A DNA stretch of 64,000 bases. Origin: Terriglobia bacterium (GTDB taxonomy: Bacteria > Acidobacteriota > Terriglobia > 20CM-2-55-15). Of this stretch, positions 1 through 64,000 are shown piece after piece. Position 1 is the first letter of the stretch; every line of letters starts with the position of its first letter. Position numbers and translations under genes: made by a program. Where the stretch lies: the NCBI GenBank assembly GCA_965262425.1, contig OZ253536.1, forward strand, positions 5,325,085-5,389,084. Direction: 5' to 3'. The notes beneath the pieces are model-generated. The model had not been told where the DNA came from, ran no database searches, and saw only the letters and a list, made by a program, of their open reading frames with translations.

Positions 1-1179
1 GAAGGCTTTCCGACGAGCATGGGCTCTTCGATCTACGCGGGCACCATGCCGGAAGAAGATAGTTTCATGATCGGCAGAATCCGAGCCGAGGGCGCGATTT
101 TTATAGGAAAGACCAATGTGCCCGAGTTTGGCATGGGCTCGCAATCCTACAATCCTGTATTCGGTGCCACAGGCAGTGCATACGATCCGGCATTGACGGC
201 AGGTGGCAGCAGTGGCGGCGCCGCATGTGGTCTGGCGACCCACATGCTTCCGGTGGCCGACGGGAGTGACTTGATGGGGTCGCTTCGCAATCCTGGTGCC
301 TTCAATAACGTGATCGGCTTCAGACCCAGCCAGGGGCGAGTGCCGGGGGGTGGCGAGGGCGACCTGTTTTACCAGCAGATGTCCACGGGTGGTCCGATGG
401 GGCGCAACAGTGAAGATACGATTCGCCTACTGCACAGTATCGCCGGCTACGATTCCGCCCAACCGCTGAGCCTCAGGGATGAAATACCTCCCTTTGAGGA
501 GTTCCGGGCGCGTGATCTGCCGGGTCTCAAGATCGGGTGGATGGGAGATTATGAAGGCTATCTCAACATCGAACCCGGCATTCTCGATCTATGTGAAACC
601 AGCCTCGGTATCCTTTCGTCAGAAGGCGCGATCGTCGAGCCGTCCAAGCCACAGTACGACATGGACCGGCTCTGGCAGACCTGGCTGACCTTGCGCCACT
701 GGACCCGTCACGGTACCAGGGAGCTCTACGACGACCCCGACACTCGAAAGCTGCTGAAGCCCGAAGCGATCTGGGAGATCGAAGGCTCGTTCGGCGCTTC
801 CGGCGGTGACATATACCAGGCGGGAATTGCCCGTGCCGACTGGTTCCGTGCCCTGGGTTCTCTGTTTGGCGAGTACGACTTCCTGGTCGTGCCCACGGCT
901 CAGGTATTTCCTTTCTCAAGAGAGATTCACTGGCCCGATTCCATCAACGGCGTAGAGATGGACACCTACCATCGCTGGATGGAGGTCGTCATCGGGGGGA
1001 CGTTGGCTGGCCTCCCGGTGGTTAACGTACCCGTGGGATTCGATCCGCGGGGCCGACCCATGGGGATGCAGGTCATGGGACCGTTCGGGGAAGACCAGAA
1101 GGTTCTGGAATTTGCCATGGCGTACGAACGAGTGACCGATCACCTGGACCAGCGGCCGGAACTCGCCGACGAGATCTAG
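1..1179 (+). CDS. Amidase signature family protein (5' part lies outside the window)
   Basis: GKTNVPEF, GGSSGG and GSDLMGSLRNPG amidase-signature motifs; the frame is open back to base 1. Confidence 0.9.
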   Translation, partial: EGFPTSMGSSIYAGTMPEEDSFMIGRIRAEGAIFIGKTNVPEFGMGSQSYNPVFGATGSAYDPALTAGGSSGGAACGLATHMLPVADGSDLMGSLRNPGAFNNVIGFRPSQGRVPGGGEGDLFYQQMSTGGPMGRNSEDTIRLLHSIAGYDSAQPLSLRDEIPPFEEFRARDLPGLKIGWMGDYEGYLNIEPGILDLCETSLGILSSEGAIVEPSKPQYDMDRLWQTWLTLRHWTRHGTRELYDDPDTRKLLKPEAIWEIEGSFGASGGDIYQAGIARADWFRALGSLFGEYDFLVVPTAQVFPFSREIHWPDSINGVEMDTYHRWMEVVIGGTLAGLPVVNVPVGFDPRGRPMGMQVMGPFGEDQKVLEFAMAYERVTDHLDQRPELADEI

Positions 1180-1463
1180 TCCGAAAAACGGCTGCGAGAT
1201 TTCGGTGCCGTTCCGCACGCGCCGACACAACCATCATCCATGCGATTAGCCTTGCCATTTGATGTTTGACAACACTGTAGACGAGATTTCCGGCACTGGC
1301 TCTGTCGCAGCGAGCCGCATGTTGCGCGGACGACGCTAAAAAACTGCCGGTACTATCGATGGATGACAAGGAGGGCTTATCATAGACGGCACTTCCGGGC
1401 ATCGGTCTTCCGTCCCGGATCACATATTTCTAATCGGACAATTAAGTATCTTGGAATAAGCAA

Positions 1464-2555
1464 ATGACTACCACCGACCGTGTCTTCAACTTCTCCGCCG
1501 GCCCTGCCGTCCTGCCCCTGCCCGTTCTTCGGGAGGCGCAGCGCGACCTGGTGGCCCTCCCCGGCGTCGGGATGTCGATTCTGGAGATCAGCCATCGATC
1601 CGCGACCTTCGAACGCATATTCACCGACGCAATCGGCGCCCTCCGAAAGCTTGCCGGAGTACCTGCAAACTACAAGATGCTGCTATTGCAGGGCGGCGCC
1701 AGTCTCCAGTTTTCGATGGTCCCGATGAACCTGCTGCTGCCCGGTAAGACGGCCGACTACATCGATACGGGATCCTGGTCGAAGAAGGCCATAAAGGAAG
1801 CACGACGAGTCGGGACCGTCAACGTCGCGGCCTCAGGCGCCAGCGATAACTACAACCGGATACCCGGTGACGACGAGATTCATCTGTCTTCGGGTGCGGG
1901 GTACGTCCACATCACCGGCAACAATACGATCGCCGGAACGGAGTGGCCTGCCCTTCCGGACGTCGGTGATCGGCCGATCGTCAATGACGCGTCTTCTCAC
2001 ATCCTGAGTGGCCCGGTTGACGTCCGGAAGTACGGCATGATCTACGCGGGAGCGCAGAAGAACCTCGGCCCTTCAGGTGTGACGTTGGTGATCATCCGGG
2101 AAGACCTCATCGAGCGATCCCCGGACGATCTGCCGGCGATGCTCAGCTACCGCACGCACGCGGACAACGACTCCCGCTTCAACACGCCGAACACTTTCGG
2201 TGTGTACATCCTGGGTCTCACTCTAAAGTGGCTGATTTCCCAGGGAGGCCTTTCCGGCATCGCCGAGGTCAACGAAAGGAAGGCGACCAAGCTCTACACC
2301 GAGATCGATCGAACCGGTTTCTACAGGGGCACGGCTGCGAAAGACAGCCGATCCCGGATGAACGTTACGTTCCGTCTGGGTGCTGAAGAGGCCGAGAAGA
2401 GCTTCATTGCGAAAGCCGCCGCCGCAGGATTCGATGGCCTCAAAGGACATCGCTCTGTTGGAGGGATGCGCGCGTCGATCTACAACGCGTTCCCGGAGGA
2501 AGGCGTGGATGCCCTGGTCGAGTTCATGCGGGAGTTCGAGCGGAAACAAGGCTAG
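1464..2555 (+). CDS. serC: Phosphoserine aminotransferase
   Basis: FNFSAGPAVLP N-terminus, YAGAQKNLGPSG PLP-lysine motif, GHRSVGGMRASIYNA C-terminus. Confidence 0.97.
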   Translation: MTTTDRVFNFSAGPAVLPLPVLREAQRDLVALPGVGMSILEISHRSATFERIFTDAIGALRKLAGVPANYKMLLLQGGASLQFSMVPMNLLLPGKTADYIDTGSWSKKAIKEARRVGTVNVAASGASDNYNRIPGDDEIHLSSGAGYVHITGNNTIAGTEWPALPDVGDRPIVNDASSHILSGPVDVRKYGMIYAGAQKNLGPSGVTLVIIREDLIERSPDDLPAMLSYRTHADNDSRFNTPNTFGVYILGLTLKWLISQGGLSGIAEVNERKATKLYTEIDRTGFYRGTAAKDSRSRMNVTFRLGAEEAEKSFIAKAAAAGFDGLKGHRSVGGMRASIYNAFPEEGVDALVEFMREFERKQG

Positions 2556-2728
2556 TCAACTTCGGCGAACATCCGGACGCGTTCGTCGCGAACGAGGATC
2601 TTGCCTATGGCCTGAAGGCGATCGGCGAGCACGCGCGCGCCATTGAACTGGCCGAGCGCTGGGTGGCTGAGCATCCGGACCAGGTGTCGGGCCAGCGGTT
2701 GCTGGCGGAAATCACGGGCGGTGGTTGA
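2552..2728 (+). pseudogene. Orphan C-terminal fragment of a TPR-like protein, fused to the serC stop at a CTAG
   Basis: Open frame without a start codon: LVNFGEHPDAFVANEDLAYGLKAIGEHARAIELAERWVAEHPDQVSGQRLLAEITGGG*, with a TPR-like helical pattern. Confidence 0.55.
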
Positions 2729-2763
2729 GCGCCGTTTTCTTACAATGTTGACGGGGCTTGAGG

Positions 2764-2820
2764 CTAAAAAGAAAGATATCTTTACTTTTAGACCACGTTA
2801 AGTAACAATTCTTTACTAAG
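2764..2820. promoter_or_regulatory. Two AT-rich palindromic operator-like sites upstream of the Fic gene
   Basis: CTAAAAAGAAAGATATCTTTACTTTTAG (2764-2791) is a near-perfect palindrome; related TTAAGTAACAATTCTTTACTAAG at 2798-2820. Confidence 0.5.
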
Positions 2821-2861
2821 TGGGCGCCCGGCCTTTTAAGGGTGCTCAACACGAAAGCCTC

Positions 2862-4034
2862 ATGACCAGAACCACTGGCACGTATCATCGCGTAACCACT
2901 GCCGGCGAGGAAGTTTCTGCGTTCGTCCCCGACTCCCTACCGCCGTCAGATCCCGCGTTGTGGTTGTCTCCCGCCATGGACGACCTTCTCGACCGCGCCC
3001 AGAACGCTCTTGCGCGTTTGGAGCTTGCAGGCGACATGGTGCCCTCCGCCGAATGGTTTGTTTATGCCTTCATGCGCAAGGAGGCCGTGATTTCATCTCA
3101 GCTTGAGGGGACCCAGGCGACGCTGGTCGACCTGTTCGCCATAGACGCCGATGCGGACGCACTGTCGGCTCGCGAAGCCGACGTTCACGAAGTTACAAAC
3201 TATCTGGCGGCCCTGGACTACGCCAGAACCGAGCTTCGTGCGCCGGACGGACTTCCTCTTTCGATGCGCCTGCTTAATGAATCCCATCGGCTGCTGATGA
3301 GAGGTGTGCGTGGCCAGGATAAGCAACCCGGCGAGGTCCGGCGCAGCCAGAACTGGATTGGAGGCACGCGACCTGGGAATGCCCATTTCGTTCCGCCCCC
3401 GCCGCAGTTGTTGGCGGACCTGCTTGGCCAACTCGAGCAGTACATTCATGCCATCGATGATCTGCCTCCACTGGTTCGAGCAGGTCTGCTTCACGCCCAG
3501 TTTGAAACGATCCACCCTTACCTGGACGGCAACGGACGAATCGGGAGGCTCCTGATTGCGCTGCTTCTCGAGCAGTACGGTTTGCTTTCCGAGCAGCTGC
3601 TTTACGTCAGCCTGTTTTTCAAACGACACCGTGACGAGTATTACCGGCGGCTGGGCGCGGTGAGAACGGAAGGGGATTGGGAAGGCTGGATCGATTTCTT
3701 TCTCGAGGGCGTACGGACGGTTGCAGACGAGGCCGTGAACACCGCCCGGGACCTGTTCGCGCTGGTCACCCGCGACCGGGCGATGGCGCTTGCCCATTCC
3801 TCCAGCACGGTTGCGGCTCTCCGCCTGTTCGAACTGCTGCCGACCCGTCCGATCGTGACCATCCGTCGTGTCACGCAATTGCTCGGTACGACGAAGCCGA
3901 CGGCAACAAAAGCCGTGTCAGCGCTGGTGTCCGCGGGTGTCCTGTCCGAAACGACGGGGCGGAAGAGGGACCGTGCGTTCACCTATGAGGCATACCTCGA
4001 TCGACTGAAAGAGGGAACGGAACTGGAAGGGTGA
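2862..4034 (+). CDS. Fic family protein (N-terminal inhibitory helix, C-terminal HTH-like region)
   Basis: Canonical HPYLDGNGRIGR Fic motif and SSQLEG inhibitory motif; ATG at 2862. Confidence 0.92.
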   Translation: MTRTTGTYHRVTTAGEEVSAFVPDSLPPSDPALWLSPAMDDLLDRAQNALARLELAGDMVPSAEWFVYAFMRKEAVISSQLEGTQATLVDLFAIDADADALSAREADVHEVTNYLAALDYARTELRAPDGLPLSMRLLNESHRLLMRGVRGQDKQPGEVRRSQNWIGGTRPGNAHFVPPPPQLLADLLGQLEQYIHAIDDLPPLVRAGLLHAQFETIHPYLDGNGRIGRLLIALLLEQYGLLSEQLLYVSLFFKRHRDEYYRRLGAVRTEGDWEGWIDFFLEGVRTVADEAVNTARDLFALVTRDRAMALAHSSSTVAALRLFELLPTRPIVTIRRVTQLLGTTKPTATKAVSALVSAGVLSETTGRKRDRAFTYEAYLDRLKEGTELEG

Positions 4035-4072
4035 GCGCACCCACGGTAGGTCGCCGGCTCTCCCCTCCCTCT

Positions 4073-4957
4073 TCAATTCCCTCCGCCGCCCGCAATCGGA
4101 TAACCGGACTGCCGGCTCCAGTCGTTCCAGGAACCCAGATAGACTCGGGATGGTACGCCGACATACCGAGCGGCAAAGTACATGAGGCTGGCTCGCATGC
4201 CGACGGCGCAGTAGGTCACCACTTCTTGTCCTGGCGCCAAGCCGGCTTCGACGAGAAGGGCCTGGATTTCATCCTTGGGCTTGAATCTCATTTCTTCGAC
4301 GTTGGCAAACAGGTCCTGCCACAGGACGAGTTCCGAACCGGGAAGGTAGCCGCCGTCACGTTCTCTTTGGGTTCGCACATCGAGAACTTGAATATCGGGG
4401 TTCTCCAGCCGGTCCTTCACCCATGCGGCATCGACCATTACGTCCGGCGCCGGTCGGGGTGTCAGTCGCCCGGTTTCGAGATCCGCAGCGTGCGTGGATA
4501 TTTCCCGGCCTTCACTCCTCCAGGCCGCGATGTTTCCGTTTAGCATCGACACATGGTCCCCGTGTCCGATTGAAGCGAAGGCCATGTAGAACCAGCCGAG
4601 TTCCATCGCGCTCTCACCATAGATGACGATACGGGCGTCATCCCGGGCACCGGCCTGGGTCAGCCTTTCCGCAAGAACTCCCGGTTCGGGTATCCCGTGG
4701 TTGCTGCCGATCGTTGCACCGTGCGAGACGAACCCGGCTCCCGGAATGTGTCCGCCGTCAAAATCCTGTTGCGAGCCCGTGGCCAGGACGACTACGTTGG
4801 CGTCATCCAGGTGCTCTGCCAGCCAGGCCGTAGTTACGATCAGTTCGGCGCTCGAGGCTTGCTGGGAAGCCTTGGTTGCCTCGCCGTTCGTGCCCGGGAA
4901 CAGGACTGCAACGACGGCGAGCCCCATAGAGAGAATTGCTCCGGTCCTCAAAGTCAT
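4073..4957 (-). CDS. Exported tandem-rhodanese sulfurtransferase
   Basis: GHIPGA motif, active-site loop TYCAVGMRAS, YLGSWNDW; hydrophobic signal peptide; GGAGG RBS before ATG 4957. Confidence 0.88.
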   Translation of the reverse strand: MTLRTGAILSMGLAVVAVLFPGTNGEATKASQQASSAELIVTTAWLAEHLDDANVVVLATGSQQDFDGGHIPGAGFVSHGATIGSNHGIPEPGVLAERLTQAGARDDARIVIYGESAMELGWFYMAFASIGHGDHVSMLNGNIAAWRSEGREISTHAADLETGRLTPRPAPDVMVDAAWVKDRLENPDIQVLDVRTQRERDGGYLPGSELVLWQDLFANVEEMRFKPKDEIQALLVEAGLAPGQEVVTYCAVGMRASLMYFAARYVGVPSRVYLGSWNDWSRQSGYPIAGGGGN

Positions 4958-5005
4958 GCTTGAAACCTCCGTGTACTCAGGCCTGCTATGACCTGCCATT
5001 TCTTA

Positions 5006-5051
5006 TGTAGACGTACGACAAGAGTAAAAGGTTTCATGTAGATTGTCTACA
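5006..5051. promoter_or_regulatory. TAGA-N3-TCTA palindromic boxes (putative PadR operators)
   Basis: TGTAGATTGTCTACA at 5037-5051 and degenerate TGTAGACGTACGACA at 5006-5020; the same core occurs at 10992-11033. Confidence 0.5.
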
Positions 5052-5084
5052 AGATTTCGAACCTGCATCCTCTTCCAAAAAATC

Positions 5085-5185
5085 TAATTCGGGGACGGAG
5101 GAGAAACTCAACACTAACCCCGTTAAGACGCATATATTCAGTAATTTGTATTTGAAGAGAGATTGATTCCTCCGTCCCCGAATTA
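5085..5185. repeat. Inverted-repeat unit (REPIN/MITE-like), arms TAATTCGGGGACGGAGG, AT-rich spacer
   Basis: Perfect 17-bp inverted arms at 5085-5101 and 5169-5185; the same arms occur at 14038, 58344 and 63552. Confidence 0.85.
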
Positions 5186-5196
5186 AATTTGATGGG

Positions 5197-5225
5197 TTGA
5201 CACTTTAATATCTATTTTGTATAAA
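5197..5225 (+). promoter_or_regulatory. Sigma70-type promoter of padR, probably giving a leaderless mRNA
   Basis: TTGACA-17 bp-TATAAA; the ATG lies only 8 nt after the -10 box and has no SD. Confidence 0.65.
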
Positions 5226-5233
5226 AAATAACA

Positions 5234-5569
5234 ATGGGAACTGGACAACGACTCGGGGAGTTCGAACAGGTCGTGCTGCTGGCGGCCGGGCGCCTTGGTG
5301 AAGACGCCTATGGCATGACGATTCGGAGGCTCCTGCTGGAGCGGATTGGACGGGAGGTCTCGATCGGGGCCATCTACGCCACGGTCGATCGACTTGTTCG
5401 GAAGGGCTACCTGAACGCTCGGCTCGGCGAGGCCACCGCCACTCGCGGAGGGAAGGCCAAACGGTTCGTGTCGCTGACACCTGCGGGTATCGGGGCCCTG
5501 GAGAGATCAAAAGAGGAACAGGCGTTGATGTGGACGGGTCTGGAATTTTCGAGCGGGACAAAACGATGA
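5234..5569 (+). CDS. PadR family transcriptional regulator
   Basis: LGEFEQVVLLA...AYGMTI...GAIYATVDRLVRKG winged HTH; its stop overlaps the permease start (ATGA). Confidence 0.9.
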   Translation: MGTGQRLGEFEQVVLLAAGRLGEDAYGMTIRRLLLERIGREVSIGAIYATVDRLVRKGYLNARLGEATATRGGKAKRFVSLTPAGIGALERSKEEQALMWTGLEFSSGTKR

Positions 5570-8202
5570 GGCCTTATCGCCCGTTGCTGGCTCGCTTCTT
5601 ATGGTTCCTGCTGCCCGCTCGCGTGAGAGATCCTCTGATCGGTGACCTCGACGAAGAGTACCGTCGTTACATCGTGCCCGGAACCCCTCGGGGCGAAGCG
5701 CGTCGCTGGTACAGGGGCCAGCTTTGGCGCACCATGGTTTTCGCGCCGCATCTGTGGCGGCCGCAGCATCCTGTGAACCGAAATGGAGGACGGAAGGTGA
5801 AAGCTGCGGATGGGATTGTCAACGACCTCCGTTACGCGCTTCGTCAACTGAGGCGGTCGCCCGGGTTCCTGGCAACGGCTGTGCTCACGCTGGCCATCGG
5901 AATCGGAGCGAATGTCGCGATCTTCAGTGTGGTCAATCATGTGCTGCTCCAACCCCTCGACTACGATCCCGAGGGGCGTCTGGTCACCATGCTGGAACGC
6001 CAGGGGGAGGATGGGCCGCCGAACATCTTTGTTTCCTTCCCAAACTTCGCGGATTGGGCCGAGCGCAACCGGGTTTTTGATTCCATGGCGGCTTACGACG
6101 ATGATGCCGTCACGCTGTCGGGTGCCGGCCAGGCAGAACGTATCGATCTGGCAAAGGTGACCCCGGATTTCTTCGAGGTCATGCGTACGGGTGCCGCGAC
6201 CGGGAGAACCTTCTCCGAGTCCGACCTGGGGGAGCCCTTCGCAGTGGTCGGCTACGGATTGTTTGAAAGGCTCTTCGGAGCCGATCCCGCTGCGATTGGC
6301 GAGACGCTGCTGCTGGACGGAGAGGTTTTTCAGATCGTTGGCGTGGCGCCGGCCGGTTTCTCTTTTCCGGGGGACACGGACGTGTGGGCACCGCTGACTG
6401 CGGTGACGTCCGAGGGGCGCCGGAACATGCAGTACCAAACCGTCGCCCGACTCCGTGACGGTGTTGGACTCGAGCAGGCGCGTGCGGACATGATCCGGCT
6501 CTCGGAGGAACTCGAACAGGAATACCCGCAGGCCAACGGCGATTGGCGGGTGCATGTGGAGTCTCTCCACTCCCTGTCGGTCGGAGACCTTCGGCCCGCG
6601 TTGCTGGTGCTGTTCGGAGCCGTGGGCCTGGTGCTGCTGATCGCTTGCGCCAACGTGGCCAACATGATGCTCGCACGCGCGACTTCACGTCAGCCGGAGT
6701 TCGCGCTTCGCGTGGCCCTCGGTGCTCGACGGGGGACTCTGCTCCGGGGGTTCTTCGTAGAGAGCGTCCTGCTGGCGGGACTTAGAGCCCTTTCGGCCCT
6801 TCCCCTTGCCTATATCGGCGTGCGGATGCTGGTCAGCCTGGCGCCGTCCGGACTTGGAACCCTGGAGGGACTGACGCTCGACACCGGCCTGTTAATCTTC
6901 ACTCTGTCGGTCACCACCCTGACGACTTTGTTGTTTGGCCTGATGCCGGCATTACAGGCTTCCAGGCAGAACCTGGCGGACTCGCTCAAGACGGAGGGGC
7001 GGGTCTATTTCAACCGGCAACGCCGGCGTCTGTTCGGGGGCGTGGTCGTATCGGAGGTGGCGCTGTGTTTTACGCTGCTCGTGGCTTCAGGGCTCTTCCT
7101 CGGAAGCCTACGGAATCTTCAGGCCGTTGACACCGGCTTCGGGATCGAGGACCGGCTGACTTTTCGCGTGTCTCTTCCAATGATGCTGTATGACCGTGCG
7201 GGATCCCGGGACTTCCACGACCGTCTTCTGGACCAGATTCGTGCCATCGCCTCAGTGGAATCCGCTGCCGCGACCCATGTCGTTCCGCTGTCTGGCGACA
7301 ATCAGTACGTCGCGATAGCCGGGGAAGGTGAGCCGTTCGCGACACCGGACGGACGTTTCGAGGGCGCCAACTTCAGGCGGGTGAGCCCGGACATCCACCG
7401 AGTGCTTGGGATTCCGCTCCGAAACGGCCGTCTGTTCTCCGACCGGGATCAGGGAGCGGATGTCGTTATCGTCAACGAGACCATGGCGGAGAAAATCTGG
7501 CCGGGGCAGGACCCTGTCGGTCGACGCATTCTCGTTCCGATGGATCCGGAATCGCCGCTCCGGGTGGTGGGTGTGGTCCGAGACACGCGAGACGCGTCGC
7601 CGAGCGCCGTGCCGCGGTCGACGATCTACGTCCCCTACGGGTGGGGGGCCTTCCCGGCCCACTCGATGGCCTATGTCCTGAACACCCGCGTTCCGCCGGA
7701 AACAGTGGCGCCTCAGGTGATCGCCGCCGTCCACCAGATCGACCCCGGCATCGTCCCCTATCGGATCGAGACGATGGACCAGATGTATCAGCGATCGACC
7801 GGCCAGCCCCGATTCATGGCGACGCTGCTCGGCGTGTTCGCCGCCGTCGCGCTTGTTCTGGCCGTCGTGGGCCTCTATGGCGTGGCCTCCTACGCCGTGG
7901 GCCAGCGGACTCCTGAGATCGGAACGCGGATGGCGCTCGGAGCCGTTCCGTCCGACATCGTGGTCCTGGTGCTCCGATACGGAATCGGTTTCGCCCTCGC
8001 CGGAATCTTTCTGGGCTTCGCCGGATCCGTGACCCTCACGAGTGTTCTTGCCGATCAACTCTTCGGAATGGAATCCGCGGCGGACCCCGCGACCCTTTCG
8101 ATAACCGCGCTCATCATTCTCACCGTGTCAACCCTGGCGGCAGTCCCCCCCGCCCTGCGCGCCGCCAGAATCGACCCCGTCAGGGCCCTCCACCACAACT
8201 GA
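5566..8202 (+). CDS. ADOP-type duplicated MacB/FtsX ABC permease
   Basis: DLRYALRQLRRSPGF...LAIGIGAN, LLIACANVAN, EIGTRMALGA, IDPVRAL motifs. Confidence 0.93.
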   Translation: MRPYRPLLARFLWFLLPARVRDPLIGDLDEEYRRYIVPGTPRGEARRWYRGQLWRTMVFAPHLWRPQHPVNRNGGRKVKAADGIVNDLRYALRQLRRSPGFLATAVLTLAIGIGANVAIFSVVNHVLLQPLDYDPEGRLVTMLERQGEDGPPNIFVSFPNFADWAERNRVFDSMAAYDDDAVTLSGAGQAERIDLAKVTPDFFEVMRTGAATGRTFSESDLGEPFAVVGYGLFERLFGADPAAIGETLLLDGEVFQIVGVAPAGFSFPGDTDVWAPLTAVTSEGRRNMQYQTVARLRDGVGLEQARADMIRLSEELEQEYPQANGDWRVHVESLHSLSVGDLRPALLVLFGAVGLVLLIACANVANMMLARATSRQPEFALRVALGARRGTLLRGFFVESVLLAGLRALSALPLAYIGVRMLVSLAPSGLGTLEGLTLDTGLLIFTLSVTTLTTLLFGLMPALQASRQNLADSLKTEGRVYFNRQRRRLFGGVVVSEVALCFTLLVASGLFLGSLRNLQAVDTGFGIEDRLTFRVSLPMMLYDRAGSRDFHDRLLDQIRAIASVESAAATHVVPLSGDNQYVAIAGEGEPFATPDGRFEGANFRRVSPDIHRVLGIPLRNGRLFSDRDQGADVVIVNETMAEKIWPGQDPVGRRILVPMDPESPLRVVGVVRDTRDASPSAVPRSTIYVPYGWGAFPAHSMAYVLNTRVPPETVAPQVIAAVHQIDPGIVPYRIETMDQMYQRSTGQPRFMATLLGVFAAVALVLAVVGLYGVASYAVGQRTPEIGTRMALGAVPSDIVVLVLRYGIGFALAGIFLGFAGSVTLTSVLADQLFGMESAADPATLSITALIILTVSTLAAVPPALRAARIDPVRALHHN

Positions 8203-8311
8203 CCCCCTCTAATTCGCGAACGGAGGCGTACCCTCCCGGGTCGCCCGCGGGTTTTTCAGGAGGCTTCCCGCGGAGTTCGAGCCCGGAGTTCACTGCTGGT
8301 TTGACGTTGGT

Positions 8312-8340
8312 TGGCCAGGGACGGCCACCCGACACGCTGT
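8312..8340 (-). repeat. REP-like palindrome, type A (truncated)
   Basis: Reverse complement ACAGCGTGTCGGGTGGCCGTCCCTGGCCA matches the family consensus. Confidence 0.75.
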
Positions 8341-8360
8341 TCCGTTGATCTCTCAGGAGC

Positions 8361-8981
8361 CTAACCAGGGAGCAGGTTGAGCAGTTGGTTTTCGGCGGTT
8401 TCTCGCCATTCGGGACTGTCCTGGGCGAGGACGGCGTCCTTAAGGAGGGGATGAGCGCGTTCCCGTTCCCACTGTTCAAAGTCGGTCGGTCGGGCCAGCA
8501 TCATCCGGACTACGAAGGACACCGCCTGCAGCTTTCCACCTTTCTTCAACTTGGCGTGGATCAATGACGGGGTCGCGATGTAGCGGCGAGCAATGCTTTC
8601 GAACGATTCCGGCTTCTGGCCGGTGATGGCTTCGACGTGATCGGTCGGTGCGCCAATCTCGAAAGCCCCGTTGCGAATTTCCTCGGAGTAGTAACGTAAC
8701 TGCGAGATGTCGAAGGGAGGGAAATCCAGGGCCTTTGCGGCTTTTGTGAATGCCTTGAAAGGTGTGTCCTGGTATTTCACCACCATCGCCTTCCGCAAGT
8801 CGCGAAAGTCGAACACGTCACCCACAGCTATTTCGGCCCCGGCTTTTTCCAGAGCTTCGCTCCGGGCATCCACCCGACGAACAAAAGCGCGTACGGGGAA
8901 TCCCTTCTGAAGCAATTCGAATACGGCGGAAGAGCCAGTATGTCCGGCCGCTGACGTCACAAGAATCTTGGGTTTAGTCAA
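8361..8981 (-). pseudogene. NmrA-like NAD(P)-binding protein with an apparent large in-frame internal deletion
   Basis: Rossmann N-terminus ILVTSAAGHTG...GDVFD runs directly into the C-terminal VKYQD...TDHVEAITGQKPESF segment; only 206 aa. Confidence 0.6.
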
Positions 8982-9017
8982 GACTTTCTCCTTATTTGAT
9001 GTCTCTTGGTTCGACCG

Positions 9018-10358
9018 TCAAGATGGAAAACATTTCCCGAAAGCCAACAGGAACCTCGGAGAGCCCCAGAAGCGAATCCTTCCCGTCAGCACGGCCCACC
9101 CCAGGCTGCGTTCCTTCGCAAGAAATCCCAGCCAGGTACGGCCATCGGCTGTAAGACTCAGGTTGGCCTCTCCCACATGTCCGTCTTCGATCCGCAAAGT
9201 CTTGTCCCGGATCACCACGGTCGCCTTTTGTTCTTCCTCTCTGGTAAACGTGAAGTGATAGGTGGCATCGAGACCCTTCGAACGATTCTTCTGGAAGACG
9301 TGGGGCATGCCTTCGAGGAACCCACGGATCGAGCGTGGACGGAGGCTTCCGCCGACGCGCTTGAGTTCCTTATGGGGAAAGCGACGTGCCGCATGAGCTT
9401 CGGCATCGGAGCCGGCGACAACGTACAGCTTCTCTTCCTTCTTCTGGAGAGGCCTGACGATGTCGTCAGTGAAGCCCTTCCGATCGGCTATGAAGGGACC
9501 GATCACGTCCTCACCGGCGGGACAGACCGCCATGCAGTAGGCGGCCTTGTAATTGGCGCCGAACGACAGGCTCTGCCACATCGAGGCGGATTCGGGATCA
9601 CTCACCTTCTTCCTGTAATCGGGAGCGTCGCGGCTTTCGACCACCTGCTCCACCCAGTTGGTGAATCCCCCCATGAACTCCCGGTAGTTGTGTGTGTAGC
9701 AGGCCGAGAAATCGAAGCTTCCATCCGGCGAAATCGCTCCGACCGAGCAAGCCGCGACACACAATTTGCACTCCAGGCAGGGGTTGTAATCGATCGGCGT
9801 ACTCTCTTCCGATACTGTGGCATCGACGAGCACCGTGCCCAGGAGCACGAAGTTTCCGAACCTGGGATGGATCAGGTTGCGGTGAATCCCGATTTTGCCG
9901 AGACCTGCCGCCGCGGCCACCGGTTTGTGCGATACGACCCAGAGCTTGCCCGGGAAATTATCCATCTCCATCGGGAATCCCATCGAAGGATTCACCGCCC
10001 GTATTCCTTGTCCTTCCAGTTCCCGAACGATCCTGCGAGAAATCTCGTTGACCTCGTCTCCGGCGTGGTGAAACTCCAGGTTCGCGATCGAGCGGGCGCT
10101 GCTGCGGATCGGTTCGCGATTCATGCGAACGACGAAACTGATCAGCGTTCTCGTGTGAGGGAAATAGCCGAGGATGTCGTCTCTCTGGTCCGCGATTTCA
10201 GGCCGTCCGATTTCAACGAATCCCACGTCGTCGGCGCCGAACTGCAGGCACAGGTCCCGCAGGGCGCCGACATCGAGCTGTTTCGGATCTGTTTGTTCGT
10301 CCTCAGCCGTGCCTTTAGTCTGATGCAGTCTTACCGTGGGGTGTTCGGCTAGTTTCAT
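9018..10358 (-). CDS. QueG/reductive-dehalogenase-like 4Fe-4S protein fused to an SCP2 lipid-binding domain
   Basis: GADDVGFV, SHKPVAAAAGLGKIG...HPRFG, CLECKLCVAAC, CMAVCP; C-terminal SCP2-like segment (ATYHFTFT...ADGRTWLGFL...AVLTGRIRF). Confidence 0.8.
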   Translation of the reverse strand: MKLAEHPTVRLHQTKGTAEDEQTDPKQLDVGALRDLCLQFGADDVGFVEIGRPEIADQRDDILGYFPHTRTLISFVVRMNREPIRSSARSIANLEFHHAGDEVNEISRRIVRELEGQGIRAVNPSMGFPMEMDNFPGKLWVVSHKPVAAAAGLGKIGIHRNLIHPRFGNFVLLGTVLVDATVSEESTPIDYNPCLECKLCVAACSVGAISPDGSFDFSACYTHNYREFMGGFTNWVEQVVESRDAPDYRKKVSDPESASMWQSLSFGANYKAAYCMAVCPAGEDVIGPFIADRKGFTDDIVRPLQKKEEKLYVVAGSDAEAHAARRFPHKELKRVGGSLRPRSIRGFLEGMPHVFQKNRSKGLDATYHFTFTREEEQKATVVIRDKTLRIEDGHVGEANLSLTADGRTWLGFLAKERSLGWAVLTGRIRFWGSPRFLLAFGKCFPS

Positions 10359-10375
10359 GAGGTGACCTCTTTGAA

Positions 10376-10389
10376 TGTATATACAAGTA
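10376..10389. promoter_or_regulatory. Putative MarR operator TGTATATACAAGTA upstream of the Fe-S gene
   Basis: Identical to the core of the palindrome at 10869-10892. Confidence 0.6.
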
Positions 10390-10419
10390 ACCGGTCAAAT
10401 TTTTTTCCCCCGGACGCCC

Positions 10420-10863
10420 TCACGCGACGCTCCGAACTCTTTCGATAGCCGCAAGCAGGCTTGTGACCCCGGCAGGACCCAGAAGTTCCCGCGCTTCTTC
10501 CTGGGCTTTGTCCCAGGCGGGTTTCGCTTTTTCGAGAAGGGCAGTCCCTTTCTTGCTCAACTGAATCTGATGGGCACGACCGTCCTGCTCGTCGGCCAGA
10601 GTTTCAATCCATCCGCCCGCCTTCAGCCGGTCGATGTTCCGGCTCACCGTCGACATGTCCATCTTCAGTCGTGAACAGATTTCCGCGGGGCGAACAATGC
10701 CCATACGGCCCGTCACCACCAGGATATTGACCTGGCTCGTCTTGACCCCCAACGGTCGCAAGGCCTCGTCATAGATCTTGGTAATGACCCGATTGAGAAT
10801 CCGCACTCGAACGGCAATACAATCCCTGGCAATAATCTCTGGAGTTGTTTCCTTTAATTTCAT
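10420..10863 (-). CDS. MarR family transcriptional regulator
   Basis: CIAVRVRILNRVITKIYDEALRPLG...MDMSTVSRNIDRL...DGR winged HTH. Confidence 0.9.
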   Translation of the reverse strand: MKLKETTPEIIARDCIAVRVRILNRVITKIYDEALRPLGVKTSQVNILVVTGRMGIVRPAEICSRLKMDMSTVSRNIDRLKAGGWIETLADEQDGRAHQIQLSKKGTALLEKAKPAWDKAQEEARELLGPAGVTSLLAAIERVRSVA

Positions 10864-10868
10864 TTCGC

Positions 10869-10892
10869 ATGTATTTGTATATACAAGTACAT
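10869..10892. promoter_or_regulatory. Palindromic MarR operator (autoregulation)
   Basis: ATGTATTTGTATATACAAGTACAT, near-perfect palindrome immediately upstream of the marR ATG. Confidence 0.65.
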
Positions 10893-10920
10893 CGAGTGTC
10901 AACAGAAAAGTTTCGTAAAT

Positions 10921-10952
10921 GCGTGTCGGGGCGTCCCTCCGTGGGCGCCCGC
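10921..10952 (+). repeat. REP-like palindrome, type B
   Basis: GCGTGTCG-GGGCGTCC-ctccgt-GGGCGCCC-GC; copies at 45619 and 49669. Confidence 0.8.
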
Positions 10953-10991
10953 GGGCTAGCCGCCCCCTCCGCGGCAGCCATCACAAGTTGT

Positions 10992-11033
10992 ACTAGACAC
11001 TCTATAACCTCCCATGGTACTAGAATGTCTAGT
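10992..11033. promoter_or_regulatory. Two TAGA-N3-TCTA boxes at the padR start
   Basis: ACTAGACACTCTATA (10992-11006) and ACTAGAATGTCTAGT (11019-11033). Confidence 0.6.
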
Positions 11034-11391
11034 GGCTAAAGCAACCTCCACCAGGCAACCGGGCAAAGCCGCGCTCCTCCAGGGCACGCTCGACATGTTG
11101 ATCATGCGGACCCTGGACCGTGGAAAGCGCCACGGCCATGGCATCGGCCTGTCGATCGAAGTCGATTCGGGTGAGCTGCTGCACATCGAAGCCGGGTCCC
11201 TGTATCCCGCTCTTCATCGACTCGAGCGCGGAGGTGTGATCGGTTCGGAGTGGAAGGTTTCAGAGAACAATCAGCGAGCGAAGTACTACCGCCTCACGGC
11301 TCGGGGGCACAAGCAGATGGCCATTCAGGAATCCAAATGGGATCTGCTGGTCACAGCGATTGCGCGGGTACGTAAGCCAGACGAGGGGTAG
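11032..11391 (+). CDS. PadR family regulator (acidobacterial type)
   Basis: LLQGTLDMLI...HGHGI...GSLYPALHRLE...SENNQRAKYYRLT; the GTG start is assumed. Confidence 0.92.
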   Translation: MAKATSTRQPGKAALLQGTLDMLIMRTLDRGKRHGHGIGLSIEVDSGELLHIEAGSLYPALHRLERGGVIGSEWKVSENNQRAKYYRLTARGHKQMAIQESKWDLLVTAIARVRKPDEG

Positions 11392-11400
11392 GAGACGACG

Positions 11401-14040
11401 ATGAATTGGCAAAGATTGAAATGGAAGTATTGGATGGATCTTTTCAGGCGACCTCAACTGGAAAGGGAATTGGACGAAGAGATCCGTTCGCACGTCGAGA
11501 TCGAGACCGCGCGTCGGATTCGTCTGGGTGAATCGCCCGATCAAGCACGCCTCAATTCCTTGCGCGAGATCCGCAGTGTGTCCTTTGTGAAAGAGGAAGC
11601 CCGGGATGCCAGAACCTGGGTCTCGATGGAGCGCCTGGCTCAAGACCTGCGTTATGCCCTCCGCACACTCAGGCGGCAACCCGCCTTCACCGCCGTTGCG
11701 GTCCTGACTCTCGCACTCGGTATCGGCGCCAACACTGCGATCTTCAGCGTCGTCAACGGTGTCCTGCTGAAGCCACTCCCCTTCGACCATCCCGAGCGAA
11801 TCGTCACCGTCTGGGAAGACTATACGGCACAGGGTGGACCCACCCAGGAATGGATTGAAATCCCGAATTTCGTCGAGTGGAGGAAGGAGGCGGATCTGTT
11901 CGAGACGCTCTCGGCGTTCGCGTACGGCTCGACCATCCTGAGCAATCACGGCGAGGTGGAACGTCTGAGCCAGGGCGTAATTACACATGAATTCTTCGCC
12001 ACATTTGGCGTCACACCCGCGATAGGTCGTGATTTCGAGCCGGCTGACGATCAGCCCGGGGGCGCACTCGTGACCATGTTGTCTCATGGTTTCTGGCAAC
12101 GCGGGTTTGGGTCCGACCCGTCGGTTCTGGGCACGACGCTTTTTCTCGGCGGAAATCCGACAACGGTCATCGGTGTGATGCCCGAGAGCTTCCAGATTCC
12201 CAGCACGCCAACCGTCGACGTGTGGACACCCCTTCAACTCGACGAGTCCACCGCGTCGCGCGGCAACTTCTTTCTGCAGGGCATGGGACGGCTCCAGGAA
12301 GGCGTTTCCGTCGAACAGGCGGAGACGCGACTCAACGTCATCATGGAACAGATCGGAAACGAGTTTCCGATCAATCGTGGTGTGAAGATCGGATTGGTGC
12401 CGCTACTGGATCAAATCGTGTCCCCAGTTCGGACCGCACTCTACGTACTCCTCGGCGTCGTGGTATTTGTCCTTCTCATTGCCTGTGCCAACATCGCCAA
12501 CCTGATGCTGAGTCGGAGTTCGACGCGTAATAGAGAGATGGCGATTCGCTCGGCTATTGGTGCCGGGCGGGGCCGTCTGGTGCGTCAACTGCTGACCGAG
12601 AGCGTGGTGTTGTCCCTGTTCGGTGCCGGCTGCGGTGTCCTGCTCGCCTACTGGGGAACAAAGGCGTTTGTTGCCCAGATACCGGCCGGAGCCCTGCCTC
12701 GTTTGAGCTCTGTCGCGATCGACCCCACCGTGCTCTTGTTCACGACGCTGATCTCGGTTGCGGCCGGTCTCAGTTGCGGTCTGGCGCCGGCGCTCCAGTC
12801 CTATCGTTATGACGTCAGCCAGGCCTTGAATGAATGGGGTCGGGGTGTGGAGGAATCGACCGGGGGAACCCGGATGCGGGCCGTTCTCGCCGTGGGCCAG
12901 GCCGCACTCGCGCTCTGCCTGTTGATCGCAGCCGGTCTGACGATCCGTAGTTTTACAACGCTTCTGGATGTGGATCCCGGCTTCGAACCGGAGGGTCTGA
13001 CGACGGCATTTGTGTCGATGCCTGCCAATCGATACGCCGGAGCACCGGAGTTGGTGGTCTTCCTGAACTCCCTTCTCGACCGGATCGGGGAAAGACCCGG
13101 TTTCGACCAGGTGGCTGCGGTTTCAGTTCTGCCACTGGGTGGTTCCGACTCCGACACGGGATTCGAGATCGAAGGTCGGCCCGAACTGAACGTCCCTGGA
13201 CAATCGCCGACAGTGTGGTTCCGGCGCGTTACGCCCTCCTACTTTCGAACGATGGGGCTACCCGTTGTTGGCGGCCGCGAGTTTGCCGCCACCGACCACG
13301 CCGAGGCGCCCAGGGTCGTCATGGTCAACGACGTTGCGGCGGAGCACTGGCCGGGTGATGACGCGGTGGGTAAGAGGCTGCGCTTCGGACCGGAGAGCCC
13401 GTGGCACACAATCGTCGGCATCGCCCAGGGTGTCCGCCACAAGGGGCTCGCTGTGGCGCCGACTTCCGAGTTGTACTTCCCCTTCGACCAGCGACCCGGA
13501 AGGGCGATGACCATCGTCGTCAAGTCCGACCTTGATGACTCCGCGGTAACCGGTCTGTTGCGCGGCGATCTGGGAGAGATAGATCCGGAACTCCCGCTCG
13601 CCGGTGTGGTCTCAATGGATTCCCTGATGGAGTTTTCCGTCGCGCAGCCCCGGTTCTTCATGAACATGACGGCCGCTTTCGGACTGCTGGCGCTGGCGCT
13701 GGCGACAGTTGGCATATACGGTGTCCTGTCCTATACCGTCAGCCGAAAGACCAAGGAGATGGGCCTCCGAATGGCCCTCGGGGCGGACCGGATGGAAGTC
13801 CTGTCCATGGTCGTCAAGCAAGGCCTTCGACTCACGGTCGTGGGTATCGGCGCCGGCCTGACCCTGGCGTACGCCGCCACCCGGTTGATGGCGAGCATTT
13901 TGTTCGGCATCGATCCCCAGGATCTGATCGCGTTCACAGGCGCCCCATTCGTCCTGACCTTGACCGCCCTGGTTGCCTGCATCGTGCCGGCCCTGAAAGC
14001 CACCCGGATCCACCCAGTCAAAGCGTTACGCGTCGACTAA
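11401..14040 (+). CDS. ADOP-type duplicated MacB/FtsX ABC permease
   Basis: ELDEEIRSH prefix domain, QDLRYALR, LLIACANIAN, EMGLRMALGA. Confidence 0.93.
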   Translation: MNWQRLKWKYWMDLFRRPQLERELDEEIRSHVEIETARRIRLGESPDQARLNSLREIRSVSFVKEEARDARTWVSMERLAQDLRYALRTLRRQPAFTAVAVLTLALGIGANTAIFSVVNGVLLKPLPFDHPERIVTVWEDYTAQGGPTQEWIEIPNFVEWRKEADLFETLSAFAYGSTILSNHGEVERLSQGVITHEFFATFGVTPAIGRDFEPADDQPGGALVTMLSHGFWQRGFGSDPSVLGTTLFLGGNPTTVIGVMPESFQIPSTPTVDVWTPLQLDESTASRGNFFLQGMGRLQEGVSVEQAETRLNVIMEQIGNEFPINRGVKIGLVPLLDQIVSPVRTALYVLLGVVVFVLLIACANIANLMLSRSSTRNREMAIRSAIGAGRGRLVRQLLTESVVLSLFGAGCGVLLAYWGTKAFVAQIPAGALPRLSSVAIDPTVLLFTTLISVAAGLSCGLAPALQSYRYDVSQALNEWGRGVEESTGGTRMRAVLAVGQAALALCLLIAAGLTIRSFTTLLDVDPGFEPEGLTTAFVSMPANRYAGAPELVVFLNSLLDRIGERPGFDQVAAVSVLPLGGSDSDTGFEIEGRPELNVPGQSPTVWFRRVTPSYFRTMGLPVVGGREFAATDHAEAPRVVMVNDVAAEHWPGDDAVGKRLRFGPESPWHTIVGIAQGVRHKGLAVAPTSELYFPFDQRPGRAMTIVVKSDLDDSAVTGLLRGDLGEIDPELPLAGVVSMDSLMEFSVAQPRFFMNMTAAFGLLALALATVGIYGVLSYTVSRKTKEMGLRMALGADRMEVLSMVVKQGLRLTVVGIGAGLTLAYAATRLMASILFGIDPQDLIAFTGAPFVLTLTALVACIVPALKATRIHPVKALRVD

Positions 14041-14144
14041 ATCGGGGGCGGAGGCGAAATGACAACCGCGAGCTCGCCGATAACGCATTGATTTTTAATG
14101 GTTTTTACTTAATCGGGCATAATTGTTCCTCCGTCCCCGAATTA
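14038..14144. repeat. Inverted-repeat unit (REPIN/MITE-like) with an IHF consensus in the spacer
   Basis: Arms TAAATCGGGGGCGGAGG / CCTCCGTCCCCGAATTA; 14081-14093 reads AATCAATGCGTTA on the minus strand (WATCAANNNNTTR). Confidence 0.8.
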
Positions 14145-14164
14145 TCATTCCTGTAAATAATTGC

Positions 14165-14481
14165 GGGTCTTCCGCAGAATTTGTGGGTAAAACCGTCTTC
14201 CATCGCCGCTTGAGGAGACCACGGTGCTCGCCAAGCCTCAAGGCTTCCCTCGCAAGCTCGGCGGCTGCGCCGGCCTTGACCCTCGGCTGCGCTCCGCGGT
14301 GTCGGCTGGTGTGGGCGATGGGGAACGGGGCCTCCGGCGGGGGCTCCGGGCACCGGGTGTAGGCGTCCGATCGAAGTGGGTACTGGAATATTCGCCGTCG
14401 AACAAAAGAATAAGGTACTTTGTTTCAATTACTTATGTGCGCACAGGCCTTTGGACTGCCCACAAATTCTGCGGAGGAGGC
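14165..14481 (+). mobile_element. 317-bp ISL3-type MITE, copy 1 (intergenic)
   Basis: TIRs GGGTCTTCCGCAGAATTTGTGGG / CCCACAAATTCTGCGGAGGAGGC; 8-bp TSD ATAATTGC. Confidence 0.92.
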
Positions 14482-14607
14482 ATAATTGCTTCCAACTCCC
14501 TCCCTTTCGTAATATCGAACCTTCCTAAGGTGGCGTGAAGATGGGATGCCAAGATGTGAAGTTATTCTTGAGCGGGCCCTAAGACTAAAGCGACAGGAGC
14601 GAGGAAA

Positions 14608-16128
14608 ATGGTTACGTCGTCGAATGGAGCGCCTATGTGTCGCTCATGGATGTGGGTCTGCGTCTTTATCGTGGGCGTTCTATTCGCCCAACCGGCCCTG
14701 GCCTCCGCACAACAGTCGGCGGGCCTTATCGTTCGCAACGGTCTGATCGTCACGGATGAAGGCCGGATGGAGGCCGACGTCCGGATTCGCGGCGAACAGG
14801 TGGCCGAGATCGGACCCGACCTGGTGGCGGAGCCGGGAGATCGCGAGATCGACGCGGCCGGTATGCTACTCCTGCCGGGTGCAGTCGACACCCACACACA
14901 TCTCAATCCCGTAATGCCGGACCCGCCGCAACCCAGCCGGAACCAGGACGATTACGTCAGCGGGTCGGCGGCCGCATTCGCCGGCGGCGCGACGACGCTC
15001 TCGAATTTCCTCCCCATGCAAGCTGGTGAAGACGTCGATGCCTACGCCGACCGTGTCATCGGCGGGATAGAAAATCGGGCGATAGCCGACTTCTTCATTC
15101 ATGTCACCGTCGGGAACGAGCCCGGCCGGTTCACTCCGGAGGTGCTCGACGCACTGGCGGGGCGGGTTTTTGTCAGTACGGGCGAGGACTTCCTGGCCAG
15201 GGAGTCGTTCGACGCGAACGCTCTGACCTGGTTCAAGAAGTTCAAGGCTTCCGGCCCGGCCGGTGTCTTGAGCATGCTGCATGCGGAAGACTATTCGATC
15301 ATGGCCGAGGCCGCCGAGCGGCTGATGGCCGAAGGCCGCGGCTCGATTCATAACTTCGCCCAGAGTGCCCCGATCGTCGCAGAGGTCGTTGCCGTGCAGC
15401 GTGCGGTTGCGATTGCGGAGGCGACCGGATCACCCATCTACATCCTCCACATGTCATCCGGACGTGCGCTCCAGGTGGCCGAAGATGCGATGGCTCGCGG
15501 CCTGCCCGTGTTTGTCGAGACCCGACCCATGTACCTCCACCTGACACAGGAGGTTTATCAGCGGCCGGACGCCGGACTGTACCTGGGCGGTCCCCCGCTC
15601 CGCGAGAAGTGGGACCAGGACATGCTCTGGGTCGGCATCGCCAACGGGACCATCCATACGATCGGCACCGATCACACCGGCTATGCGAAGCCGGCGAAGC
15701 TGGATCCCACGCAAACGATCGTCGACAAGCGGATGGGCCTGAGTAACCTTCAGGAGTATCTGCCGATGATGTTCTCTGAAGGCGTGTTGGGTGAGCGCAT
15801 CACGCTGGAGCAATTTGTCGCGGTGACGTCCACAAACGCGGCCAAGCTGTTTGGCATGTATCCCCGGAAAGGCACAATCCGGGTGGGATCGGATGCGGAC
15901 ATCGTCATCTGGGATCCGACACAGACGAAGACGATCCGCGATGAGGACCAACTCTCCAACGTCGGGTATTCGACTTATACGGGATGGGAAGTCACCGGTT
16001 TTCCCATAACGACGATTCGCCGCGGTGAGGTCGTCTACGACGACGGTCAGGTGATCGCGCAGCCGGGTTCCGGGAAGTTCGTTCCCGGCGCCCCATTCGA
16101 GAGACCCATACTGCGCCCCCGTCCTTGA
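14608..16128 (+). CDS. Dihydropyrimidinase/hydantoinase-like amidohydrolase with a signal peptide
   Basis: LLLPGAVDTHTH, GSAAAFAGGATT, HAED, HMSS, GTDH, NAAKLFGMYPRKGTIRVGSDAD. Confidence 0.88.
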   Translation: MVTSSNGAPMCRSWMWVCVFIVGVLFAQPALASAQQSAGLIVRNGLIVTDEGRMEADVRIRGEQVAEIGPDLVAEPGDREIDAAGMLLLPGAVDTHTHLNPVMPDPPQPSRNQDDYVSGSAAAFAGGATTLSNFLPMQAGEDVDAYADRVIGGIENRAIADFFIHVTVGNEPGRFTPEVLDALAGRVFVSTGEDFLARESFDANALTWFKKFKASGPAGVLSMLHAEDYSIMAEAAERLMAEGRGSIHNFAQSAPIVAEVVAVQRAVAIAEATGSPIYILHMSSGRALQVAEDAMARGLPVFVETRPMYLHLTQEVYQRPDAGLYLGGPPLREKWDQDMLWVGIANGTIHTIGTDHTGYAKPAKLDPTQTIVDKRMGLSNLQEYLPMMFSEGVLGERITLEQFVAVTSTNAAKLFGMYPRKGTIRVGSDADIVIWDPTQTKTIRDEDQLSNVGYSTYTGWEVTGFPITTIRRGEVVYDDGQVIAQPGSGKFVPGAPFERPILRPRP

Positions 16129-16162
16129 ACGGTTCGGCGAGTGGCTTAAAAGGAGATCCGAT

Positions 16163-18322
16163 ATGACGATGAGAACCATGCTGGACTTTTCGACCGCAGC
16201 CGTCTGCTTCGCGATACTTTTGGCTATCGTGCCGGTCGGGGTGAATGCCGGCCAGGAAGTTGACATCGACAACGACGACCTCGGTGGAGTGGTCACGAGC
16301 GCGAACGGGCCGGAAGCGGGCGTGTGGGTGATCGCGGAAACCATGGATCTGGATACGAAATTCGTCAAGATCGTGGTCACCGACGACCAGGGCCGCTACC
16401 TGCTGCCGGACCTTCCAGCCGCGGACTACACGGTCTGGGTGCGTGGCTATGGTCTGGTGGACTCGCCAAAGGTCGAGGCCTCCCCGGGCGGGATCGTCGA
16501 CCTCACGGCGACGGTTGCACCGAATGCGCGTGCAGCGGCCGAATACTATCCGGCCGGGTACTGGCTTTCCCTGCTCGAGCCGCCCGATGCGAGCGAGTTT
16601 CCCGGAACAGGACCCGAAGGTAACGGCCTCCCCACGAACATGGCCAGCCAGGCCGCCTGGCTCCGGTATGTAAAGTCCGGCAACTGCATGGCCTGTCATC
16701 AACTGGGCAACAAGGCGACCCGCGAGATTCCGGACAGCCTCGGCACTTTTGATTCGTCCGTGGCCGCCTGGGACCGGCGTGTCCAATCCGGACAGGCCGG
16801 CGCCGGGATGAGCAACGGCCTCAACCGGCTGGGACGGGAGCGTGCGCTCGAAATGTTCGCCGACTGGACCGACCGCATCGCCGCCGGCGAACTGCCGCCG
16901 GCGCCGCCCCGACCGCAGGGTCTGGAACGAAACGTCGTCATCACCCAGTGGGACTGGGCCGATCCGACAGACTACCTTCACGATGTGGTCGCGACCGACA
17001 GGCGAAATCCGACGGTCAATGCCAACGGCCCCGTCTACGGAGCGCTCGAGCTCAGCGCGGACTATCTGCCCATTCTGGATCCGGCGAGCCATACGGCGAG
17101 CCGCGCGAGGTTGACCGTCCGCGACCCGAACACACCGGCGACGTCCGCGAGGATGGCCGAGCCTTCGCCCTACTGGGGCGACGAGATCCTGTGGGACAGC
17201 AAGAACAACGTCCACAATCCGATGATCGACGGGGAGGGTCGGGTCTGGATCACCTCGTCCGTGCGCCCGTCCGATAACCCGGACTACTGCAAAGAAGGGT
17301 CGACCCATCCGTCGGCAAAGTTGTTTCCGCTCGATGGCGCCCGCCGCCACCTCGCCATGTACGATCCGGAAACCGAGCAGCTCACGCATTTCAGTACGTG
17401 TTTCGGTACGCACCACCTGATGTTCGCCGAGGATGAGGACAATACTCTCTGGACAAGCGGTGGCGGACAGGTCGTCGGCTGGCTGAACACCAGGATGTTC
17501 GAGGAGACCGGCGATGAGGTGCGGTCGCAGGGGTGGACCGCACTGATCATGGACACGAACGGCAACGGCCGGAGAGACGAGTATGTGGAACCGGACGAAA
17601 CGCTGGATCCCGAAAAGGACAAGCGATTTGGTCGGGCCTTCTATGCCGTTGCCCCGGCAGCCGACGGCTCGGTCTGGGGCACGGTCCTCGACTTCCCGGG
17701 CGCTGTCGTTCGGCTGGATCCGGGAACGAACCCACCCGAGACCGCACTGGCGGAAGTGTATGAGGTGCCGTGGGGCAACCCGGATGCGCCCGTCCATGGA
17801 TTCTCGCCGCGTGGCGGAGACGTCGATCGTAACGGTGTTTTCTGGGCCGCACTGGCGAGCGGACATCTTGCCAGCTTTGACCGTCGCAAGTGCGAGGGAC
17901 CGCTGAACGGACCGACGGCGACCGGTCAACACTGTCCGGAGGGCTGGACCCTTTACCCCGAACCGCTACCGCAACTGAAAGGCGTCACAGATTCCGGGAG
18001 CGCCGAGTCCAGCTACTACACCTGGGTCGATCAGTTCGACACGCTCGGGTTGGGTGCGAACGTGCCGATCAACACCGGCAACGCGTCCGAAGGCCTGCTG
18101 GCCTTGAAGGACGGCGAATGGGTCATTCTCCGGGTCCCCTATCCGATGGGCTTCTACACAAAATGGATGGATGGCCGCATCGACGACCCAAACGGCGGAT
18201 GGAAAGGCAGGGGTATCTGGACGACCATAAGCACCCGCGCCCCCTTCCACATGGAAGGCGGCAAAGGAACGACAAGCAAGGTGATGCACTTCCAACTCCG
18301 CCCCACCCCCCTGGCGAACTGA
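16163..18322 (+). CDS. Secreted protein with a carboxypeptidase-regulatory-like N-domain, a c-type heme motif and a beta-propeller-like region
   Basis: Signal peptide; GVWVIAET...TDDQGRYLLPDLP...VWVRGYG; CMACH. Confidence 0.75.
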   Translation: MTMRTMLDFSTAAVCFAILLAIVPVGVNAGQEVDIDNDDLGGVVTSANGPEAGVWVIAETMDLDTKFVKIVVTDDQGRYLLPDLPAADYTVWVRGYGLVDSPKVEASPGGIVDLTATVAPNARAAAEYYPAGYWLSLLEPPDASEFPGTGPEGNGLPTNMASQAAWLRYVKSGNCMACHQLGNKATREIPDSLGTFDSSVAAWDRRVQSGQAGAGMSNGLNRLGRERALEMFADWTDRIAAGELPPAPPRPQGLERNVVITQWDWADPTDYLHDVVATDRRNPTVNANGPVYGALELSADYLPILDPASHTASRARLTVRDPNTPATSARMAEPSPYWGDEILWDSKNNVHNPMIDGEGRVWITSSVRPSDNPDYCKEGSTHPSAKLFPLDGARRHLAMYDPETEQLTHFSTCFGTHHLMFAEDEDNTLWTSGGGQVVGWLNTRMFEETGDEVRSQGWTALIMDTNGNGRRDEYVEPDETLDPEKDKRFGRAFYAVAPAADGSVWGTVLDFPGAVVRLDPGTNPPETALAEVYEVPWGNPDAPVHGFSPRGGDVDRNGVFWAALASGHLASFDRRKCEGPLNGPTATGQHCPEGWTLYPEPLPQLKGVTDSGSAESSYYTWVDQFDTLGLGANVPINTGNASEGLLALKDGEWVILRVPYPMGFYTKWMDGRIDDPNGGWKGRGIWTTISTRAPFHMEGGKGTTSKVMHFQLRPTPLAN

Positions 18323-18330
18323 ACGGGATA

Positions 18331-18362
18331 GCGTGTACGGGTGGCCGTCCCTGGCCACCCGC
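18331..18362 (+). repeat. REP-like palindrome, type A (GTAC variant)
   Basis: GCGTGTAC-GGGTGGCC-gtccct-GGCCACCC-GC. Confidence 0.8.
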
Positions 18363-18423
18363 CCGTAAGGGCGGACGTATCCAACGGCTTCGCAGACAAC
18401 TGGTTTCAAAATGCCGTTTCGGA

Positions 18424-18795
18424 CTACTGGGCTTTGATGGGATCAGGTGGGGCGAAAACGCGAATGGACCGGATATGCGTCGTGATAATCGTGTCCTCAC
18501 TCGTCACGAACTCAAGGCTGAAGCCAACGTAAATTCCGCCGAGTTTCAGAAACCCGCCCCCCAGCGAACTTCCCGCCAGATGGGCCGATGTTCTCTCGGG
18601 GAACCAACGACCGCCCCGAACGAGGACTTCTCTGGCAAACCCGTCAATAGCAGTGATCTCGTAAATACTGTTGCGCGTCTGGACATGAATCTCGGTGAAA
18701 TCATCTACCGACTCCAACTGGAGCCCGTCACTCCAGTCATGATTCACCCATGTGTCCAGAATGCGGGACGCGCGATAGGTAGCCGTTTTGTTCAT
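18424..18795 (-). CDS. Hypothetical protein
   Basis: Globular-looking 123-aa ORF with an AGGGAG RBS before ATG 18795. Confidence 0.7.
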   Translation of the reverse strand: MNKTATYRASRILDTWVNHDWSDGLQLESVDDFTEIHVQTRNSIYEITAIDGFAREVLVRGGRWFPERTSAHLAGSSLGGGFLKLGGIYVGFSLEFVTSEDTIITTHIRSIRVFAPPDPIKAQ

Positions 18796-18926
18796 GCTCT
18801 CCCTTTCTATCGCAAAATTCGTCAACCGTAAAGAAATCACGCTCTCAAAATCGCAATCGTCAGTATGCTACGATTATGTTCGACAACTATATAACTATTG
18901 TCATAGTATGTCATCTCGTATCGAAC

Positions 18927-19520
18927 ATGAGTCTCGAACACATCCTGCTGGGCATGTTGCATGTGCCGGCAAGCGGCTATGACATCAAGAGCGATTTCAG
19001 CCAGGGGGCCCGTCACTTCTGGTCCGCAGAGCTCAGCCAGATCTATCCCGCCCTGAAGAAGCTCGAGAAGCGTGGGTGGTTGAGGAGCAGAATCGAACCT
19101 CCGGCCAAAGGGCCGCCCCGTCGCGTTTATCACAGAACCGCCAGGGGACGTCGGGAACTGATTGGGTGGCTTACCGCCGGACCGCAGATGGGAGCCGAGC
19201 GGTTTGCCTACCTCGGCCAGCTGTGCTTCATGCACGAACTGGACGATATTGAATCGACCTCGAAGTTTATGCGCGACCTGAAATCTCGACTCGGTGAATT
19301 CCTGGAGTTGCTTCGCCAGGCCGAGTCGGAGCTGACCCGGGGCGGCACCGAAGATCTCGACCACCTGAACTCCGAGGAGTTTCATGATGTGCTGGCCCTT
19401 CGCATGGGCATTCACTCTCTCGGTGCAAAGGTCCGGTGGTGCGACGAGTCGCTGGAGCGGATCCGAAACCGTCGGCCGTCGAAAGGCGTCAAAGCCCTCG
19501 GGTCAAACACGAAACGATAA
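18927..19520 (+). CDS. PadR family regulator with a C-terminal helical domain
   Basis: MSLEHILLGML...SGYDIK...FWSAELSQIYPALKKLE...RRVY. Confidence 0.9.
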   Translation: MSLEHILLGMLHVPASGYDIKSDFSQGARHFWSAELSQIYPALKKLEKRGWLRSRIEPPAKGPPRRVYHRTARGRRELIGWLTAGPQMGAERFAYLGQLCFMHELDDIESTSKFMRDLKSRLGEFLELLRQAESELTRGGTEDLDHLNSEEFHDVLALRMGIHSLGAKVRWCDESLERIRNRRPSKGVKALGSNTKR

Positions 19521-20070
19521 GGAGGCCCGTAGTGGCTGAAACGATTCACGGCGCCCTGCGCGCGCTGCACATTACGATGGGTTTTCTCGGCCTGGCTATG
19601 TTCTGGATTCTAGCGTTTGCGCCGAAAGGACGCCGGACCCACATTACCGCCGGAAAGGTGTTCAGCCTGTGCGCATACACCGTCGCACTGACGGCCCTCG
19701 GGTCGTCTCTGTGGGTCTTCATCCACCCTTCGAGCTGGACGGGCCAGTCGGTGACACTATCCCAGATACCCGCCAACCAGATCATGTTCATCGCCATCCT
19801 TGGATTGCTGTCCATCTTCCTCCTGCAGGGCGTCGAGAACGGGATGCGCGCTGTCCGCACGCGGCATCAGCCGGAGACGTTTGCCGGAACCCGACTCCGT
19901 TCCCTCAATCTGGCACAGCTGTTGGCGAGTGTCGCCGTGTTTCTCTTCGGCGTTTACCACGTCGTCGGGGGGAGCGGCCCCATGTTCTGGATCCCGGTTG
20001 CCCTTGGAGCGGCTGGAATTGCCGATTTCGTCGAACACCGAAAGTTCTTAGCCAACCCCCGTCCCACACC

Positions 20071-21511
20071 GAAAGTGTGCCAATCTTAGTTGGAAATTGA
20101 AACGGCTCCAAACCCTATGGTTTGATGGTATTGGAAGAAACAACATCAAGCCTGTAAGAGAAAGGAGCCGAGATGAGCAGTCTGTTACGTTCGGTGAAGA
20201 AACGCAAGAAGTCGCGTGTGCTGGGTGAGGTCGAGGTCCTGAGCCGGGAGGAATACTCGGGACTGGAATTGGACTCGAAGGTGGAGATGATTCGGGCGTT
20301 GATCCCACTGGGGTTGATGCACGTGGAGGAGTTGCTCGACGAGGAAGTGAAGGCGTTGGCGGGTGAGCGATACGCGCGAAAGGAGGCGACGTTGAGGGGC
20401 CGGCGACACGGGAGTAATCCGGGGACCGTGGGGCTCGGGGGCCAGCGGGTGCCGGTTCGGGTGCCTCGAGTGCGCAGCGTGGCGGGCGGGGAGATTCCGC
20501 TTCGGAGCTACGAGGAACTCAGTCCGGATGGCGCGGTGAACGAACTGCTTCTCAGACGTGTGCTTTATGGGATCTCCTGCCGGAACTACGAGTCGGCCGC
20601 GGAAGCGATTCCAGGAGCCATCGGATTGTCGAGCTCGACGGTGTCTCGAGGATTCGTCCAGGCGAGTGGGGCGAAACTTCGGGAGATGCAGGAGCGGGAT
20701 CTGTCGGCCGAGGACGTGGTGGCGATCTTCCTGGACGGGAAAATGTTTGCCGACGCCACGATGGTTGTGGCCCTGGGCATCACAATTACGGGCGACAAAC
20801 GCTTCTTAGGCTTCGTGGAGACGAGTACGGAGAACGAGCAGGTACTGACTCCGTTTCTCCGTTCATTGATGGAGCGAGGCCTGGACATCTCTGAAGGCGT
20901 GCTGGTGATCGTCGACGGCGGCAAAGGTCTGCGCGCGGCAGTCAAGCGGGCATTCGGTAATCGAGCCCTGGTCCAACGCTGCCAATGGCACAAACGCGAG
21001 AACGTGGTGAGCTACCTGTCGAAGACCGAGCAAGCCGCGTGGCGCAAGCGGCTTCAGCGTGCGTACCAGCGCCCGGAGTACAACGAAGCCCGGGCGGCCC
21101 TCGAACAGCTCCATGGAGAGCTCGAGGAGCGAAACCAATCGGCCGCTACGAGCCTTGAGGAAGGCCTGGAGGAGACCCTCACGTTGCATCGACTCGGCGT
21201 GTACGGGGTCCTGGGCCGTTCGTTCAAGACGACGAATTGCTTGGAATCGGTCAATGCCCTCGTCGAGGAAAGGTGCGCGAAGGTCGATCATTGGAAGAAC
21301 TCGAGCCAGCGGCAGCGCTGGTTGGCGACGGCGCTCATCGACATCGAACCACGCTTGAGGAAGGTGATCGGCTACCGTCATCTTCCAAAGCTCCGCGAAG
21401 CCCTCAGGCGGGAGCTGAAGATTGAGGCGAAGACGTCGACGAGATCGAAGAAGAAGGTTGCGTGACCAATCGTGAGCCGTGGAGAGTTTCAACTAAGAAT
21501 GGGATTGACTC
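20071..21511 (+). mobile_element. IS256-family insertion sequence
   Basis: Imperfect TIRs sharing TCTTAGTTG; 9-bp TSD TCCCACACC. Confidence 0.9.
20173..21465 (+). CDS. IS256-family transposase
   Basis: IFLDG, VDGGKGL, QRCQWHKREN, TTNCLESVN. Confidence 0.93.
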   Translation: MSSLLRSVKKRKKSRVLGEVEVLSREEYSGLELDSKVEMIRALIPLGLMHVEELLDEEVKALAGERYARKEATLRGRRHGSNPGTVGLGGQRVPVRVPRVRSVAGGEIPLRSYEELSPDGAVNELLLRRVLYGISCRNYESAAEAIPGAIGLSSSTVSRGFVQASGAKLREMQERDLSAEDVVAIFLDGKMFADATMVVALGITITGDKRFLGFVETSTENEQVLTPFLRSLMERGLDISEGVLVIVDGGKGLRAAVKRAFGNRALVQRCQWHKRENVVSYLSKTEQAAWRKRLQRAYQRPEYNEARAALEQLHGELEERNQSAATSLEEGLEETLTLHRLGVYGVLGRSFKTTNCLESVNALVEERCAKVDHWKNSSQRQRWLATALIDIEPRLRKVIGYRHLPKLREALRRELKIEAKTSTRSKKKVA

Positions 21512-21788
21512 TCCCACACCGATGGCCTGGTGGTACAAGCACATGGACGGCATGGTGGGTTCGGGCATCGCCTTTCACACGGCCTTCCTTGTGTTTGGAG
21601 CGCGGAGTGTTTTTGGCGGCGCCCTGATCGAAGGGACGTGGTCATTCCTGCCCTGGGTCTTGCCGACTGCTCTGGGATTACCCGCGCTTCATTTCTGGAC
21701 TCGGTACTACAAGAGGAAGTTCGGAGACCTCCCCCGGAAGGTCCCCGGGGAGTCTGTGGTTCAGAGCTAGCTAGCGGTACACAGGAAA

Positions 21789-21823
21789 GCGTGTCGGGGT
21801 GGCCGTCCCTGGCCACCCGCGGG
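21789..21823 (+). repeat. REP-like palindrome, type A
   Basis: GCGTGTCGGGGTGGCCGTCCCTGGCCACCCGCGGG. Confidence 0.85.
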
Positions 21824-21910
21824 CCAGGACGAATCGCCCGCCCAGGAATCCCCCAATAACCCAGCACCCGCCACAAGACAATCACCCGAACAAGGAAGCT
21901 CTCCCCCTAG

Positions 21911-23660
21911 CCCGCATTTCTCATGAATGGTGCCCAAGACTGCATTTAGGAGAAGGAAAAGGCGTCGGAAGCTGGTTGGCGGGAGCAAAGATGCCGACTG
22001 AGCTGAGAAAGTGGGCCTGGATGACGGGTGTTGCAGGGAATGGTGAGGTGAAATCGGATTACAGAGACAGCTATCCCGACCAAAGACGGGAAGGTTGGGA
22101 TGTCTGAGAAGAAGTGATTAACAGCGCAGAGGGATTTGTTGAAGGTTCGCGTAAATCTGAGCGAACACCGTAGCGTAGGGGTAGCCTCCAGCCATCCGAA
22201 TCCAGACTCGACGCACCGTGACATGGATCTGGGCTGCGATCTTGAGCAGCTTCAGGCGAATCGTGGTGCACTGCGCCCGCGCGAATTCGGTACCCTGCAA
22301 GCCGAGCCGTCGCAAGGCCTGCATCAGCATGTACGCCACCGATGAAAGGTAGAGTCGGAGTTGATTGGCGCGCATGGTGGCCGTGCTGGTCCGATCGGCG
22401 AACAATCCGAGTTGTTGCTCTTTGATCCGGTTTTCCATGTCTCCCCGTGCACAGTAGGTCTGTTCATAGATGTGCCTTGGGGATGTTCGTCCTTTCGGTA
22501 ACGAGGTAACGATAAACCGGGGATTGGCGCCCTTGGCCAGATGTTCGGCCTTACCAATGATGCGTCGCTCACGAGTCCAGCTGTCTCGGGTCTGATACAG
22601 AAACGTCTTAAAGACGCGCGCCGGCTTTCCGGTCCTGTCGAACCGCTTTTTTGCCGTCGCCATCGGAGTTTCAATCGCGGCTAGCAGCCGATTGTTCTTC
22701 GCCAGTCCGATCACGTAATCGACACGGTGTTGGGCCTCGCACCAGGTCAGGATCTCATCGCGGCAGAAACCCGAGTCCCCCCGAATCACGATCTGGACTC
22801 TGGGCCACTTCTGCCGAATCTGTCCCACGATCCGTTCCAGTTCCTCTACCGATCCGTCCGCACCATCGATGTCGGAGCGTCGTAGCCGGGAACACAACAC
22901 GAACTCCCCACAGAAAATATAAAGCGGCAGATAACAATAGTGCCTGTAGTAGCCGTGAAAGAAGCGACCCTCCTGATTCCCGTGTATCAGATCGTCGGTC
23001 GCATCCAGATCCAGAATGATCTGCCGCGGTGCCCGCCGATGGGCCTGGAGGAACACGTCCACCATCAGCCGATCTATCGCCGCTTCGTCCCGGCCGATCT
23101 TCTTGGTCGGGTGCTTTGCCGCACCCTCGGTCGACAGTTCCAGTCGGTTCAACGTGCTCTTGCCCGCCAGGGCCTTACCTCGATCTCGAGCTTGTTTCCG
23201 TGTCCGGCCCTTCGGATCGGTCTCACCCACCATCACCGCCAGCACCGGATCCGATCGGAGTTGATCGTGGTCGTTCAGATCTTCATAGCCCAAACACAAT
23301 CCGTACACCCGTTGCGACACCAGTTGTTCGATCCCGTGTTCCACAAATCGCGGGTCCCGATAATCCCGGAAACATTCGGCAAACTGTTTCAGGATCCCGG
23401 TCCGTTTTTCCGTTTCTCGTAGCAGCAAACCGCCCGCGTCCGTGCTGATGTCTCCCCCGTCGAATTGCCCCCGGACTTCCCGTGTACCTAATGCGTGATA
23501 TTGAATCGTTTCTGTTTTACACTCTGTCATGACAAAGGCCGCCTCCGTCTTGGCTTGAAAGTTTCTATTCAAAACCTTCTATGCCAGACAGGGCGGCCTT
23601 TTTCGGTCCTTTCCCTTCTTACTCGTTTCGATTTATTTCAAATCTCTTGAGAAATGCGGG
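21911..23660 (-). mobile_element. IS1380-family insertion sequence
   Basis: TIR CCCGCATTTCTCA(T/A)GA at both ends; CTAG duplicated (21907-21910 and 23661-23664). Confidence 0.92.
22118..23530 (-). CDS. IS1380-family transposase
   Basis: FDGGDISTDAG, GYEDLNDHD, LDLDATDD, RGDSGF, YCARGDMENRIKEQQ. Confidence 0.94.
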   Translation of the reverse strand: MTECKTETIQYHALGTREVRGQFDGGDISTDAGGLLLRETEKRTGILKQFAECFRDYRDPRFVEHGIEQLVSQRVYGLCLGYEDLNDHDQLRSDPVLAVMVGETDPKGRTRKQARDRGKALAGKSTLNRLELSTEGAAKHPTKKIGRDEAAIDRLMVDVFLQAHRRAPRQIILDLDATDDLIHGNQEGRFFHGYYRHYCYLPLYIFCGEFVLCSRLRRSDIDGADGSVEELERIVGQIRQKWPRVQIVIRGDSGFCRDEILTWCEAQHRVDYVIGLAKNNRLLAAIETPMATAKKRFDRTGKPARVFKTFLYQTRDSWTRERRIIGKAEHLAKGANPRFIVTSLPKGRTSPRHIYEQTYCARGDMENRIKEQQLGLFADRTSTATMRANQLRLYLSSVAYMLMQALRRLGLQGTEFARAQCTTIRLKLLKIAAQIHVTVRRVWIRMAGGYPYATVFAQIYANLQQIPLRC

Positions 23661-25061
23661 CTAGTTCGACACGACTCGATAGCAGGGCTTGTAGGACTCT
23701 GAGGCGATTTTCATCCGCCCCTGATCGACGAAGCTCCGAAGAACCTTGTCGAGCAGGTCCATGACGCCGGGGTCGCCCCTTATCTCGAACGGCCCATTCT
23801 GGCGTATCAGTCGAATCCCGTGGTCTTTGATGTTCCCCGTCACTATTGCCGAAAAGGCGCGCCGCAGATTCGATGCCAGCTCGTGGGGCGCCAGGTCCCG
23901 ATGGAGCACCAGGTCCCGAACCGTTTCGTGACAGACCTCAAACGGTCGTTGATAGTCGTGGGGCACCTGCAATAACCAATTGAAGTAGAAGGCATCCCCA
24001 CTCTTGCGCCGCTGGGTCCGAACCTTGCGAATGCTTCGACCCATCCGCCGGGCCACGGCCCGAGCGTCGCCGATAATGATGCGATAGCGATTACGCGCTT
24101 CATCGCCCAGGGTCGCGCTGATGAAACGGTCGATCTGATCGAAGTAGTCCCGGCTTTTCTCTGGTCCTGTGAACACGACAGGCAAATCCTGATCGGCGTT
24201 GGCCGGGTCCATCAGCACGCCCAGCAGGTACAGGATTTCTTCTGCCGTTCCCGCACCGCCCGGAAAGACGATTATTCCGTGGCCGATACGCAGGAACGCT
24301 TCAAGACGTTTCTCTATATCCAGTAGAACCACCAGGTGGTTGACGATCGGATTCGGCGGTTCGGCCGCGATGATGCCGGGCTCGGTCAGACCCACATGAC
24401 GGGCCTCGCCGAGACGCTGTTTGGCATGGCCGATGGCCGCACCCTTCATTGGACCCTTCATGGCGCCCGGGCCACAGCCGGTGCACACATCCAGGCCGCG
24501 CAACCCCAGGTGATAACCGACGCTTTTGGTGTACTCGTACTCGGTGCGGGATATGGCATGGCCGCCCCAGCACACTACGAGGTTCGGGGCGAGATCTGGA
24601 TCCAGAATGCCGGCGTGTTTCAGGATGTGAAACACCGCATCCGTGATGCCTTCCCCCCGACCCAGATCAAACCGCTGGTTCTGTTCGATCTGGGTACCGA
24701 TGTAAACGAGATCCCGCAACACGGCGAACAGGTGCTGGCGAATCCCCTCGATGATCCGCCCGTCGACAAAAGCACCCGGCGGTGCATTTTCGATCTTCAG
24801 CTTGAGCCCCCGGGTGCGTTGTACTATTTCGATAGAGAAATTACGATAGCGGTCAAATATTGCCGCGGCATCGTCTTCCTCGCTGCCCGTGTTCATCACG
24901 GCAAGGGCACAGCTCCGCAGCAGATCGAAGAGCCGGGATTTCTCCTCTGACCCCGCGGCCACCCGCAGTTGCTCCACCTCGCTCTGGGACAGCACCTCCA
25001 GGGTCCCCCGGGGGCTGACCTCCGTATTGATCGTGTCCTGGGTTGAGGGAGTCTTCACCAT
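23661..25061 (-). CDS. ppnN: Nucleotide 5'-monophosphate nucleosidase (LOG family, YgdH)
   Basis: [52 protein letters not shown]. Confidence 0.93.
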
Positions 25062-25167
25062 TCCAGCTTAGCGTATCGAACGCCGGGTGCGCCAAAATCG
25101 GAGCGTTCCGATCCCGGACCGCGGTACAACGCCGGATCTGGCGCGGTTCCACCGCTCAGCCCCCTAT

Positions 25168-26214
25168 CTAATTCCCGTCCAGATACTCCTTCCTCAACTT
25201 CGCGACGACGGTAAAGTGCGGATCGACCACATTGGCGATTTCAAACTCAAGGAGGTGTCCCATCAACAGGCCGGCCGCACGTTCGTCGAACCCGTAGTCG
25301 GTCATGAGCCATCTTTGAAGTTCTGTTGTGGCGTGCTGCAGAGCCTGAAGCAGAGGCCGAGCGCTACCGAGGACCATGATGTAGTCGTCGTTTTCCAGAC
25401 GCGGCCAGTTGATCGTCTTGCCCTTGACCAGATCCACGGAAAACTCGACGTCCATCGATACTTCCAGCGCGTTCCCGGCGACTTCGCCGTGACCTTGCCG
25501 CGCATGGCCATCGCCTACGAAGAGCAGCGCTCCGGGTTCGAAGACCGGGAGCATCAACGTCACGCCTTCGACCAGACCGAAATAGTCCATGTTGCCGCCG
25601 AACTCGCCCGGAGTTGCGGTGGACACCGCTTCCTTGTTCGGCGGTGCCACGGCGACGCATCCGAGCATTGGCACCAGAGGGATTTCGAGAGGGGGGCGCA
25701 GGTCCGGAGTTGTCGTCCTCGCGATTCCCTCATCCAGGTCCAGTTCCCAGACCTCACACCGCGGCGAGTCCAGGTCCACGCAAGTTTGGGGCTCGGGAAC
25801 TCTTCCACCCTGGGAGCGGAGGTAGAACGGGTCGACCGCGTATGGCGCCAGCACCTGAGCGGACCATGCGGTCGTTCGGTTCGGCTGGATCTTTTCGATT
25901 CGAACAACCAGCATGTCCCCGGGCTCGGCTCCCTCGATGTAGAAAGGGCCGGTTTCCGGGTTCCACCGCCCGGCGACTTCCGTTCCCGTCTCATCGTAGC
26001 CCCGTGCGTCGATTGTTTTCGTGATGACCCTGTCGCCCGGAGCAATCCGCAGCACCGGTTCATGCGCGAAGGAAAACGTGTTGAAGTAGTGATCAGCCTG
26101 AAATCGATGTGTTTGTCCGCCTGCCTGTGGCGGAGGTTCGGCAGCCGGCAGGAGTCCTGCCAGAAAAACGAGTAACAACGATGCATTGACTATCTGGGTT
26201 GCTTGTCGGTTCAT
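25168..26214 (-). CDS. Acetamidase/formamidase family protein with a signal peptide
   Basis: NPETGPFYIEGAEPGD, GGNMD, GDGHARQGHGEV. Confidence 0.88.
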   Translation of the reverse strand: MNRQATQIVNASLLLVFLAGLLPAAEPPPQAGGQTHRFQADHYFNTFSFAHEPVLRIAPGDRVITKTIDARGYDETGTEVAGRWNPETGPFYIEGAEPGDMLVVRIEKIQPNRTTAWSAQVLAPYAVDPFYLRSQGGRVPEPQTCVDLDSPRCEVWELDLDEGIARTTTPDLRPPLEIPLVPMLGCVAVAPPNKEAVSTATPGEFGGNMDYFGLVEGVTLMLPVFEPGALLFVGDGHARQGHGEVAGNALEVSMDVEFSVDLVKGKTINWPRLENDDYIMVLGSARPLLQALQHATTELQRWLMTDYGFDERAAGLLMGHLLEFEIANVVDPHFTVVAKLRKEYLDGN

Positions 26215-26412
26215 TTGCTCCTCCCGGTCTTCGACCGGCACTATCTTGCGCCAGTCGGCCGCCTAATGACAGCTTTCCGTGCCGCCGCCGTTGCCTGATT
26301 CTCAAGCAAGCGAACAAAGACTGCCGGTTAGGCTGTCAGCAATCGCATTGATTGACACGCCACGCCTCTGCCGATAGCATCCTGTCACTGCCGGTTTCAC
26401 TGGAGGATCCAC

Positions 26413-27477
26413 ATGAGGAGCCGTTCGAGATCTTTCTCGATTGCGACGACCCTGCTGATGTTGGCCGCTTGCGCCCCGAGCACCGTTCCGGGCTCGGGAG
26501 ACGGGGTGTCCGCTGGCGTGGCGAACGGTATCGAACCGATTACCTGGCGCATCCAGAGCAATCTGAATGCGGGGGAGCCGGGATACGAGGCGGTTCGAGT
26601 GGAGTTCGTTGAACTGGCCGAGAGGATGTCTGGTGGAAGAATCAGGTTCCAACTGCATCCGGTCGGCGCGTTGTTCCCTGTAGAAGAAGGCCTCGAAGCC
26701 ATCGGCAACGGCCTGATTGACATGGCCCTCCTCACGGGTGGCTATTACGCAGGCAAGCTGGGACCGATCGCCAATCTCGAGATGGGTGTGCCCGGATCGC
26801 TGCACACGCCCCTGGAGCGCCACAATTTCTTTTACCGCGCCGGGTTTCTGGACCTGGTGCGAGAAGTTTACGGGAAGTTCGGCGTGTACTACCTGGGTCC
26901 GCAACTCTCGCCCGCGTGGGACATGATGTCGAGCAAACCGATCACCCGGATGAAGGACTTTGAGGGCCTCAAGATCCGTGCTTTCGGAATCGAGGCCGAG
27001 TGGTATTCGAAGATGGGTGCATCTCCGGTTTTCATGGACGGTGGGGAAATCTATACCGGCCTCGCTACCGGTGTCGTCGATGCGGCACGTTGGTCCAGCC
27101 CTTCCGGCAATCAGACCAATTCGTATCACGAAGTGGCGAAGTACTACATCCAGCCCTCGCCAATGCCGGTGCCGAACAACTTCTTCGCGGTAAACGCCGA
27201 AGCCTGGAACAAACTTCCTGATGACCTGAAGGCGATCCTGGATCAAGCGGCGCAGGCGTCATCCATGGCTTATCTGTCGCGAGCGATGCTTGCGGATTCA
27301 CGGGCCATGCAGGAGATGCAGGCGGCCGGCGTGGAGATCAGCAGGATCGATGATGCCGAGTGGGCTGAAATCGAAGCCGTCGCGAAGCTCCTGTGGGAAG
27401 GGTATGCCGAGCAAGGAGACCTGCCCAGGCGTGGGGTCGAACTGCTTCAGAAGTATCTCGCCGATCTCGGGCGCTAG
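26413..27477 (+). CDS. dctP: TRAP transporter substrate-binding lipoprotein
   Basis: LAAC lipobox; MSGGRI, DFEGLKIR, EIYTGLATGVVD, WNKLPDDLK. Confidence 0.92.
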   Translation: MRSRSRSFSIATTLLMLAACAPSTVPGSGDGVSAGVANGIEPITWRIQSNLNAGEPGYEAVRVEFVELAERMSGGRIRFQLHPVGALFPVEEGLEAIGNGLIDMALLTGGYYAGKLGPIANLEMGVPGSLHTPLERHNFFYRAGFLDLVREVYGKFGVYYLGPQLSPAWDMMSSKPITRMKDFEGLKIRAFGIEAEWYSKMGASPVFMDGGEIYTGLATGVVDAARWSSPSGNQTNSYHEVAKYYIQPSPMPVPNNFFAVNAEAWNKLPDDLKAILDQAAQASSMAYLSRAMLADSRAMQEMQAAGVEISRIDDAEWAEIEAVAKLLWEGYAEQGDLPRRGVELLQKYLADLGR

Positions 27478-27761
27478 GAGCCCGTGGTGGAAGTCTGTAG
27501 GGTCGCGCGCAGGGGTATTCGGGTCACAGGCGCGAAATGAGGAGCGGAACGATGCATAGTCCTCGTGACCGAGGCGCGAATGACGAAAGCCGTGACCGAC
27601 GTGGCCCGAAGACCCCTGCGCCCTACGGGTTACGACGGCATGGGGCCATCTGCGGCGTTGGCACTCCTAGATCGATGGCGAGCATCGACGTCGTCGTGCC
27701 GCCTTGCAGCTAGCCCCATGGCGCTCGTAACGCGACCCTACAGACTTCCACCACGGGCTCC
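27477..27761. mobile_element. 285-bp structured MITE with IS1182-like ends
   Basis: Perfect 31-bp TIR GGAGCCCGTGGTGGAAGTCTGTAGGGTCGCG; two long internal hairpins. Confidence 0.8.
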
Positions 27762-27944
27762 TTGGAGCCTGCGCGGCAGAAGGGATCGTAGCGAGAAAGT
27801 GGAGAATCGAGGACAGATTTTCTCGATTTTGAGGCGAATAGTGGTTCTATTTAACGAAAAATCGGGGAAATATGGACCGATTCCTACCGCTTTCGCAGTA
27901 GATTCCTTCTGCCGCGCAGGCTCCTACTGGACCAATCGGCAAAC

Positions 27945-28457
27945 ATGACGAAAACACTGTCCAGAATATCGCTCGCTCTCGATCGTTTTATCGAAGTGAT
28001 CGGGCGGACGGTATCGTTGCTGGTCCTGGCCGTCATTGGCGTCGTTTCGCTGGAGATGGTCCTCCGGTTCGTCTTCAACAAACCGACCCCCTGGGCACAC
28101 GAACTGAGTGCCTGGATGCAAGTCGCACTGGTCTTTCTCGGCGGCGCCTACGCCTTCACGAAGGGGCAGTTCGTCCGGATCGACATCCTTCAGACGCGCA
28201 TGACACCGCGGACGAAGGCATGGGTGGACCTCACGCTCGGTTCAGCCTTGTTGGGCCTGTTCGCCGGCGTGATGATCTGGGAGGGTGCGGATCTCGCCTG
28301 GCAGTCGTTCCAGATGGGTGAGGTGTCCGCCACCGGCGCCTGGTCCGGACCGGTGTTTATCGCAAAGACCTTCGTCCCCCTGGGCGGCGTCCTGTTGGCT
28401 ACGGCATGGGTCTCTCACATGCTGAAGCAACTCGTCATTGTGCTCGAAGCGGATTGA
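27945..28457 (+). CDS. dctQ: TRAP transporter small permease
   Basis: Four TM helices; RFVFNKPTPWAHEL, VRIDIL. Confidence 0.9.
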   Translation: MTKTLSRISLALDRFIEVIGRTVSLLVLAVIGVVSLEMVLRFVFNKPTPWAHELSAWMQVALVFLGGAYAFTKGQFVRIDILQTRMTPRTKAWVDLTLGSALLGLFAGVMIWEGADLAWQSFQMGEVSATGAWSGPVFIAKTFVPLGGVLLATAWVSHMLKQLVIVLEAD

Positions 28458-28464
28458 TCTCCCC

Positions 28465-29775
28465 ATGGGCCCCCTAGGAATCACACTCATTCTCTTTGGA
28501 AGCGTGATGGTCAGTCTGCTGGCGGGCATCCCCATCGCGATCGCGCTCGGCGGCGTCGGCGTCCTCATGATCTACCTGTTCTGGGGCACAAATGCGCTTG
28601 CGACATTGGCGATGAACGGGTTCTCCGTAACGTCGAGCTTCGAGTTCATGGCCATACCGCTGTTCATTTTCATGGCCAACATGCTGCATCACTCCGGGAT
28701 TGCCGATGATCTGTACGCGACCATGTATCACTTCTTCGGTCGCCTTCGTGGAGGTCTGGCAGCGGGGAGCGTTGTGATCTGCACGATCTTCGCTGCAATG
28801 GCCGGGATCAGCGGTGCGGCAACGATTTCCATGGGCGTCGTGGCCCTGCCGTCCATGCTCAACCGGGGATACTCGAAGGACATTGCTCTGGGCAGTATCG
28901 CCGCGGGCGGGTCACTGGGGATTCTGATCCCGCCGAGCGTCACGATGATCGTGTACGGCCTGGTTTCCGGAACTTCCATCGGCAAGCTCTATGCCGGTGG
29001 CGTTCTTCCGGGACTGATGCTTTCGGCCTTGTTTATCTCCTACATCCTGATTCGCAGCTGGCTTCGACCCGAGCTGGCGCCGGCCGCGGTGGACCAACCC
29101 GAGTGGGCTACGTGGGAAAGCGTCGCCTCACTGAAAGGGCTCGTGTTTCCCCTGATCCTTGTGGGATCCGTTCTGGGTTCGATCGTCACCGGCGTCGCCA
29201 GCATTTCCGAAGCCGCGGCGGTGGGCGCCGTCGGCAGTATCGCCGCCGCAGGGTTCAAGGGGCGCTGGACCTGGTCGGTCATCCGGGCAACCTGTGTCCA
29301 GACCCTGTTGCTCACATGCCTGATTTTCTGGATCATCATCGGTGCGTCGGCTCTGTCCACGTTCTACACGGCCATGGGCGCGGCCAGTCTGATTCAGGGG
29401 ATCGTTCTCGGATGGGATGTGAACCGCTATGTGATCTTGCTGGGCATCACGGTGATACTGCTGGTGATGGGAACGGTGATCGACACCGTCGGCATCATCA
29501 TGATCACAGCCCCTGTGTTTGTGCCCATCATCCGAGCGCTCGACTTTGACCTTGTATGGTTTGGTGTGCTGTTTATCGTGAACATGGAAGCCGGCTTCCT
29601 GACGCCGCCCTTCGGATACAACCTTTTCTATTTGAAAGGCGTGGCCCCGCCCGACGTGACCATGGTCGAGATTTACCGGTCCGTGTTACCGTTCATCCTG
29701 CTGATGTTCTTCGGCATGGGGCTACTGGTTCTGTTTCCGGAAATTGTGTTGGTCCTACCCAACGCTCTATTCTGA
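28465..29775 (+). CDS. dctM: TRAP transporter large permease
   Basis: AIPLFIFM, GSLGILIPPS, LTPPFGYNLF. Confidence 0.93.
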   Translation: MGPLGITLILFGSVMVSLLAGIPIAIALGGVGVLMIYLFWGTNALATLAMNGFSVTSSFEFMAIPLFIFMANMLHHSGIADDLYATMYHFFGRLRGGLAAGSVVICTIFAAMAGISGAATISMGVVALPSMLNRGYSKDIALGSIAAGGSLGILIPPSVTMIVYGLVSGTSIGKLYAGGVLPGLMLSALFISYILIRSWLRPELAPAAVDQPEWATWESVASLKGLVFPLILVGSVLGSIVTGVASISEAAAVGAVGSIAAAGFKGRWTWSVIRATCVQTLLLTCLIFWIIIGASALSTFYTAMGAASLIQGIVLGWDVNRYVILLGITVILLVMGTVIDTVGIIMITAPVFVPIIRALDFDLVWFGVLFIVNMEAGFLTPPFGYNLFYLKGVAPPDVTMVEIYRSVLPFILLMFFGMGLLVLFPEIVLVLPNALF

Positions 29776-29867
29776 ATCTTTAACTCGAAACGACGGCGAC
29801 TATCGGGCAGCCGTCGCGATCATTTGCCGAATCGATATATGTTCAACCTCCACAACCGAATTAATCG

Positions 29868-31928
29868 ATGAGTTCAATTGACATCGGAGTGGACGTTGGC
29901 GGCACGTTCACGGATTTTATCCTTTATGATGCCCAGCGCAACCTGTTCCGCATCCGGAAGATTCCGACGACACTCGACGACCGCGCGACAGGCTTCATGC
30001 AAGGCATTAGGGAACTGACGCCCGACCTTTCCGACGTGGATCGTATCGTTCATGGGACCACGGCGGGTACGAATGCAGTGCTCGAAAGGAAAGGGGCCCG
30101 GTGTGGCCTGATCACGACGGCGGGTTTTCGTGATGTCCTGGAGCTGGGCCGCAGGTCCCGCCCGCATTCCTACGGTCTTCATGGCACGTTCGAGCCGTTG
30201 ATCGGGCGCGAGTTCCGGTTGGAGGTTCGCGAGAGGATGGATGCACAGGGAAACGTCATCATTCCTCTCGACGAAGATGACGTGCGCGTCGCCGTGGCGA
30301 AACTGGAGTCGATGGACGTGGAATCCATCGTGATCCACTTTCTGCATTCCTATGCCAACCCCGCCCATGAAGTCCGCTGTGACGAAATCGTTCGAGCCGC
30401 CTGGTCCGGAGACGGTATTGTGGTCGGCCATCGCGTCATCCGTGAGATGCGTGAGTTTGAGCGAGGTTCGACCGCGGCGATTCAAGGGGCCATCCGGCCG
30501 ATCGTGTCGGATTACATCAAGCGGGTCTCGGTCGCCCTGGAAGAAGCCGGATATGAACGGGAACTGATGGTCATGCAGGCAAACGGGGGAATGATGGCCG
30601 CATCGATTGTTGCCGACCATGCGGTTCACACGGTGATGTCCGGGCCCGCGGCCGGTGTGTTGGCTGCCGCGCGGATTGGCACGGCAGCCGGTTTCGAAAA
30701 CATCATTACGGCCGACATGGGCGGCACCAGCTTTGACGTTGCATTGATCGTTGGCGGCGAGCCTCTTGTGACCAACGACAAGGAAATCGCATACGCGACC
30801 CCGATTCACATACCGATGGTCGACATTCACATCATCGGCGCCGGGGGCGGAAGCATTGCCCGTGTCGACGACGCCGGGATGCTTCGCGTCGGGCCGGAAA
30901 GTGCGGGATCCGAGCCCGGCCCGATCGGTTATTCACGTGGTGGAACCGAACCGACGATCACCGACGCGAACTTCCTTCTCGGACGACTGAACGAGAGCAA
31001 CGTCACCGGCTCGGACAAACCGGCCGACCTCGACCGGATTGCCGAAGTGTTCGACGCCCAGGTTGGCGCTCATCTGGACCTGAATGCACTGGAAAGCGCC
31101 GAAGCCGTGCTCCGTGTTGCGGTCAATGAACTGGCCGGCGCCGTTCGCCTGGTCTCTGTCGAAAAAGGAAAGGATCCCCGTGATTTCGCCCTGATGTCCT
31201 TTGGCGGCGCAGGCCCCCTCCACGCCGTCGCTGTGGCCCGGCATCTTGGCATACCGACGGTTCTGGTGCCCCGCTTTCCCGGCCTGACCTCGGCCCTGGG
31301 ATGCATCATGGCCGATGTGCGTCATGATTTCGTGCACGCGATCAACCTGCCCCTTTCCCGTGTCCGGGCGACACCGATCGATGCCCTCTTTGCCGAGCAG
31401 CTCGCAGCCGGAAGGGTGCTTCTCGACCGGGAATCGGTCCCCGTCAAACAGACCGTCGTCAGGCACGAAGCCGACCTGCTGTATCAGGGGCAATCCCACG
31501 TTCTGCGACTCGGTGTGGAAAGTCCGGGATTTGATCCGGACGAACTGGTCACCGCCTTTGCGGATCGCTTCAGTGAGCGTTTCGGTATTCGGCTCGACGA
31601 GATGAAACCTGTCCTGGTCAACGTCCGGACCACTGTGATCGGTGCCCGGGAAAGAGATTTCCCGATCGGCGTCCCTTCGGACGGAGTGACGCTCGAAGAT
31701 GCGATCAAGGGACTACGTGAGGTTAGGTTCGACGGCTCGTGGTGTCGAACCAGAATCTATGACCGCGAGAGTCTCCCACACGGCGTCCGCTTCGACGGAC
31801 CCGCGATTGTCGAACAACTGGATGCGACGATCGTCATCGACCCCGGCGCCCGGGCCGCGATCGACGAGCTCGGCAATATGATCGTCACGGTCGGATCCGC
31901 GCGCTACGAGAAAGTGGAGGCGGAATGA
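29868..31928 (+). CDS. Hydantoinase A / 5-oxoprolinase-type ATP-binding subunit
   Basis: DVGGTFTD, HGTT, SGPAAG, DMGGTSFD, GAGGGS, GPESAGSEPGP. Confidence 0.93.
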   Translation: MSSIDIGVDVGGTFTDFILYDAQRNLFRIRKIPTTLDDRATGFMQGIRELTPDLSDVDRIVHGTTAGTNAVLERKGARCGLITTAGFRDVLELGRRSRPHSYGLHGTFEPLIGREFRLEVRERMDAQGNVIIPLDEDDVRVAVAKLESMDVESIVIHFLHSYANPAHEVRCDEIVRAAWSGDGIVVGHRVIREMREFERGSTAAIQGAIRPIVSDYIKRVSVALEEAGYERELMVMQANGGMMAASIVADHAVHTVMSGPAAGVLAAARIGTAAGFENIITADMGGTSFDVALIVGGEPLVTNDKEIAYATPIHIPMVDIHIIGAGGGSIARVDDAGMLRVGPESAGSEPGPIGYSRGGTEPTITDANFLLGRLNESNVTGSDKPADLDRIAEVFDAQVGAHLDLNALESAEAVLRVAVNELAGAVRLVSVEKGKDPRDFALMSFGGAGPLHAVAVARHLGIPTVLVPRFPGLTSALGCIMADVRHDFVHAINLPLSRVRATPIDALFAEQLAAGRVLLDRESVPVKQTVVRHEADLLYQGQSHVLRLGVESPGFDPDELVTAFADRFSERFGIRLDEMKPVLVNVRTTVIGARERDFPIGVPSDGVTLEDAIKGLREVRFDGSWCRTRIYDRESLPHGVRFDGPAIVEQLDATIVIDPGARAAIDELGNMIVTVGSARYEKVEAE

Positions 31929-33607
31929 ACATTGATCCCGTCACCCTGACCGTGATCGAAAAAGGTCTGCAGCATGTCTGCAGTGAAATGGATCTGACCC
32001 ATGACCGGACCGCCTTCTCCCCCGTCATATCGGAAGCGTTTGACCGCTCCAACGGCATCTATCGGCCCAGCGACGGCGGAGTCATCGCCCAGGGTGAATT
32101 GGGGATGCCGATCTTTATCGGTGTGATGCAGGAGACCACGCGCGAGGTCATCGAACATCGGAATGATCTCGGTGACGGAGACATCATCCTGGTGAATGAC
32201 CCCTATTTCGGCGGCACGCATCTGATGGACGTCAAGATGGTCAAACCATTTTTCTACAGTGGCCGGCTCTGGTGCTTTCTGTCCAATACAGGTCATTGGC
32301 CCGACACCGGGGGCATGGTCCCGGGCGGTTTCAGCAGTACGGCGACGGAGATCCACCAGGAAGGGCTTCGGATTCCGCCGGTCAAGCTGGTTCGACGGGG
32401 CGAGATCCAACAGGACATCGTCGACCTTGTTCTAGCGAACGTCCGTGTCAGCCAAGAGCGCATCGGCGACATCAAGGCACAGATCGGCGCGCTCGATATT
32501 GGCGAGAAACGCCTTCGTGAGCTTCTCGATCGCTATGGCGCCGACACCGTCGAAGCGGCGATTGAGGAACTGGAGGTTCGTTCCGAACGGATGATGCGTT
32601 CGAAGATCCGGACGATCCCGGACGGCAGTTATTCCAGTATCGCTTACATCGACAGCGACGGCATTGTTGATGAACCCCTTGAGATTCGCCTGACGGCAAC
32701 GATTGCCGACGACGAAATCGAGCTCGATTTAGGTGGGAGTAGCCCGCCTTGCCTCGGCCCGATGAACTCGGTCTGGGCCAGCACCCTGTCGGCCTGCTAT
32801 CTCTCTTTCAAGCACATCTTTCCCGATGTCCCCATCAACGTGGGTTGCTTCAAGCCGATCAAAGTCAAGAAGCCTGAAGGAACCTTTCTTTACGCCAAAT
32901 ATCCGAAGCCGGTCGCCGGCTGCGCGGCCGAAGTGTCGCAGCGCATTGTAGAGGCTGTCTTCCTGGCGCTGGTCGAGGTCATTCCCGACAAGCTCTACGC
33001 GGCGCCCGCCGGCACCAGCGGTAATTTCAGCCTGGGTGGATACGATCCCCAGACCGACAGTCACTACATCATGTATTTCTTCAGCGGCGGTGGATACGGT
33101 GGCTGGTGGAAGGGTGACGGGATCTCGAACGGTTGCTCGACAATCGGGATCTCGAAAACCCAGCCTGTTGAAATCCTGGAGCAGCGCTATCCCATCCTGT
33201 TTGAGCGTTACGCGCTGCGGGAAGGATCCGCCGGAGCCGGTCGGTACCGGGGCGGTTTCGGGACCGGCTATCGCGTGCGGCTCCTGCGCGGGGAAGCGAC
33301 GGCTTCGTTCCTCATGGAACACGGACGGTACGGGCCGCCGGGTGTGCTTGGCGGGGAAGCGGGTCTCCCGAACGAGATCCTGGTCAGCCAGGCTGGTCGA
33401 CGGAGTACACCGCCTCATCGATCCAAGGGTGAAGGCTATCGTTTAGAGGCCGGCGATTGGGTCGACGTGCGGACGCCGGGAGGTGGCGGGTACGGGAATT
33501 CCGACGAACGCAGCGCCGTGCTCGCCGAACGCGACAAGCGTTGCGGCTATTTCGATACGGTCGATGCGGGGGCCGGAGTGGATCCGTCAGAGACGATCAA
33601 GAGATGA
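31925..33607 (+). CDS. Hydantoinase B / 5-oxoprolinase-type hydrolytic subunit
   Basis: NDPYFGGTHLMD, HWPDTGG, QEGLRIPP, TPGGGGYG; overlaps subunit A by ATGA. Confidence 0.93.
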   Translation: MNIDPVTLTVIEKGLQHVCSEMDLTHDRTAFSPVISEAFDRSNGIYRPSDGGVIAQGELGMPIFIGVMQETTREVIEHRNDLGDGDIILVNDPYFGGTHLMDVKMVKPFFYSGRLWCFLSNTGHWPDTGGMVPGGFSSTATEIHQEGLRIPPVKLVRRGEIQQDIVDLVLANVRVSQERIGDIKAQIGALDIGEKRLRELLDRYGADTVEAAIEELEVRSERMMRSKIRTIPDGSYSSIAYIDSDGIVDEPLEIRLTATIADDEIELDLGGSSPPCLGPMNSVWASTLSACYLSFKHIFPDVPINVGCFKPIKVKKPEGTFLYAKYPKPVAGCAAEVSQRIVEAVFLALVEVIPDKLYAAPAGTSGNFSLGGYDPQTDSHYIMYFFSGGGYGGWWKGDGISNGCSTIGISKTQPVEILEQRYPILFERYALREGSAGAGRYRGGFGTGYRVRLLRGEATASFLMEHGRYGPPGVLGGEAGLPNEILVSQAGRRSTPPHRSKGEGYRLEAGDWVDVRTPGGGGYGNSDERSAVLAERDKRCGYFDTVDAGAGVDPSETIKR

Positions 33608-34314
33608 TCGACAAAACGGTCTCTTCGGCTTCGGCGGCGGTAGCGGACATTTTTGATGGCGCAACGGTGATGATTGGCGGTTTCGGTGAAGCTGGAAGCC
33701 CGATCGAGTTGATCCATGCCTTGATCGATCTGGGAGCGAACGATCTCACTGTCGTCAACAACAACACGGGTAACGGCGAAATCGGCCTTGCAGCGCTGAT
33801 CGGCCGCGGGCAGGTCCGCAAGATGATCTGCTCCTATCCCCGGTCGAGCCATTCCAGCGTATTTCCCGAACTCTACCGGGCCGGCAAGATTGAGTTGGAA
33901 ATCGTGCCGCAGGGGACGCTCGCCGAACGCATTCGAGCCGGCGGCGCAGGGATTCCCGCATTCTTCACACCGACGGCCGCCGGGACACTTCTGGCCGAAG
34001 GCAAGGAGTCCCGCGAGTTCGAGGGTCGCACCTGTGTCATGGAACACTGGTTGAAAGCCGACTTCGCTCTCGTCAAATGTGAACGCGGCGATCGTCTCGG
34101 TAACCTGACGTACAACAAAACGGCTCGGAATTTCAGCCCGATTTTGTGTATGGCCGCAGCCACCACTATTGTTCAGACCCGGCGGTTGGTCGAACCTGGC
34201 GCGATTGATCCGGAGCACGTGGTCACTCCCGCCATTTTTGTGAACCGGATCGTGGAGATCCCCGACCCGCTGGACGAATCGCGGCTCGTCGCCGAAGGGA
34301 CACGATATCCATGA
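33604..34314 (+). CDS. pcaI: 3-oxoadipate CoA-transferase subunit A
   Basis: MIDK...GGFG...NNTGNGEIGLAAL...CSYPR...ELYRAGKIELEIVPQGTLAERIR, characteristic of the PcaI clade. Confidence 0.8.
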   Translation: MIDKTVSSASAAVADIFDGATVMIGGFGEAGSPIELIHALIDLGANDLTVVNNNTGNGEIGLAALIGRGQVRKMICSYPRSSHSSVFPELYRAGKIELEIVPQGTLAERIRAGGAGIPAFFTPTAAGTLLAEGKESREFEGRTCVMEHWLKADFALVKCERGDRLGNLTYNKTARNFSPILCMAAATTIVQTRRLVEPGAIDPEHVVTPAIFVNRIVEIPDPLDESRLVAEGTRYP

Positions 34315-34958
34315 GTCAACATGTGGGTTGGAGCAGGGAAGCGATGGCCGAACGTGCGTCCCTCGACATTCCGGATGGTTCATACGTCAACCTGGGGATC
34401 GGGATACCGGAACTGGTCGTGCAGTACGTTCCCCAGGGGCGTGAGTTCGTCTTCCAGACCGAGAACGGCTTGCTCGGCATGGGACCGCCACCACCACCCG
34501 GAGAAGAGGATCCGGAACTGATGAATGCCGGCAAGAAGGCTGTCACTGCCCTGCCCGGGGCCTCTTTCTTTCATCACGCCGACAGCTTTGCGATGATCCG
34601 GGGCGGTCATATCGACGTCTGCGTTCTCGGCGCTCTGCAGGTGTCGGCCACCGGTGACCTGGCGAACTGGTCGACTGGAAATCCCGACGACATCCCGGCC
34701 GTCGGAGGCGCCATGGATCTGGTGGGCGGCGTCCCGACCATCCTGGTCATCACCCGGCACACGACGAAATCGGGAGAGCCGAAGCTCGTTTCCGAATGTT
34801 CCTATCCACTCACCGGTAAGGCCGTGACTACTCGCGTCTATACGGACCTTGCCGTCATCGACATCACGCCGGAAGGGTTCAGGCTACGCGAGCTTGCACC
34901 GGGAATAACCTTGGAGGAAGTCCGCGCCCGAACGGGCACGGATATTCTGCCTGTCTAA
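34311..34958 (+). CDS. pcaJ: 3-oxoadipate CoA-transferase subunit B
   Basis: VNLGIG, catalytic (T)ENG, FFHHADSF, GDLANW...IPAVGGAMDL. Confidence 0.8.
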   Translation: MSQHVGWSREAMAERASLDIPDGSYVNLGIGIPELVVQYVPQGREFVFQTENGLLGMGPPPPPGEEDPELMNAGKKAVTALPGASFFHHADSFAMIRGGHIDVCVLGALQVSATGDLANWSTGNPDDIPAVGGAMDLVGGVPTILVITRHTTKSGEPKLVSECSYPLTGKAVTTRVYTDLAVIDITPEGFRLRELAPGITLEEVRARTGTDILPV

Positions 34959-34972
34959 GAGGTGTAGACCGC

Positions 34973-36286
34973 ATGGGAGAGAACATCCATCGACGAAGCG
35001 CCGACCTGTTCGAGCGGGCCTGTCGGGTCTTGCCGGGTGGAGTCAGTCGAAACACCCTCCTGCGGGACACTCCGCTGCTCTATGCACGACAGGGAAGTGG
35101 ATGTCAGGTCGTGGATGTCGATGGCGTGGAACGCATCGATTTCGCCAACAACATGGCCTCTCTGATTCATGGTCACGCCCACCCCGCAATTATCGAAGCG
35201 GTGACGACACAGTTGAAGCTGGGTACGGCGTTTACGATGGCCACCGAAGCCGAACTGCTTTACGCCGAACAATTGTGCGGCCGCTCCCCAGATTTCGACA
35301 AGGTTCGTTTCGTGAATTCCGGGACGGAGGCGGTCATGACCGCTTTGAAAGCGGCTCGTGCCTTCACCGGAAGGGCGAAGATCGCCAAGGTCGAGGGTGC
35401 CTACCACGGCACCTACGACTACGCCGAAGCCAGCCAGTCCCCGACTCCGGATGTCTGGGGGCGTTCGGACAATCCGAACTCGGTTCCCCTGGCCGTGGGC
35501 ACGCCGGAAGGTGTCCTCGCCGACGTCGTGATCATTCCGTTCAACGATCCCGACACCGCGGTCGCCATACTGGACCGGCACAGGAAAGACATCGCGGGTG
35601 TACTGCTGGATCTCATGCCACACCGCGTTGGACTCATTCCGGCGTCTGATGTGTTCGTGAGTTCGCTGCGAGATTGGACCCGTGACAACGATGCCCTTCT
35701 GATCGTCGACGAGGTCATTACCTTCAGGGAAGAGGTCGGTGGAATGCAGGCCCGATTTACCGCGCGACCCGACCTCACTGCGATGGCAAAAATCATCGGG
35801 GGTGGTTTCCCCGTGGGCGCTGTCGCAGGCCGGGACGAGGTGATGTCGGTGTTTGCCGCGACCGAGCATGGAATCCGCCTTCCGCACTCCGGCACCTTCT
35901 CTGCCAACCCGGTGACCATGACGGCCGGACGCGTGGCGATGGAACTCTACGACGCGCCCGCGGTCGAACGCCTCAACCGGCTGGGCGACGTGGCCCGCAG
36001 TCGAATTTCCGAGGCCATCGCCCTGTCAGGAGCGCCCGCCTCGGTGACGGGCAGCGGATCCCTTTTTCGTATCCACATGCGGGCCGAACCCCCCGTGGAC
36101 TACCGCTCCGCGTACCAGGACCGAGACACGGTCAAAACCCTGAATCGTTTCATCGACGGCGTCTATGACGGCGGGATCATGATGCTGAACACCGCAGCCG
36201 GTGCCCTGTCGACGGCGATGGACGTCCCCGAAATCGATCGCCTCGCCGAAGTCGTCGAGCACAGCCTCCGAACAATCAGGAATTAG
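34973..36286 (+). CDS. Class III PLP aminotransferase (GSA-aminomutase-like, possibly a beta-amino acid transaminase)
   Basis: PGGVSR, NSGTEA, YHG, DEVIT, AKIIGGGFPVGA, HSGTFSANP. Confidence 0.88.
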   Translation: MGENIHRRSADLFERACRVLPGGVSRNTLLRDTPLLYARQGSGCQVVDVDGVERIDFANNMASLIHGHAHPAIIEAVTTQLKLGTAFTMATEAELLYAEQLCGRSPDFDKVRFVNSGTEAVMTALKAARAFTGRAKIAKVEGAYHGTYDYAEASQSPTPDVWGRSDNPNSVPLAVGTPEGVLADVVIIPFNDPDTAVAILDRHRKDIAGVLLDLMPHRVGLIPASDVFVSSLRDWTRDNDALLIVDEVITFREEVGGMQARFTARPDLTAMAKIIGGGFPVGAVAGRDEVMSVFAATEHGIRLPHSGTFSANPVTMTAGRVAMELYDAPAVERLNRLGDVARSRISEAIALSGAPASVTGSGSLFRIHMRAEPPVDYRSAYQDRDTVKTLNRFIDGVYDGGIMMLNTAAGALSTAMDVPEIDRLAEVVEHSLRTIRN

Positions 36287-36486
36287 GGAGCAGAGCCCTC
36301 AATACCCGAATTCACTGTGTAGGTAATTCTGGAACCAAACGGGGGTAGCGCACCTGGAAGGCCACTGGCCGGAAGATGAGGTTCAGTTGTGACGTTTCCG
36401 AGCATCCGATCCGGCTCGACTAGTATATTTGAGGATGAAATAAGCCGAAAACGAATTAGGGTATTGAGGGCTCTGCTCCCTAATTC
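36280..36486. repeat. 207-bp element bounded by 34-bp inverted repeats
   Basis: GAATTAGGGAGCAGAGCCCTCAATACCC(G/T)AATTC at 36280-36313 and inverted at 36453-36486 (1 mismatch). Confidence 0.85.
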
Positions 36487-36497
36487 AGGAGGCACGA

Positions 36498-38594
36498 ATG
36501 CAACATTCATACATCGCTGCGAACGGGCACAATTGGCTGGTTGTTCCGCTCGTCTTAGCACTACTGGCCTTTGCCGCGAATGCGGGGGCCGGCTCCCAGG
36601 AAAACACCGGTAACTCTGTCGGGTCGGGCGACGTCGGGATCGAGCCGCCGACGGTCAGGTCGATCGGATTGGAGTGGGAGATCAGCGGCGACTTGAATCG
36701 CGACGCTTCGGTTGGGGTGGACTACCGTGAGGCCGGCACTTCAAACTGGAGTGAAGGCTTGCCTCTGTTCCGACTCCAGAATGAGACCGTGCCGGCTGAA
36801 AACGTGAGCGACTCGGACAACGCGAACCGCCCTCCCGAAGAGTCCGCGTTCTATTACGTCACTCCGAACATGTTCACCGGCAGCATTTTTGACCTCCGGC
36901 CGGATACCACGTACGAAGTGCGTCTGAGGCTGGTCGATCCCGACGGCGTGCGTGGCCAGGCCGAGCGCACGGTCGAAATAACGACCCGCGCGATTCCGCA
37001 GCGCTCGGTTGGAGGCAACGTCTATCACGTCTACCCGGTGGGTTGGGAAGGGCCAAGGGACCAACCTTCGTTCGAAGGTCTGCTGCGAGGCTACAACTAC
37101 GGTGCCGAGCATGCCGACTGGAACCACGCGTACGAGCCGCGGGTCCGGCCCGGAGATACGGTCATCGTCCACGCGGGCGAGTACAAGGCCGATCGTTTCG
37201 AATATGGCAACTACACCCGCGAAGGCCCGGGTGTTGGCGGTCCCGGCTACGGCGTTCCATTCGACGGCACTTATTTGCTGACGGGCAAGGGTACGCCAGA
37301 GAAGCCGATTACGATCATGGCGGCAGGCGATGGTGAGGTATGGTTCGACGGCGATAACAACCACGTGCTTTTCAATGTTCAGGTTGCCGACTACCACATC
37401 TTCGATGGCATCAACATCCGCAATACGAACATTGCCTACGATGCCGGCATCAAACGCATCGCCGGCGCCAGAGGTCTGACAATCGTGAACTCGCGGATCG
37501 AGGAAGTCGGTGTTGCCGTCCAGACCGATTTCGAAGGCTCGCGTGATTTCTACATCGCCGACAACACGATGGTCGGCCGGGTCAGCGCCAACAATCTCGT
37601 CGGTTGGACCGGTCGGGGCGCGTGGGTCGGTCTTCCGGACTGGCCTGCCGATTTGTCGTCGTTCCAGGGCATCCGCCTTTACGGACCCGGGCACGTCGTC
37701 GAGTACAACACGATCGAGCGCTTCCATGATGGCATCGCGCTGGCGACGTTCGGCCGCCCGGGCACATTGCCGGACCTGGAGCCCGACCCGGAGTTCATCG
37801 ACGATCTGGGTTTTGATCCGAGGTACGTCACGGGTCCAAACTCGGTCGACATCATGAACAACGGCATCAGTAACATCAGCGACATTTGCATTGAGCCCGA
37901 CGGTGGTGCACGCAACATTCGAGTTCTGAGAAACCGGTGTGTCAACATTGCGAGTACCGCGATGCGGTCCCAACCCGCCTTTGGCGGCCCGCACTATTAC
38001 ATCCGCAACATCGTTTACCATGCGCCGCGTGGCACGGCCCTGGGCGCTTCAAGCGGTTCCTCGGGTCAGGTGATGTATAACAACACCGTGTTTGGCGGCA
38101 TCGGTGCGACCGGGTCGAACCATCACTTCCTGAACAATCTGGTCGTGACGGCGACGCCGGGCTCCCGGATGATGGACATGTCGACATTCACCAGCTATTC
38201 ATCGTCGGACTACAACGGTTTCATCCCCGGTTCAGATGGATCAACCGCGTTCAGGTGGAGGTCGCCAAACGACGTGCGCCGGCAGTACGACTTGTCGCTG
38301 CTGGTGATGAGGGAATACGACAGCTTTGCCGACTACCAGGCGGGTACGGGACAAGACGTCAACAGCGTCCTGCTGACCCTGGACGTATTTGCGGATGTCA
38401 CCCTGCCGGACGTTGACAATCCCTCGGCGTTGTATGACGGTGACGACATCGACTTCAACCTCAGGTCCGGCGGCGGGGCGGTTGATAGAGGTGTGGCCTT
38501 GCCCGGTGTGACCGACCGGGTCACCGGCGATGCACCAGACCTTGGAGCACTCGAACTCGGGATCCCACGACCTCATTATGGCCGCCGGAACTAA
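36498..38594 (+). CDS. Secreted right-handed beta-helix (pectin-lyase-like) protein
   Basis: Signal peptide, Fn3-like N-region (GSIFDLRPDTTYEV), PGDTVIVHAGEY, Asn-rich beta-helix turns, APDLGALE C-terminus. Confidence 0.78.
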   Translation: MQHSYIAANGHNWLVVPLVLALLAFAANAGAGSQENTGNSVGSGDVGIEPPTVRSIGLEWEISGDLNRDASVGVDYREAGTSNWSEGLPLFRLQNETVPAENVSDSDNANRPPEESAFYYVTPNMFTGSIFDLRPDTTYEVRLRLVDPDGVRGQAERTVEITTRAIPQRSVGGNVYHVYPVGWEGPRDQPSFEGLLRGYNYGAEHADWNHAYEPRVRPGDTVIVHAGEYKADRFEYGNYTREGPGVGGPGYGVPFDGTYLLTGKGTPEKPITIMAAGDGEVWFDGDNNHVLFNVQVADYHIFDGINIRNTNIAYDAGIKRIAGARGLTIVNSRIEEVGVAVQTDFEGSRDFYIADNTMVGRVSANNLVGWTGRGAWVGLPDWPADLSSFQGIRLYGPGHVVEYNTIERFHDGIALATFGRPGTLPDLEPDPEFIDDLGFDPRYVTGPNSVDIMNNGISNISDICIEPDGGARNIRVLRNRCVNIASTAMRSQPAFGGPHYYIRNIVYHAPRGTALGASSGSSGQVMYNNTVFGGIGATGSNHHFLNNLVVTATPGSRMMDMSTFTSYSSSDYNGFIPGSDGSTAFRWRSPNDVRRQYDLSLLVMREYDSFADYQAGTGQDVNSVLLTLDVFADVTLPDVDNPSALYDGDDIDFNLRSGGGAVDRGVALPGVTDRVTGDAPDLGALELGIPRPHYGRRN

Positions 38595-38971
38595 ATCCAG
38601 TTCTGAGCTGACAGGACACCGGATCGATTTTATGGAGAGATGATATGACCGGACGGCTAACGACAGTCATCGGCGTAGTCGCCAGCGGCCTTGTGCTCGT
38701 AGGTGCCGCAACACTGGCACAGCAGGGCGGAAGTCCCACATCCCCTCCCGCGCCGATTGAACTGCTGTCCATCGATAGCAGCGGCCGTGGAGCAACGCCA
38801 GCCGCCCTCGGCGGCGGGCAGATCCACGACCGAATGACGGAAATCACGGCCCTTTCGGACTTGAGCCGGAAAGAGGGGGACTTACTCTGGGGACGCGTGG
38901 CGGGCCGGTCGGGCGATCACGCCGCTGCCCAATACGTCCGCCGACAGTTCGAACGCATTGGTCTCGACCTA

Positions 38972-40122
38972 GTGTAATCCGTCACAGTTAATGTAACTTA
39001 TTCAGCTTTCCTACGTCTGAGTATATATGAGGAGAGCACCGACGATTAAATTGGACATTCCTGTGCGGAAGGAACTGGAGCGACTGAGCCGAAGCCGCAG
39101 TGTGGCGGTCCGGTTGGCGGAACGATCTCGAATTGTCTTGCTGGCCGCCGGGGGTCTGGACAATCAGGAGATCGCTGCCAAGTTGGACATCACTCGTCAA
39201 AAGGCCGGACGTTGGCGCGATCGTTTCGTTGAAGATGGCCTCGGGGGAATCGAAAAGGACGCTTCCCGCAGTGGACGGATTCCCTCGATCGGCCGCCGGA
39301 AGCGGGCCCGGATCGTGAAGAAGACGGTCGAAGGGAAGCCTCCGAACGCCACGCACTGGAGCCGGTCCTTGATGGCCAGGGCAACCGGCGTCAGCGAGTC
39401 CACGGTAGGGAGAATCTGGCGGGCTCATGGCTTGAAGCCTCATCTGGCACGCACCTTCAAACTTTCCAACGACAAACAATTTGTCGAGAAGTTGGAGGAT
39501 GTGGTCGGTTTGTATCTGAACCCTCCGGAAAACGCCATTGTTTTGTCCTGCGATGAGAAGAGCCAGATGCAGGCCCTGGACCGCACGCAACCCGGGTTAC
39601 CTCTGAAGAAGGGGCGGTGCGGCACCCTCACCCACGACTACAAACGCAACGGGACGACCACGATGTTCGCCGCGCTCAATACGCTGGACGGCTCGATTAT
39701 CGGGACCTGTATGCCGAAGCATCGTCATCAGGAATGGATCCGGTTTCTCAATCAGATCAAACGTTCCGTGCCGAAAGACAAACAGATCCATATCATTTGC
39801 GACAACTACGCCACGCACAAACATCAGAAAGTCGTCAACTGGTTGAAGCGCAACACGCGCTTTCATGTGCACTTCACACCGACCAGTGCATCCTGGCTGA
39901 ACATGGTCGAACGCTTCTTCCGGGATCTTTCCGAACAACGGCTTCGGCGCGGGGTTTTCCATTCGGTTCCTGAGCTAATCCAGGCCGTGGAGGAATATGT
40001 CGGGGGTCACAATCAGAACCCGAAGCCCTTCATTTGGACCGCAACGGCTTCCGATATTCTTGAAAAAGTTCAACGTGCCCGAAAGAAGCTCGATAAGTTA
40101 CAGTCTGTTTGACGGGGACCAC
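38972..40122 (+). mobile_element. IS630-family insertion sequence
   Basis: TIRs GTGTAATCCGTCA...TGTAACTTAT / ATAAGTTACA...TGACGGGGACCAC flanked by TA, within a CTAG. Confidence 0.9.
39027..40112 (+). CDS. IS630-family transposase
   Basis: CDEKSQ, HDYKRNGT, CDNYATHK, HFTPTSASWLNMVERFF. Confidence 0.95.
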   Translation: MRRAPTIKLDIPVRKELERLSRSRSVAVRLAERSRIVLLAAGGLDNQEIAAKLDITRQKAGRWRDRFVEDGLGGIEKDASRSGRIPSIGRRKRARIVKKTVEGKPPNATHWSRSLMARATGVSESTVGRIWRAHGLKPHLARTFKLSNDKQFVEKLEDVVGLYLNPPENAIVLSCDEKSQMQALDRTQPGLPLKKGRCGTLTHDYKRNGTTTMFAALNTLDGSIIGTCMPKHRHQEWIRFLNQIKRSVPKDKQIHIICDNYATHKHQKVVNWLKRNTRFHVHFTPTSASWLNMVERFFRDLSEQRLRRGVFHSVPELIQAVEEYVGGHNQNPKPFIWTATASDILEKVQRARKKLDKLQSV

Positions 40123-41519
40123 TAGCAGCCCGTGGCAGAAGTGGGGTTTTCTGAGTTGAGAGTTTCAGGTCTTCGCCCGGACGGAACGGCGTCTAAATCG
40201 ATTCTGGAGCGCTGAGGATGGAACGAGAGCGATTCACAGTGGCTCCAGAGCAGTATTAAGGTGAATAAGGCCATGACATGTTGGCCCTGAAGGCCTCGTG
40301 GTGTGCCGTTTCCGAAATTGTTCCGAAGGATCAGGCTCAGATTCAAAGCGGCATATTGAATCAGGACGCGCTTGAGAATGTTGTCCCGATGTCGGAGGTG
40401 AACCCGACGCATTGCGCCGGTTTCCAGCGTGTGTGCGAACGGTCGTTCCAACATCAGTCCGCGCTGTCGGAGTAATTGCTTGCCCCGGTTGCCTCGGATT
40501 CGTCGCCGGTTGGCATAGACGGCCTGTTTTTCTTCGGACTTATCTTTCCAGTTGCGTCGGCCCCGGTCCGGTTCCGAGATGTAGCTGCGAATGTTGAGGT
40601 CTTTGAATCCGGTCAACGTATCGTTACTGTGATAGCCCTTATCCGCCACCAGTTCGGAGAGCACATCGTTCCGAAGTTTCGATCCAGGATCGGCGGCCAA
40701 GGTCTCCATCTGATGCGCGGCTTGGATCATCGTTTCTTTGATCGTCGTCGTGTCGCCCTGATCGGCACCCTGCACCGTGACCGCCAGGATGGCTCCGGTC
40801 TTCATGTCGGCGGCATGCTCCACCTTATGGGCCAGATGCGTTCGTCCGTCCTTCATCTTCGTGATTCGCGCATCCGGGTCGTGGGGATGCTCCCACTCTT
40901 TGTTCGATCCTTTCTTCGACCGCTTGCGGTCGAGTCGCCCCAGCTCGGTTTGCGTCGGTGTCTCGATCCCAGACGCCTTGGCCAGCCGTGTCAGGAATTG
41001 GTTGTAGGCTTCTCCGGTGTCCCGGCGTACGATCGACCGCATCGCCGCGTTGGCTTCCAGTGTCGATGCATCCACGCCCACCGTCTTCCCATCGATCAGG
41101 CCCTCACCGGCCAACACGCCCAACATCCACGAAAAGACCTTTCCATGTGTTTCCAGATCGATCAACCGTCGCGTCCGCGAGACTGTCGAATGATCCGGCA
41201 CCCCTTCGCTCAGCCCGACTCCAAGGAATCCTCGCAAACTCAGAGAATCGGCACACCGCCACGCTATGCCACGCTCCGAATCGATTCCTTCGAAATAGCC
41301 CACCAGCAACATCCTAAAATACTTGCCCGGCGCCACGCTCGGCCGACCCATCACCTCAGCGTAGAACTGCTCACAGGCATCTTCGACGAACCGGTCGAAC
41401 TTGGCTTGGTCCAAGATTCGGTTAACCCGTTCGTAGAACACGTGGCCCGCTGTCCGCGGCAACTCTGCTGTCGCAACCCATAACGTGGCTTGTCGGTCCT
41501 TTTTCCGTCCCATTCCCAT
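40122..41519 (-). CDS. IS1182-like transposase
   Basis: GRPSVAP...GIDSERGI...PDHSTVSR, VDAS, DPDAR, ADKGY, ERPFA; the stop codon is supplied by the target TAG. Confidence 0.88.
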   Translation of the reverse strand: MGMGRKKDRQATLWVATAELPRTAGHVFYERVNRILDQAKFDRFVEDACEQFYAEVMGRPSVAPGKYFRMLLVGYFEGIDSERGIAWRCADSLSLRGFLGVGLSEGVPDHSTVSRTRRLIDLETHGKVFSWMLGVLAGEGLIDGKTVGVDASTLEANAAMRSIVRRDTGEAYNQFLTRLAKASGIETPTQTELGRLDRKRSKKGSNKEWEHPHDPDARITKMKDGRTHLAHKVEHAADMKTGAILAVTVQGADQGDTTTIKETMIQAAHQMETLAADPGSKLRNDVLSELVADKGYHSNDTLTGFKDLNIRSYISEPDRGRRNWKDKSEEKQAVYANRRRIRGNRGKQLLRQRGLMLERPFAHTLETGAMRRVHLRHRDNILKRVLIQYAALNLSLILRNNFGNGTPRGLQGQHVMALFTLILLWSHCESLSFHPQRSRIDLDAVPSGRRPETLNSENPTSATGC

Positions 41520-41606
41520 ATCGCGTTCTCCTTCCACTATCTTCCTCGCGATACGGTCGCATGGGGTCCGTTGTTAACTATGAAGTTGACTTGCACCACG
41601 GGCTGC
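40125..41606 (-). mobile_element. IS1182/IS5-like insertion sequence
   Basis: TIRs GCAGCCCGTGGCAGAAGT / ACTTGCACCACGGGCTGC flanked by (C)TA(G). Confidence 0.85.
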
Positions 41607-42942
41607 TAGTACGCGTCGATCGCATCCCGATTGGTCACCAGTGGTGGCCGGCAAAGGCCAGCTTCAGACTGCTGGGTCCGGACGATGAATCCCGCAACCA
41701 CGAGTTCACATCGCTTTTCCTGGGGGACGGTAGTGCGGCCACCCCGCCGGATGGTGTCGAAGCGGAGTTGGTCTGGGCGGGGCTTGGTGGCGAAGCCGAT
41801 ATGGCCGGGAAGCAAGTCCGGGGGAAAGGCGTCGTCGTTCGGATGCTGATGCAGCCAGCCTCCTTTTTTTCGGCTGCCCGCACTCTGGCGCCGCGGTTGG
41901 CGGAACAGGGTGCGGTCTTTCTGGTCGTCATTGTCGATGGACCCGACGAAGGTCAGTTCTTGCTGCCCGGTCAGCGCACCGCGATGATTCCCGTGTTTAC
42001 GGTTTCGGGACCTGAGGGAGCGTCATCGAGCGCGCATTCGCCCGTGCGGGAGGCGGGGTCCTAAGAGCCCGCGCCGAACTCATTCTCGAAACAGATGACG
42101 GGCTCTACACTGAAAATGTTCTCGGAGAGGTGCGCGGCACGGGTGACGAGTACATCATCGTCAGTGCCCACACCGACGCTTTTTTTGAGGGCGCGAATGA
42201 CAATGCAAGTGGAGTCGCCACGATGCTTGCTCTGGCTGAACACCTCGGGCAGCTTCGTCCACCTCCGCTCAAGAACTATCTCTTCGTGGCGACTGCCTCC
42301 CATCACGCAGAGGAGTTCTCTCCCGGAAGCAAAGATGTGATCGCGCGCTATCCGGAAATCATGGCGAAGGTGGGGTTGGTGCTCAACTCGGAACATCCGG
42401 CACCCCTTCTCAGTCAAGCCTGGGTCAATGTGTCCAGGATGCGTGGCGGCGTCAACGACGGTCGACACTTCTCGAACACCGAATCACCGAAGTTTGTGTC
42501 GGTCGGACCGCCGAATGGACGCCTGCTCACTGTATTTACGACCGCCCTCGAACGCTATGGCGTGACGCTCGAAACGCAGCCCTGGACTTCGTCTGCAGGT
42601 GCCGCGCTCCCGTTCAAGGCTGCCGGCCACCATGTGGCACAGATCATCGACGTGAACTGGTGGTACCACTCCACAATGGACACCCCGGACACCGTGTCCG
42701 AGGTCGGCCTGGAACGTGCTGCAAGGGCCTTCGCCGACTTCCTGCAGGAGGTGGATTCGATTACAGTACAAGAGCTTCGAGCGTCAGTGCCATGAATTGG
42801 CCGGTCGATCCATCCTGCTGTGACCTCGGAGATTGACCCCCCTTTACAGTCTCCTGTAACCTGATAACCGATTTTCACAAAGAGGCAGAATTCCAGCGGC
42901 GGTCCTGGACCGTCTGGGTTTCGATCAACCGGAGACTTGACG

Positions 42943-45471
42943 ATGAAAAAAGCCTATTTCGCATTCCTGCTCGCCCTGACGTTCGGCTGTTTATCCTCGG
43001 CCGGGGCAATGGCCACAAACACCGTCGGTCGGGCGAGCCCCCCGCCCCAGGCCGACCAGTCCGGCAACCCTGAAGACTCCGAGTCCGAGAGCAAGGCAGA
43101 CGACCAGGACGGCCCAAAGCCTTACGCCGAGGTGATTACCGAAGAGGCTGAAACCGACGAGGGGCTGTTCACGATCCACAAGGTCGACGAAACCTACTTC
43201 TTCGAAATTCCCGAGTCCATGTACAACGTGGACATGCTTCTGGTCACGCGGATCGGGCGGGTGCCGGCGGGCTTTGGAGGGTTCATCGTTTCGGGCAGCA
43301 AAGTGTCCGAGCAGGTGCTGCACTGGGAACGTCGCGGCGATCGGATACTGCTGCGAAAGGTGTCCTTCAACCAGGTCGCTGAAGACTCGCTCCCGATCTT
43401 CGACTCCGTCGTGCGGAACAACTTCGCCCCGATCCTCGAGGCCTTTGATATCGAGGCCATCGGGCCGGATGGGGACACCGTGGTCATCGACGTGACAGAC
43501 TTTTATTCCGGAGACACCCCGGCGCTCTCCGGACTCTCGGCCGAGCAGCGGAAAACCTACGAGGTCCGCAGTCTCGACGCCGACCGAAGCTTCATCAACT
43601 ACGCCCGCAGTTATCCGCGGAACGTCGACGTGAGGCACACGCTCACGTTTGCCGCCAACGCGCCGCCAGCGGACGTCAACGCTGCGACGATTTCGATGGA
43701 GATGCACCAGTCGATGGTGCTCCTGCCCGAAAACCCGATGATGCCGCGCCTCCGCGACGACCGCGTCGGCTACTCCTCGATCAGCCAGGTGAACTTCGGC
43801 CTCGACGAACTCAAAGCCGCCGAGCAAACCTTTATCCGGCGCTGGCGTCTGGAACCGTCCGACCCTGAAGCGTATGCGCGTGGCGAACTGGTCGATCCGG
43901 TTAAGCCCATCGTGTACTACATCGACCCTGCGACGCCGGACCGATGGCGCCGTCACGTTAGACAGGGCATAGAGGACTGGCAGGCAGCGTTCGAGACGGC
44001 CGGGTTCAGTAACGCCATCGTCGCGCGGGATCCCCCCAGTCCAGAGGAAGACCCGGATTGGGCCGCCGAGGACACCCGCTACTCGGTCGTGCGCTGGGCG
44101 GCCAGCATGGTCCGCAACGCCATGGGGCCGTCGGTCTCGGATCCCCGCACCGGCGAGATCATCGAGAGTGACATCGTATGGTTCCATAACCATCTGCGGT
44201 CGTATCGAAACCGGCTCATGATCGAGACCGGCGCGTCGAACCCGGCCGCGCGGTCGCTCGATATGCCCGATGAACTGATGGGCGAGACCGTCCGGCAGGT
44301 GATCGCCCACGAGATCGGGCACGCGATCGGGATGCCACACAACATGATCGGGTCGTCCTCGTATCCGACCGAATCGTTGCGGGATCCCGACTTCGCGCGT
44401 CGCATGGGCGTCTCCCCGTCGGTCATGGATTACGCCCGCCAGAACTATGTGGCCCAACCCGGCGACGGGCTCAAGCCCACCGACTATATCCGCAAGATCG
44501 GTCCCTACGATCATTACGCCATCAATTGGGGCTACCGTGTGATCCCGAAGGCCAAGTCTCCCGACGACGAGAAGGCCACGCTCGACCGGTGGATTGCCGA
44601 GCACGCCGACGATCCCATGTACCGCTTCGGATCGAGGACCGGCTGGAACCCCGACGCCCAGACCGAGGACATGGGTGACGACCCGGTGAAGTCCTCCGGG
44701 TACGGTGTCGCCAACCTCAAGCGCGTGGCGCCAAACCTGGTCGAGTGGACGAAGACGCCGGGTGAAAACTTCGACGACCTCGAGGAGCTCTACGGGGAGC
44801 TGGTCGGCCAGTGGAACCGGTATGTCGGCCACGTGATCACGCTCGTCGGCGGCCGCTACCAGAATGCCAAGTCCACGGATCAGGGAGAGCCGATCTACAC
44901 CCCGGTGACGCGGGATAATCAGGAGGAGGCCGTTCGTTTTGTCATCGATGAAGCGTTCGAATCGCCGACCTGGCTCGCGGACATGGAAATCCTGCGGCGA
45001 ATCGAGCACGCCGGAGCGCTCGAGCGGGTGCGCGGCCGGCAGGTCGGGTTTCTCAATCAGATGCTCGATCCGCGGCGGATGCAGCGCGTCATCGAGTCGG
45101 AGGTGTTCGATCCGGATCCCTATCGCCTGATCGAGTACCTCGCCGACCTCCGTGACGGGGTCTTCTCCGAACTCGATGACGGAACCGCCATCGACACCTA
45201 TCGCCGCAACCTCCAGCGGGCGTATGTAGAGCGCCTGGAGTACCTGATGACCGAGGAGCCGCCGGCTCCACGGCAGGGGGCCCGCAACGTGACGCGCGTG
45301 GATGTGAGCCAATCCGACATCCGGCCCCTGGCCCGGGCACAGCTCGAGGCAATCCGGGATCAGGCCGAACTGGCCGCCACCGGAGCCGGGGACGAGATGA
45401 CCCGCGCACACATGGTGGATCTCGCGGCTCGCGCCCGTGCGGTTCTGGAGAATGGCGGCGAAGGGAACTGA
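42943..45471 (+). CDS. Secreted zinc-dependent metalloprotease (metzincin, DUF5117/DUF4953 type)
   Basis: HEIGHAIGMPHN, SVMDY Met-turn, DPRTGEII, signal peptide. Confidence 0.9.
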   Translation: MKKAYFAFLLALTFGCLSSAGAMATNTVGRASPPPQADQSGNPEDSESESKADDQDGPKPYAEVITEEAETDEGLFTIHKVDETYFFEIPESMYNVDMLLVTRIGRVPAGFGGFIVSGSKVSEQVLHWERRGDRILLRKVSFNQVAEDSLPIFDSVVRNNFAPILEAFDIEAIGPDGDTVVIDVTDFYSGDTPALSGLSAEQRKTYEVRSLDADRSFINYARSYPRNVDVRHTLTFAANAPPADVNAATISMEMHQSMVLLPENPMMPRLRDDRVGYSSISQVNFGLDELKAAEQTFIRRWRLEPSDPEAYARGELVDPVKPIVYYIDPATPDRWRRHVRQGIEDWQAAFETAGFSNAIVARDPPSPEEDPDWAAEDTRYSVVRWAASMVRNAMGPSVSDPRTGEIIESDIVWFHNHLRSYRNRLMIETGASNPAARSLDMPDELMGETVRQVIAHEIGHAIGMPHNMIGSSSYPTESLRDPDFARRMGVSPSVMDYARQNYVAQPGDGLKPTDYIRKIGPYDHYAINWGYRVIPKAKSPDDEKATLDRWIAEHADDPMYRFGSRTGWNPDAQTEDMGDDPVKSSGYGVANLKRVAPNLVEWTKTPGENFDDLEELYGELVGQWNRYVGHVITLVGGRYQNAKSTDQGEPIYTPVTRDNQEEAVRFVIDEAFESPTWLADMEILRRIEHAGALERVRGRQVGFLNQMLDPRRMQRVIESEVFDPDPYRLIEYLADLRDGVFSELDDGTAIDTYRRNLQRAYVERLEYLMTEEPPAPRQGARNVTRVDVSQSDIRPLARAQLEAIRDQAELAATGAGDEMTRAHMVDLAARARAVLENGGEGN

Positions 45472-45530
45472 CCGTTCCAGAACTTAGTGGCAGAGTCCAT
45501 CTTCCAGCAAGACGAAATGTAGCAGAACAG

Positions 45531-45829
45531 AGTGTCGGGGTGGCCGTCCCTGGCCACCCGCGGGCAAGCGTCGAAGTATCGGGTGCCGGCCTCGAGAGCA
45601 AGCATTCCGTCAATCCGGGCGGGCGCCCACGGAGGGACGCCCCGACACGCTACCCCACCTGCAACACTTCTTGTAGATCGACTCGCACGGCGCGCCACGC
45701 GGGCAAGCAAAAACGACAGGCATGCCTCGTCTACCGAAGACGTCATTGTACAATCCGCACGTGTGATAGCGTCCGTGGTGAATAAGCACGTAAACGCGGG
45801 CGGCCAGGGACGGCCGCGACCGTACACAC
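45531..45829. repeat. REP cluster: type A (+) 45531-45563, type B (-) 45619-45650, degenerate type A (-) 45796-45829
   Basis: Direct match to the family consensus; the first two form an inverted doublet. Confidence 0.85.
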
Positions 45830-45879
45830 TCCGTCGAACGTGACGGTGCGAGAGTAGTGATTCGAACGAGACTTGTGTT

Positions 45880-47166
45880 GTGAGTGCAGATTTCGATTAT
45901 CCGTCCGACCTCCGCTTCACATGCAGTGGGTGTGGGGACTGCTGCGTCAACACCAACATCCTGCTCCGGCCCGAGGAGGCGGAGGCGCTGGCTGGTCTCG
46001 ACTGGGAAGGACGCGCCGACGATCTGGTGGGTGTGTCTCCGGGCGTCGGGGTTAAGGCTCCCGGCGGGGCATCGAGGCAACGTCTCCGGAAGCACGAGGA
46101 CGGTCGGTGTATCTATCTCGGATCCGACAGCCAGTGCCGCATTCACGAGCATTTCGGCGCCGCGCGCAAGCCGCTGATGTGCAGGATGTACCCCTTCCAC
46201 TTCTATCCCTTGAACGAGCGTATCGCCGTCGATTGCGCCTTCTCCTGTCGCTCTGTCAGCCTGGGCCAGGGGGCCCCGCTCAAGGCTCAGGTTCCGGAGT
46301 GGCGCCTGTTGCTCCAGGCCGAGCTGGGCAGTCCCCGACCGCGAAAGCACCTTCTCAACGCCCGGTCCACTGTCGGCGACGAGATCCTGTGGCAGATCGA
46401 GCAGTACGTCCTCGCCTTTCTCGACGACACTTCGATGTCCCTGTTCGAACGTGTGCGCTGCCTGCTCGAGTACAGCCGTCTGGCGACCACCGGAGACCCT
46501 TCCACTGAGTCTGCCACCGTACTGCGCCAGGCGCTGGCTAAGGGGCTTCCCATTCAGATCAGCAAAATGCCGTGGGAAGGACAGATGGACCGCACGCAGC
46601 GAGCCGTCTTCTTTCAATGGCTTTATCTGGTTCTCAATCCAACAGCGGCAAACGAAGATCTGCTGCGCGGGCCGAGTCTCGAAGCGGCGAAGAGAAAACG
46701 TGTCGCCATCGGTAATCGTTATCGGAAGGCGAACCAGGCCCCATACGTCGACAACAGGGAGTTGAAGGCCACATTCGAACAGATTGCGGAGGTGGACGGA
46801 AGTTTCGTCGAGGGGGAAGGCGCCGGCAGGGTCGGAAGCTTCCTGTCCGCCAAGATCCTCGGTCAACGTTATCTGATCGCCGGCGAGGGGGCGATGCCCT
46901 TCGCCGAAGCAATTCCCAAATTCCTTATCTATTACCCCATGGCCATCTGGACGAGCCAGGCACTGGCCGCCGATCGCGGCGCCGCCGCGGTCGAGGACGA
47001 GGACCTGCGCCGCGCTTTGCGTCTTCTCGACCCCTCCGTCGGTCAACTGGCAACCTCCCGGCTTCCAAAGAAACAGGCACGCGTCTGCGATTTCATCATG
47101 CTCGAAACAGACTTCGTCGTCTCGGCCAGAAACGAGCTTCTGAGTGTTGGAGCGATCGCGGAGTGA
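45880..47166 (+). CDS. YkgJ/CxxCxxCC cysteine-cluster protein
   Basis: FTCSGCGDCC, CIYL...CRIH...KPLMCRMYPF. Confidence 0.82.
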   Translation: MSADFDYPSDLRFTCSGCGDCCVNTNILLRPEEAEALAGLDWEGRADDLVGVSPGVGVKAPGGASRQRLRKHEDGRCIYLGSDSQCRIHEHFGAARKPLMCRMYPFHFYPLNERIAVDCAFSCRSVSLGQGAPLKAQVPEWRLLLQAELGSPRPRKHLLNARSTVGDEILWQIEQYVLAFLDDTSMSLFERVRCLLEYSRLATTGDPSTESATVLRQALAKGLPIQISKMPWEGQMDRTQRAVFFQWLYLVLNPTAANEDLLRGPSLEAAKRKRVAIGNRYRKANQAPYVDNRELKATFEQIAEVDGSFVEGEGAGRVGSFLSAKILGQRYLIAGEGAMPFAEAIPKFLIYYPMAIWTSQALAADRGAAAVEDEDLRRALRLLDPSVGQLATSRLPKKQARVCDFIMLETDFVVSARNELLSVGAIAE

Positions 47167-47352
47167 AGCGTCGGATGCACGTACCGCGGGGCGCGAAGTG
47201 CTTTCCCTTGACAGTCCCGGCAGAAGAGAGGTAACTGAACACCCACTGCGATAAGCGACTATCGATTGCGAAGAGTCGTCGGCCCCGACCTTTGGTTTGT
47301 CGACATGCTCCATCCCCATCAGGTGTGTTGTGGAGCAAAGGGAGAACTAACG

Positions 47353-49536
47353 ATGAAAGTTCCTGCAGCACTGTTCGGAGCACTGGTGATGTTTGGTCAG
47401 GCATCCTATGGTCAAGGCCTCAGTTGTGATCTCGCCGAGTACCAGGCCGCACCAGGACTCCGTGCCGTCGTCTCCGGCGACACGCTCGATCTCACTTGGG
47501 ACGGGGACAATGACCAGGAACTGCAATTGCGTTTCGCCATCCGTGGGGGCACGCCCACGATCAGTGATCTTCAAATCAAAGGCAGGGACGCCGCCGACTG
47601 GGTCCAGGTGGCCCGTGACCTCACACCCGAGTTTCGCGTGGTCTCCGGCATTCGCCGTATGACCGGACAGCAGCTCACCCCCTTGAGGGATCTCGGCGTC
47701 GAGATCACTTCCGAGGTTGTCGAACCGTTGAAGTGGGGCGCCTTCTGGGACGCGCCGCTCGATGTTCCGGGAATGGATGGACGTGGCACCACGAACCTCG
47801 ACATGCCACGAACTCCGGAGGATATCGACAGGTCGACGGCCACGTATCAGGCGGATAGCTGTCGTGTGAAAACCGACGGCGCGCGTCTGGAAGTGTCGTT
47901 CCCCGGCCTGGAACTCGGCGTCTTTTCCGGGCGCCTGCAGTACACCTTCTACAAGGGCACGAACCTGATTCGCATGGAAGCCATTGCCACGACCGACGAG
48001 CCATCGATCGCCTACAAATACGACGCGGGTCTCGGGGGGCTGCCCATCCGGGATGGGGCGCGTGTCGTCTGGCGCGATCTGTCGAACCTGTGGCAGGACT
48101 TCCAGTTTGGCGGCACTCCGAACGAGGCCGAGGTGCCCCTCAAGGTCAGCAATCGCGTCATCATCGCCGAAGGCCGGACAGGGTCGATTGCGGCGTTCCC
48201 TCCGCCACACATCTTCTTCTGGAGTCGGGAAGTCGAAACGAACCTCGGCTACGCCTGGTACCGCAAGGACAATGATTCGGCGTTTTCCTTTGGCGTCCGC
48301 CAGGCCGAGCGTGAGGAGGACCCACGCTGGAAAGCTAATTTCGCGCTTTACAGCGCCCGCCCCGGCACGGCGCAGCGGATGGCCGTGTATTTTTACGTCA
48401 GCCCCGAATCGGCGACCTCTTCGATGGACGGGGCTCTGGCGTTTACACGCGGGGATCGCTACAAGCCGCTCCCGGGATACCAGGTGATGGCCAGTCACTA
48501 TCACATGAGCATGGGGGTACGGTTGCGGGAGTCGGGTAGCCTCGATACGAGACTGCCCGATTTCGACGCCCTCAAGGCAACAGGGGTCAACATCATCAGT
48601 CCGACCGATTGGATAAGAGTTCCGGAGCGCCTGGAGATCCTGGCCGATTACTGGGAAGGCGCACGTCGACATTCCGACACGAATTTCCTGATCATGCCGA
48701 ATGAAGAACAGATCGAACTTCTGGGGGGACACTGGGACATCCTGTTCTCGCACCAGGTCTTCTGGACATATGATCGTGCCCCGGGTCAGCCGTTCGTCGA
48801 AGAGCACCCCACCTATGGCACCCTCTATCACGTGGGAAGCCCCGACGATGTGATGGAAATGGCCCGGCGGGAGGACGCGCTGATCTTCATGCCGCATCCC
48901 CGCACGAAGGGATCCACGTACTACCCAGACGTGATCAAGGATACGGCGCACTTCCTGGATGAGAACTATCGCGGTATCGGCTGGCGGTGGGGCATGGGCC
49001 TGGATTTGTCAGAGCAGCGCATGTCGGATTATCGCGCCATGCCGCTGTTCGATGACATGAGCAATTGGATGGCCGACCTTCCGGGTCCCTTGAAATACAT
49101 CATGGCCATAACCGAAACCTATACCAAGCAACCCGGTGACGACGTCTACGCGAACAACCCGGTCAACTACCTGAGGCTCGATTCGTTGCCGGCTCCAGAC
49201 GACATGAGCCCCGTGATCAACGCGCTCAGAAGCGGTGATTATTTCGTCACCTCCGGCGAAATTTTGATTCCGTCGTATTCGATCGAAGGAACCGGAACGG
49301 ACCGGACGGTCGTGGCGGACGTGGAGTGGACGTTCCCTCTGGAGTTCGTTGAAGTGGTCTGGGGCGACGGGCAGACCACGGACCGTCAGATCATACCGGC
49401 GACCGACCTGCCTGCTTTCGGGAGCCATCGCTTCGAGATTCCCTTCGACGCGACCGGGAAGAAATGGGTAAGATTCGCCGTGTGGGATTCGGCCGGCAAC
49501 GGCGCCCTCGTTCAGCCAATCAAGCTCCCCCGCTGA
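47353..49536 (+). CDS. Secreted hypothetical protein with a C-terminal PHP-like metallohydrolase region
   Basis: Signal peptide; SHYH, PNEE, GHW, PHPRTKGS. Confidence 0.7.
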   Translation: MKVPAALFGALVMFGQASYGQGLSCDLAEYQAAPGLRAVVSGDTLDLTWDGDNDQELQLRFAIRGGTPTISDLQIKGRDAADWVQVARDLTPEFRVVSGIRRMTGQQLTPLRDLGVEITSEVVEPLKWGAFWDAPLDVPGMDGRGTTNLDMPRTPEDIDRSTATYQADSCRVKTDGARLEVSFPGLELGVFSGRLQYTFYKGTNLIRMEAIATTDEPSIAYKYDAGLGGLPIRDGARVVWRDLSNLWQDFQFGGTPNEAEVPLKVSNRVIIAEGRTGSIAAFPPPHIFFWSREVETNLGYAWYRKDNDSAFSFGVRQAEREEDPRWKANFALYSARPGTAQRMAVYFYVSPESATSSMDGALAFTRGDRYKPLPGYQVMASHYHMSMGVRLRESGSLDTRLPDFDALKATGVNIISPTDWIRVPERLEILADYWEGARRHSDTNFLIMPNEEQIELLGGHWDILFSHQVFWTYDRAPGQPFVEEHPTYGTLYHVGSPDDVMEMARREDALIFMPHPRTKGSTYYPDVIKDTAHFLDENYRGIGWRWGMGLDLSEQRMSDYRAMPLFDDMSNWMADLPGPLKYIMAITETYTKQPGDDVYANNPVNYLRLDSLPAPDDMSPVINALRSGDYFVTSGEILIPSYSIEGTGTDRTVVADVEWTFPLEFVEVVWGDGQTTDRQIIPATDLPAFGSHRFEIPFDATGKKWVRFAVWDSAGNGALVQPIKLPR

Positions 49537-49555
49537 TGCCGGGAAGCGCAGGACA

Positions 49556-49700
49556 GCGTGTCGGGGTGGCCGTCCCTGGCCACCCGCGGGCACGGGTGAA
49601 TGTTGATTCCCACTCCCCTCCCCCGGCCGCCCCAACACGCGTCGCACTCCCTGTGAGGGGTCAATCCCGCGGGCGCCCACGGAGGGACGCCCCGACACGC
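49556..49700. repeat. REP doublet: type A (+) 49556-49590, type B (-) 49669-49700
   Basis: Same arrangement as 45531-45650. Confidence 0.85.
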
Positions 49701-49783
49701 ATCCTGAAGGTGACGGCGGCAACGCCGGCGATTCCGTAGCCCTACCGTGAAGCGTCTTTCTTTGGCATACTAAGAGGGAGATC

Positions 49784-50047
49784 ATGGACATCACAAACAA
49801 GACAAGAAAACCGCTGAGCCTTCCCTTGCCCGGAGGGAAAAGACTGTTTCTCGGGCCCGGGAAAACGGGGCAGGTGTCGCCAAAAGCTCTCGAACACCCA
49901 CCGCTGGCAAAACTTCTCGAAGCCGGCGACGTCGAAACAGCCTCTGGGGGTCCCAAACCTAAGGACCGGGGTGGAGGCAAGGCCGGGTCGCATCCGGGGC
50001 CGGGTCACAGCGGAACCAGCGCCAAACGCCAATCCGGTGACCGTTGA
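49784..50047 (+). CDS. Small hypothetical protein
   Basis: GAGGGAG RBS, ATG start, 87 aa. Confidence 0.65.
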   Translation: MDITNKTRKPLSLPLPGGKRLFLGPGKTGQVSPKALEHPPLAKLLEAGDVETASGGPKPKDRGGGKAGSHPGPGHSGTSAKRQSGDR

Positions 50048-50086
50048 AGACTGTCCTCCCCTCTAATCGGGCAGCGTCCCCCGTGG

Positions 50087-51764
50087 TTATCTGAAGCTCA
50101 ATCGGCTGAAGTCTGTTCCTCCGACCATGATGAAAACGGGGCCGAACAGGTCTTCAATGTTTGCCTCCTCCGCAGAATTTGTGGGCAGTCCAAAGGCCTG
50201 TGCGCACATAAGTAATTGAAACAAAGTACCTTATTCTTTTGTTCGACGGCGAATATTCCAGTACCCACTTCGGTCGGACGCCTACACCCGGTGCCCGGAG
50301 CCCCCGCCGGAGGCCCCGTTCCCCATCGCCCACACCAGCCGACACCGCGGAGCGCAGCCGAGGGTCAAGGCCGGCGCAGCCGCCGAGCTTGCGAGGGAAG
50401 CCTTGAGGCTTGGCGAGCACCGTGGTCTCCTCAAGCGGCGATGGAAGACGGTTTTACCCACAAATTCTGCGGAAGACCCCAATGTTTTCATCCGGTCTCC
50501 CGTCGACAGCGATCAGATCTGCGAACTTCCCCTTCTCAATCGTTCCCACCTCGGAATCGATGCCCACGACCCGGGCAGCGATTCCGGTTGCGGCCGAGAT
50601 CGCCTCGAGCGGGCTGAAGCCCGCATCGACGAGGTTGGCGATCACCAGCGGCAGGATACCCTGAATGTTATCGGTTCCGACGACCACCAGGACCCCGCGG
50701 TCCTTCGCGTGTGCAAGCTCCCGCCATCGAGCACGCACCCGGCTGTCTCTGGCCGGAATCGTCAGGCGCGCCTCCCGAACCACAGACCGGCTACGGAGAA
50801 GCCAATCGACGATGCTGGTCGCCTCGCTGTCGACCCAGTCCCACTCGTCGTCGAAAAAGATCCCGAAGCCGATCACGAAAGTATTCACCAGCCCGGCGTC
50901 ACGCCTGAGGAACGCGTCGATCAGTTCGTCATCCAGACCACCGGCGTGCTGGATGGAATCGACACCCGCATCGAGCGCCAGTCGCGCGGCGGCCCCACTG
51001 GCATGTGCGGTGACCTCAACGCCCAGCCGGTGTGCCTCATCGACCGCAGCCTCGATTTCTTCCCGGGTGAAGTTCGAGGTTTCGGATCGAAAGTCGTGGC
51101 CGGCATTCGGTCCGATCCCGATCGCGTTGGTCACCATCAGCTTGACGTGGTGCGCGCCGTTTTCGACCTGCTGGCGGATTATGCGCCTAAAATCCCAGGG
51201 CCCGTCGAAGACGAGAGACTCGGGCGGCCCGAGTCCTGCCGTTGTCGAGATCCAGAGACCGCCCGGATAAATTCGAGGACCCGGAAACAATCCCCGCTCG
51301 ACCGCCTGTTTCGTGTACACGTCGATGTTCTGGGTTTCGCCGACGACGTACGCGGTAGTCACGCCGGAAAGCAGTTGGAGCCGCAGGTTGCGCGGCACGC
51401 GAGCCATCTGCTCGGTGCCCGGTTGGGCCATTCCGGCAAGTTCCGCCTGGATGCCGCCAGAGTCGACTCGAACCGAGACATGCGCGTGGGCGTCGATCAG
51501 TCCAGGGAGCAGTGTCTGCTCGCCGAGGTCTATGACACGGGCGTCCGCGGGAATTTCGACTTCGCCTTCCGATCCGACGACATCGATCGTGTCGCCCCGA
51601 ACGATGACCACGACGTTCTCGACAGCCGGTGCTCCCGTGCCGTCGATCATGCGTCCGGCCCGGATCGCCAGGACCTCCTGCTCGCCCTGAACAGATGCCG
51701 GACTCGCCGTCAGAACCGGGGCGACGATCAGGCAGAAAAAGCAAACCAGCAGTCTCGACTTCAT
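50087..51764 (-). pseudogene. Secreted amidohydrolase (Xaa-Pro dipeptidase-like) with its C-terminus interrupted by a MITE
   Basis: LLPGLIDAHAH, VKL, AHA, GTD, GTIEKGKFADL; removing the MITE restores ...DENI-EDLFGPVFIMVGGTDFSRLSFR*. Confidence 0.85.
50163..50479 (-). mobile_element. 317-bp ISL3-type MITE, copy 2
   Basis: Inverted copy; 8-bp TSD CAATGTTT. Confidence 0.93.
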
Positions 51765-51864
51765 CACTCTTCGGCCTCCCTTAACTAGTCTCTCAGGCTA
51801 ATCTCTGTTTCTGGCGCCTGATATTGTCAGCGAATCCACCGAAACACACGAAAATTCGTGAGCC

Positions 51865-53181
51865 TCAAACCACAGAGCGGACCAGCCTCGGATAATAGTA
51901 GGACAGCGTGGCGATGCGCGCGAGATAGTGGACGTAGAGCGCCGCCCAGAGTCCGTGGTTGGCATACGGCGTCAGCAGCCACCAGGCGACGAGAAATATT
52001 GCCAGTGAGGTGAGCATTGCGTTCCGCATGTCGACCGAGCGGGTTGCGCCGATGAAGATGCCGTCGAGCTGAAACGCCCAGACGCCAAGCAACGGTGCGG
52101 CCGCTGCCCACGGCAGGTATGTGCGTGAGGCCTCACGGACCGCGGTCTCCACCGTCAGCGTGTCGATCAACAGCGTGCCGAAGAGGATCATGACCAACGA
52201 GATCGCACCTGCGAACGCCTCCGACCAGAGCGTTGTCATACGCGCCGCCGCCCGGAGACCCGCACGATGCGACGCCCCGATTGCCCGCCCGACCAGGGCC
52301 TCGGATGCAAAAGCCAATCCGTCGAGGAAGTACGCTCCGATGGAAATGAAATGCATGAGCACGGCGTTGGCAGCCAGGATCACGTCGCCGGCCCGTGCGC
52401 CTTCGGCCATGAACCAGGCAAACACGAAGACTAGCGCCAGCGACCGAACCATGATGTCCCCGTTGACCGCGATCGTGCGCCGGAGTCGTGCCCGAATGAG
52501 CAACCGGTCCAGGCTCCAGGTCCCTCCCAGACGCCGAAAATGCCGCGCGGCAATTGCAAGCCCGAATGCTGCCGCAATGAATTCGGCGAGCAGTGTGCCG
52601 AGGGCGACGCCGGTCACATCCCAGCCGAGACCGAGGACGAACAGCGCATCGAGCGCCATGTTCGTCAGGTTCAGCACGAGTTGCAGTATGAGTCCGACGT
52701 CGGTGCGGCCGAGTCCGATGAACCAGCCGAGCAGGGCAAAATTCACGAACGTCGCTGGCGCGGCCCAGACTCGGATGTCGAAGTAGTCGCGGGCGAGTTG
52801 TTCAACTTGGGGGCTGCCGTCGAGAAGAAAAAACGCGGCCTGACCTATCGGCCACTGAAGCAGGATCAGTCCGGCGCCGGCAGAGACCGCAATCATCAAC
52901 GCGCGACCGAGACACGCCACCACCTCCCCGGTGTCTCCCGCGCCCAGAGCCTGTGCGGTGAGCCCGGTCGTGCCCATCCGCAGGAAACCGAATGCCCAGA
53001 ACAGAAACGTGAACACCAGCGAACCGAGGGCGACGGCGCCGATGTAGGCCGGATCGGGGATCTGGCCGACGACGCCGATGAGCGGCGTGGACACGTTGGA
53101 GAGCATGACGGGCAGGGCAATTGCAAGGACGGCTCGATGCGTTAACGGGTCTCTACGATTGGCGTCCGCTTTCACGAACAT
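51865..53181 (-). CDS. MATE family efflux transporter (DinF-like), probably impaired
   Basis: FGFLRMGTTGLTAQALGA, LDGLAFA, LDGIFIGAT; MITE inserted at the start codon; TM1 appears to lack the conserved DTA segment. Confidence 0.85.
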   Translation of the reverse strand: MFVKADANRRDPLTHRAVLAIALPVMLSNVSTPLIGVVGQIPDPAYIGAVALGSLVFTFLFWAFGFLRMGTTGLTAQALGAGDTGEVVACLGRALMIAVSAGAGLILLQWPIGQAAFFLLDGSPQVEQLARDYFDIRVWAAPATFVNFALLGWFIGLGRTDVGLILQLVLNLTNMALDALFVLGLGWDVTGVALGTLLAEFIAAAFGLAIAARHFRRLGGTWSLDRLLIRARLRRTIAVNGDIMVRSLALVFVFAWFMAEGARAGDVILAANAVLMHFISIGAYFLDGLAFASEALVGRAIGASHRAGLRAAARMTTLWSEAFAGAISLVMILFGTLLIDTLTVETAVREASRTYLPWAAAAPLLGVWAFQLDGIFIGATRSVDMRNAMLTSLAIFLVAWWLLTPYANHGLWAALYVHYLARIATLSYYYPRLVRSVV

Positions 53182-53186
53182 CTTTT

Positions 53187-53503
53187 GGGTCTTCCGCAGA
53201 ATTTGTGGGTAAAACCGTCTTCCATCGCCGCTTGAGGAGACCACGGTGCTCGCCAAGCCTCAAGGCTTCCCTCGCAAGCTCGGCGGCTGCGCCGGCCTTG
53301 ACCCTCGGCTGCGCTCCGCGGTGTCGGCTGGTGTGGGCGATGGGGAACGGGGCCTCCGGCGGGGGCTCCGGGCACCGGGTGTAGGCGTCCGACCGAAGTG
53401 GGTACTGGAATATTCGCCGTCGAACAAAAGAATAAGGTACTTTGTTTCAATTACTTATGTGCGCACAGGCCTTTGGACTGCCCACAAATTCTGCGGAGGA
53501 GGC
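53187..53503 (+). mobile_element. 317-bp ISL3-type MITE, copy 3
   Basis: 8-bp TSD CATCTTTT, which contains the MATE start codon. Confidence 0.93.
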
Positions 53504-53549
53504 CATCTTTTTAACACAATCCCACGCAGGCTACCGAGCCTGGACTAGT

Positions 53550-56393
53550 CTAGTACACCCAGGGCCGGGCTTGTTTGATAGCGAGCTCGGCGTCCGCGGT
53601 GATCTTAAACTCGATCTCAATCGCGAACTGAGCGTCGGGTGGGAGTTCGTAGAGCCGGCGAAACGCATTGTGGATCATCGTGAGGTGGCGTCGGAGTTGG
53701 GTGCGGTGCCGTGGGTCGAGGAGCGTCTCACCGTCAGCAACGCGGTTCGAAGCCCTCACGAATCGGTCGTTTCGTGCGTTGAGGGGACCCAGGAGGATCT
53801 CTTCGGGGATCGACTCGTCCTCGGGGTTGGTCACCAGGTCCTCACCAACCTGTGTGTTGACGTAGTAGCTCCGGCCGCCGATCTGATTTCCTGTCCCGTA
53901 GACGATGTCCTTGCTCACGGCCACGCCGTTCGCCAGCTCGTTCGAGTAGTTCGGGTGCGCCAGCACCCCCATGGCGGCGGCGAAGTGGTCGATACGGTGG
54001 AACTCGCGTTCTTCGTAAGTGCGGAAATTCCACAGGCTCGCGTACACTTGCTGGACGGAGCCGGAGATGTGGCCTTCGTCGGGGCGGTGCGTGAATGAAT
54101 CGTAGAGCCCTGCGCCGCTGAACCCGGGCAGATCCTCGTTGTTCGTGCTGGAGCGGAGTCGGACGGAAGTCCCTTCCGGGAAACCGTTGTGGAGTTCCGC
54201 CAGCGCATCCATCATCCAATCCGGCATCGAAGCTTCTTCGATATCGCGACGGAGTTGGCCAAGCAACTCTTCCCTCGCTTCCGTGTCGGTATGGAAGCCG
54301 GACGTTTCCCGCATGACGGCGGCCCTCCGGTAGAAGTCGTTGTGCGTCATGAACGAGTCATAGAAGTAGAAAGGGATGGCGAACCCGTCCGGGACAACGC
54401 CGTCGGCGAACCCGATCGCACCCAGCGTCGCCACATTCGCGGCCTTGACGCCGACACTCTTCCCATCGGCGAATCCGATCTCATCCAACGGCCGGATTTC
54501 CCGTACTGAAAGGTCGCGGACCGGGACCTGCACTTCCGCCGGCCGGATGTCGGCGAAATGGTTTTCGACCTCTTCGAGGGCTGCCTCGCGGATTTCGTAA
54601 CCCTCGGCCGCAACCTTGAAATAGACATACCGGCCGATCAATCCAGCGATCGTCGGGTCGGTGGCCGCTCCCTGGATATACGCGTTGGGAACGTTGTCCT
54701 GTACCGCCCGCAGGTTGACATGAGACAGCGGCGTCTGCCGGAAGCCGGTGATGATTCCCGCAACACGGGGCATCTCGTTCGGAAGGTTCCGATACAGAAC
54801 GACATCGCGGACCGCCGGACGTTCATCCGTTTCCATCAACCGCAGACGGCCGTACCCTCAGCCGGGTGGAGTGGCAGGAAGCTGATGTCGGAGAACGCAT
54901 CCTCGTCCAGAAAGACGGGCAGCTCGGCGGCTTCGTAGAGGGCGCGCTCGTTCTCGTACCGGTCGACGGCGGCAGGCATGGGGTGGTATGCGAGATTCCC
55001 GCGCACCGGAGGGGCGTACTCGGCGAGCAGTCCCTCGGCGACCTCGATCATATCGAACGGGAAAGAGTCGAACGGTTCGAACTCGAACGTGTATAACCCC
55101 GGCTGCCCACCGGGCGACCTCAGAAGCGGCCGATGGACCAGCACCCCCATCATCCACCCTGCGCCTTGCCTCTGGCTCCCGAGTCCCACCGCTCCCATGA
55201 ACATGCCGTGGGCCCGGTGCGTCTTGGTGTTCATGAAATAAATCTTCGCTTCGTCGGTACCGGCCCCGGCGACGACGAATTTGACGAACTCCTGCCCGGC
55301 CAGGTGCGTATCGATCAGCGTCTCGTTGCCCAGATAAGCCAGGGCTTTGAATGTTTGGGTCTTCCGCAGAATTTGTGGGTAAAACCGTCTTCCATCGCCG
55401 CTTGAGGAGACCACGGTGCTCGCCAAGCCTCAAGGCTTCCCTCGCAAGCTCGGCGGCTGCGCCGGCCTTGACCCTCGGCTGCGCTCCGCGGTGTCGGCTG
55501 GTGTGGGCGATGGGGAACGGGGCCTCCGGCGGGGGCTCCGGGCACCGGGTGTAGGCGTCCGACCGAAGTGGGTACTGGAATATTCGCCGTCGAACAAAAG
55601 AATAAGGTACTTTGTTTCAATTACTTATGTGCGCACAGGCCTTTGGACTGCCCACAAATTCTGCGGAGGAGGCGAATGTTTCACGGTCCGGTATCGTAGC
55701 GGCGCCGTCTTCGAATTCGATCTCGTCGGGTTCGGGAGGTCGAACGTTCGGATCCTGCGGGGCCTGGCCCCGCCCTCGCCGCCCGAAACCTCCCCGACCG
55801 CCAGGACGCACTCCGAAGCCCCTGCCCCCTCTGCCGAATCCACCCACCGGCATCAGTTCCTCGCTCCGCAGCCTGCCGTCTCCATCCGCATCGAGGGGGA
55901 TCAACGCGGCGACCGCATCGGCGATTTCCTCGCTCGACAGTTCGCTGTTTCCGTCGGCGTCCAGTGTGGCCATGACCGGGAGATTGTCGAGAATAGCGGT
56001 AGGACCGAACGCACCGCCCCGTCCACCGGGCCCGCCGCGCCCTCGAAGCCCGCCACGAGGTCCACGTCCCCGACGACCGCGACCTTCCCCGCCCCTGCCA
56101 CGGCCGCGGCCAAAGGCGCCGATCTCGGGCGCCAGCTCCGCGCCGCTCAGCATGCCGTCATCGTTCGCGTCGAGGGAGACCAGGGTGTTGGGTGCATTGA
56201 GAACTTCGGCCCCCGAGAGTTCTCCGTTCCCGTCGGTATCCATCGCCGTCATCACCGGCACGATAACGACGGGACCCCCGCCCCGATTCTGCGCGCGGAT
56301 CATCGTGGCTCCGAGTGCGAGCGCAACAACACCGAGCCCGACAAGCAAGACATTTCCTGCGCGGGTCCAGACGAAGCGAGAGTCCTTGATCAT
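53550..56393 (-). pseudogene. Exported EF-hand + PEP-synthase/PPDK nucleotide-binding domain protein, split by a MITE and frameshifted
   Basis: Four DxDxxG EF-hand loops; GVKAAN, RSSTNNEDLPGFSGAGLYDS, IEFK, KQARP; ...PDRETF-KALAYLG restored on MITE removal; 1-nt frameshift near 54855. Confidence 0.85.
55357..55673 (+). mobile_element. 317-bp ISL3-type MITE, copy 4
   Basis: 8-bp TSD GAATGTTT. Confidence 0.93.
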
Positions 56394-56679
56394 GGCAACA
56401 ACCAGTCTACAGACACCGCGGACGAGCCTTGTTGATAAAAATTGTTAAATGAGGTGCGGGACTTCCCGAACGAGCACATCCGTCGAAGGCCTATGCGACT
56501 GAATGCAAATAAAAAACACATCGTCCGTCAGGCGTCGACTGTTTCATTGCCATCGACCTCCCCCTTTCTTATCCTTTAGGGATTCATCGTCGCTGCCGAG
56601 GCAAGGACCACTCTCAATCGGCGAGGCCGCCTGGGCATGGGGACGGATTTGGGCCGGGCTCCCGGCCACGGAGGAAGAC

Positions 56680-58326
56680 ACGAGCAAGCGAATCGTCTTC
56701 GACCGACGACGGTTTCTCGCTGGAACCGCCGGCGCGCTGGGTACAGCGTTTTTCGGGCGGTTTCCGCTCGAAACCATGGTCGAACAGGGGGCGCCGCCAG
56801 CCGTCCAGGGGTGGGATGCGGGTCTCGTGCGTCATCTCCTGCCGACTGTCAGCGATTCTCGCATTCTCCTGAAGGTGTCGTTCGACCGGCCACTGTCGGC
56901 GGCCCCGACGCTGCGGGTCGGAGCCACCGAGGTCGTTGGACGACAGAACGACACGGCCGGCGAGCACTGGCAGTTCTACGCCGCCGACCTTCGGCCCGGC
57001 ACTCGCTACGAGCTAACACTCCAGCAGTCGGGCGGCGGGTCTCTGTGCGAGCCCTGACCGCTCTCGACGTTTCCCGCGCCCGGCTCGAGCCCCGAGCGGT
57101 TCAGGATGCTCTTCTTTACCTGCGCCGGCGGACCGGGAGGATCCTACGAGGGCATCGGTCAGCGGCAGGGTTTTCTGCCGACGACGATTCGCAATCGCCT
57201 ACTGCGCCGGGCGCTGTCGTTCGAACCGGACGCGGCGGTGGCGAACGGCGACCACATCTACTGGGATCTGCACACCTGGCAGGGTGAGAACGCCGGGCAG
57301 CTCAGTGCCAACGGGATGCGGTCCAACTTCGACTTCTCGGCATCCGTGTTTGGAGCGAGCAACGAGACGGCGCTGAAAGCGGCAGCGGGGCCCCAGATCG
57401 TGCCGGTCTACGGTAGCGACTTTCGGTCGGTCCCCGTGTTCTTCCTGCAAGACGACCACGACCACTGGGAGAACGACGCGGTGACCGACGAGATCGCGAG
57501 CTACCCGGTTCCCTGGTTTCAACTCCAGCTCGCCCGTGCCACCCAGCAGCTGTACTACCCCGAGTTCCTGCCCGACGGCAGGCGGCCGAACGGCCTGCCC
57601 TGGTCCGGTGCCGATGGTCGGAGGGGAGATCTGTCCGAGAGCTTCGGCACGGTCCGCTACGGCGATCTGGCGGAGGTCCTGCTATATGACGTGCGGCGAA
57701 CGATGTCGCTGGGTGGGCCCCATGCTGTCTTCGTCGACACCGAGGTAGAGCGGTGGCTGATCGAGCGCACCGCTGCGCCCGGGGTACGGCACCTGGTGCA
57801 TGCGCCGTCGAGTCCCTTTGGCTGGAGCGCCGGCAAATGGGGTGAGTGGTACCCGGATGTTCTCGACCTTGAGCGTGGGGAGTTGACGACGGCCATCGAG
57901 AAGCCCTACTGGCAGGAAGGATGGTTACGTCAGCACGACCGCCTGGTGCAGGCGATCGGGGGACAGGCCGAGCGTGCCGGGCTGATCATCAGTGGTGATC
58001 TCCATGCCGTCGGAGTCGGGCGACTACATCGGGCGGGTCGAGTCGATTTCGGGACCCAACCGATCACCACGGTGCTGGGCGGGCCCATCGGCACCTCCAT
58101 TCGAGGATTCCCCTCCGTGGTGCGGGGAATCGGCGCGACACCACCCGCGCACCTCGACCTGGAGGAATCGGTCGCCCCGATCGAGGATCACGGTTTCACT
58201 CTAGTGGATTTCCTGCCGGATCGCATGGTCCTGCGGCAGTTCGCCTGGGATGTCGACGAGCAGCCGCTCGACGCAATCGATCGGCTGGAGCCGTTCTACA
58301 CGACGGACCTGCCCCGACCAGGCTGA
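56680..58326 (+). pseudogene. Tat-exported PhoD-like metallophosphoesterase with an in-frame stop and a lost start codon
   Basis: DRRRFL Tat motif, NGDHIYWD, DDHD, SGDLH; TGA at 57055-57057 is in frame with both halves; GGAGG followed by ACG at 56680. Confidence 0.78.
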
Positions 58327-58343
58327 GCCGCTAATTCGGGCGC

Positions 58344-58428
58344 TAATTCGGGGACGGAGGCACAAAATCTAACCAGCAACTTTTGTTTTATGAGCACTTT
58401 GGATAATTACTCCTCCGTCCCCGAATTA
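58344..58428. repeat. Inverted-repeat unit (REPIN/MITE-like)
   Basis: Perfect 17-bp arms; spacer nearly identical to the 63552-63635 copy. Confidence 0.88.
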
Positions 58429-58452
58429 GTCAAAAACGAAAGGAACGGCGAG

Positions 58453-58483
58453 AGTGTACGGGTGGCCGTCTCTGGCCACCCGC
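58453..58483 (+). repeat. REP-like palindrome, type A (GTAC variant)
   Basis: AGTGTACGGGTGGCCGTCTCTGGCCACCCGC. Confidence 0.8.
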
Positions 58484-58698
58484 CGAGCTTGACGCATGCC
58501 TCCCCACCCCGGCAGGACCGAAGCTGGCCCCAACGGACGGACTAAACGAGACTCATTTGATTGCTTCCGAGTTCTCCCTCTCGTAGTATCTACGCTGGTA
58601 AATCCAAACCAGAACGAGGGAGCCCGAGGCAGGCACCGCGTGTCGGCCCCGACGCTTTGAACCGCGGGGTCCGCCTGGCCATCGCGGAGGAGGATCGA

Positions 58699-60783
58699 AT
58701 GTCCCGTCGAACATACCTGATGCTCATCAGCCTGCTGCTCTGTCTTCTACTGGGGCCTTCTGATCCCACACGTGCACAGAACCGCGAGTCAGTGACCATC
58801 CGGCCGGCTCCTGCCTTTTCCGGCGAAACGCTCGCTGCCTTGCCGACCACGGACTGGCTCACAAACGGCGGCAACCTGTTCAACCAGCGCTACTCGCCGC
58901 TCACCGAGATCGACCGCACCAATGTTGGCGGGCTCAAGGGGGTCTGGAGAACGCACCTGGATGGCTCCGGGGCCGCACCGCGGAATTCCGGCGAGGCCCA
59001 GCCGATCGTTCACAACGGAGTGATTTACACGGTCACGGGAGACGACGATGTGTTTGCCATCAGCGTCGAGTCCGGCCGGATTCTCTGGAAGTACCGGGCG
59101 CTGCTCGACGAGACGATCGACACCGTTTGCTGTGGATGGACCAGCCGTGGGCTGGGTCTGGGTGAAGGCAAGGTCTACCTGGGCCAGCTTGATGGAAAGC
59201 TGGTGGCCGTGGACCAGGTGAGTGGGGATGTCGCCTGGGCCACCCAGGCCCAGCGTTGGCAGGACGGCTACACGATTACCAGTGCCCCGCTTTATTTTGA
59301 CGGTCTGGTGATTACCGGTTTCGCGGGAGCCGAGCGGGCCACCCGGGGCCAGGTCAAAGCGTATGACGCCGCCGATGGGTCTCTCGTCTGGACTTTCTAC
59401 ACGATCCCCGCCCCGGGAGAACCGGGTCATGAAACGTGGCCGGCCGGGAGCGACGTGTGGCGTTACGGGGGAGGTACCGTCTGGCAGACGCCGGCCGTGG
59501 ATCCCGAACTCGGCCTCATCTACTTTTACACCGCAAACGCAAATCCGGATTTCAACGGGAGTGTGCGGGCCGGCGACAATCTGTTCACCTCATCCATTGT
59601 TGCTCTCGAAGCTGCGACCGGACAGTATCGCTGGCACTTTCAGACGGTCCATCACGACCTCTGGGACTTTGACGGCGCGAACCCCGTCGTCCTGTTCGAT
59701 GCCGAGATCGGCGGGCAGGAACGCAAGGGGCTGGCGGCGGTAGGGAAGACGGGATGGGTCTACATATTGGACCGAACCAATGGCGAACCCCTGATCGGAA
59801 TCGAAGAGAGGGCCGTACCACAAGAGGAGCGTCAGGCGACGGCCGCCACCCAGCCGTACCCGGTCGGTGACGCGTTCGTGCCGCAGCAGGTCGACATCGC
59901 GCCGGAAGGTTACGCATTGGTCAACGGGGGCCGTATCTTCACACCGTTCTGGACGGACCCCGTAGCCTTAAAGCCGAGCTTCCTGGGGGGAGCCAACTGG
60001 CCGCCTTCCTCATACGATCCGGAAACTCAAACCCTCTACGTTTGCGCCATAGATCGCATCGACATATTCGCGGCCGGCGAGGTCGAAGAGGAGACCGAAG
60101 AGGGGGACTGGCGCACCGGCGGTGAATTCGCCAGCGCTTCAATTCCAGCTACAGGGATTTTCGCCGCGTTGGATATGAAGACTAACCGCCTGCGCTGGCG
60201 GCAGCGATGGTCCGAAACGTGTTACAGCGGTTCGGCGACAACTGCGGGAGGACTGGTTTTCGTCGGCCGAAACGATGGGCGTTTTACGGCACTGGATTCC
60301 GCTGACGGATCCCTCCTGTGGGAATTTCAGACGGGTGCGGGAGTCAACGCACCCCCCACTGTTTTCGAACATGACGGGAAGCAATACGTGTTGGTCTACA
60401 GTGCAGGGAACCTGCTTGCGCGAACCGCGAGGGGCGACAGCATGTGGCTTTTCGGTCTGGATGGAACGCTCGATCCGGCAGAGGCTCCCAGGGCCGGTGC
60501 GGGCGCTGAGGTGGCCGCCGCGGCGCCTCCTGAGGACCGGGAGCCGGATCCCGACCAGGGACGGCTCGTCTACACCCAGACGTGCGTCTTCTGTCACGGC
60601 AACCAGGGCGAAGGCGGCCACGAAGGTGTCCCCTTGACGGCGATCACCGATGCCCAGTCGATCCGGAGAATCGTAATCGAGGGCCGCAATCGAATGCCCG
60701 CTTTCGGCGCGCTCCTGACACCCGAGCAGATCCAGGATCTCGTCGCTTTTGTCACGGATCGACTTCCGAATCAGCTTCGCTAA
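58699..60783 (+). CDS. PQQ-dependent alcohol dehydrogenase-like protein with a C-terminal cytochrome c
   Basis: QRYSPL, vicinal CC, Trp-docking repeats, HHDLWDFDGAN, CVFCHG...MPAF. Confidence 0.92.
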   Translation: MSRRTYLMLISLLLCLLLGPSDPTRAQNRESVTIRPAPAFSGETLAALPTTDWLTNGGNLFNQRYSPLTEIDRTNVGGLKGVWRTHLDGSGAAPRNSGEAQPIVHNGVIYTVTGDDDVFAISVESGRILWKYRALLDETIDTVCCGWTSRGLGLGEGKVYLGQLDGKLVAVDQVSGDVAWATQAQRWQDGYTITSAPLYFDGLVITGFAGAERATRGQVKAYDAADGSLVWTFYTIPAPGEPGHETWPAGSDVWRYGGGTVWQTPAVDPELGLIYFYTANANPDFNGSVRAGDNLFTSSIVALEAATGQYRWHFQTVHHDLWDFDGANPVVLFDAEIGGQERKGLAAVGKTGWVYILDRTNGEPLIGIEERAVPQEERQATAATQPYPVGDAFVPQQVDIAPEGYALVNGGRIFTPFWTDPVALKPSFLGGANWPPSSYDPETQTLYVCAIDRIDIFAAGEVEEETEEGDWRTGGEFASASIPATGIFAALDMKTNRLRWRQRWSETCYSGSATTAGGLVFVGRNDGRFTALDSADGSLLWEFQTGAGVNAPPTVFEHDGKQYVLVYSAGNLLARTARGDSMWLFGLDGTLDPAEAPRAGAGAEVAAAAPPEDREPDPDQGRLVYTQTCVFCHGNQGEGGHEGVPLTAITDAQSIRRIVIEGRNRMPAFGALLTPEQIQDLVAFVTDRLPNQLR

Positions 60784-60865
60784 GGTCATGCTGATTGACG
60801 CCAACCCCCTCCTTCCGTATCTTTTGCAGAGTTGACCGGCGGTTTTACCTCAGGTCACCCAAACA

Positions 60866-63439
60866 ATGCAACCTGGCACCCAACTCGGTACCTACGAAAT
60901 CCTCTCGCCCCTGGGCAAAGGTGGCATGGGTGAAGTGTGGCGTGCGCGGGACTCTAAACTCGGACGCGAAGTCGCGATCAAGACTCTCCCCGAAGAGTTC
61001 GCCAGGGACGAAGAACGACTGGCTCGCTTCGAGCGCGAAGCGAAGCTGCTCGCCTCGATGAATCACCCCAATATCGCCACCATCCACGGTTTCGAAGAGG
61101 ACAACGGTACCCGGTTTCTCGTACTCGAACTGGTCGAGGGCGACACGCTCGCCGATCGCATCAAACGGGGCGCGATTCCTCTGGCCGAATCGTTGGAGAT
61201 CGGACGGCAGATCACCGATGCCCTGGAAGCGGCGCACGAGAAAGGCGTCATCCACCGGGATCTGAAGCCCGCCAACATCAAGATCACTCCCGACGGCAAG
61301 GTAAAGGTTCTCGACTTCGGGTTGGCCAAGGCGTTCGCGGGAGATGGAGCCGACCCGACGCTGTCGAACTCCCCGACGCTGAGCATGGCCGCCACGCAGG
61401 CTGGCACCATCCTGGGAACCGCCGCCTACATGGCCCCGGAGCAGGCACGGGGGAAGACGGTGGACAAGCGGGCCGACATCTGGGCGTTCGGCGTCGTGCT
61501 CTACGAGATGGTGACGGGAAAGGGGCTGTTTCATGGTGAAGATCTGACCCAGACCGTGGCGTCCGTGGTCATGAAGGAAGCGGATCTCGAACAGGCTCCG
61601 GTCGAGCTTCGGCGATTGCTCGCCAAATGCCTGGAGAAGGACCCGAAGGATCGGCTGCGCGACATTGGAGATGTCTGGGAGTTGCGGGATGACCCGCAAG
61701 CGCGGGGCGCCGGTCCCTCCGCACAGGCCGAAACACGCCGGGGTCGGCTGCCATGGGTGGCTGCCGCGGTGTTCGCCCTCGCCACCGTCGCGTTGGCTAC
61801 GCTCTGGCTCCGGCCCGCGCCGCTACCCGAGGTCATGCGCTTCGAGATCCACGCACCGCCTGGAAGCTCCCTGGTTCGGGGCAACCCCGCCGTTTCCCCC
61901 GACGGGGGCACGCTGGCTTACACGCTCGTCGACCCTGACGGAGCAACCCGGATTCATGTGAGACCGATCGACAGCGTCCAGACACGCCCGCTGACAGGAA
62001 CCGAGGGCGGCATGCATCCCTTCTGGGCTCCGGACGGTCGCTCCCTGGCGTTCTGGGCCGATGGCTACCTGCTACGGATCGATCTGGAAGGTGGGGCTCC
62101 ACGTCGGCTGGGGGAGTCGGGGGCACCGTGGCACGGCACCTGGAGCCAGAACGGGAACATCCTCTTTAGCGGTCGGGATGGCGGGATGGTTTCCGAGGAT
62201 GGGGGCACGGTGACTGAGTTCGTCCACGGTGGCTTCCCGGCTTTTCTGCCGGATGGCGAACGGTTCCTGGGTTACCGCGATGGCTCGGTTCAACTCGGCC
62301 GTCTCGGTTCCGATGAACGCACAGTGGTTCTCGAAGACGCCAGTGGGGCCATACCTGCACCCGCTCCAAACGGCAAGACCTACCTTCTCTTCGTGCGTGG
62401 GTCCAACCTGATGGTGCAGGAATTTGACGAGGTCGCGGGTAACGTCGTCGGGAACGCGGTGCTCCTGGTTCCGGATATCTTACGGCTGGCAGTCAGTGGA
62501 GGACTTCCCGCCGTCGGCGTGTCACCCACGGGAATCCTGGCGTATCGAACGGGGACGGGTAGTTCCAACCTGGGCCAGTTGACCTGGGTCGACCGATCCG
62601 GGCAGGAAGTGGGCACGCTGTCGCCCGACGACTCCGTCGGCCAGCCGAGAATTTCTCCCGACGGAAGGTTCGCGGCAGACGTACGGACACATGAGACCGG
62701 GCAGAGTATCTGGGTGACGGACCTCGTCCGGGAATCCGTAGGCCGGCTCACCTTCGGAGAAGAGACCCGAGAGAACAACCCGGTGTGGTCACCCGATGGG
62801 GCGCGCGTGGCGTATCGAAACACGAGCACGGGTATTCATATCGTCGATGTGTCGGGGGGCGGAAACGATGTGCACGTGACCGATGTCGTTTCGGGCCTCA
62901 GTTCCTGGTCCCCCGATGGCCGGTACCTGCTGACTCGCCTCGGCGGAACCCTGAATCTCCAGCCTGTCGATGGCGACGAGGAACCCATCGAGGTCGGATC
63001 CCGCAATGGGGATTCGAGCGACGGCCGATTCTCGCCGGACGGCAAATACATCGCGTTTTCCTCGGATGAGTCCGGCCGGAGCGAGGTGTATGTCCAACCC
63101 ATGCCGTCCGCAGCCGCGCAGGCCGGACAAGTCCAGATATCGATCGACGGAGGTAGTCAGCCACGCTGGAGTTCCGACGGCACCGAGCTGTTCTTCTATC
63201 ATGCGCTCTCGATCTATTCCAGGGAGTTCGCCATGATGGCGGTGGATGTCGAACCGGGTGAGACGTTTTCAGCAGGGATCCCGCGGGAATTGTTTCGGCA
63301 GACGAGCGTTGCCGGTAGTTTCGATGTCCACCCGGACGGCGAGCGGTTCCTCATCCTCAAGCCCGCCCCGGGCGAGGCGGAGCAGCCGATTACAGTTGTG
63401 TTGAACTGGTGGGTGGAGATGGAGGAACGGAACCGGTAG
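60866..63439 (+). CDS. Ser/Thr protein kinase with a TM helix and TolB-like beta-propeller repeats
   Basis: GKGGMGEV, VAIK, HRDLKPAN, DFG, YMAPE; multiple WSPDG repeats. Confidence 0.95.
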   Translation: MQPGTQLGTYEILSPLGKGGMGEVWRARDSKLGREVAIKTLPEEFARDEERLARFEREAKLLASMNHPNIATIHGFEEDNGTRFLVLELVEGDTLADRIKRGAIPLAESLEIGRQITDALEAAHEKGVIHRDLKPANIKITPDGKVKVLDFGLAKAFAGDGADPTLSNSPTLSMAATQAGTILGTAAYMAPEQARGKTVDKRADIWAFGVVLYEMVTGKGLFHGEDLTQTVASVVMKEADLEQAPVELRRLLAKCLEKDPKDRLRDIGDVWELRDDPQARGAGPSAQAETRRGRLPWVAAAVFALATVALATLWLRPAPLPEVMRFEIHAPPGSSLVRGNPAVSPDGGTLAYTLVDPDGATRIHVRPIDSVQTRPLTGTEGGMHPFWAPDGRSLAFWADGYLLRIDLEGGAPRRLGESGAPWHGTWSQNGNILFSGRDGGMVSEDGGTVTEFVHGGFPAFLPDGERFLGYRDGSVQLGRLGSDERTVVLEDASGAIPAPAPNGKTYLLFVRGSNLMVQEFDEVAGNVVGNAVLLVPDILRLAVSGGLPAVGVSPTGILAYRTGTGSSNLGQLTWVDRSGQEVGTLSPDDSVGQPRISPDGRFAADVRTHETGQSIWVTDLVRESVGRLTFGEETRENNPVWSPDGARVAYRNTSTGIHIVDVSGGGNDVHVTDVVSGLSSWSPDGRYLLTRLGGTLNLQPVDGDEEPIEVGSRNGDSSDGRFSPDGKYIAFSSDESGRSEVYVQPMPSAAAQAGQVQISIDGGSQPRWSSDGTELFFYHALSIYSREFAMMAVDVEPGETFSAGIPRELFRQTSVAGSFDVHPDGERFLILKPAPGEAEQPITVVLNWWVEMEERNR

Positions 63440-63449
63440 CAACAGGACA

Positions 63450-63483
63450 GCGTGTCGGGGTGGCCGTCCCTGGCCACCCGCGG
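63450..63483 (+). repeat. REP-like palindrome, type A
   Basis: GCGTGTCGGGGTGGCCGTCCCTGGCCACCCGCGG. Confidence 0.85.
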
Positions 63484-63551
63484 GGAAGACGAAATGCCGA
63501 GGCCCAATCTTCTCCCGCACGCGCTGAAGCAGGACAGATGATACTCAACGC

Positions 63552-63635
63552 TAATTCGGGGACGGAGGCACAACTCTAACCAGCAACTTTTGTTTTATGA
63601 GCACTTTGGATAATTACGCCTCCGTCCCCGAATTA
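63552..63635. repeat. Inverted-repeat unit (REPIN/MITE-like)
   Basis: Perfect 17-bp arms, 50-nt spacer. Confidence 0.88.
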
Positions 63636-63641
63636 GCTGAA

Positions 63642-63989
63642 TTAGCTGTGATCTTCGAGGCGGTCGAGGCGCCGGGACTGGTGTGTCACCAACTCCGTGA
63701 GCAGACGGTTGGACTCGACCAACTCGTCCTGCGTTGTCAAGATATGGCGGCTCACCCTTGCCAGATCGGTGGTGGTCGAGATCAGACGGTCGGTCGTCGA
63801 ACTCAGATCGCCGACAGTCGACGCTAGGCTGCCGACCTGTTCAGCAAGCCGATCCAGTCGGAGTTCGAATCTGGCCTGGTTCTTGTCGAATCTAGCCTGG
63901 TTCTGGTCAAATTTCGCCTGATTCTGGTCGAATCTGGCCTGGCTCTTGAGGAAGAACTCTATCGCGCGATCCAATTCTTCAGGGGTCAT
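63642..63989 (-). CDS. Small coiled-coil hypothetical protein with heptad repeats
   Basis: QARFDQN-type heptads encoded by a 21-bp tandem repeat at 63865-63942. Confidence 0.7.
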   Translation of the reverse strand: MTPEELDRAIEFFLKSQARFDQNQAKFDQNQARFDKNQARFELRLDRLAEQVGSLASTVGDLSSTTDRLISTTTDLARVSRHILTTQDELVESNRLLTELVTHQSRRLDRLEDHS

Positions 63990-64000
63990 TCGTGCACCTA

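Follow-up and report, generated by a model that had tools for sequence, protein, structure and literature searches.

What compound is consumed by means of a single run of genes encoding a TRAP importer, a HyuAB-type enzyme, a PcaIJ-type CoA-transferase and a class III aminotransferase (AT)? This question is raised by one locus in the 64,000-nucleotide stretch of Terriglobia DNA analysed here (hereafter the window). We regard as roughly evenly poised the proposal that the locus is one operon for the use of a carboxylated lactam as carbon and nitrogen source, via 3-aminoadipate, 3-oxoadipate and PcaIJ.

An eight-gene array with translational coupling

As an earlier note on this DNA had placed them, dctPQM, hyuA, hyuB, pcaI, pcaJ and the AT gene form one plus-strand array from 26413 to 36286 (Table 1). 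The three ATGA overlaps that it described can be read directly in the sequence, between hyuA and hyuB (31925-31928), hyuB and pcaI (33604-33607) and pcaI and pcaJ (34311-34314), and pcaJ and the AT gene lie 14 bp apart, as claimed. The 5' end of dctM overlaps the 3' end of dctQ, its TTG start being uncertain, and a GGAGG ribosome-binding site lies 7 nt ahead of the ATG of dctP. The sigma-70-like promoter candidate is the sole plus-strand match within 25000-39000; it is weak, because the total matches do not exceed the shuffled expectation. A spacer of 467 bp (27478-27944) separates dctP from dctQ. The sequence establishes the gene order and translational coupling of this array, the families of its products, the intactness of their catalytic motifs and the conservation of the linkage.

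Table 1. Features of the array. Coordinates are positions in the whole window; bit scores are from Pfam and NCBIfam searches.
Feature	Coordinates	Strand	Evidence
Sigma-70-like promoter candidate TTGACA-17-TAGCAT	26352..26380	+	33 bp 5' of dctP
dctP, TRAP solute-binding subunit	26413..27477	+	PF03480, 148 bits
dctQ, TRAP small membrane subunit	27945..28457	+	PF04290, 88 bits
dctM, TRAP large permease	28438..29775	+	PF06808, 268 bits; TIGR00786, 328 bits vs cut-off 268
hyuA, ATP-binding subunit, ATP-dependent lactamase-type enzyme	29868..31928	+	Hydant_A_N, Hydantoinase_A, Hydant_A_C
hyuB, metal-site (hydrolytic) subunit	31925..33607	+	Hydantoinase_B PF02538, 551 bits
pcaI, 3-oxoacid CoA-transferase subunit A	33604..34314	+	TIGR02429, 349 bits vs 128.5
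pcaJ, 3-oxoacid CoA-transferase subunit B	34311..34958	+	TIGR02428, 293 bits vs 243.6
Class III (GSAM-like) aminotransferase (AT), putative 3-aminoadipate:2-oxoacid transaminase	34973..36286	+	PF00202, 187 bits

The aminotransferase and CoA-transferase in their genomic context

The earlier note had set AT apart from HemL, and the scores agree: AT reaches 306 bits on TIGR00713 (cut-off 527), whereas the genome's real HemL, encoded elsewhere, reaches 624 bits and contains the PGGVNSPVR motif that the note had given for HemL. The best solved relative of AT (~50% identity; 393 bits, versus about 215 to GSAMs) is the Sphaerobacter thermophilus omega-transaminase (PDB 6K8H), which according to PMC10589169 acts on beta- and gamma-amino acids; unlike AT, it serves as a biocatalyst on its own and accepts a wide range of aromatic and aliphatic substrates. 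The proposed likeness of motifs also stands, the Arg of PGGVSR in AT (within L-P-G-G-V-S-R-N, encoded at 35031-35054) aligning with that of PGGNTR in 6K8H. R26 and K273 correspond to the proposed carboxylate-binding Arg and the Schiff-base Lys of 6K8H, and the (P/A)GGxSR Arg is retained in 90 of 95 AT rows.

We surveyed the AT neighbourhood in 80 related loci from many phyla. In 63 of them pcaI and pcaJ lie directly 5' of the AT gene, 2 further loci being cut inside pcaJ. KamA-like radical-SAM aminomutases of two types accompany this pcaI-pcaJ-AT triad (38/80 and 24/80 loci, 62/80 in all), and a thiolase follows the triad in 29/80. All 29 thiolases match the pcaF model, TIGR02430, at E <= 1e-150; a representative reaches 669.5 bits, the cut-off being 597. 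Other neighbours are a piperideine-6-carboxylate (P6C) dehydrogenase (13/80; representative 806.7 on NF050084 vs 730) and a saccharopine-dehydrogenase-like gene (7/80). The AT of the window and that of a sister genome are nested in an 81-row triad clade (SH-aLRT 100), within a 19-row set that includes KamA- and PcaF-linked rows; their immediate sister clades are ATs encoded directly after hyuAB in other phyla. AT is 57-67% identical to the ATs of KamA-type triads, and PcaI is 67-80% identical to the pcaI products of PcaF-carrying triads but only 52% identical to the genome's other ScoA paralog, which adjoins its own thiolase. A T-E-N-G motif, which we take to be catalytic, can be read in PcaJ. 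As in the lower beta-ketoadipate pathway, both CoA-transferase subunits pass TIGR02429 and TIGR02428, models that do not discriminate PcaIJ from acetoacetate-type ScoAB.

The context of KamA-like enzymes, PcaF-type thiolases and P6C dehydrogenase points to the sequence 3-aminoadipate, 3-oxoadipate, 3-oxoadipyl-CoA, and makes a moderately strong case for the predicted substrates of AT and PcaIJ; the 3-oxoadipate intermediate of the earlier note gains support from the pcaF-matching thiolases behind orthologous triads. A pcaF gene elsewhere in the genome, for which that note had suggested looking, was not found: there is no PcaF equivalog, and four generic thiolases score 383-407 bits against the cut-off of 597. 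The final thiolysis would rest on a generic thiolase, a point against the route.

HyuAB and the importer as the probable feeder of the pathway

The best PDB matches of HyuA are N-methylhydantoinase (447 bits), CapA (353) and carboxylases (294 and 257); those of HyuB are the caprolactamase CapB (279), N-methylhydantoinase (255), acetophenone carboxylase (121) and acetone carboxylase (52). HyuA carries DVGGTFTD at 9, DMGGT at 283 and GSEPGP at 347, and D40, H99, D102 and H124 of HyuB align with the CapB metal tetrad D41, H99, D102 and H124; these family motifs, as defined in PMC8453981, are common to lactamases and carboxylases alike. HyuAB score 495 and 335 bits on the CapA/CapB equivalog models, below the cut-off of 1000, and no 5-oxoprolinase model matched them in the NCBIfam search. 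Close relatives (HyuB 67-69% identity) occur beside a Liv-type ABC transporter, a nucleobase permease or a 2OG oxygenase; membership of the subfamily thus does not identify the substrate.

DctP has a lipoprotein-type signal and an Arg189 within a GLKIR motif, and in the PDB it best matches TRAP proteins that bind lactate, ketoacids and amines. Given uptake by a TRAP system, the substrate probably carries a carboxylate. Relatives of DctP (56-71% identity) have dctQM and hyuAB after them in 11/11 loci, cut-short loci left out, and almost all TRAP-hyuAB clusters of the same subfamily include an AT. Five alphaproteobacterial loci, two from Sneathiella and three from Hyphomicrobiaceae (L097, L099, L177, L178 and L179), have a TRAP-IclR-hyuAB-pcaIJ cluster whose products are close to those of the window (HyuB 70-72%, DctP 61-70%, PcaI 67-75% identity). 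Their GSAM-like AT is a different one, only 31-33% identical, and some of these clusters add a second omega-AT, more than a substrate with one amine calls for; both observations count against the lactam route. The pair hyuAB-AT is also found in further phyla; there, a BKACE-family beta-keto-acid cleavage enzyme is encoded after the hyuAB-linked AT in L130 and L138 and adjacent to it in L153, an independent indication that an AT acting after HyuAB yields a beta-keto acid. The linkage on which the earlier note depended is thus conserved in other genomes for pcaIJ-AT, for TRAP-hyuAB-pcaIJ and for hyuAB-AT, and the recurrence of the triad across phyla and of TRAP-hyuAB-pcaIJ in five loci means that the arrangement is not due to chance.

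The lactam would enter the cell through DctPQM and be opened to a beta-amino dicarboxylate by HyuAB, acting as an ATP-dependent lactamase with two subunits, of the hydantoinase/oxoprolinase/caprolactamase family. The simplest such product would be 3-aminoadipate, from the gamma-lactam 5-oxopyrrolidine-2-acetate. The GSAM-like transaminase would convert 3-aminoadipate into 3-oxoadipate, PcaIJ would transfer CoA from succinyl-CoA to give 3-oxoadipyl-CoA, and an unlinked thiolase would release succinyl-CoA and acetyl-CoA. In most other genomes the KamA-like aminomutase presumably feeds the triad by converting 2-aminoadipate into 3-aminoadipate; in the window, TRAP and HyuAB would replace this feeder. 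The genome itself has no KamA ortholog (its one relative, at 35%, is unlinked), no P6C dehydrogenase above cut-off and no BKACE, and the earlier note's statement that ring-cleavage genes are absent extends from the window to the whole genome, which has no pcaH match and no pcaD above cut-off. This lack of every other feeder or alternative counts in favor of the lactam route. HyuAB most likely supplies the beta-amino acid by opening a carboxylated lactam, and its context argues with moderate strength for a lactamase acting upstream rather than a carboxylase; the assignment of 5-oxopyrrolidine-2-acetate is weak, and the literature searched does not record this compound as a natural metabolite. 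Overall, the route of the earlier note holds in silico, every attempt at refutation within reach of sequence having come out in its favor.

Competing readings and known systems

The same logic could serve a different ring, another carboxylated lactam such as a substituted pyrrolidone being opened to another beta-amino acid; for instance, 6-oxopiperidine-2-acetate would give 3-aminopimelate, 3-oxopimelate and 3-oxopimeloyl-CoA. PcaIJ and BKACE fix the product class only (a beta-keto acid), the contexts of the HyuAB subfamily are varied and the alphaproteobacterial clusters use other ATs. We nevertheless consider this rather unlikely: AT and PcaI fall within, or lie nearest to, triads whose thiolases all match pcaF (29/29), and these triads are also linked to the enzyme making 2-aminoadipate, which together indicate a C6 skeleton. 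It is improbable that HyuAB, rather than opening lactams, carboxylates ketones at the expense of ATP, as acetone and acetophenone carboxylases do; an imported gamma-amino or keto acid (e.g. 4-aminopentanoate or levulinate) would then be converted by AT into a methyl ketone, carboxylated by HyuAB to 3-oxoadipate and activated by PcaIJ. Such chemistry would give exactly the PcaIJ substrate, lactate and keto acids are the ligands of the solved proteins nearest to DctP, the family has carboxylases with beta-keto acid products (PMC8453981), and 6K8H accepts 4-aminopentanoate (PMC10589169). However, HyuA and HyuB both match ATP-dependent hydrolases with better scores than carboxylases, the ApcC model gives 304 against a cut-off of 1500, and there is no third subunit gene, since hyuB overlaps pcaI. 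Moreover, AT comes from a clade whose members form the PcaIJ substrate with no HyuAB involved, and the presence of an AT in almost all TRAP-hyuAB clusters of this subfamily is expected if an amine is always released.

The two halves of the array could also be mere neighbours, TRAP and HyuAB handling one compound (e.g. a 5-oxoproline-like lactam, for nitrogen) and pcaIJ-AT handling free, separately imported 3-aminoadipate. The triad occurs without HyuAB in 79/80 AT loci, the HyuAB subfamily without the triad in most loci, and PcaI resembles its counterparts in KamA-type triads more than the hyuAB-linked pcaI products of Alphaproteobacteria, which suggests a fusion of modules. We give this reading a small probability, for hyuB is coupled to pcaI through an ATGA overlap, hyuAB and pcaIJ became or stayed adjacent in two other lineages whose AT is a different one, hyuAB-AT-BKACE follows the same logic, and another species of the genus retains the block with 96.6% nucleotide identity. 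A reversed order, with PcaIJ first forming a beta-aminoacyl-CoA and AT acting on the thioester, would parallel the alternative route of lysine fermentation, with its 3-aminobutyryl-CoA transaminase. Some class III ATs do act on CoA esters, and the position of pcaIJ ahead of AT is compatible with this order. It is very improbable, as pcaI/scoA-family transferases are by family name 3-oxoacid enzymes, the closest characterised AT uses free beta-amino acids and the BKACE variants require a free beta-keto acid.

The lactam route has partial counterparts. In Pseudomonas jessenii, according to PMC6061476 and PMC8453981, caprolactam catabolism relies on the CapAB caprolactamase and a 6-aminohexanoate aminotransferase. 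Both systems appear to place a class III aminotransferase after an ATP-dependent lactamase of two subunits, and they share the ATP motifs and an Asp-His-Asp-His metal site; unlike its counterpart, the window has HyuAB short of the CapA/CapB cut-offs, an AT of GSAM/beta-transaminase type rather than an omega-AT, TRAP import, and a proposed beta-keto acid product passed to PcaIJ rather than an aldehyde oxidised to adipate. Ring opening would share enzyme family and reaction type with 5-oxoprolinase, which opens the gamma-lactam of glutamate with ATP, and the proposed substrate is 5-oxoproline extended by one carbon, but the product must here be a beta-amino acid needing a class III AT. With the KamA-pcaIJ-AT-pcaF operon the array shares orthologous pcaIJ and AT and the same predicted intermediates; it differs in its feeder and in lacking a clustered thiolase. 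Both forms are present in one genus, the same-genus genome G001 having KamA-pcaIJ-AT instead of the HyuAB form, and we found no paper on either in the literature searched. Unlike the lower beta-ketoadipate pathway (PcaIJ as 3-oxoadipate:succinyl-CoA transferase, then the PcaF thiolase), with which it shares the pcaF matches after orthologous triads, the window would have a nitrogenous feeder (lactam or beta-amino acid) and no aromatic one. These eight closely spaced genes probably enable a soil bacterium to take up a cyclic amide, open it at the cost of ATP, strip off the amino group and pass what is left to the last steps of a pathway that is otherwise associated with aromatics.

Organization and limits of the operon

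The eight genes from dctP to the class III aminotransferase (AT) form a real operon, and all are assigned to their families well over threshold (Pfam, NCBIfam). Three ATGA overlaps, the 14-bp gap between pcaJ and the AT gene, and the encoded motif L-P-G-G-V-S-R-N are seen directly in the DNA. Upstream of dctP lie a GGAGG ribosome-binding site and a TTGACA-17-TAGCAT site that resembles a promoter and might tentatively be regarded as one. A terminator scan gave no more matches than expected from shuffled sequence, and Rfam gave none across 20000-42000. The dctP-dctQ spacer spans 467 bp, compared with 83-162 bp in Sneathiella and Hyphomicrobiaceae, and the ORF in this region matches neither a Pfam nor an Rfam family.

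Features of the operon and its surroundings
Feature	Position	Strand	Description
dctP	26413-27477	+	TRAP solute-binding subunit
dctP-dctQ spacer	27478-27944
Spacer ORF	27565-27948		127 aa
dctQ	27945-28457	+	TRAP small membrane subunit
dctM	28438-29775	+	TRAP large membrane subunit
hyuA	29868-31928	+
hyuB	31925-33607	+
pcaI	33604-34314	+
pcaJ	34311-34958	+
AT	34973-36286	+	class III aminotransferase
Block colinear with sister genome	23661-36270
Private insertions	20073-21511 and 21772-23660		Mutator-family and DDE_Tnp_1_4 transposases
Private insertion	36271-42817		orf698, IS630-like and DUF772/DDE transposase
Acetamidase/formamidase-like gene	25168-26241	-	divergent to operon
orf698	36498-38594	+	698 aa
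M28 peptidase ORF	42130-42795		truncated-looking
844-aa protein	42937-45471	+	DUF5117, DUF5118 and DUF4953 Met-zincin domain

Transposase genes flank the operon on both sides. The operon is shared, at 96.6% nucleotide identity, with a second species of the genus (the sister genome), whose chromosome is colinear with the window except that three segments are absent. A mobile island flanked by IS elements is thus ruled out, these elements and the right-hand segment being private insertions in a colinear chromosome. Membership of the divergent acetamidase/formamidase-like gene is unsupported: its homologues (82-87% amino acid identity) occur in genus members without the cluster, and no dctP match was found beside them in these short loci (about 4 kb). 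The only relatives found for it are uncharacterised structural-genomics entries. Since the flanking IS segments are private insertions and this gene is found without the operon, the operon runs from dctP to AT; the extent drawn in the earlier note is therefore upheld by both the sister-genome comparison and the distribution of flanking genes. Likewise, orf698 is excluded, as it sits in an inserted segment and belongs to no family of Pfam or NCBIfam. Its product is apparently secreted, with an N-terminal signal sequence, and its sole match, a sub-threshold one to chondroitinase B-like proteins, may indicate a beta-helix. Further downstream, the M28 peptidase ORF lies just upstream of the gene for the 844-aa protein.

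The aminotransferase and its CoA-transferase partner

The AT scores 306.4 bits on TIGR00713, the HemL (glutamate-1-semialdehyde 2,1-aminomutase) model, against an equivalog cut-off of 527.3. The HemL of the same genome (contig C1, 4.567 Mb) reaches 623.6 bits and is 37% identical to AT, and where it has PGGVNSPVR, AT has PGGVSRN. A HemL function is ruled out by this score and the missing motif, and the separation from HemL that had been proposed from the motif alone holds on both counts. The protein contains an Aminotran_3 domain (PF00202, 187 bits). Its best solved relative, the Sphaerobacter thermophilus omega-transaminase 6K8H, is described in PMC10589169 as active on beta- and gamma-amino acids, with K282 as the Schiff-base lysine and R36, in PGGNTR, as the proposed carboxylate-binding arginine. 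AT K273 aligns with the former and R26 with the latter, the arginine being kept in 90 of 95 aligned rows. The motif reads (P/A)GGxSR in the clade of ATs linked to pcaI and pcaJ (the triad clade) and PGGN(S/T)R in its sister clades. In a maximum-likelihood tree of 94 rows, AT and its counterpart in the sister genome fall deep within the 81-row triad clade (SH-aLRT 100), and also within a 19-row starred set that holds KamA- and PcaF-linked rows.

Scanning a single genome per species yielded 562 confirmed AT relatives, and the neighbourhoods of the best 80 were compared by de novo clustering and tblastn. The earlier note suggested a search for conserved hyuAB-pcaIJ-AT neighbourhoods, and the pcaIJ-AT linkage is conserved: pcaI and pcaJ lie directly upstream in 63 of these 80 loci, and two further contigs are cut inside pcaJ. 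The combination with hyuAB and TRAP genes occurs in one, the sister genome. The same 80 loci contain KamA-family radical-SAM genes of two types that never co-occur, one of 536 aa (38 loci; members 57-89% identical to their representative) and one of 475 aa (24 loci). The alignment of the KamA-like neighbours to lysine 2,3-aminomutase 2A5H ends at residue 244. Other neighbours encode a thiolase (29), an aldehyde dehydrogenase (13), a saccharopine dehydrogenase-like protein (7), and LysR regulators (24, with a second type in 9). With 669.5 bits (cut-off 597), the representative thiolase is a PcaF equivalog, and each of the 29 triad-linked thiolases matches pcaF at E <= 1e-150. The representative dehydrogenase, with 806.7 bits (cut-off 730), is an equivalog of L-piperideine-6-carboxylate (P6C) dehydrogenase, whose product is 2-aminoadipate. 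The simplest reading of the KamA-linked triads is that an aminomutase converts 2-aminoadipate into 3-aminoadipate, which AT transaminates to 3-oxoadipate, PcaIJ activates to 3-oxoadipyl-CoA and PcaF cleaves to succinyl-CoA and acetyl-CoA. From the context of PcaIJ, PcaF, KamA, and the beta-keto-acid cleavage enzymes (BKACE) described below, we infer that AT acts on beta-amino acids, namely 3-aminoadipate.

Among 30 other relatives searched, AT is present in two, both of the same genus. One has this operon; in the other (G001, contig C59; 7804-11973 of locus L204), a KamA-like gene of the 475-aa type precedes pcaI, pcaJ, and an AT that shares 58% identity with that of the window, so that TRAP-hyuAB and KamA feeders alternate within one genus. 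The genome under study has no KamA ortholog and no P6C dehydrogenase over cut-off. Its own KamA-like gene at 4.049 Mb of C1 is unsupported as the missing aminomutase, being 35% and 30% identical to the two triad types. This orphan (C1:4049271-4050662, or 9272-10663 of locus L095; 463 aa) falls under all equivalog cut-offs and adjoins an amidase and two DVU_1556-type methyltransferase genes.

PcaI (348.9 bits on TIGR02429; cut-off 128.5) and PcaJ (292.8 bits on TIGR02428; cut-off 243.55) are assigned by these scores to the two-subunit family I 3-oxoacid CoA-transferases, the models covering PcaIJ and ScoAB alike and thus not separating 3-oxoadipate from acetoacetate enzymes. PcaI is 67-80% identical to the triad PcaIs, the nearest in a poorly resolved tree being KamA-linked ones; the other ScoA paralog of the genome, 52% identical and adjoining a thiolase gene, forms a long outgroup there. 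Gene context suggests that PcaIJ may prefer 3-oxoadipate, a pcaF match following the orthologous triads in 29 of 80 loci and a ScoA-thiolase pair being encoded separately in this genome. The pcaF that the earlier note suggested looking for elsewhere in the genome did not turn up: there is no PcaF equivalog, and its four thiolases, of generic type, score 383-407 bits against the cut-off of 597. In the same genome pcaH is unmatched, no pcaD is over cut-off, and BKACE, the alternative exit, is absent. Taken on their own, the AT and PcaIJ steps of the route appear quite likely.

HyuAB and the presumed imported substrate

Several arrangements related to that of the window were found. Among 80 hyuB loci, those of two Sneathiella isolates comprise dctPQM, a regulator resembling IclR/PcaR, hyuAB, an omega-AT, pcaIJ, and a further AT that resembles glutamate-1-semialdehyde aminomutase (GSAM). 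In 12 loci with a close dctP, dctQM and then hyuAB follow in all 11 that are not cut short. Three loci from Hyphomicrobiaceae have hyuAB-pcaIJ, one of them with a GSAM-like AT; four rhizobial loci combine hyuAB with two ATs, and in two roseobacter loci an AT of the type found in the window (48% identical) adjoins TRAP genes and a distant hyuAB. In six of the hyuB loci, from metagenome-assembled Rokubacteria, Binatia, Actinobacteria, Deltaproteobacteria, and Alphaproteobacteria, an AT sharing 46-52% identity with that of the window begins no more than 400 bp downstream of hyuB; in the tree, these ATs branch as immediate sisters to the triad clade. A BKACE-family gene follows the hyuB-linked AT in two loci (L130 and L138) and is adjacent in a third (L153). 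The best NCBIfam matches of these genes, all below cut-off, are 3-keto-5-aminohexanoate cleavage enzyme, 3,5-dioxohexanoate:acetyl-CoA acetone transferase, and 3-oxoadipate:acetyl-CoA acetyltransferase. No aminomutase is found in these hyuAB-linked clusters, whether they bear PcaIJ or BKACE. Since both of these enzymes consume beta-keto acids, the product of HyuAB would already be a beta-amino acid. Three independent lines from gene order (TRAP-hyuAB-pcaIJ loci, hyuB-AT loci, and BKACE-linked ATs) thus support the assignment of HyuAB to the pathway.

The AT of the alphaproteobacterial clusters differs from that of the window, and sometimes there are two. In L099 (3950-15718), L180-L182, and L188, TRAP-IclR-hyuAB genes occur, with or without pcaIJ, together with a PRK07483-type omega-AT and a GSAM-like AT 31-33% identical to that of the window; two enantiomers or a diamino substrate are possible reasons for the pair. 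As clustering of the hyuB loci over hyuAB and 5 kb to either side showed, close HyuAB relatives are also found in unrelated gene contexts. In Stella vacuolata (L098, 3962-21065), hyuAB (HyuB 69% identical) lies with genes for a LysR regulator, a xanthine/uracil-family permease, a Liv-type ABC transporter, a 2OG-Fe(II) oxygenase, and another, distant HyuAB pair, apparently as an uncharacterised cluster for N-heterocycles. No molybdenum hydroxylase is present among the ten ORFs scanned, and the locus yielded no clue to the HyuAB substrate.

HyuA keeps the ATP motifs (DxGGTxTD, DxGGT, GxxPGP) and HyuB the Asp-His-Asp-His metal site, as defined, and in caprolactamase mutated, in PMC8453981; these checkable motifs are common to lactamases and ketone carboxylases alike. 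A carboxylase converting levulinate into 3-oxoadipate would be a chemically attractive alternative. However, the pair lacks both marks of the acetone/acetophenone carboxylases, namely at least three subunit types and an Apc/Acx score: the operon has two subunit genes only, hyuB overlapping pcaI, and the Apc models give 303.7 (ApcC), 161.4 (ApcA), and 110.2 bits (ApcD) against cut-offs of 1250-1500. Both subunits score higher to hydrolases than to carboxylases, and AT belongs to a clade that functions without HyuAB. The carboxylase is therefore disfavoured. Nor is the pair orthologous to the caprolactamase CapAB (495.5 bits on NF050156 and 335.4 on NF050157; cut-off 1000 each). On balance, HyuAB is rather probably a lactamase that feeds the pathway.

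The three TRAP subunits are encoded in one array, and R189 of DctP, within GLKIR, is presumably the arginine that binds the carboxylate of the ligand. The lactam must yield a beta-amino acid yet carry a carboxylate for the TRAP binding protein, and would thus be closed on the second, distal carboxyl. With the C6 skeleton indicated by PcaF, this leads to 5-oxopyrrolidine-2-acetate, the compound proposed in the earlier note, and we tentatively suggest it as one possible substrate.

A proposed nitrogenous entry into the beta-ketoadipate pathway

The overall route of lactam opening, transamination, and activation by PcaIJ, as first outlined from the DNA, is supported by the conserved linkage, the AT phylogeny, and the PcaF and BKACE context. 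A wider and more doubtful joint reading would place 3-aminoadipate at the centre of a widespread, undescribed route by which non-aromatic nitrogenous compounds enter the lower beta-ketoadipate pathway, with interchangeable feeders and exits. One feeder would be a radical-SAM 2-aminoadipate 2,3-aminomutase for lysine-derived carbon; the other, that of the window, would import the gamma-lactam 5-oxopyrrolidine-2-acetate by TRAP and open it with an ATP-dependent 'homo-oxoprolinase' dedicated to this step. In that case the lactam would arise naturally, when 3-aminoadipate cyclises, and be salvaged like 5-oxoproline; carbon would leave through PcaIJ and a thiolase or through a BKACE enzyme. A full-text search, with most subscription journals outside its coverage, found no metabolic paper on 3-aminoadipate, its aminomutase, the lactam, or this transaminase/CoA-transferase route. 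The novelty lies in the combination of enzymes and the inferred intermediates, each enzyme acting as its family is known to. The proposal is directly testable, as there are cultured carriers of both the HyuAB form (Sneathiella chinensis, S. litorea) and the KamA form (Colwellia, Photobacterium, Motiliproteus).

The beta-ketoadipate pathway is the textbook aromatic route. If the proposal is true, it would gain a nitrogen-containing, non-aromatic feeder, and one more enzyme would join the few ATP-dependent lactamases whose substrates are known or can be inferred. Both AT and the lactamase may also be of use as biocatalysts, for beta-amino dicarboxylates and stable gamma-lactams. Moreover, a large clade of 'HemL-like' aminotransferases, routinely mis-annotated, would acquire a physiological role.
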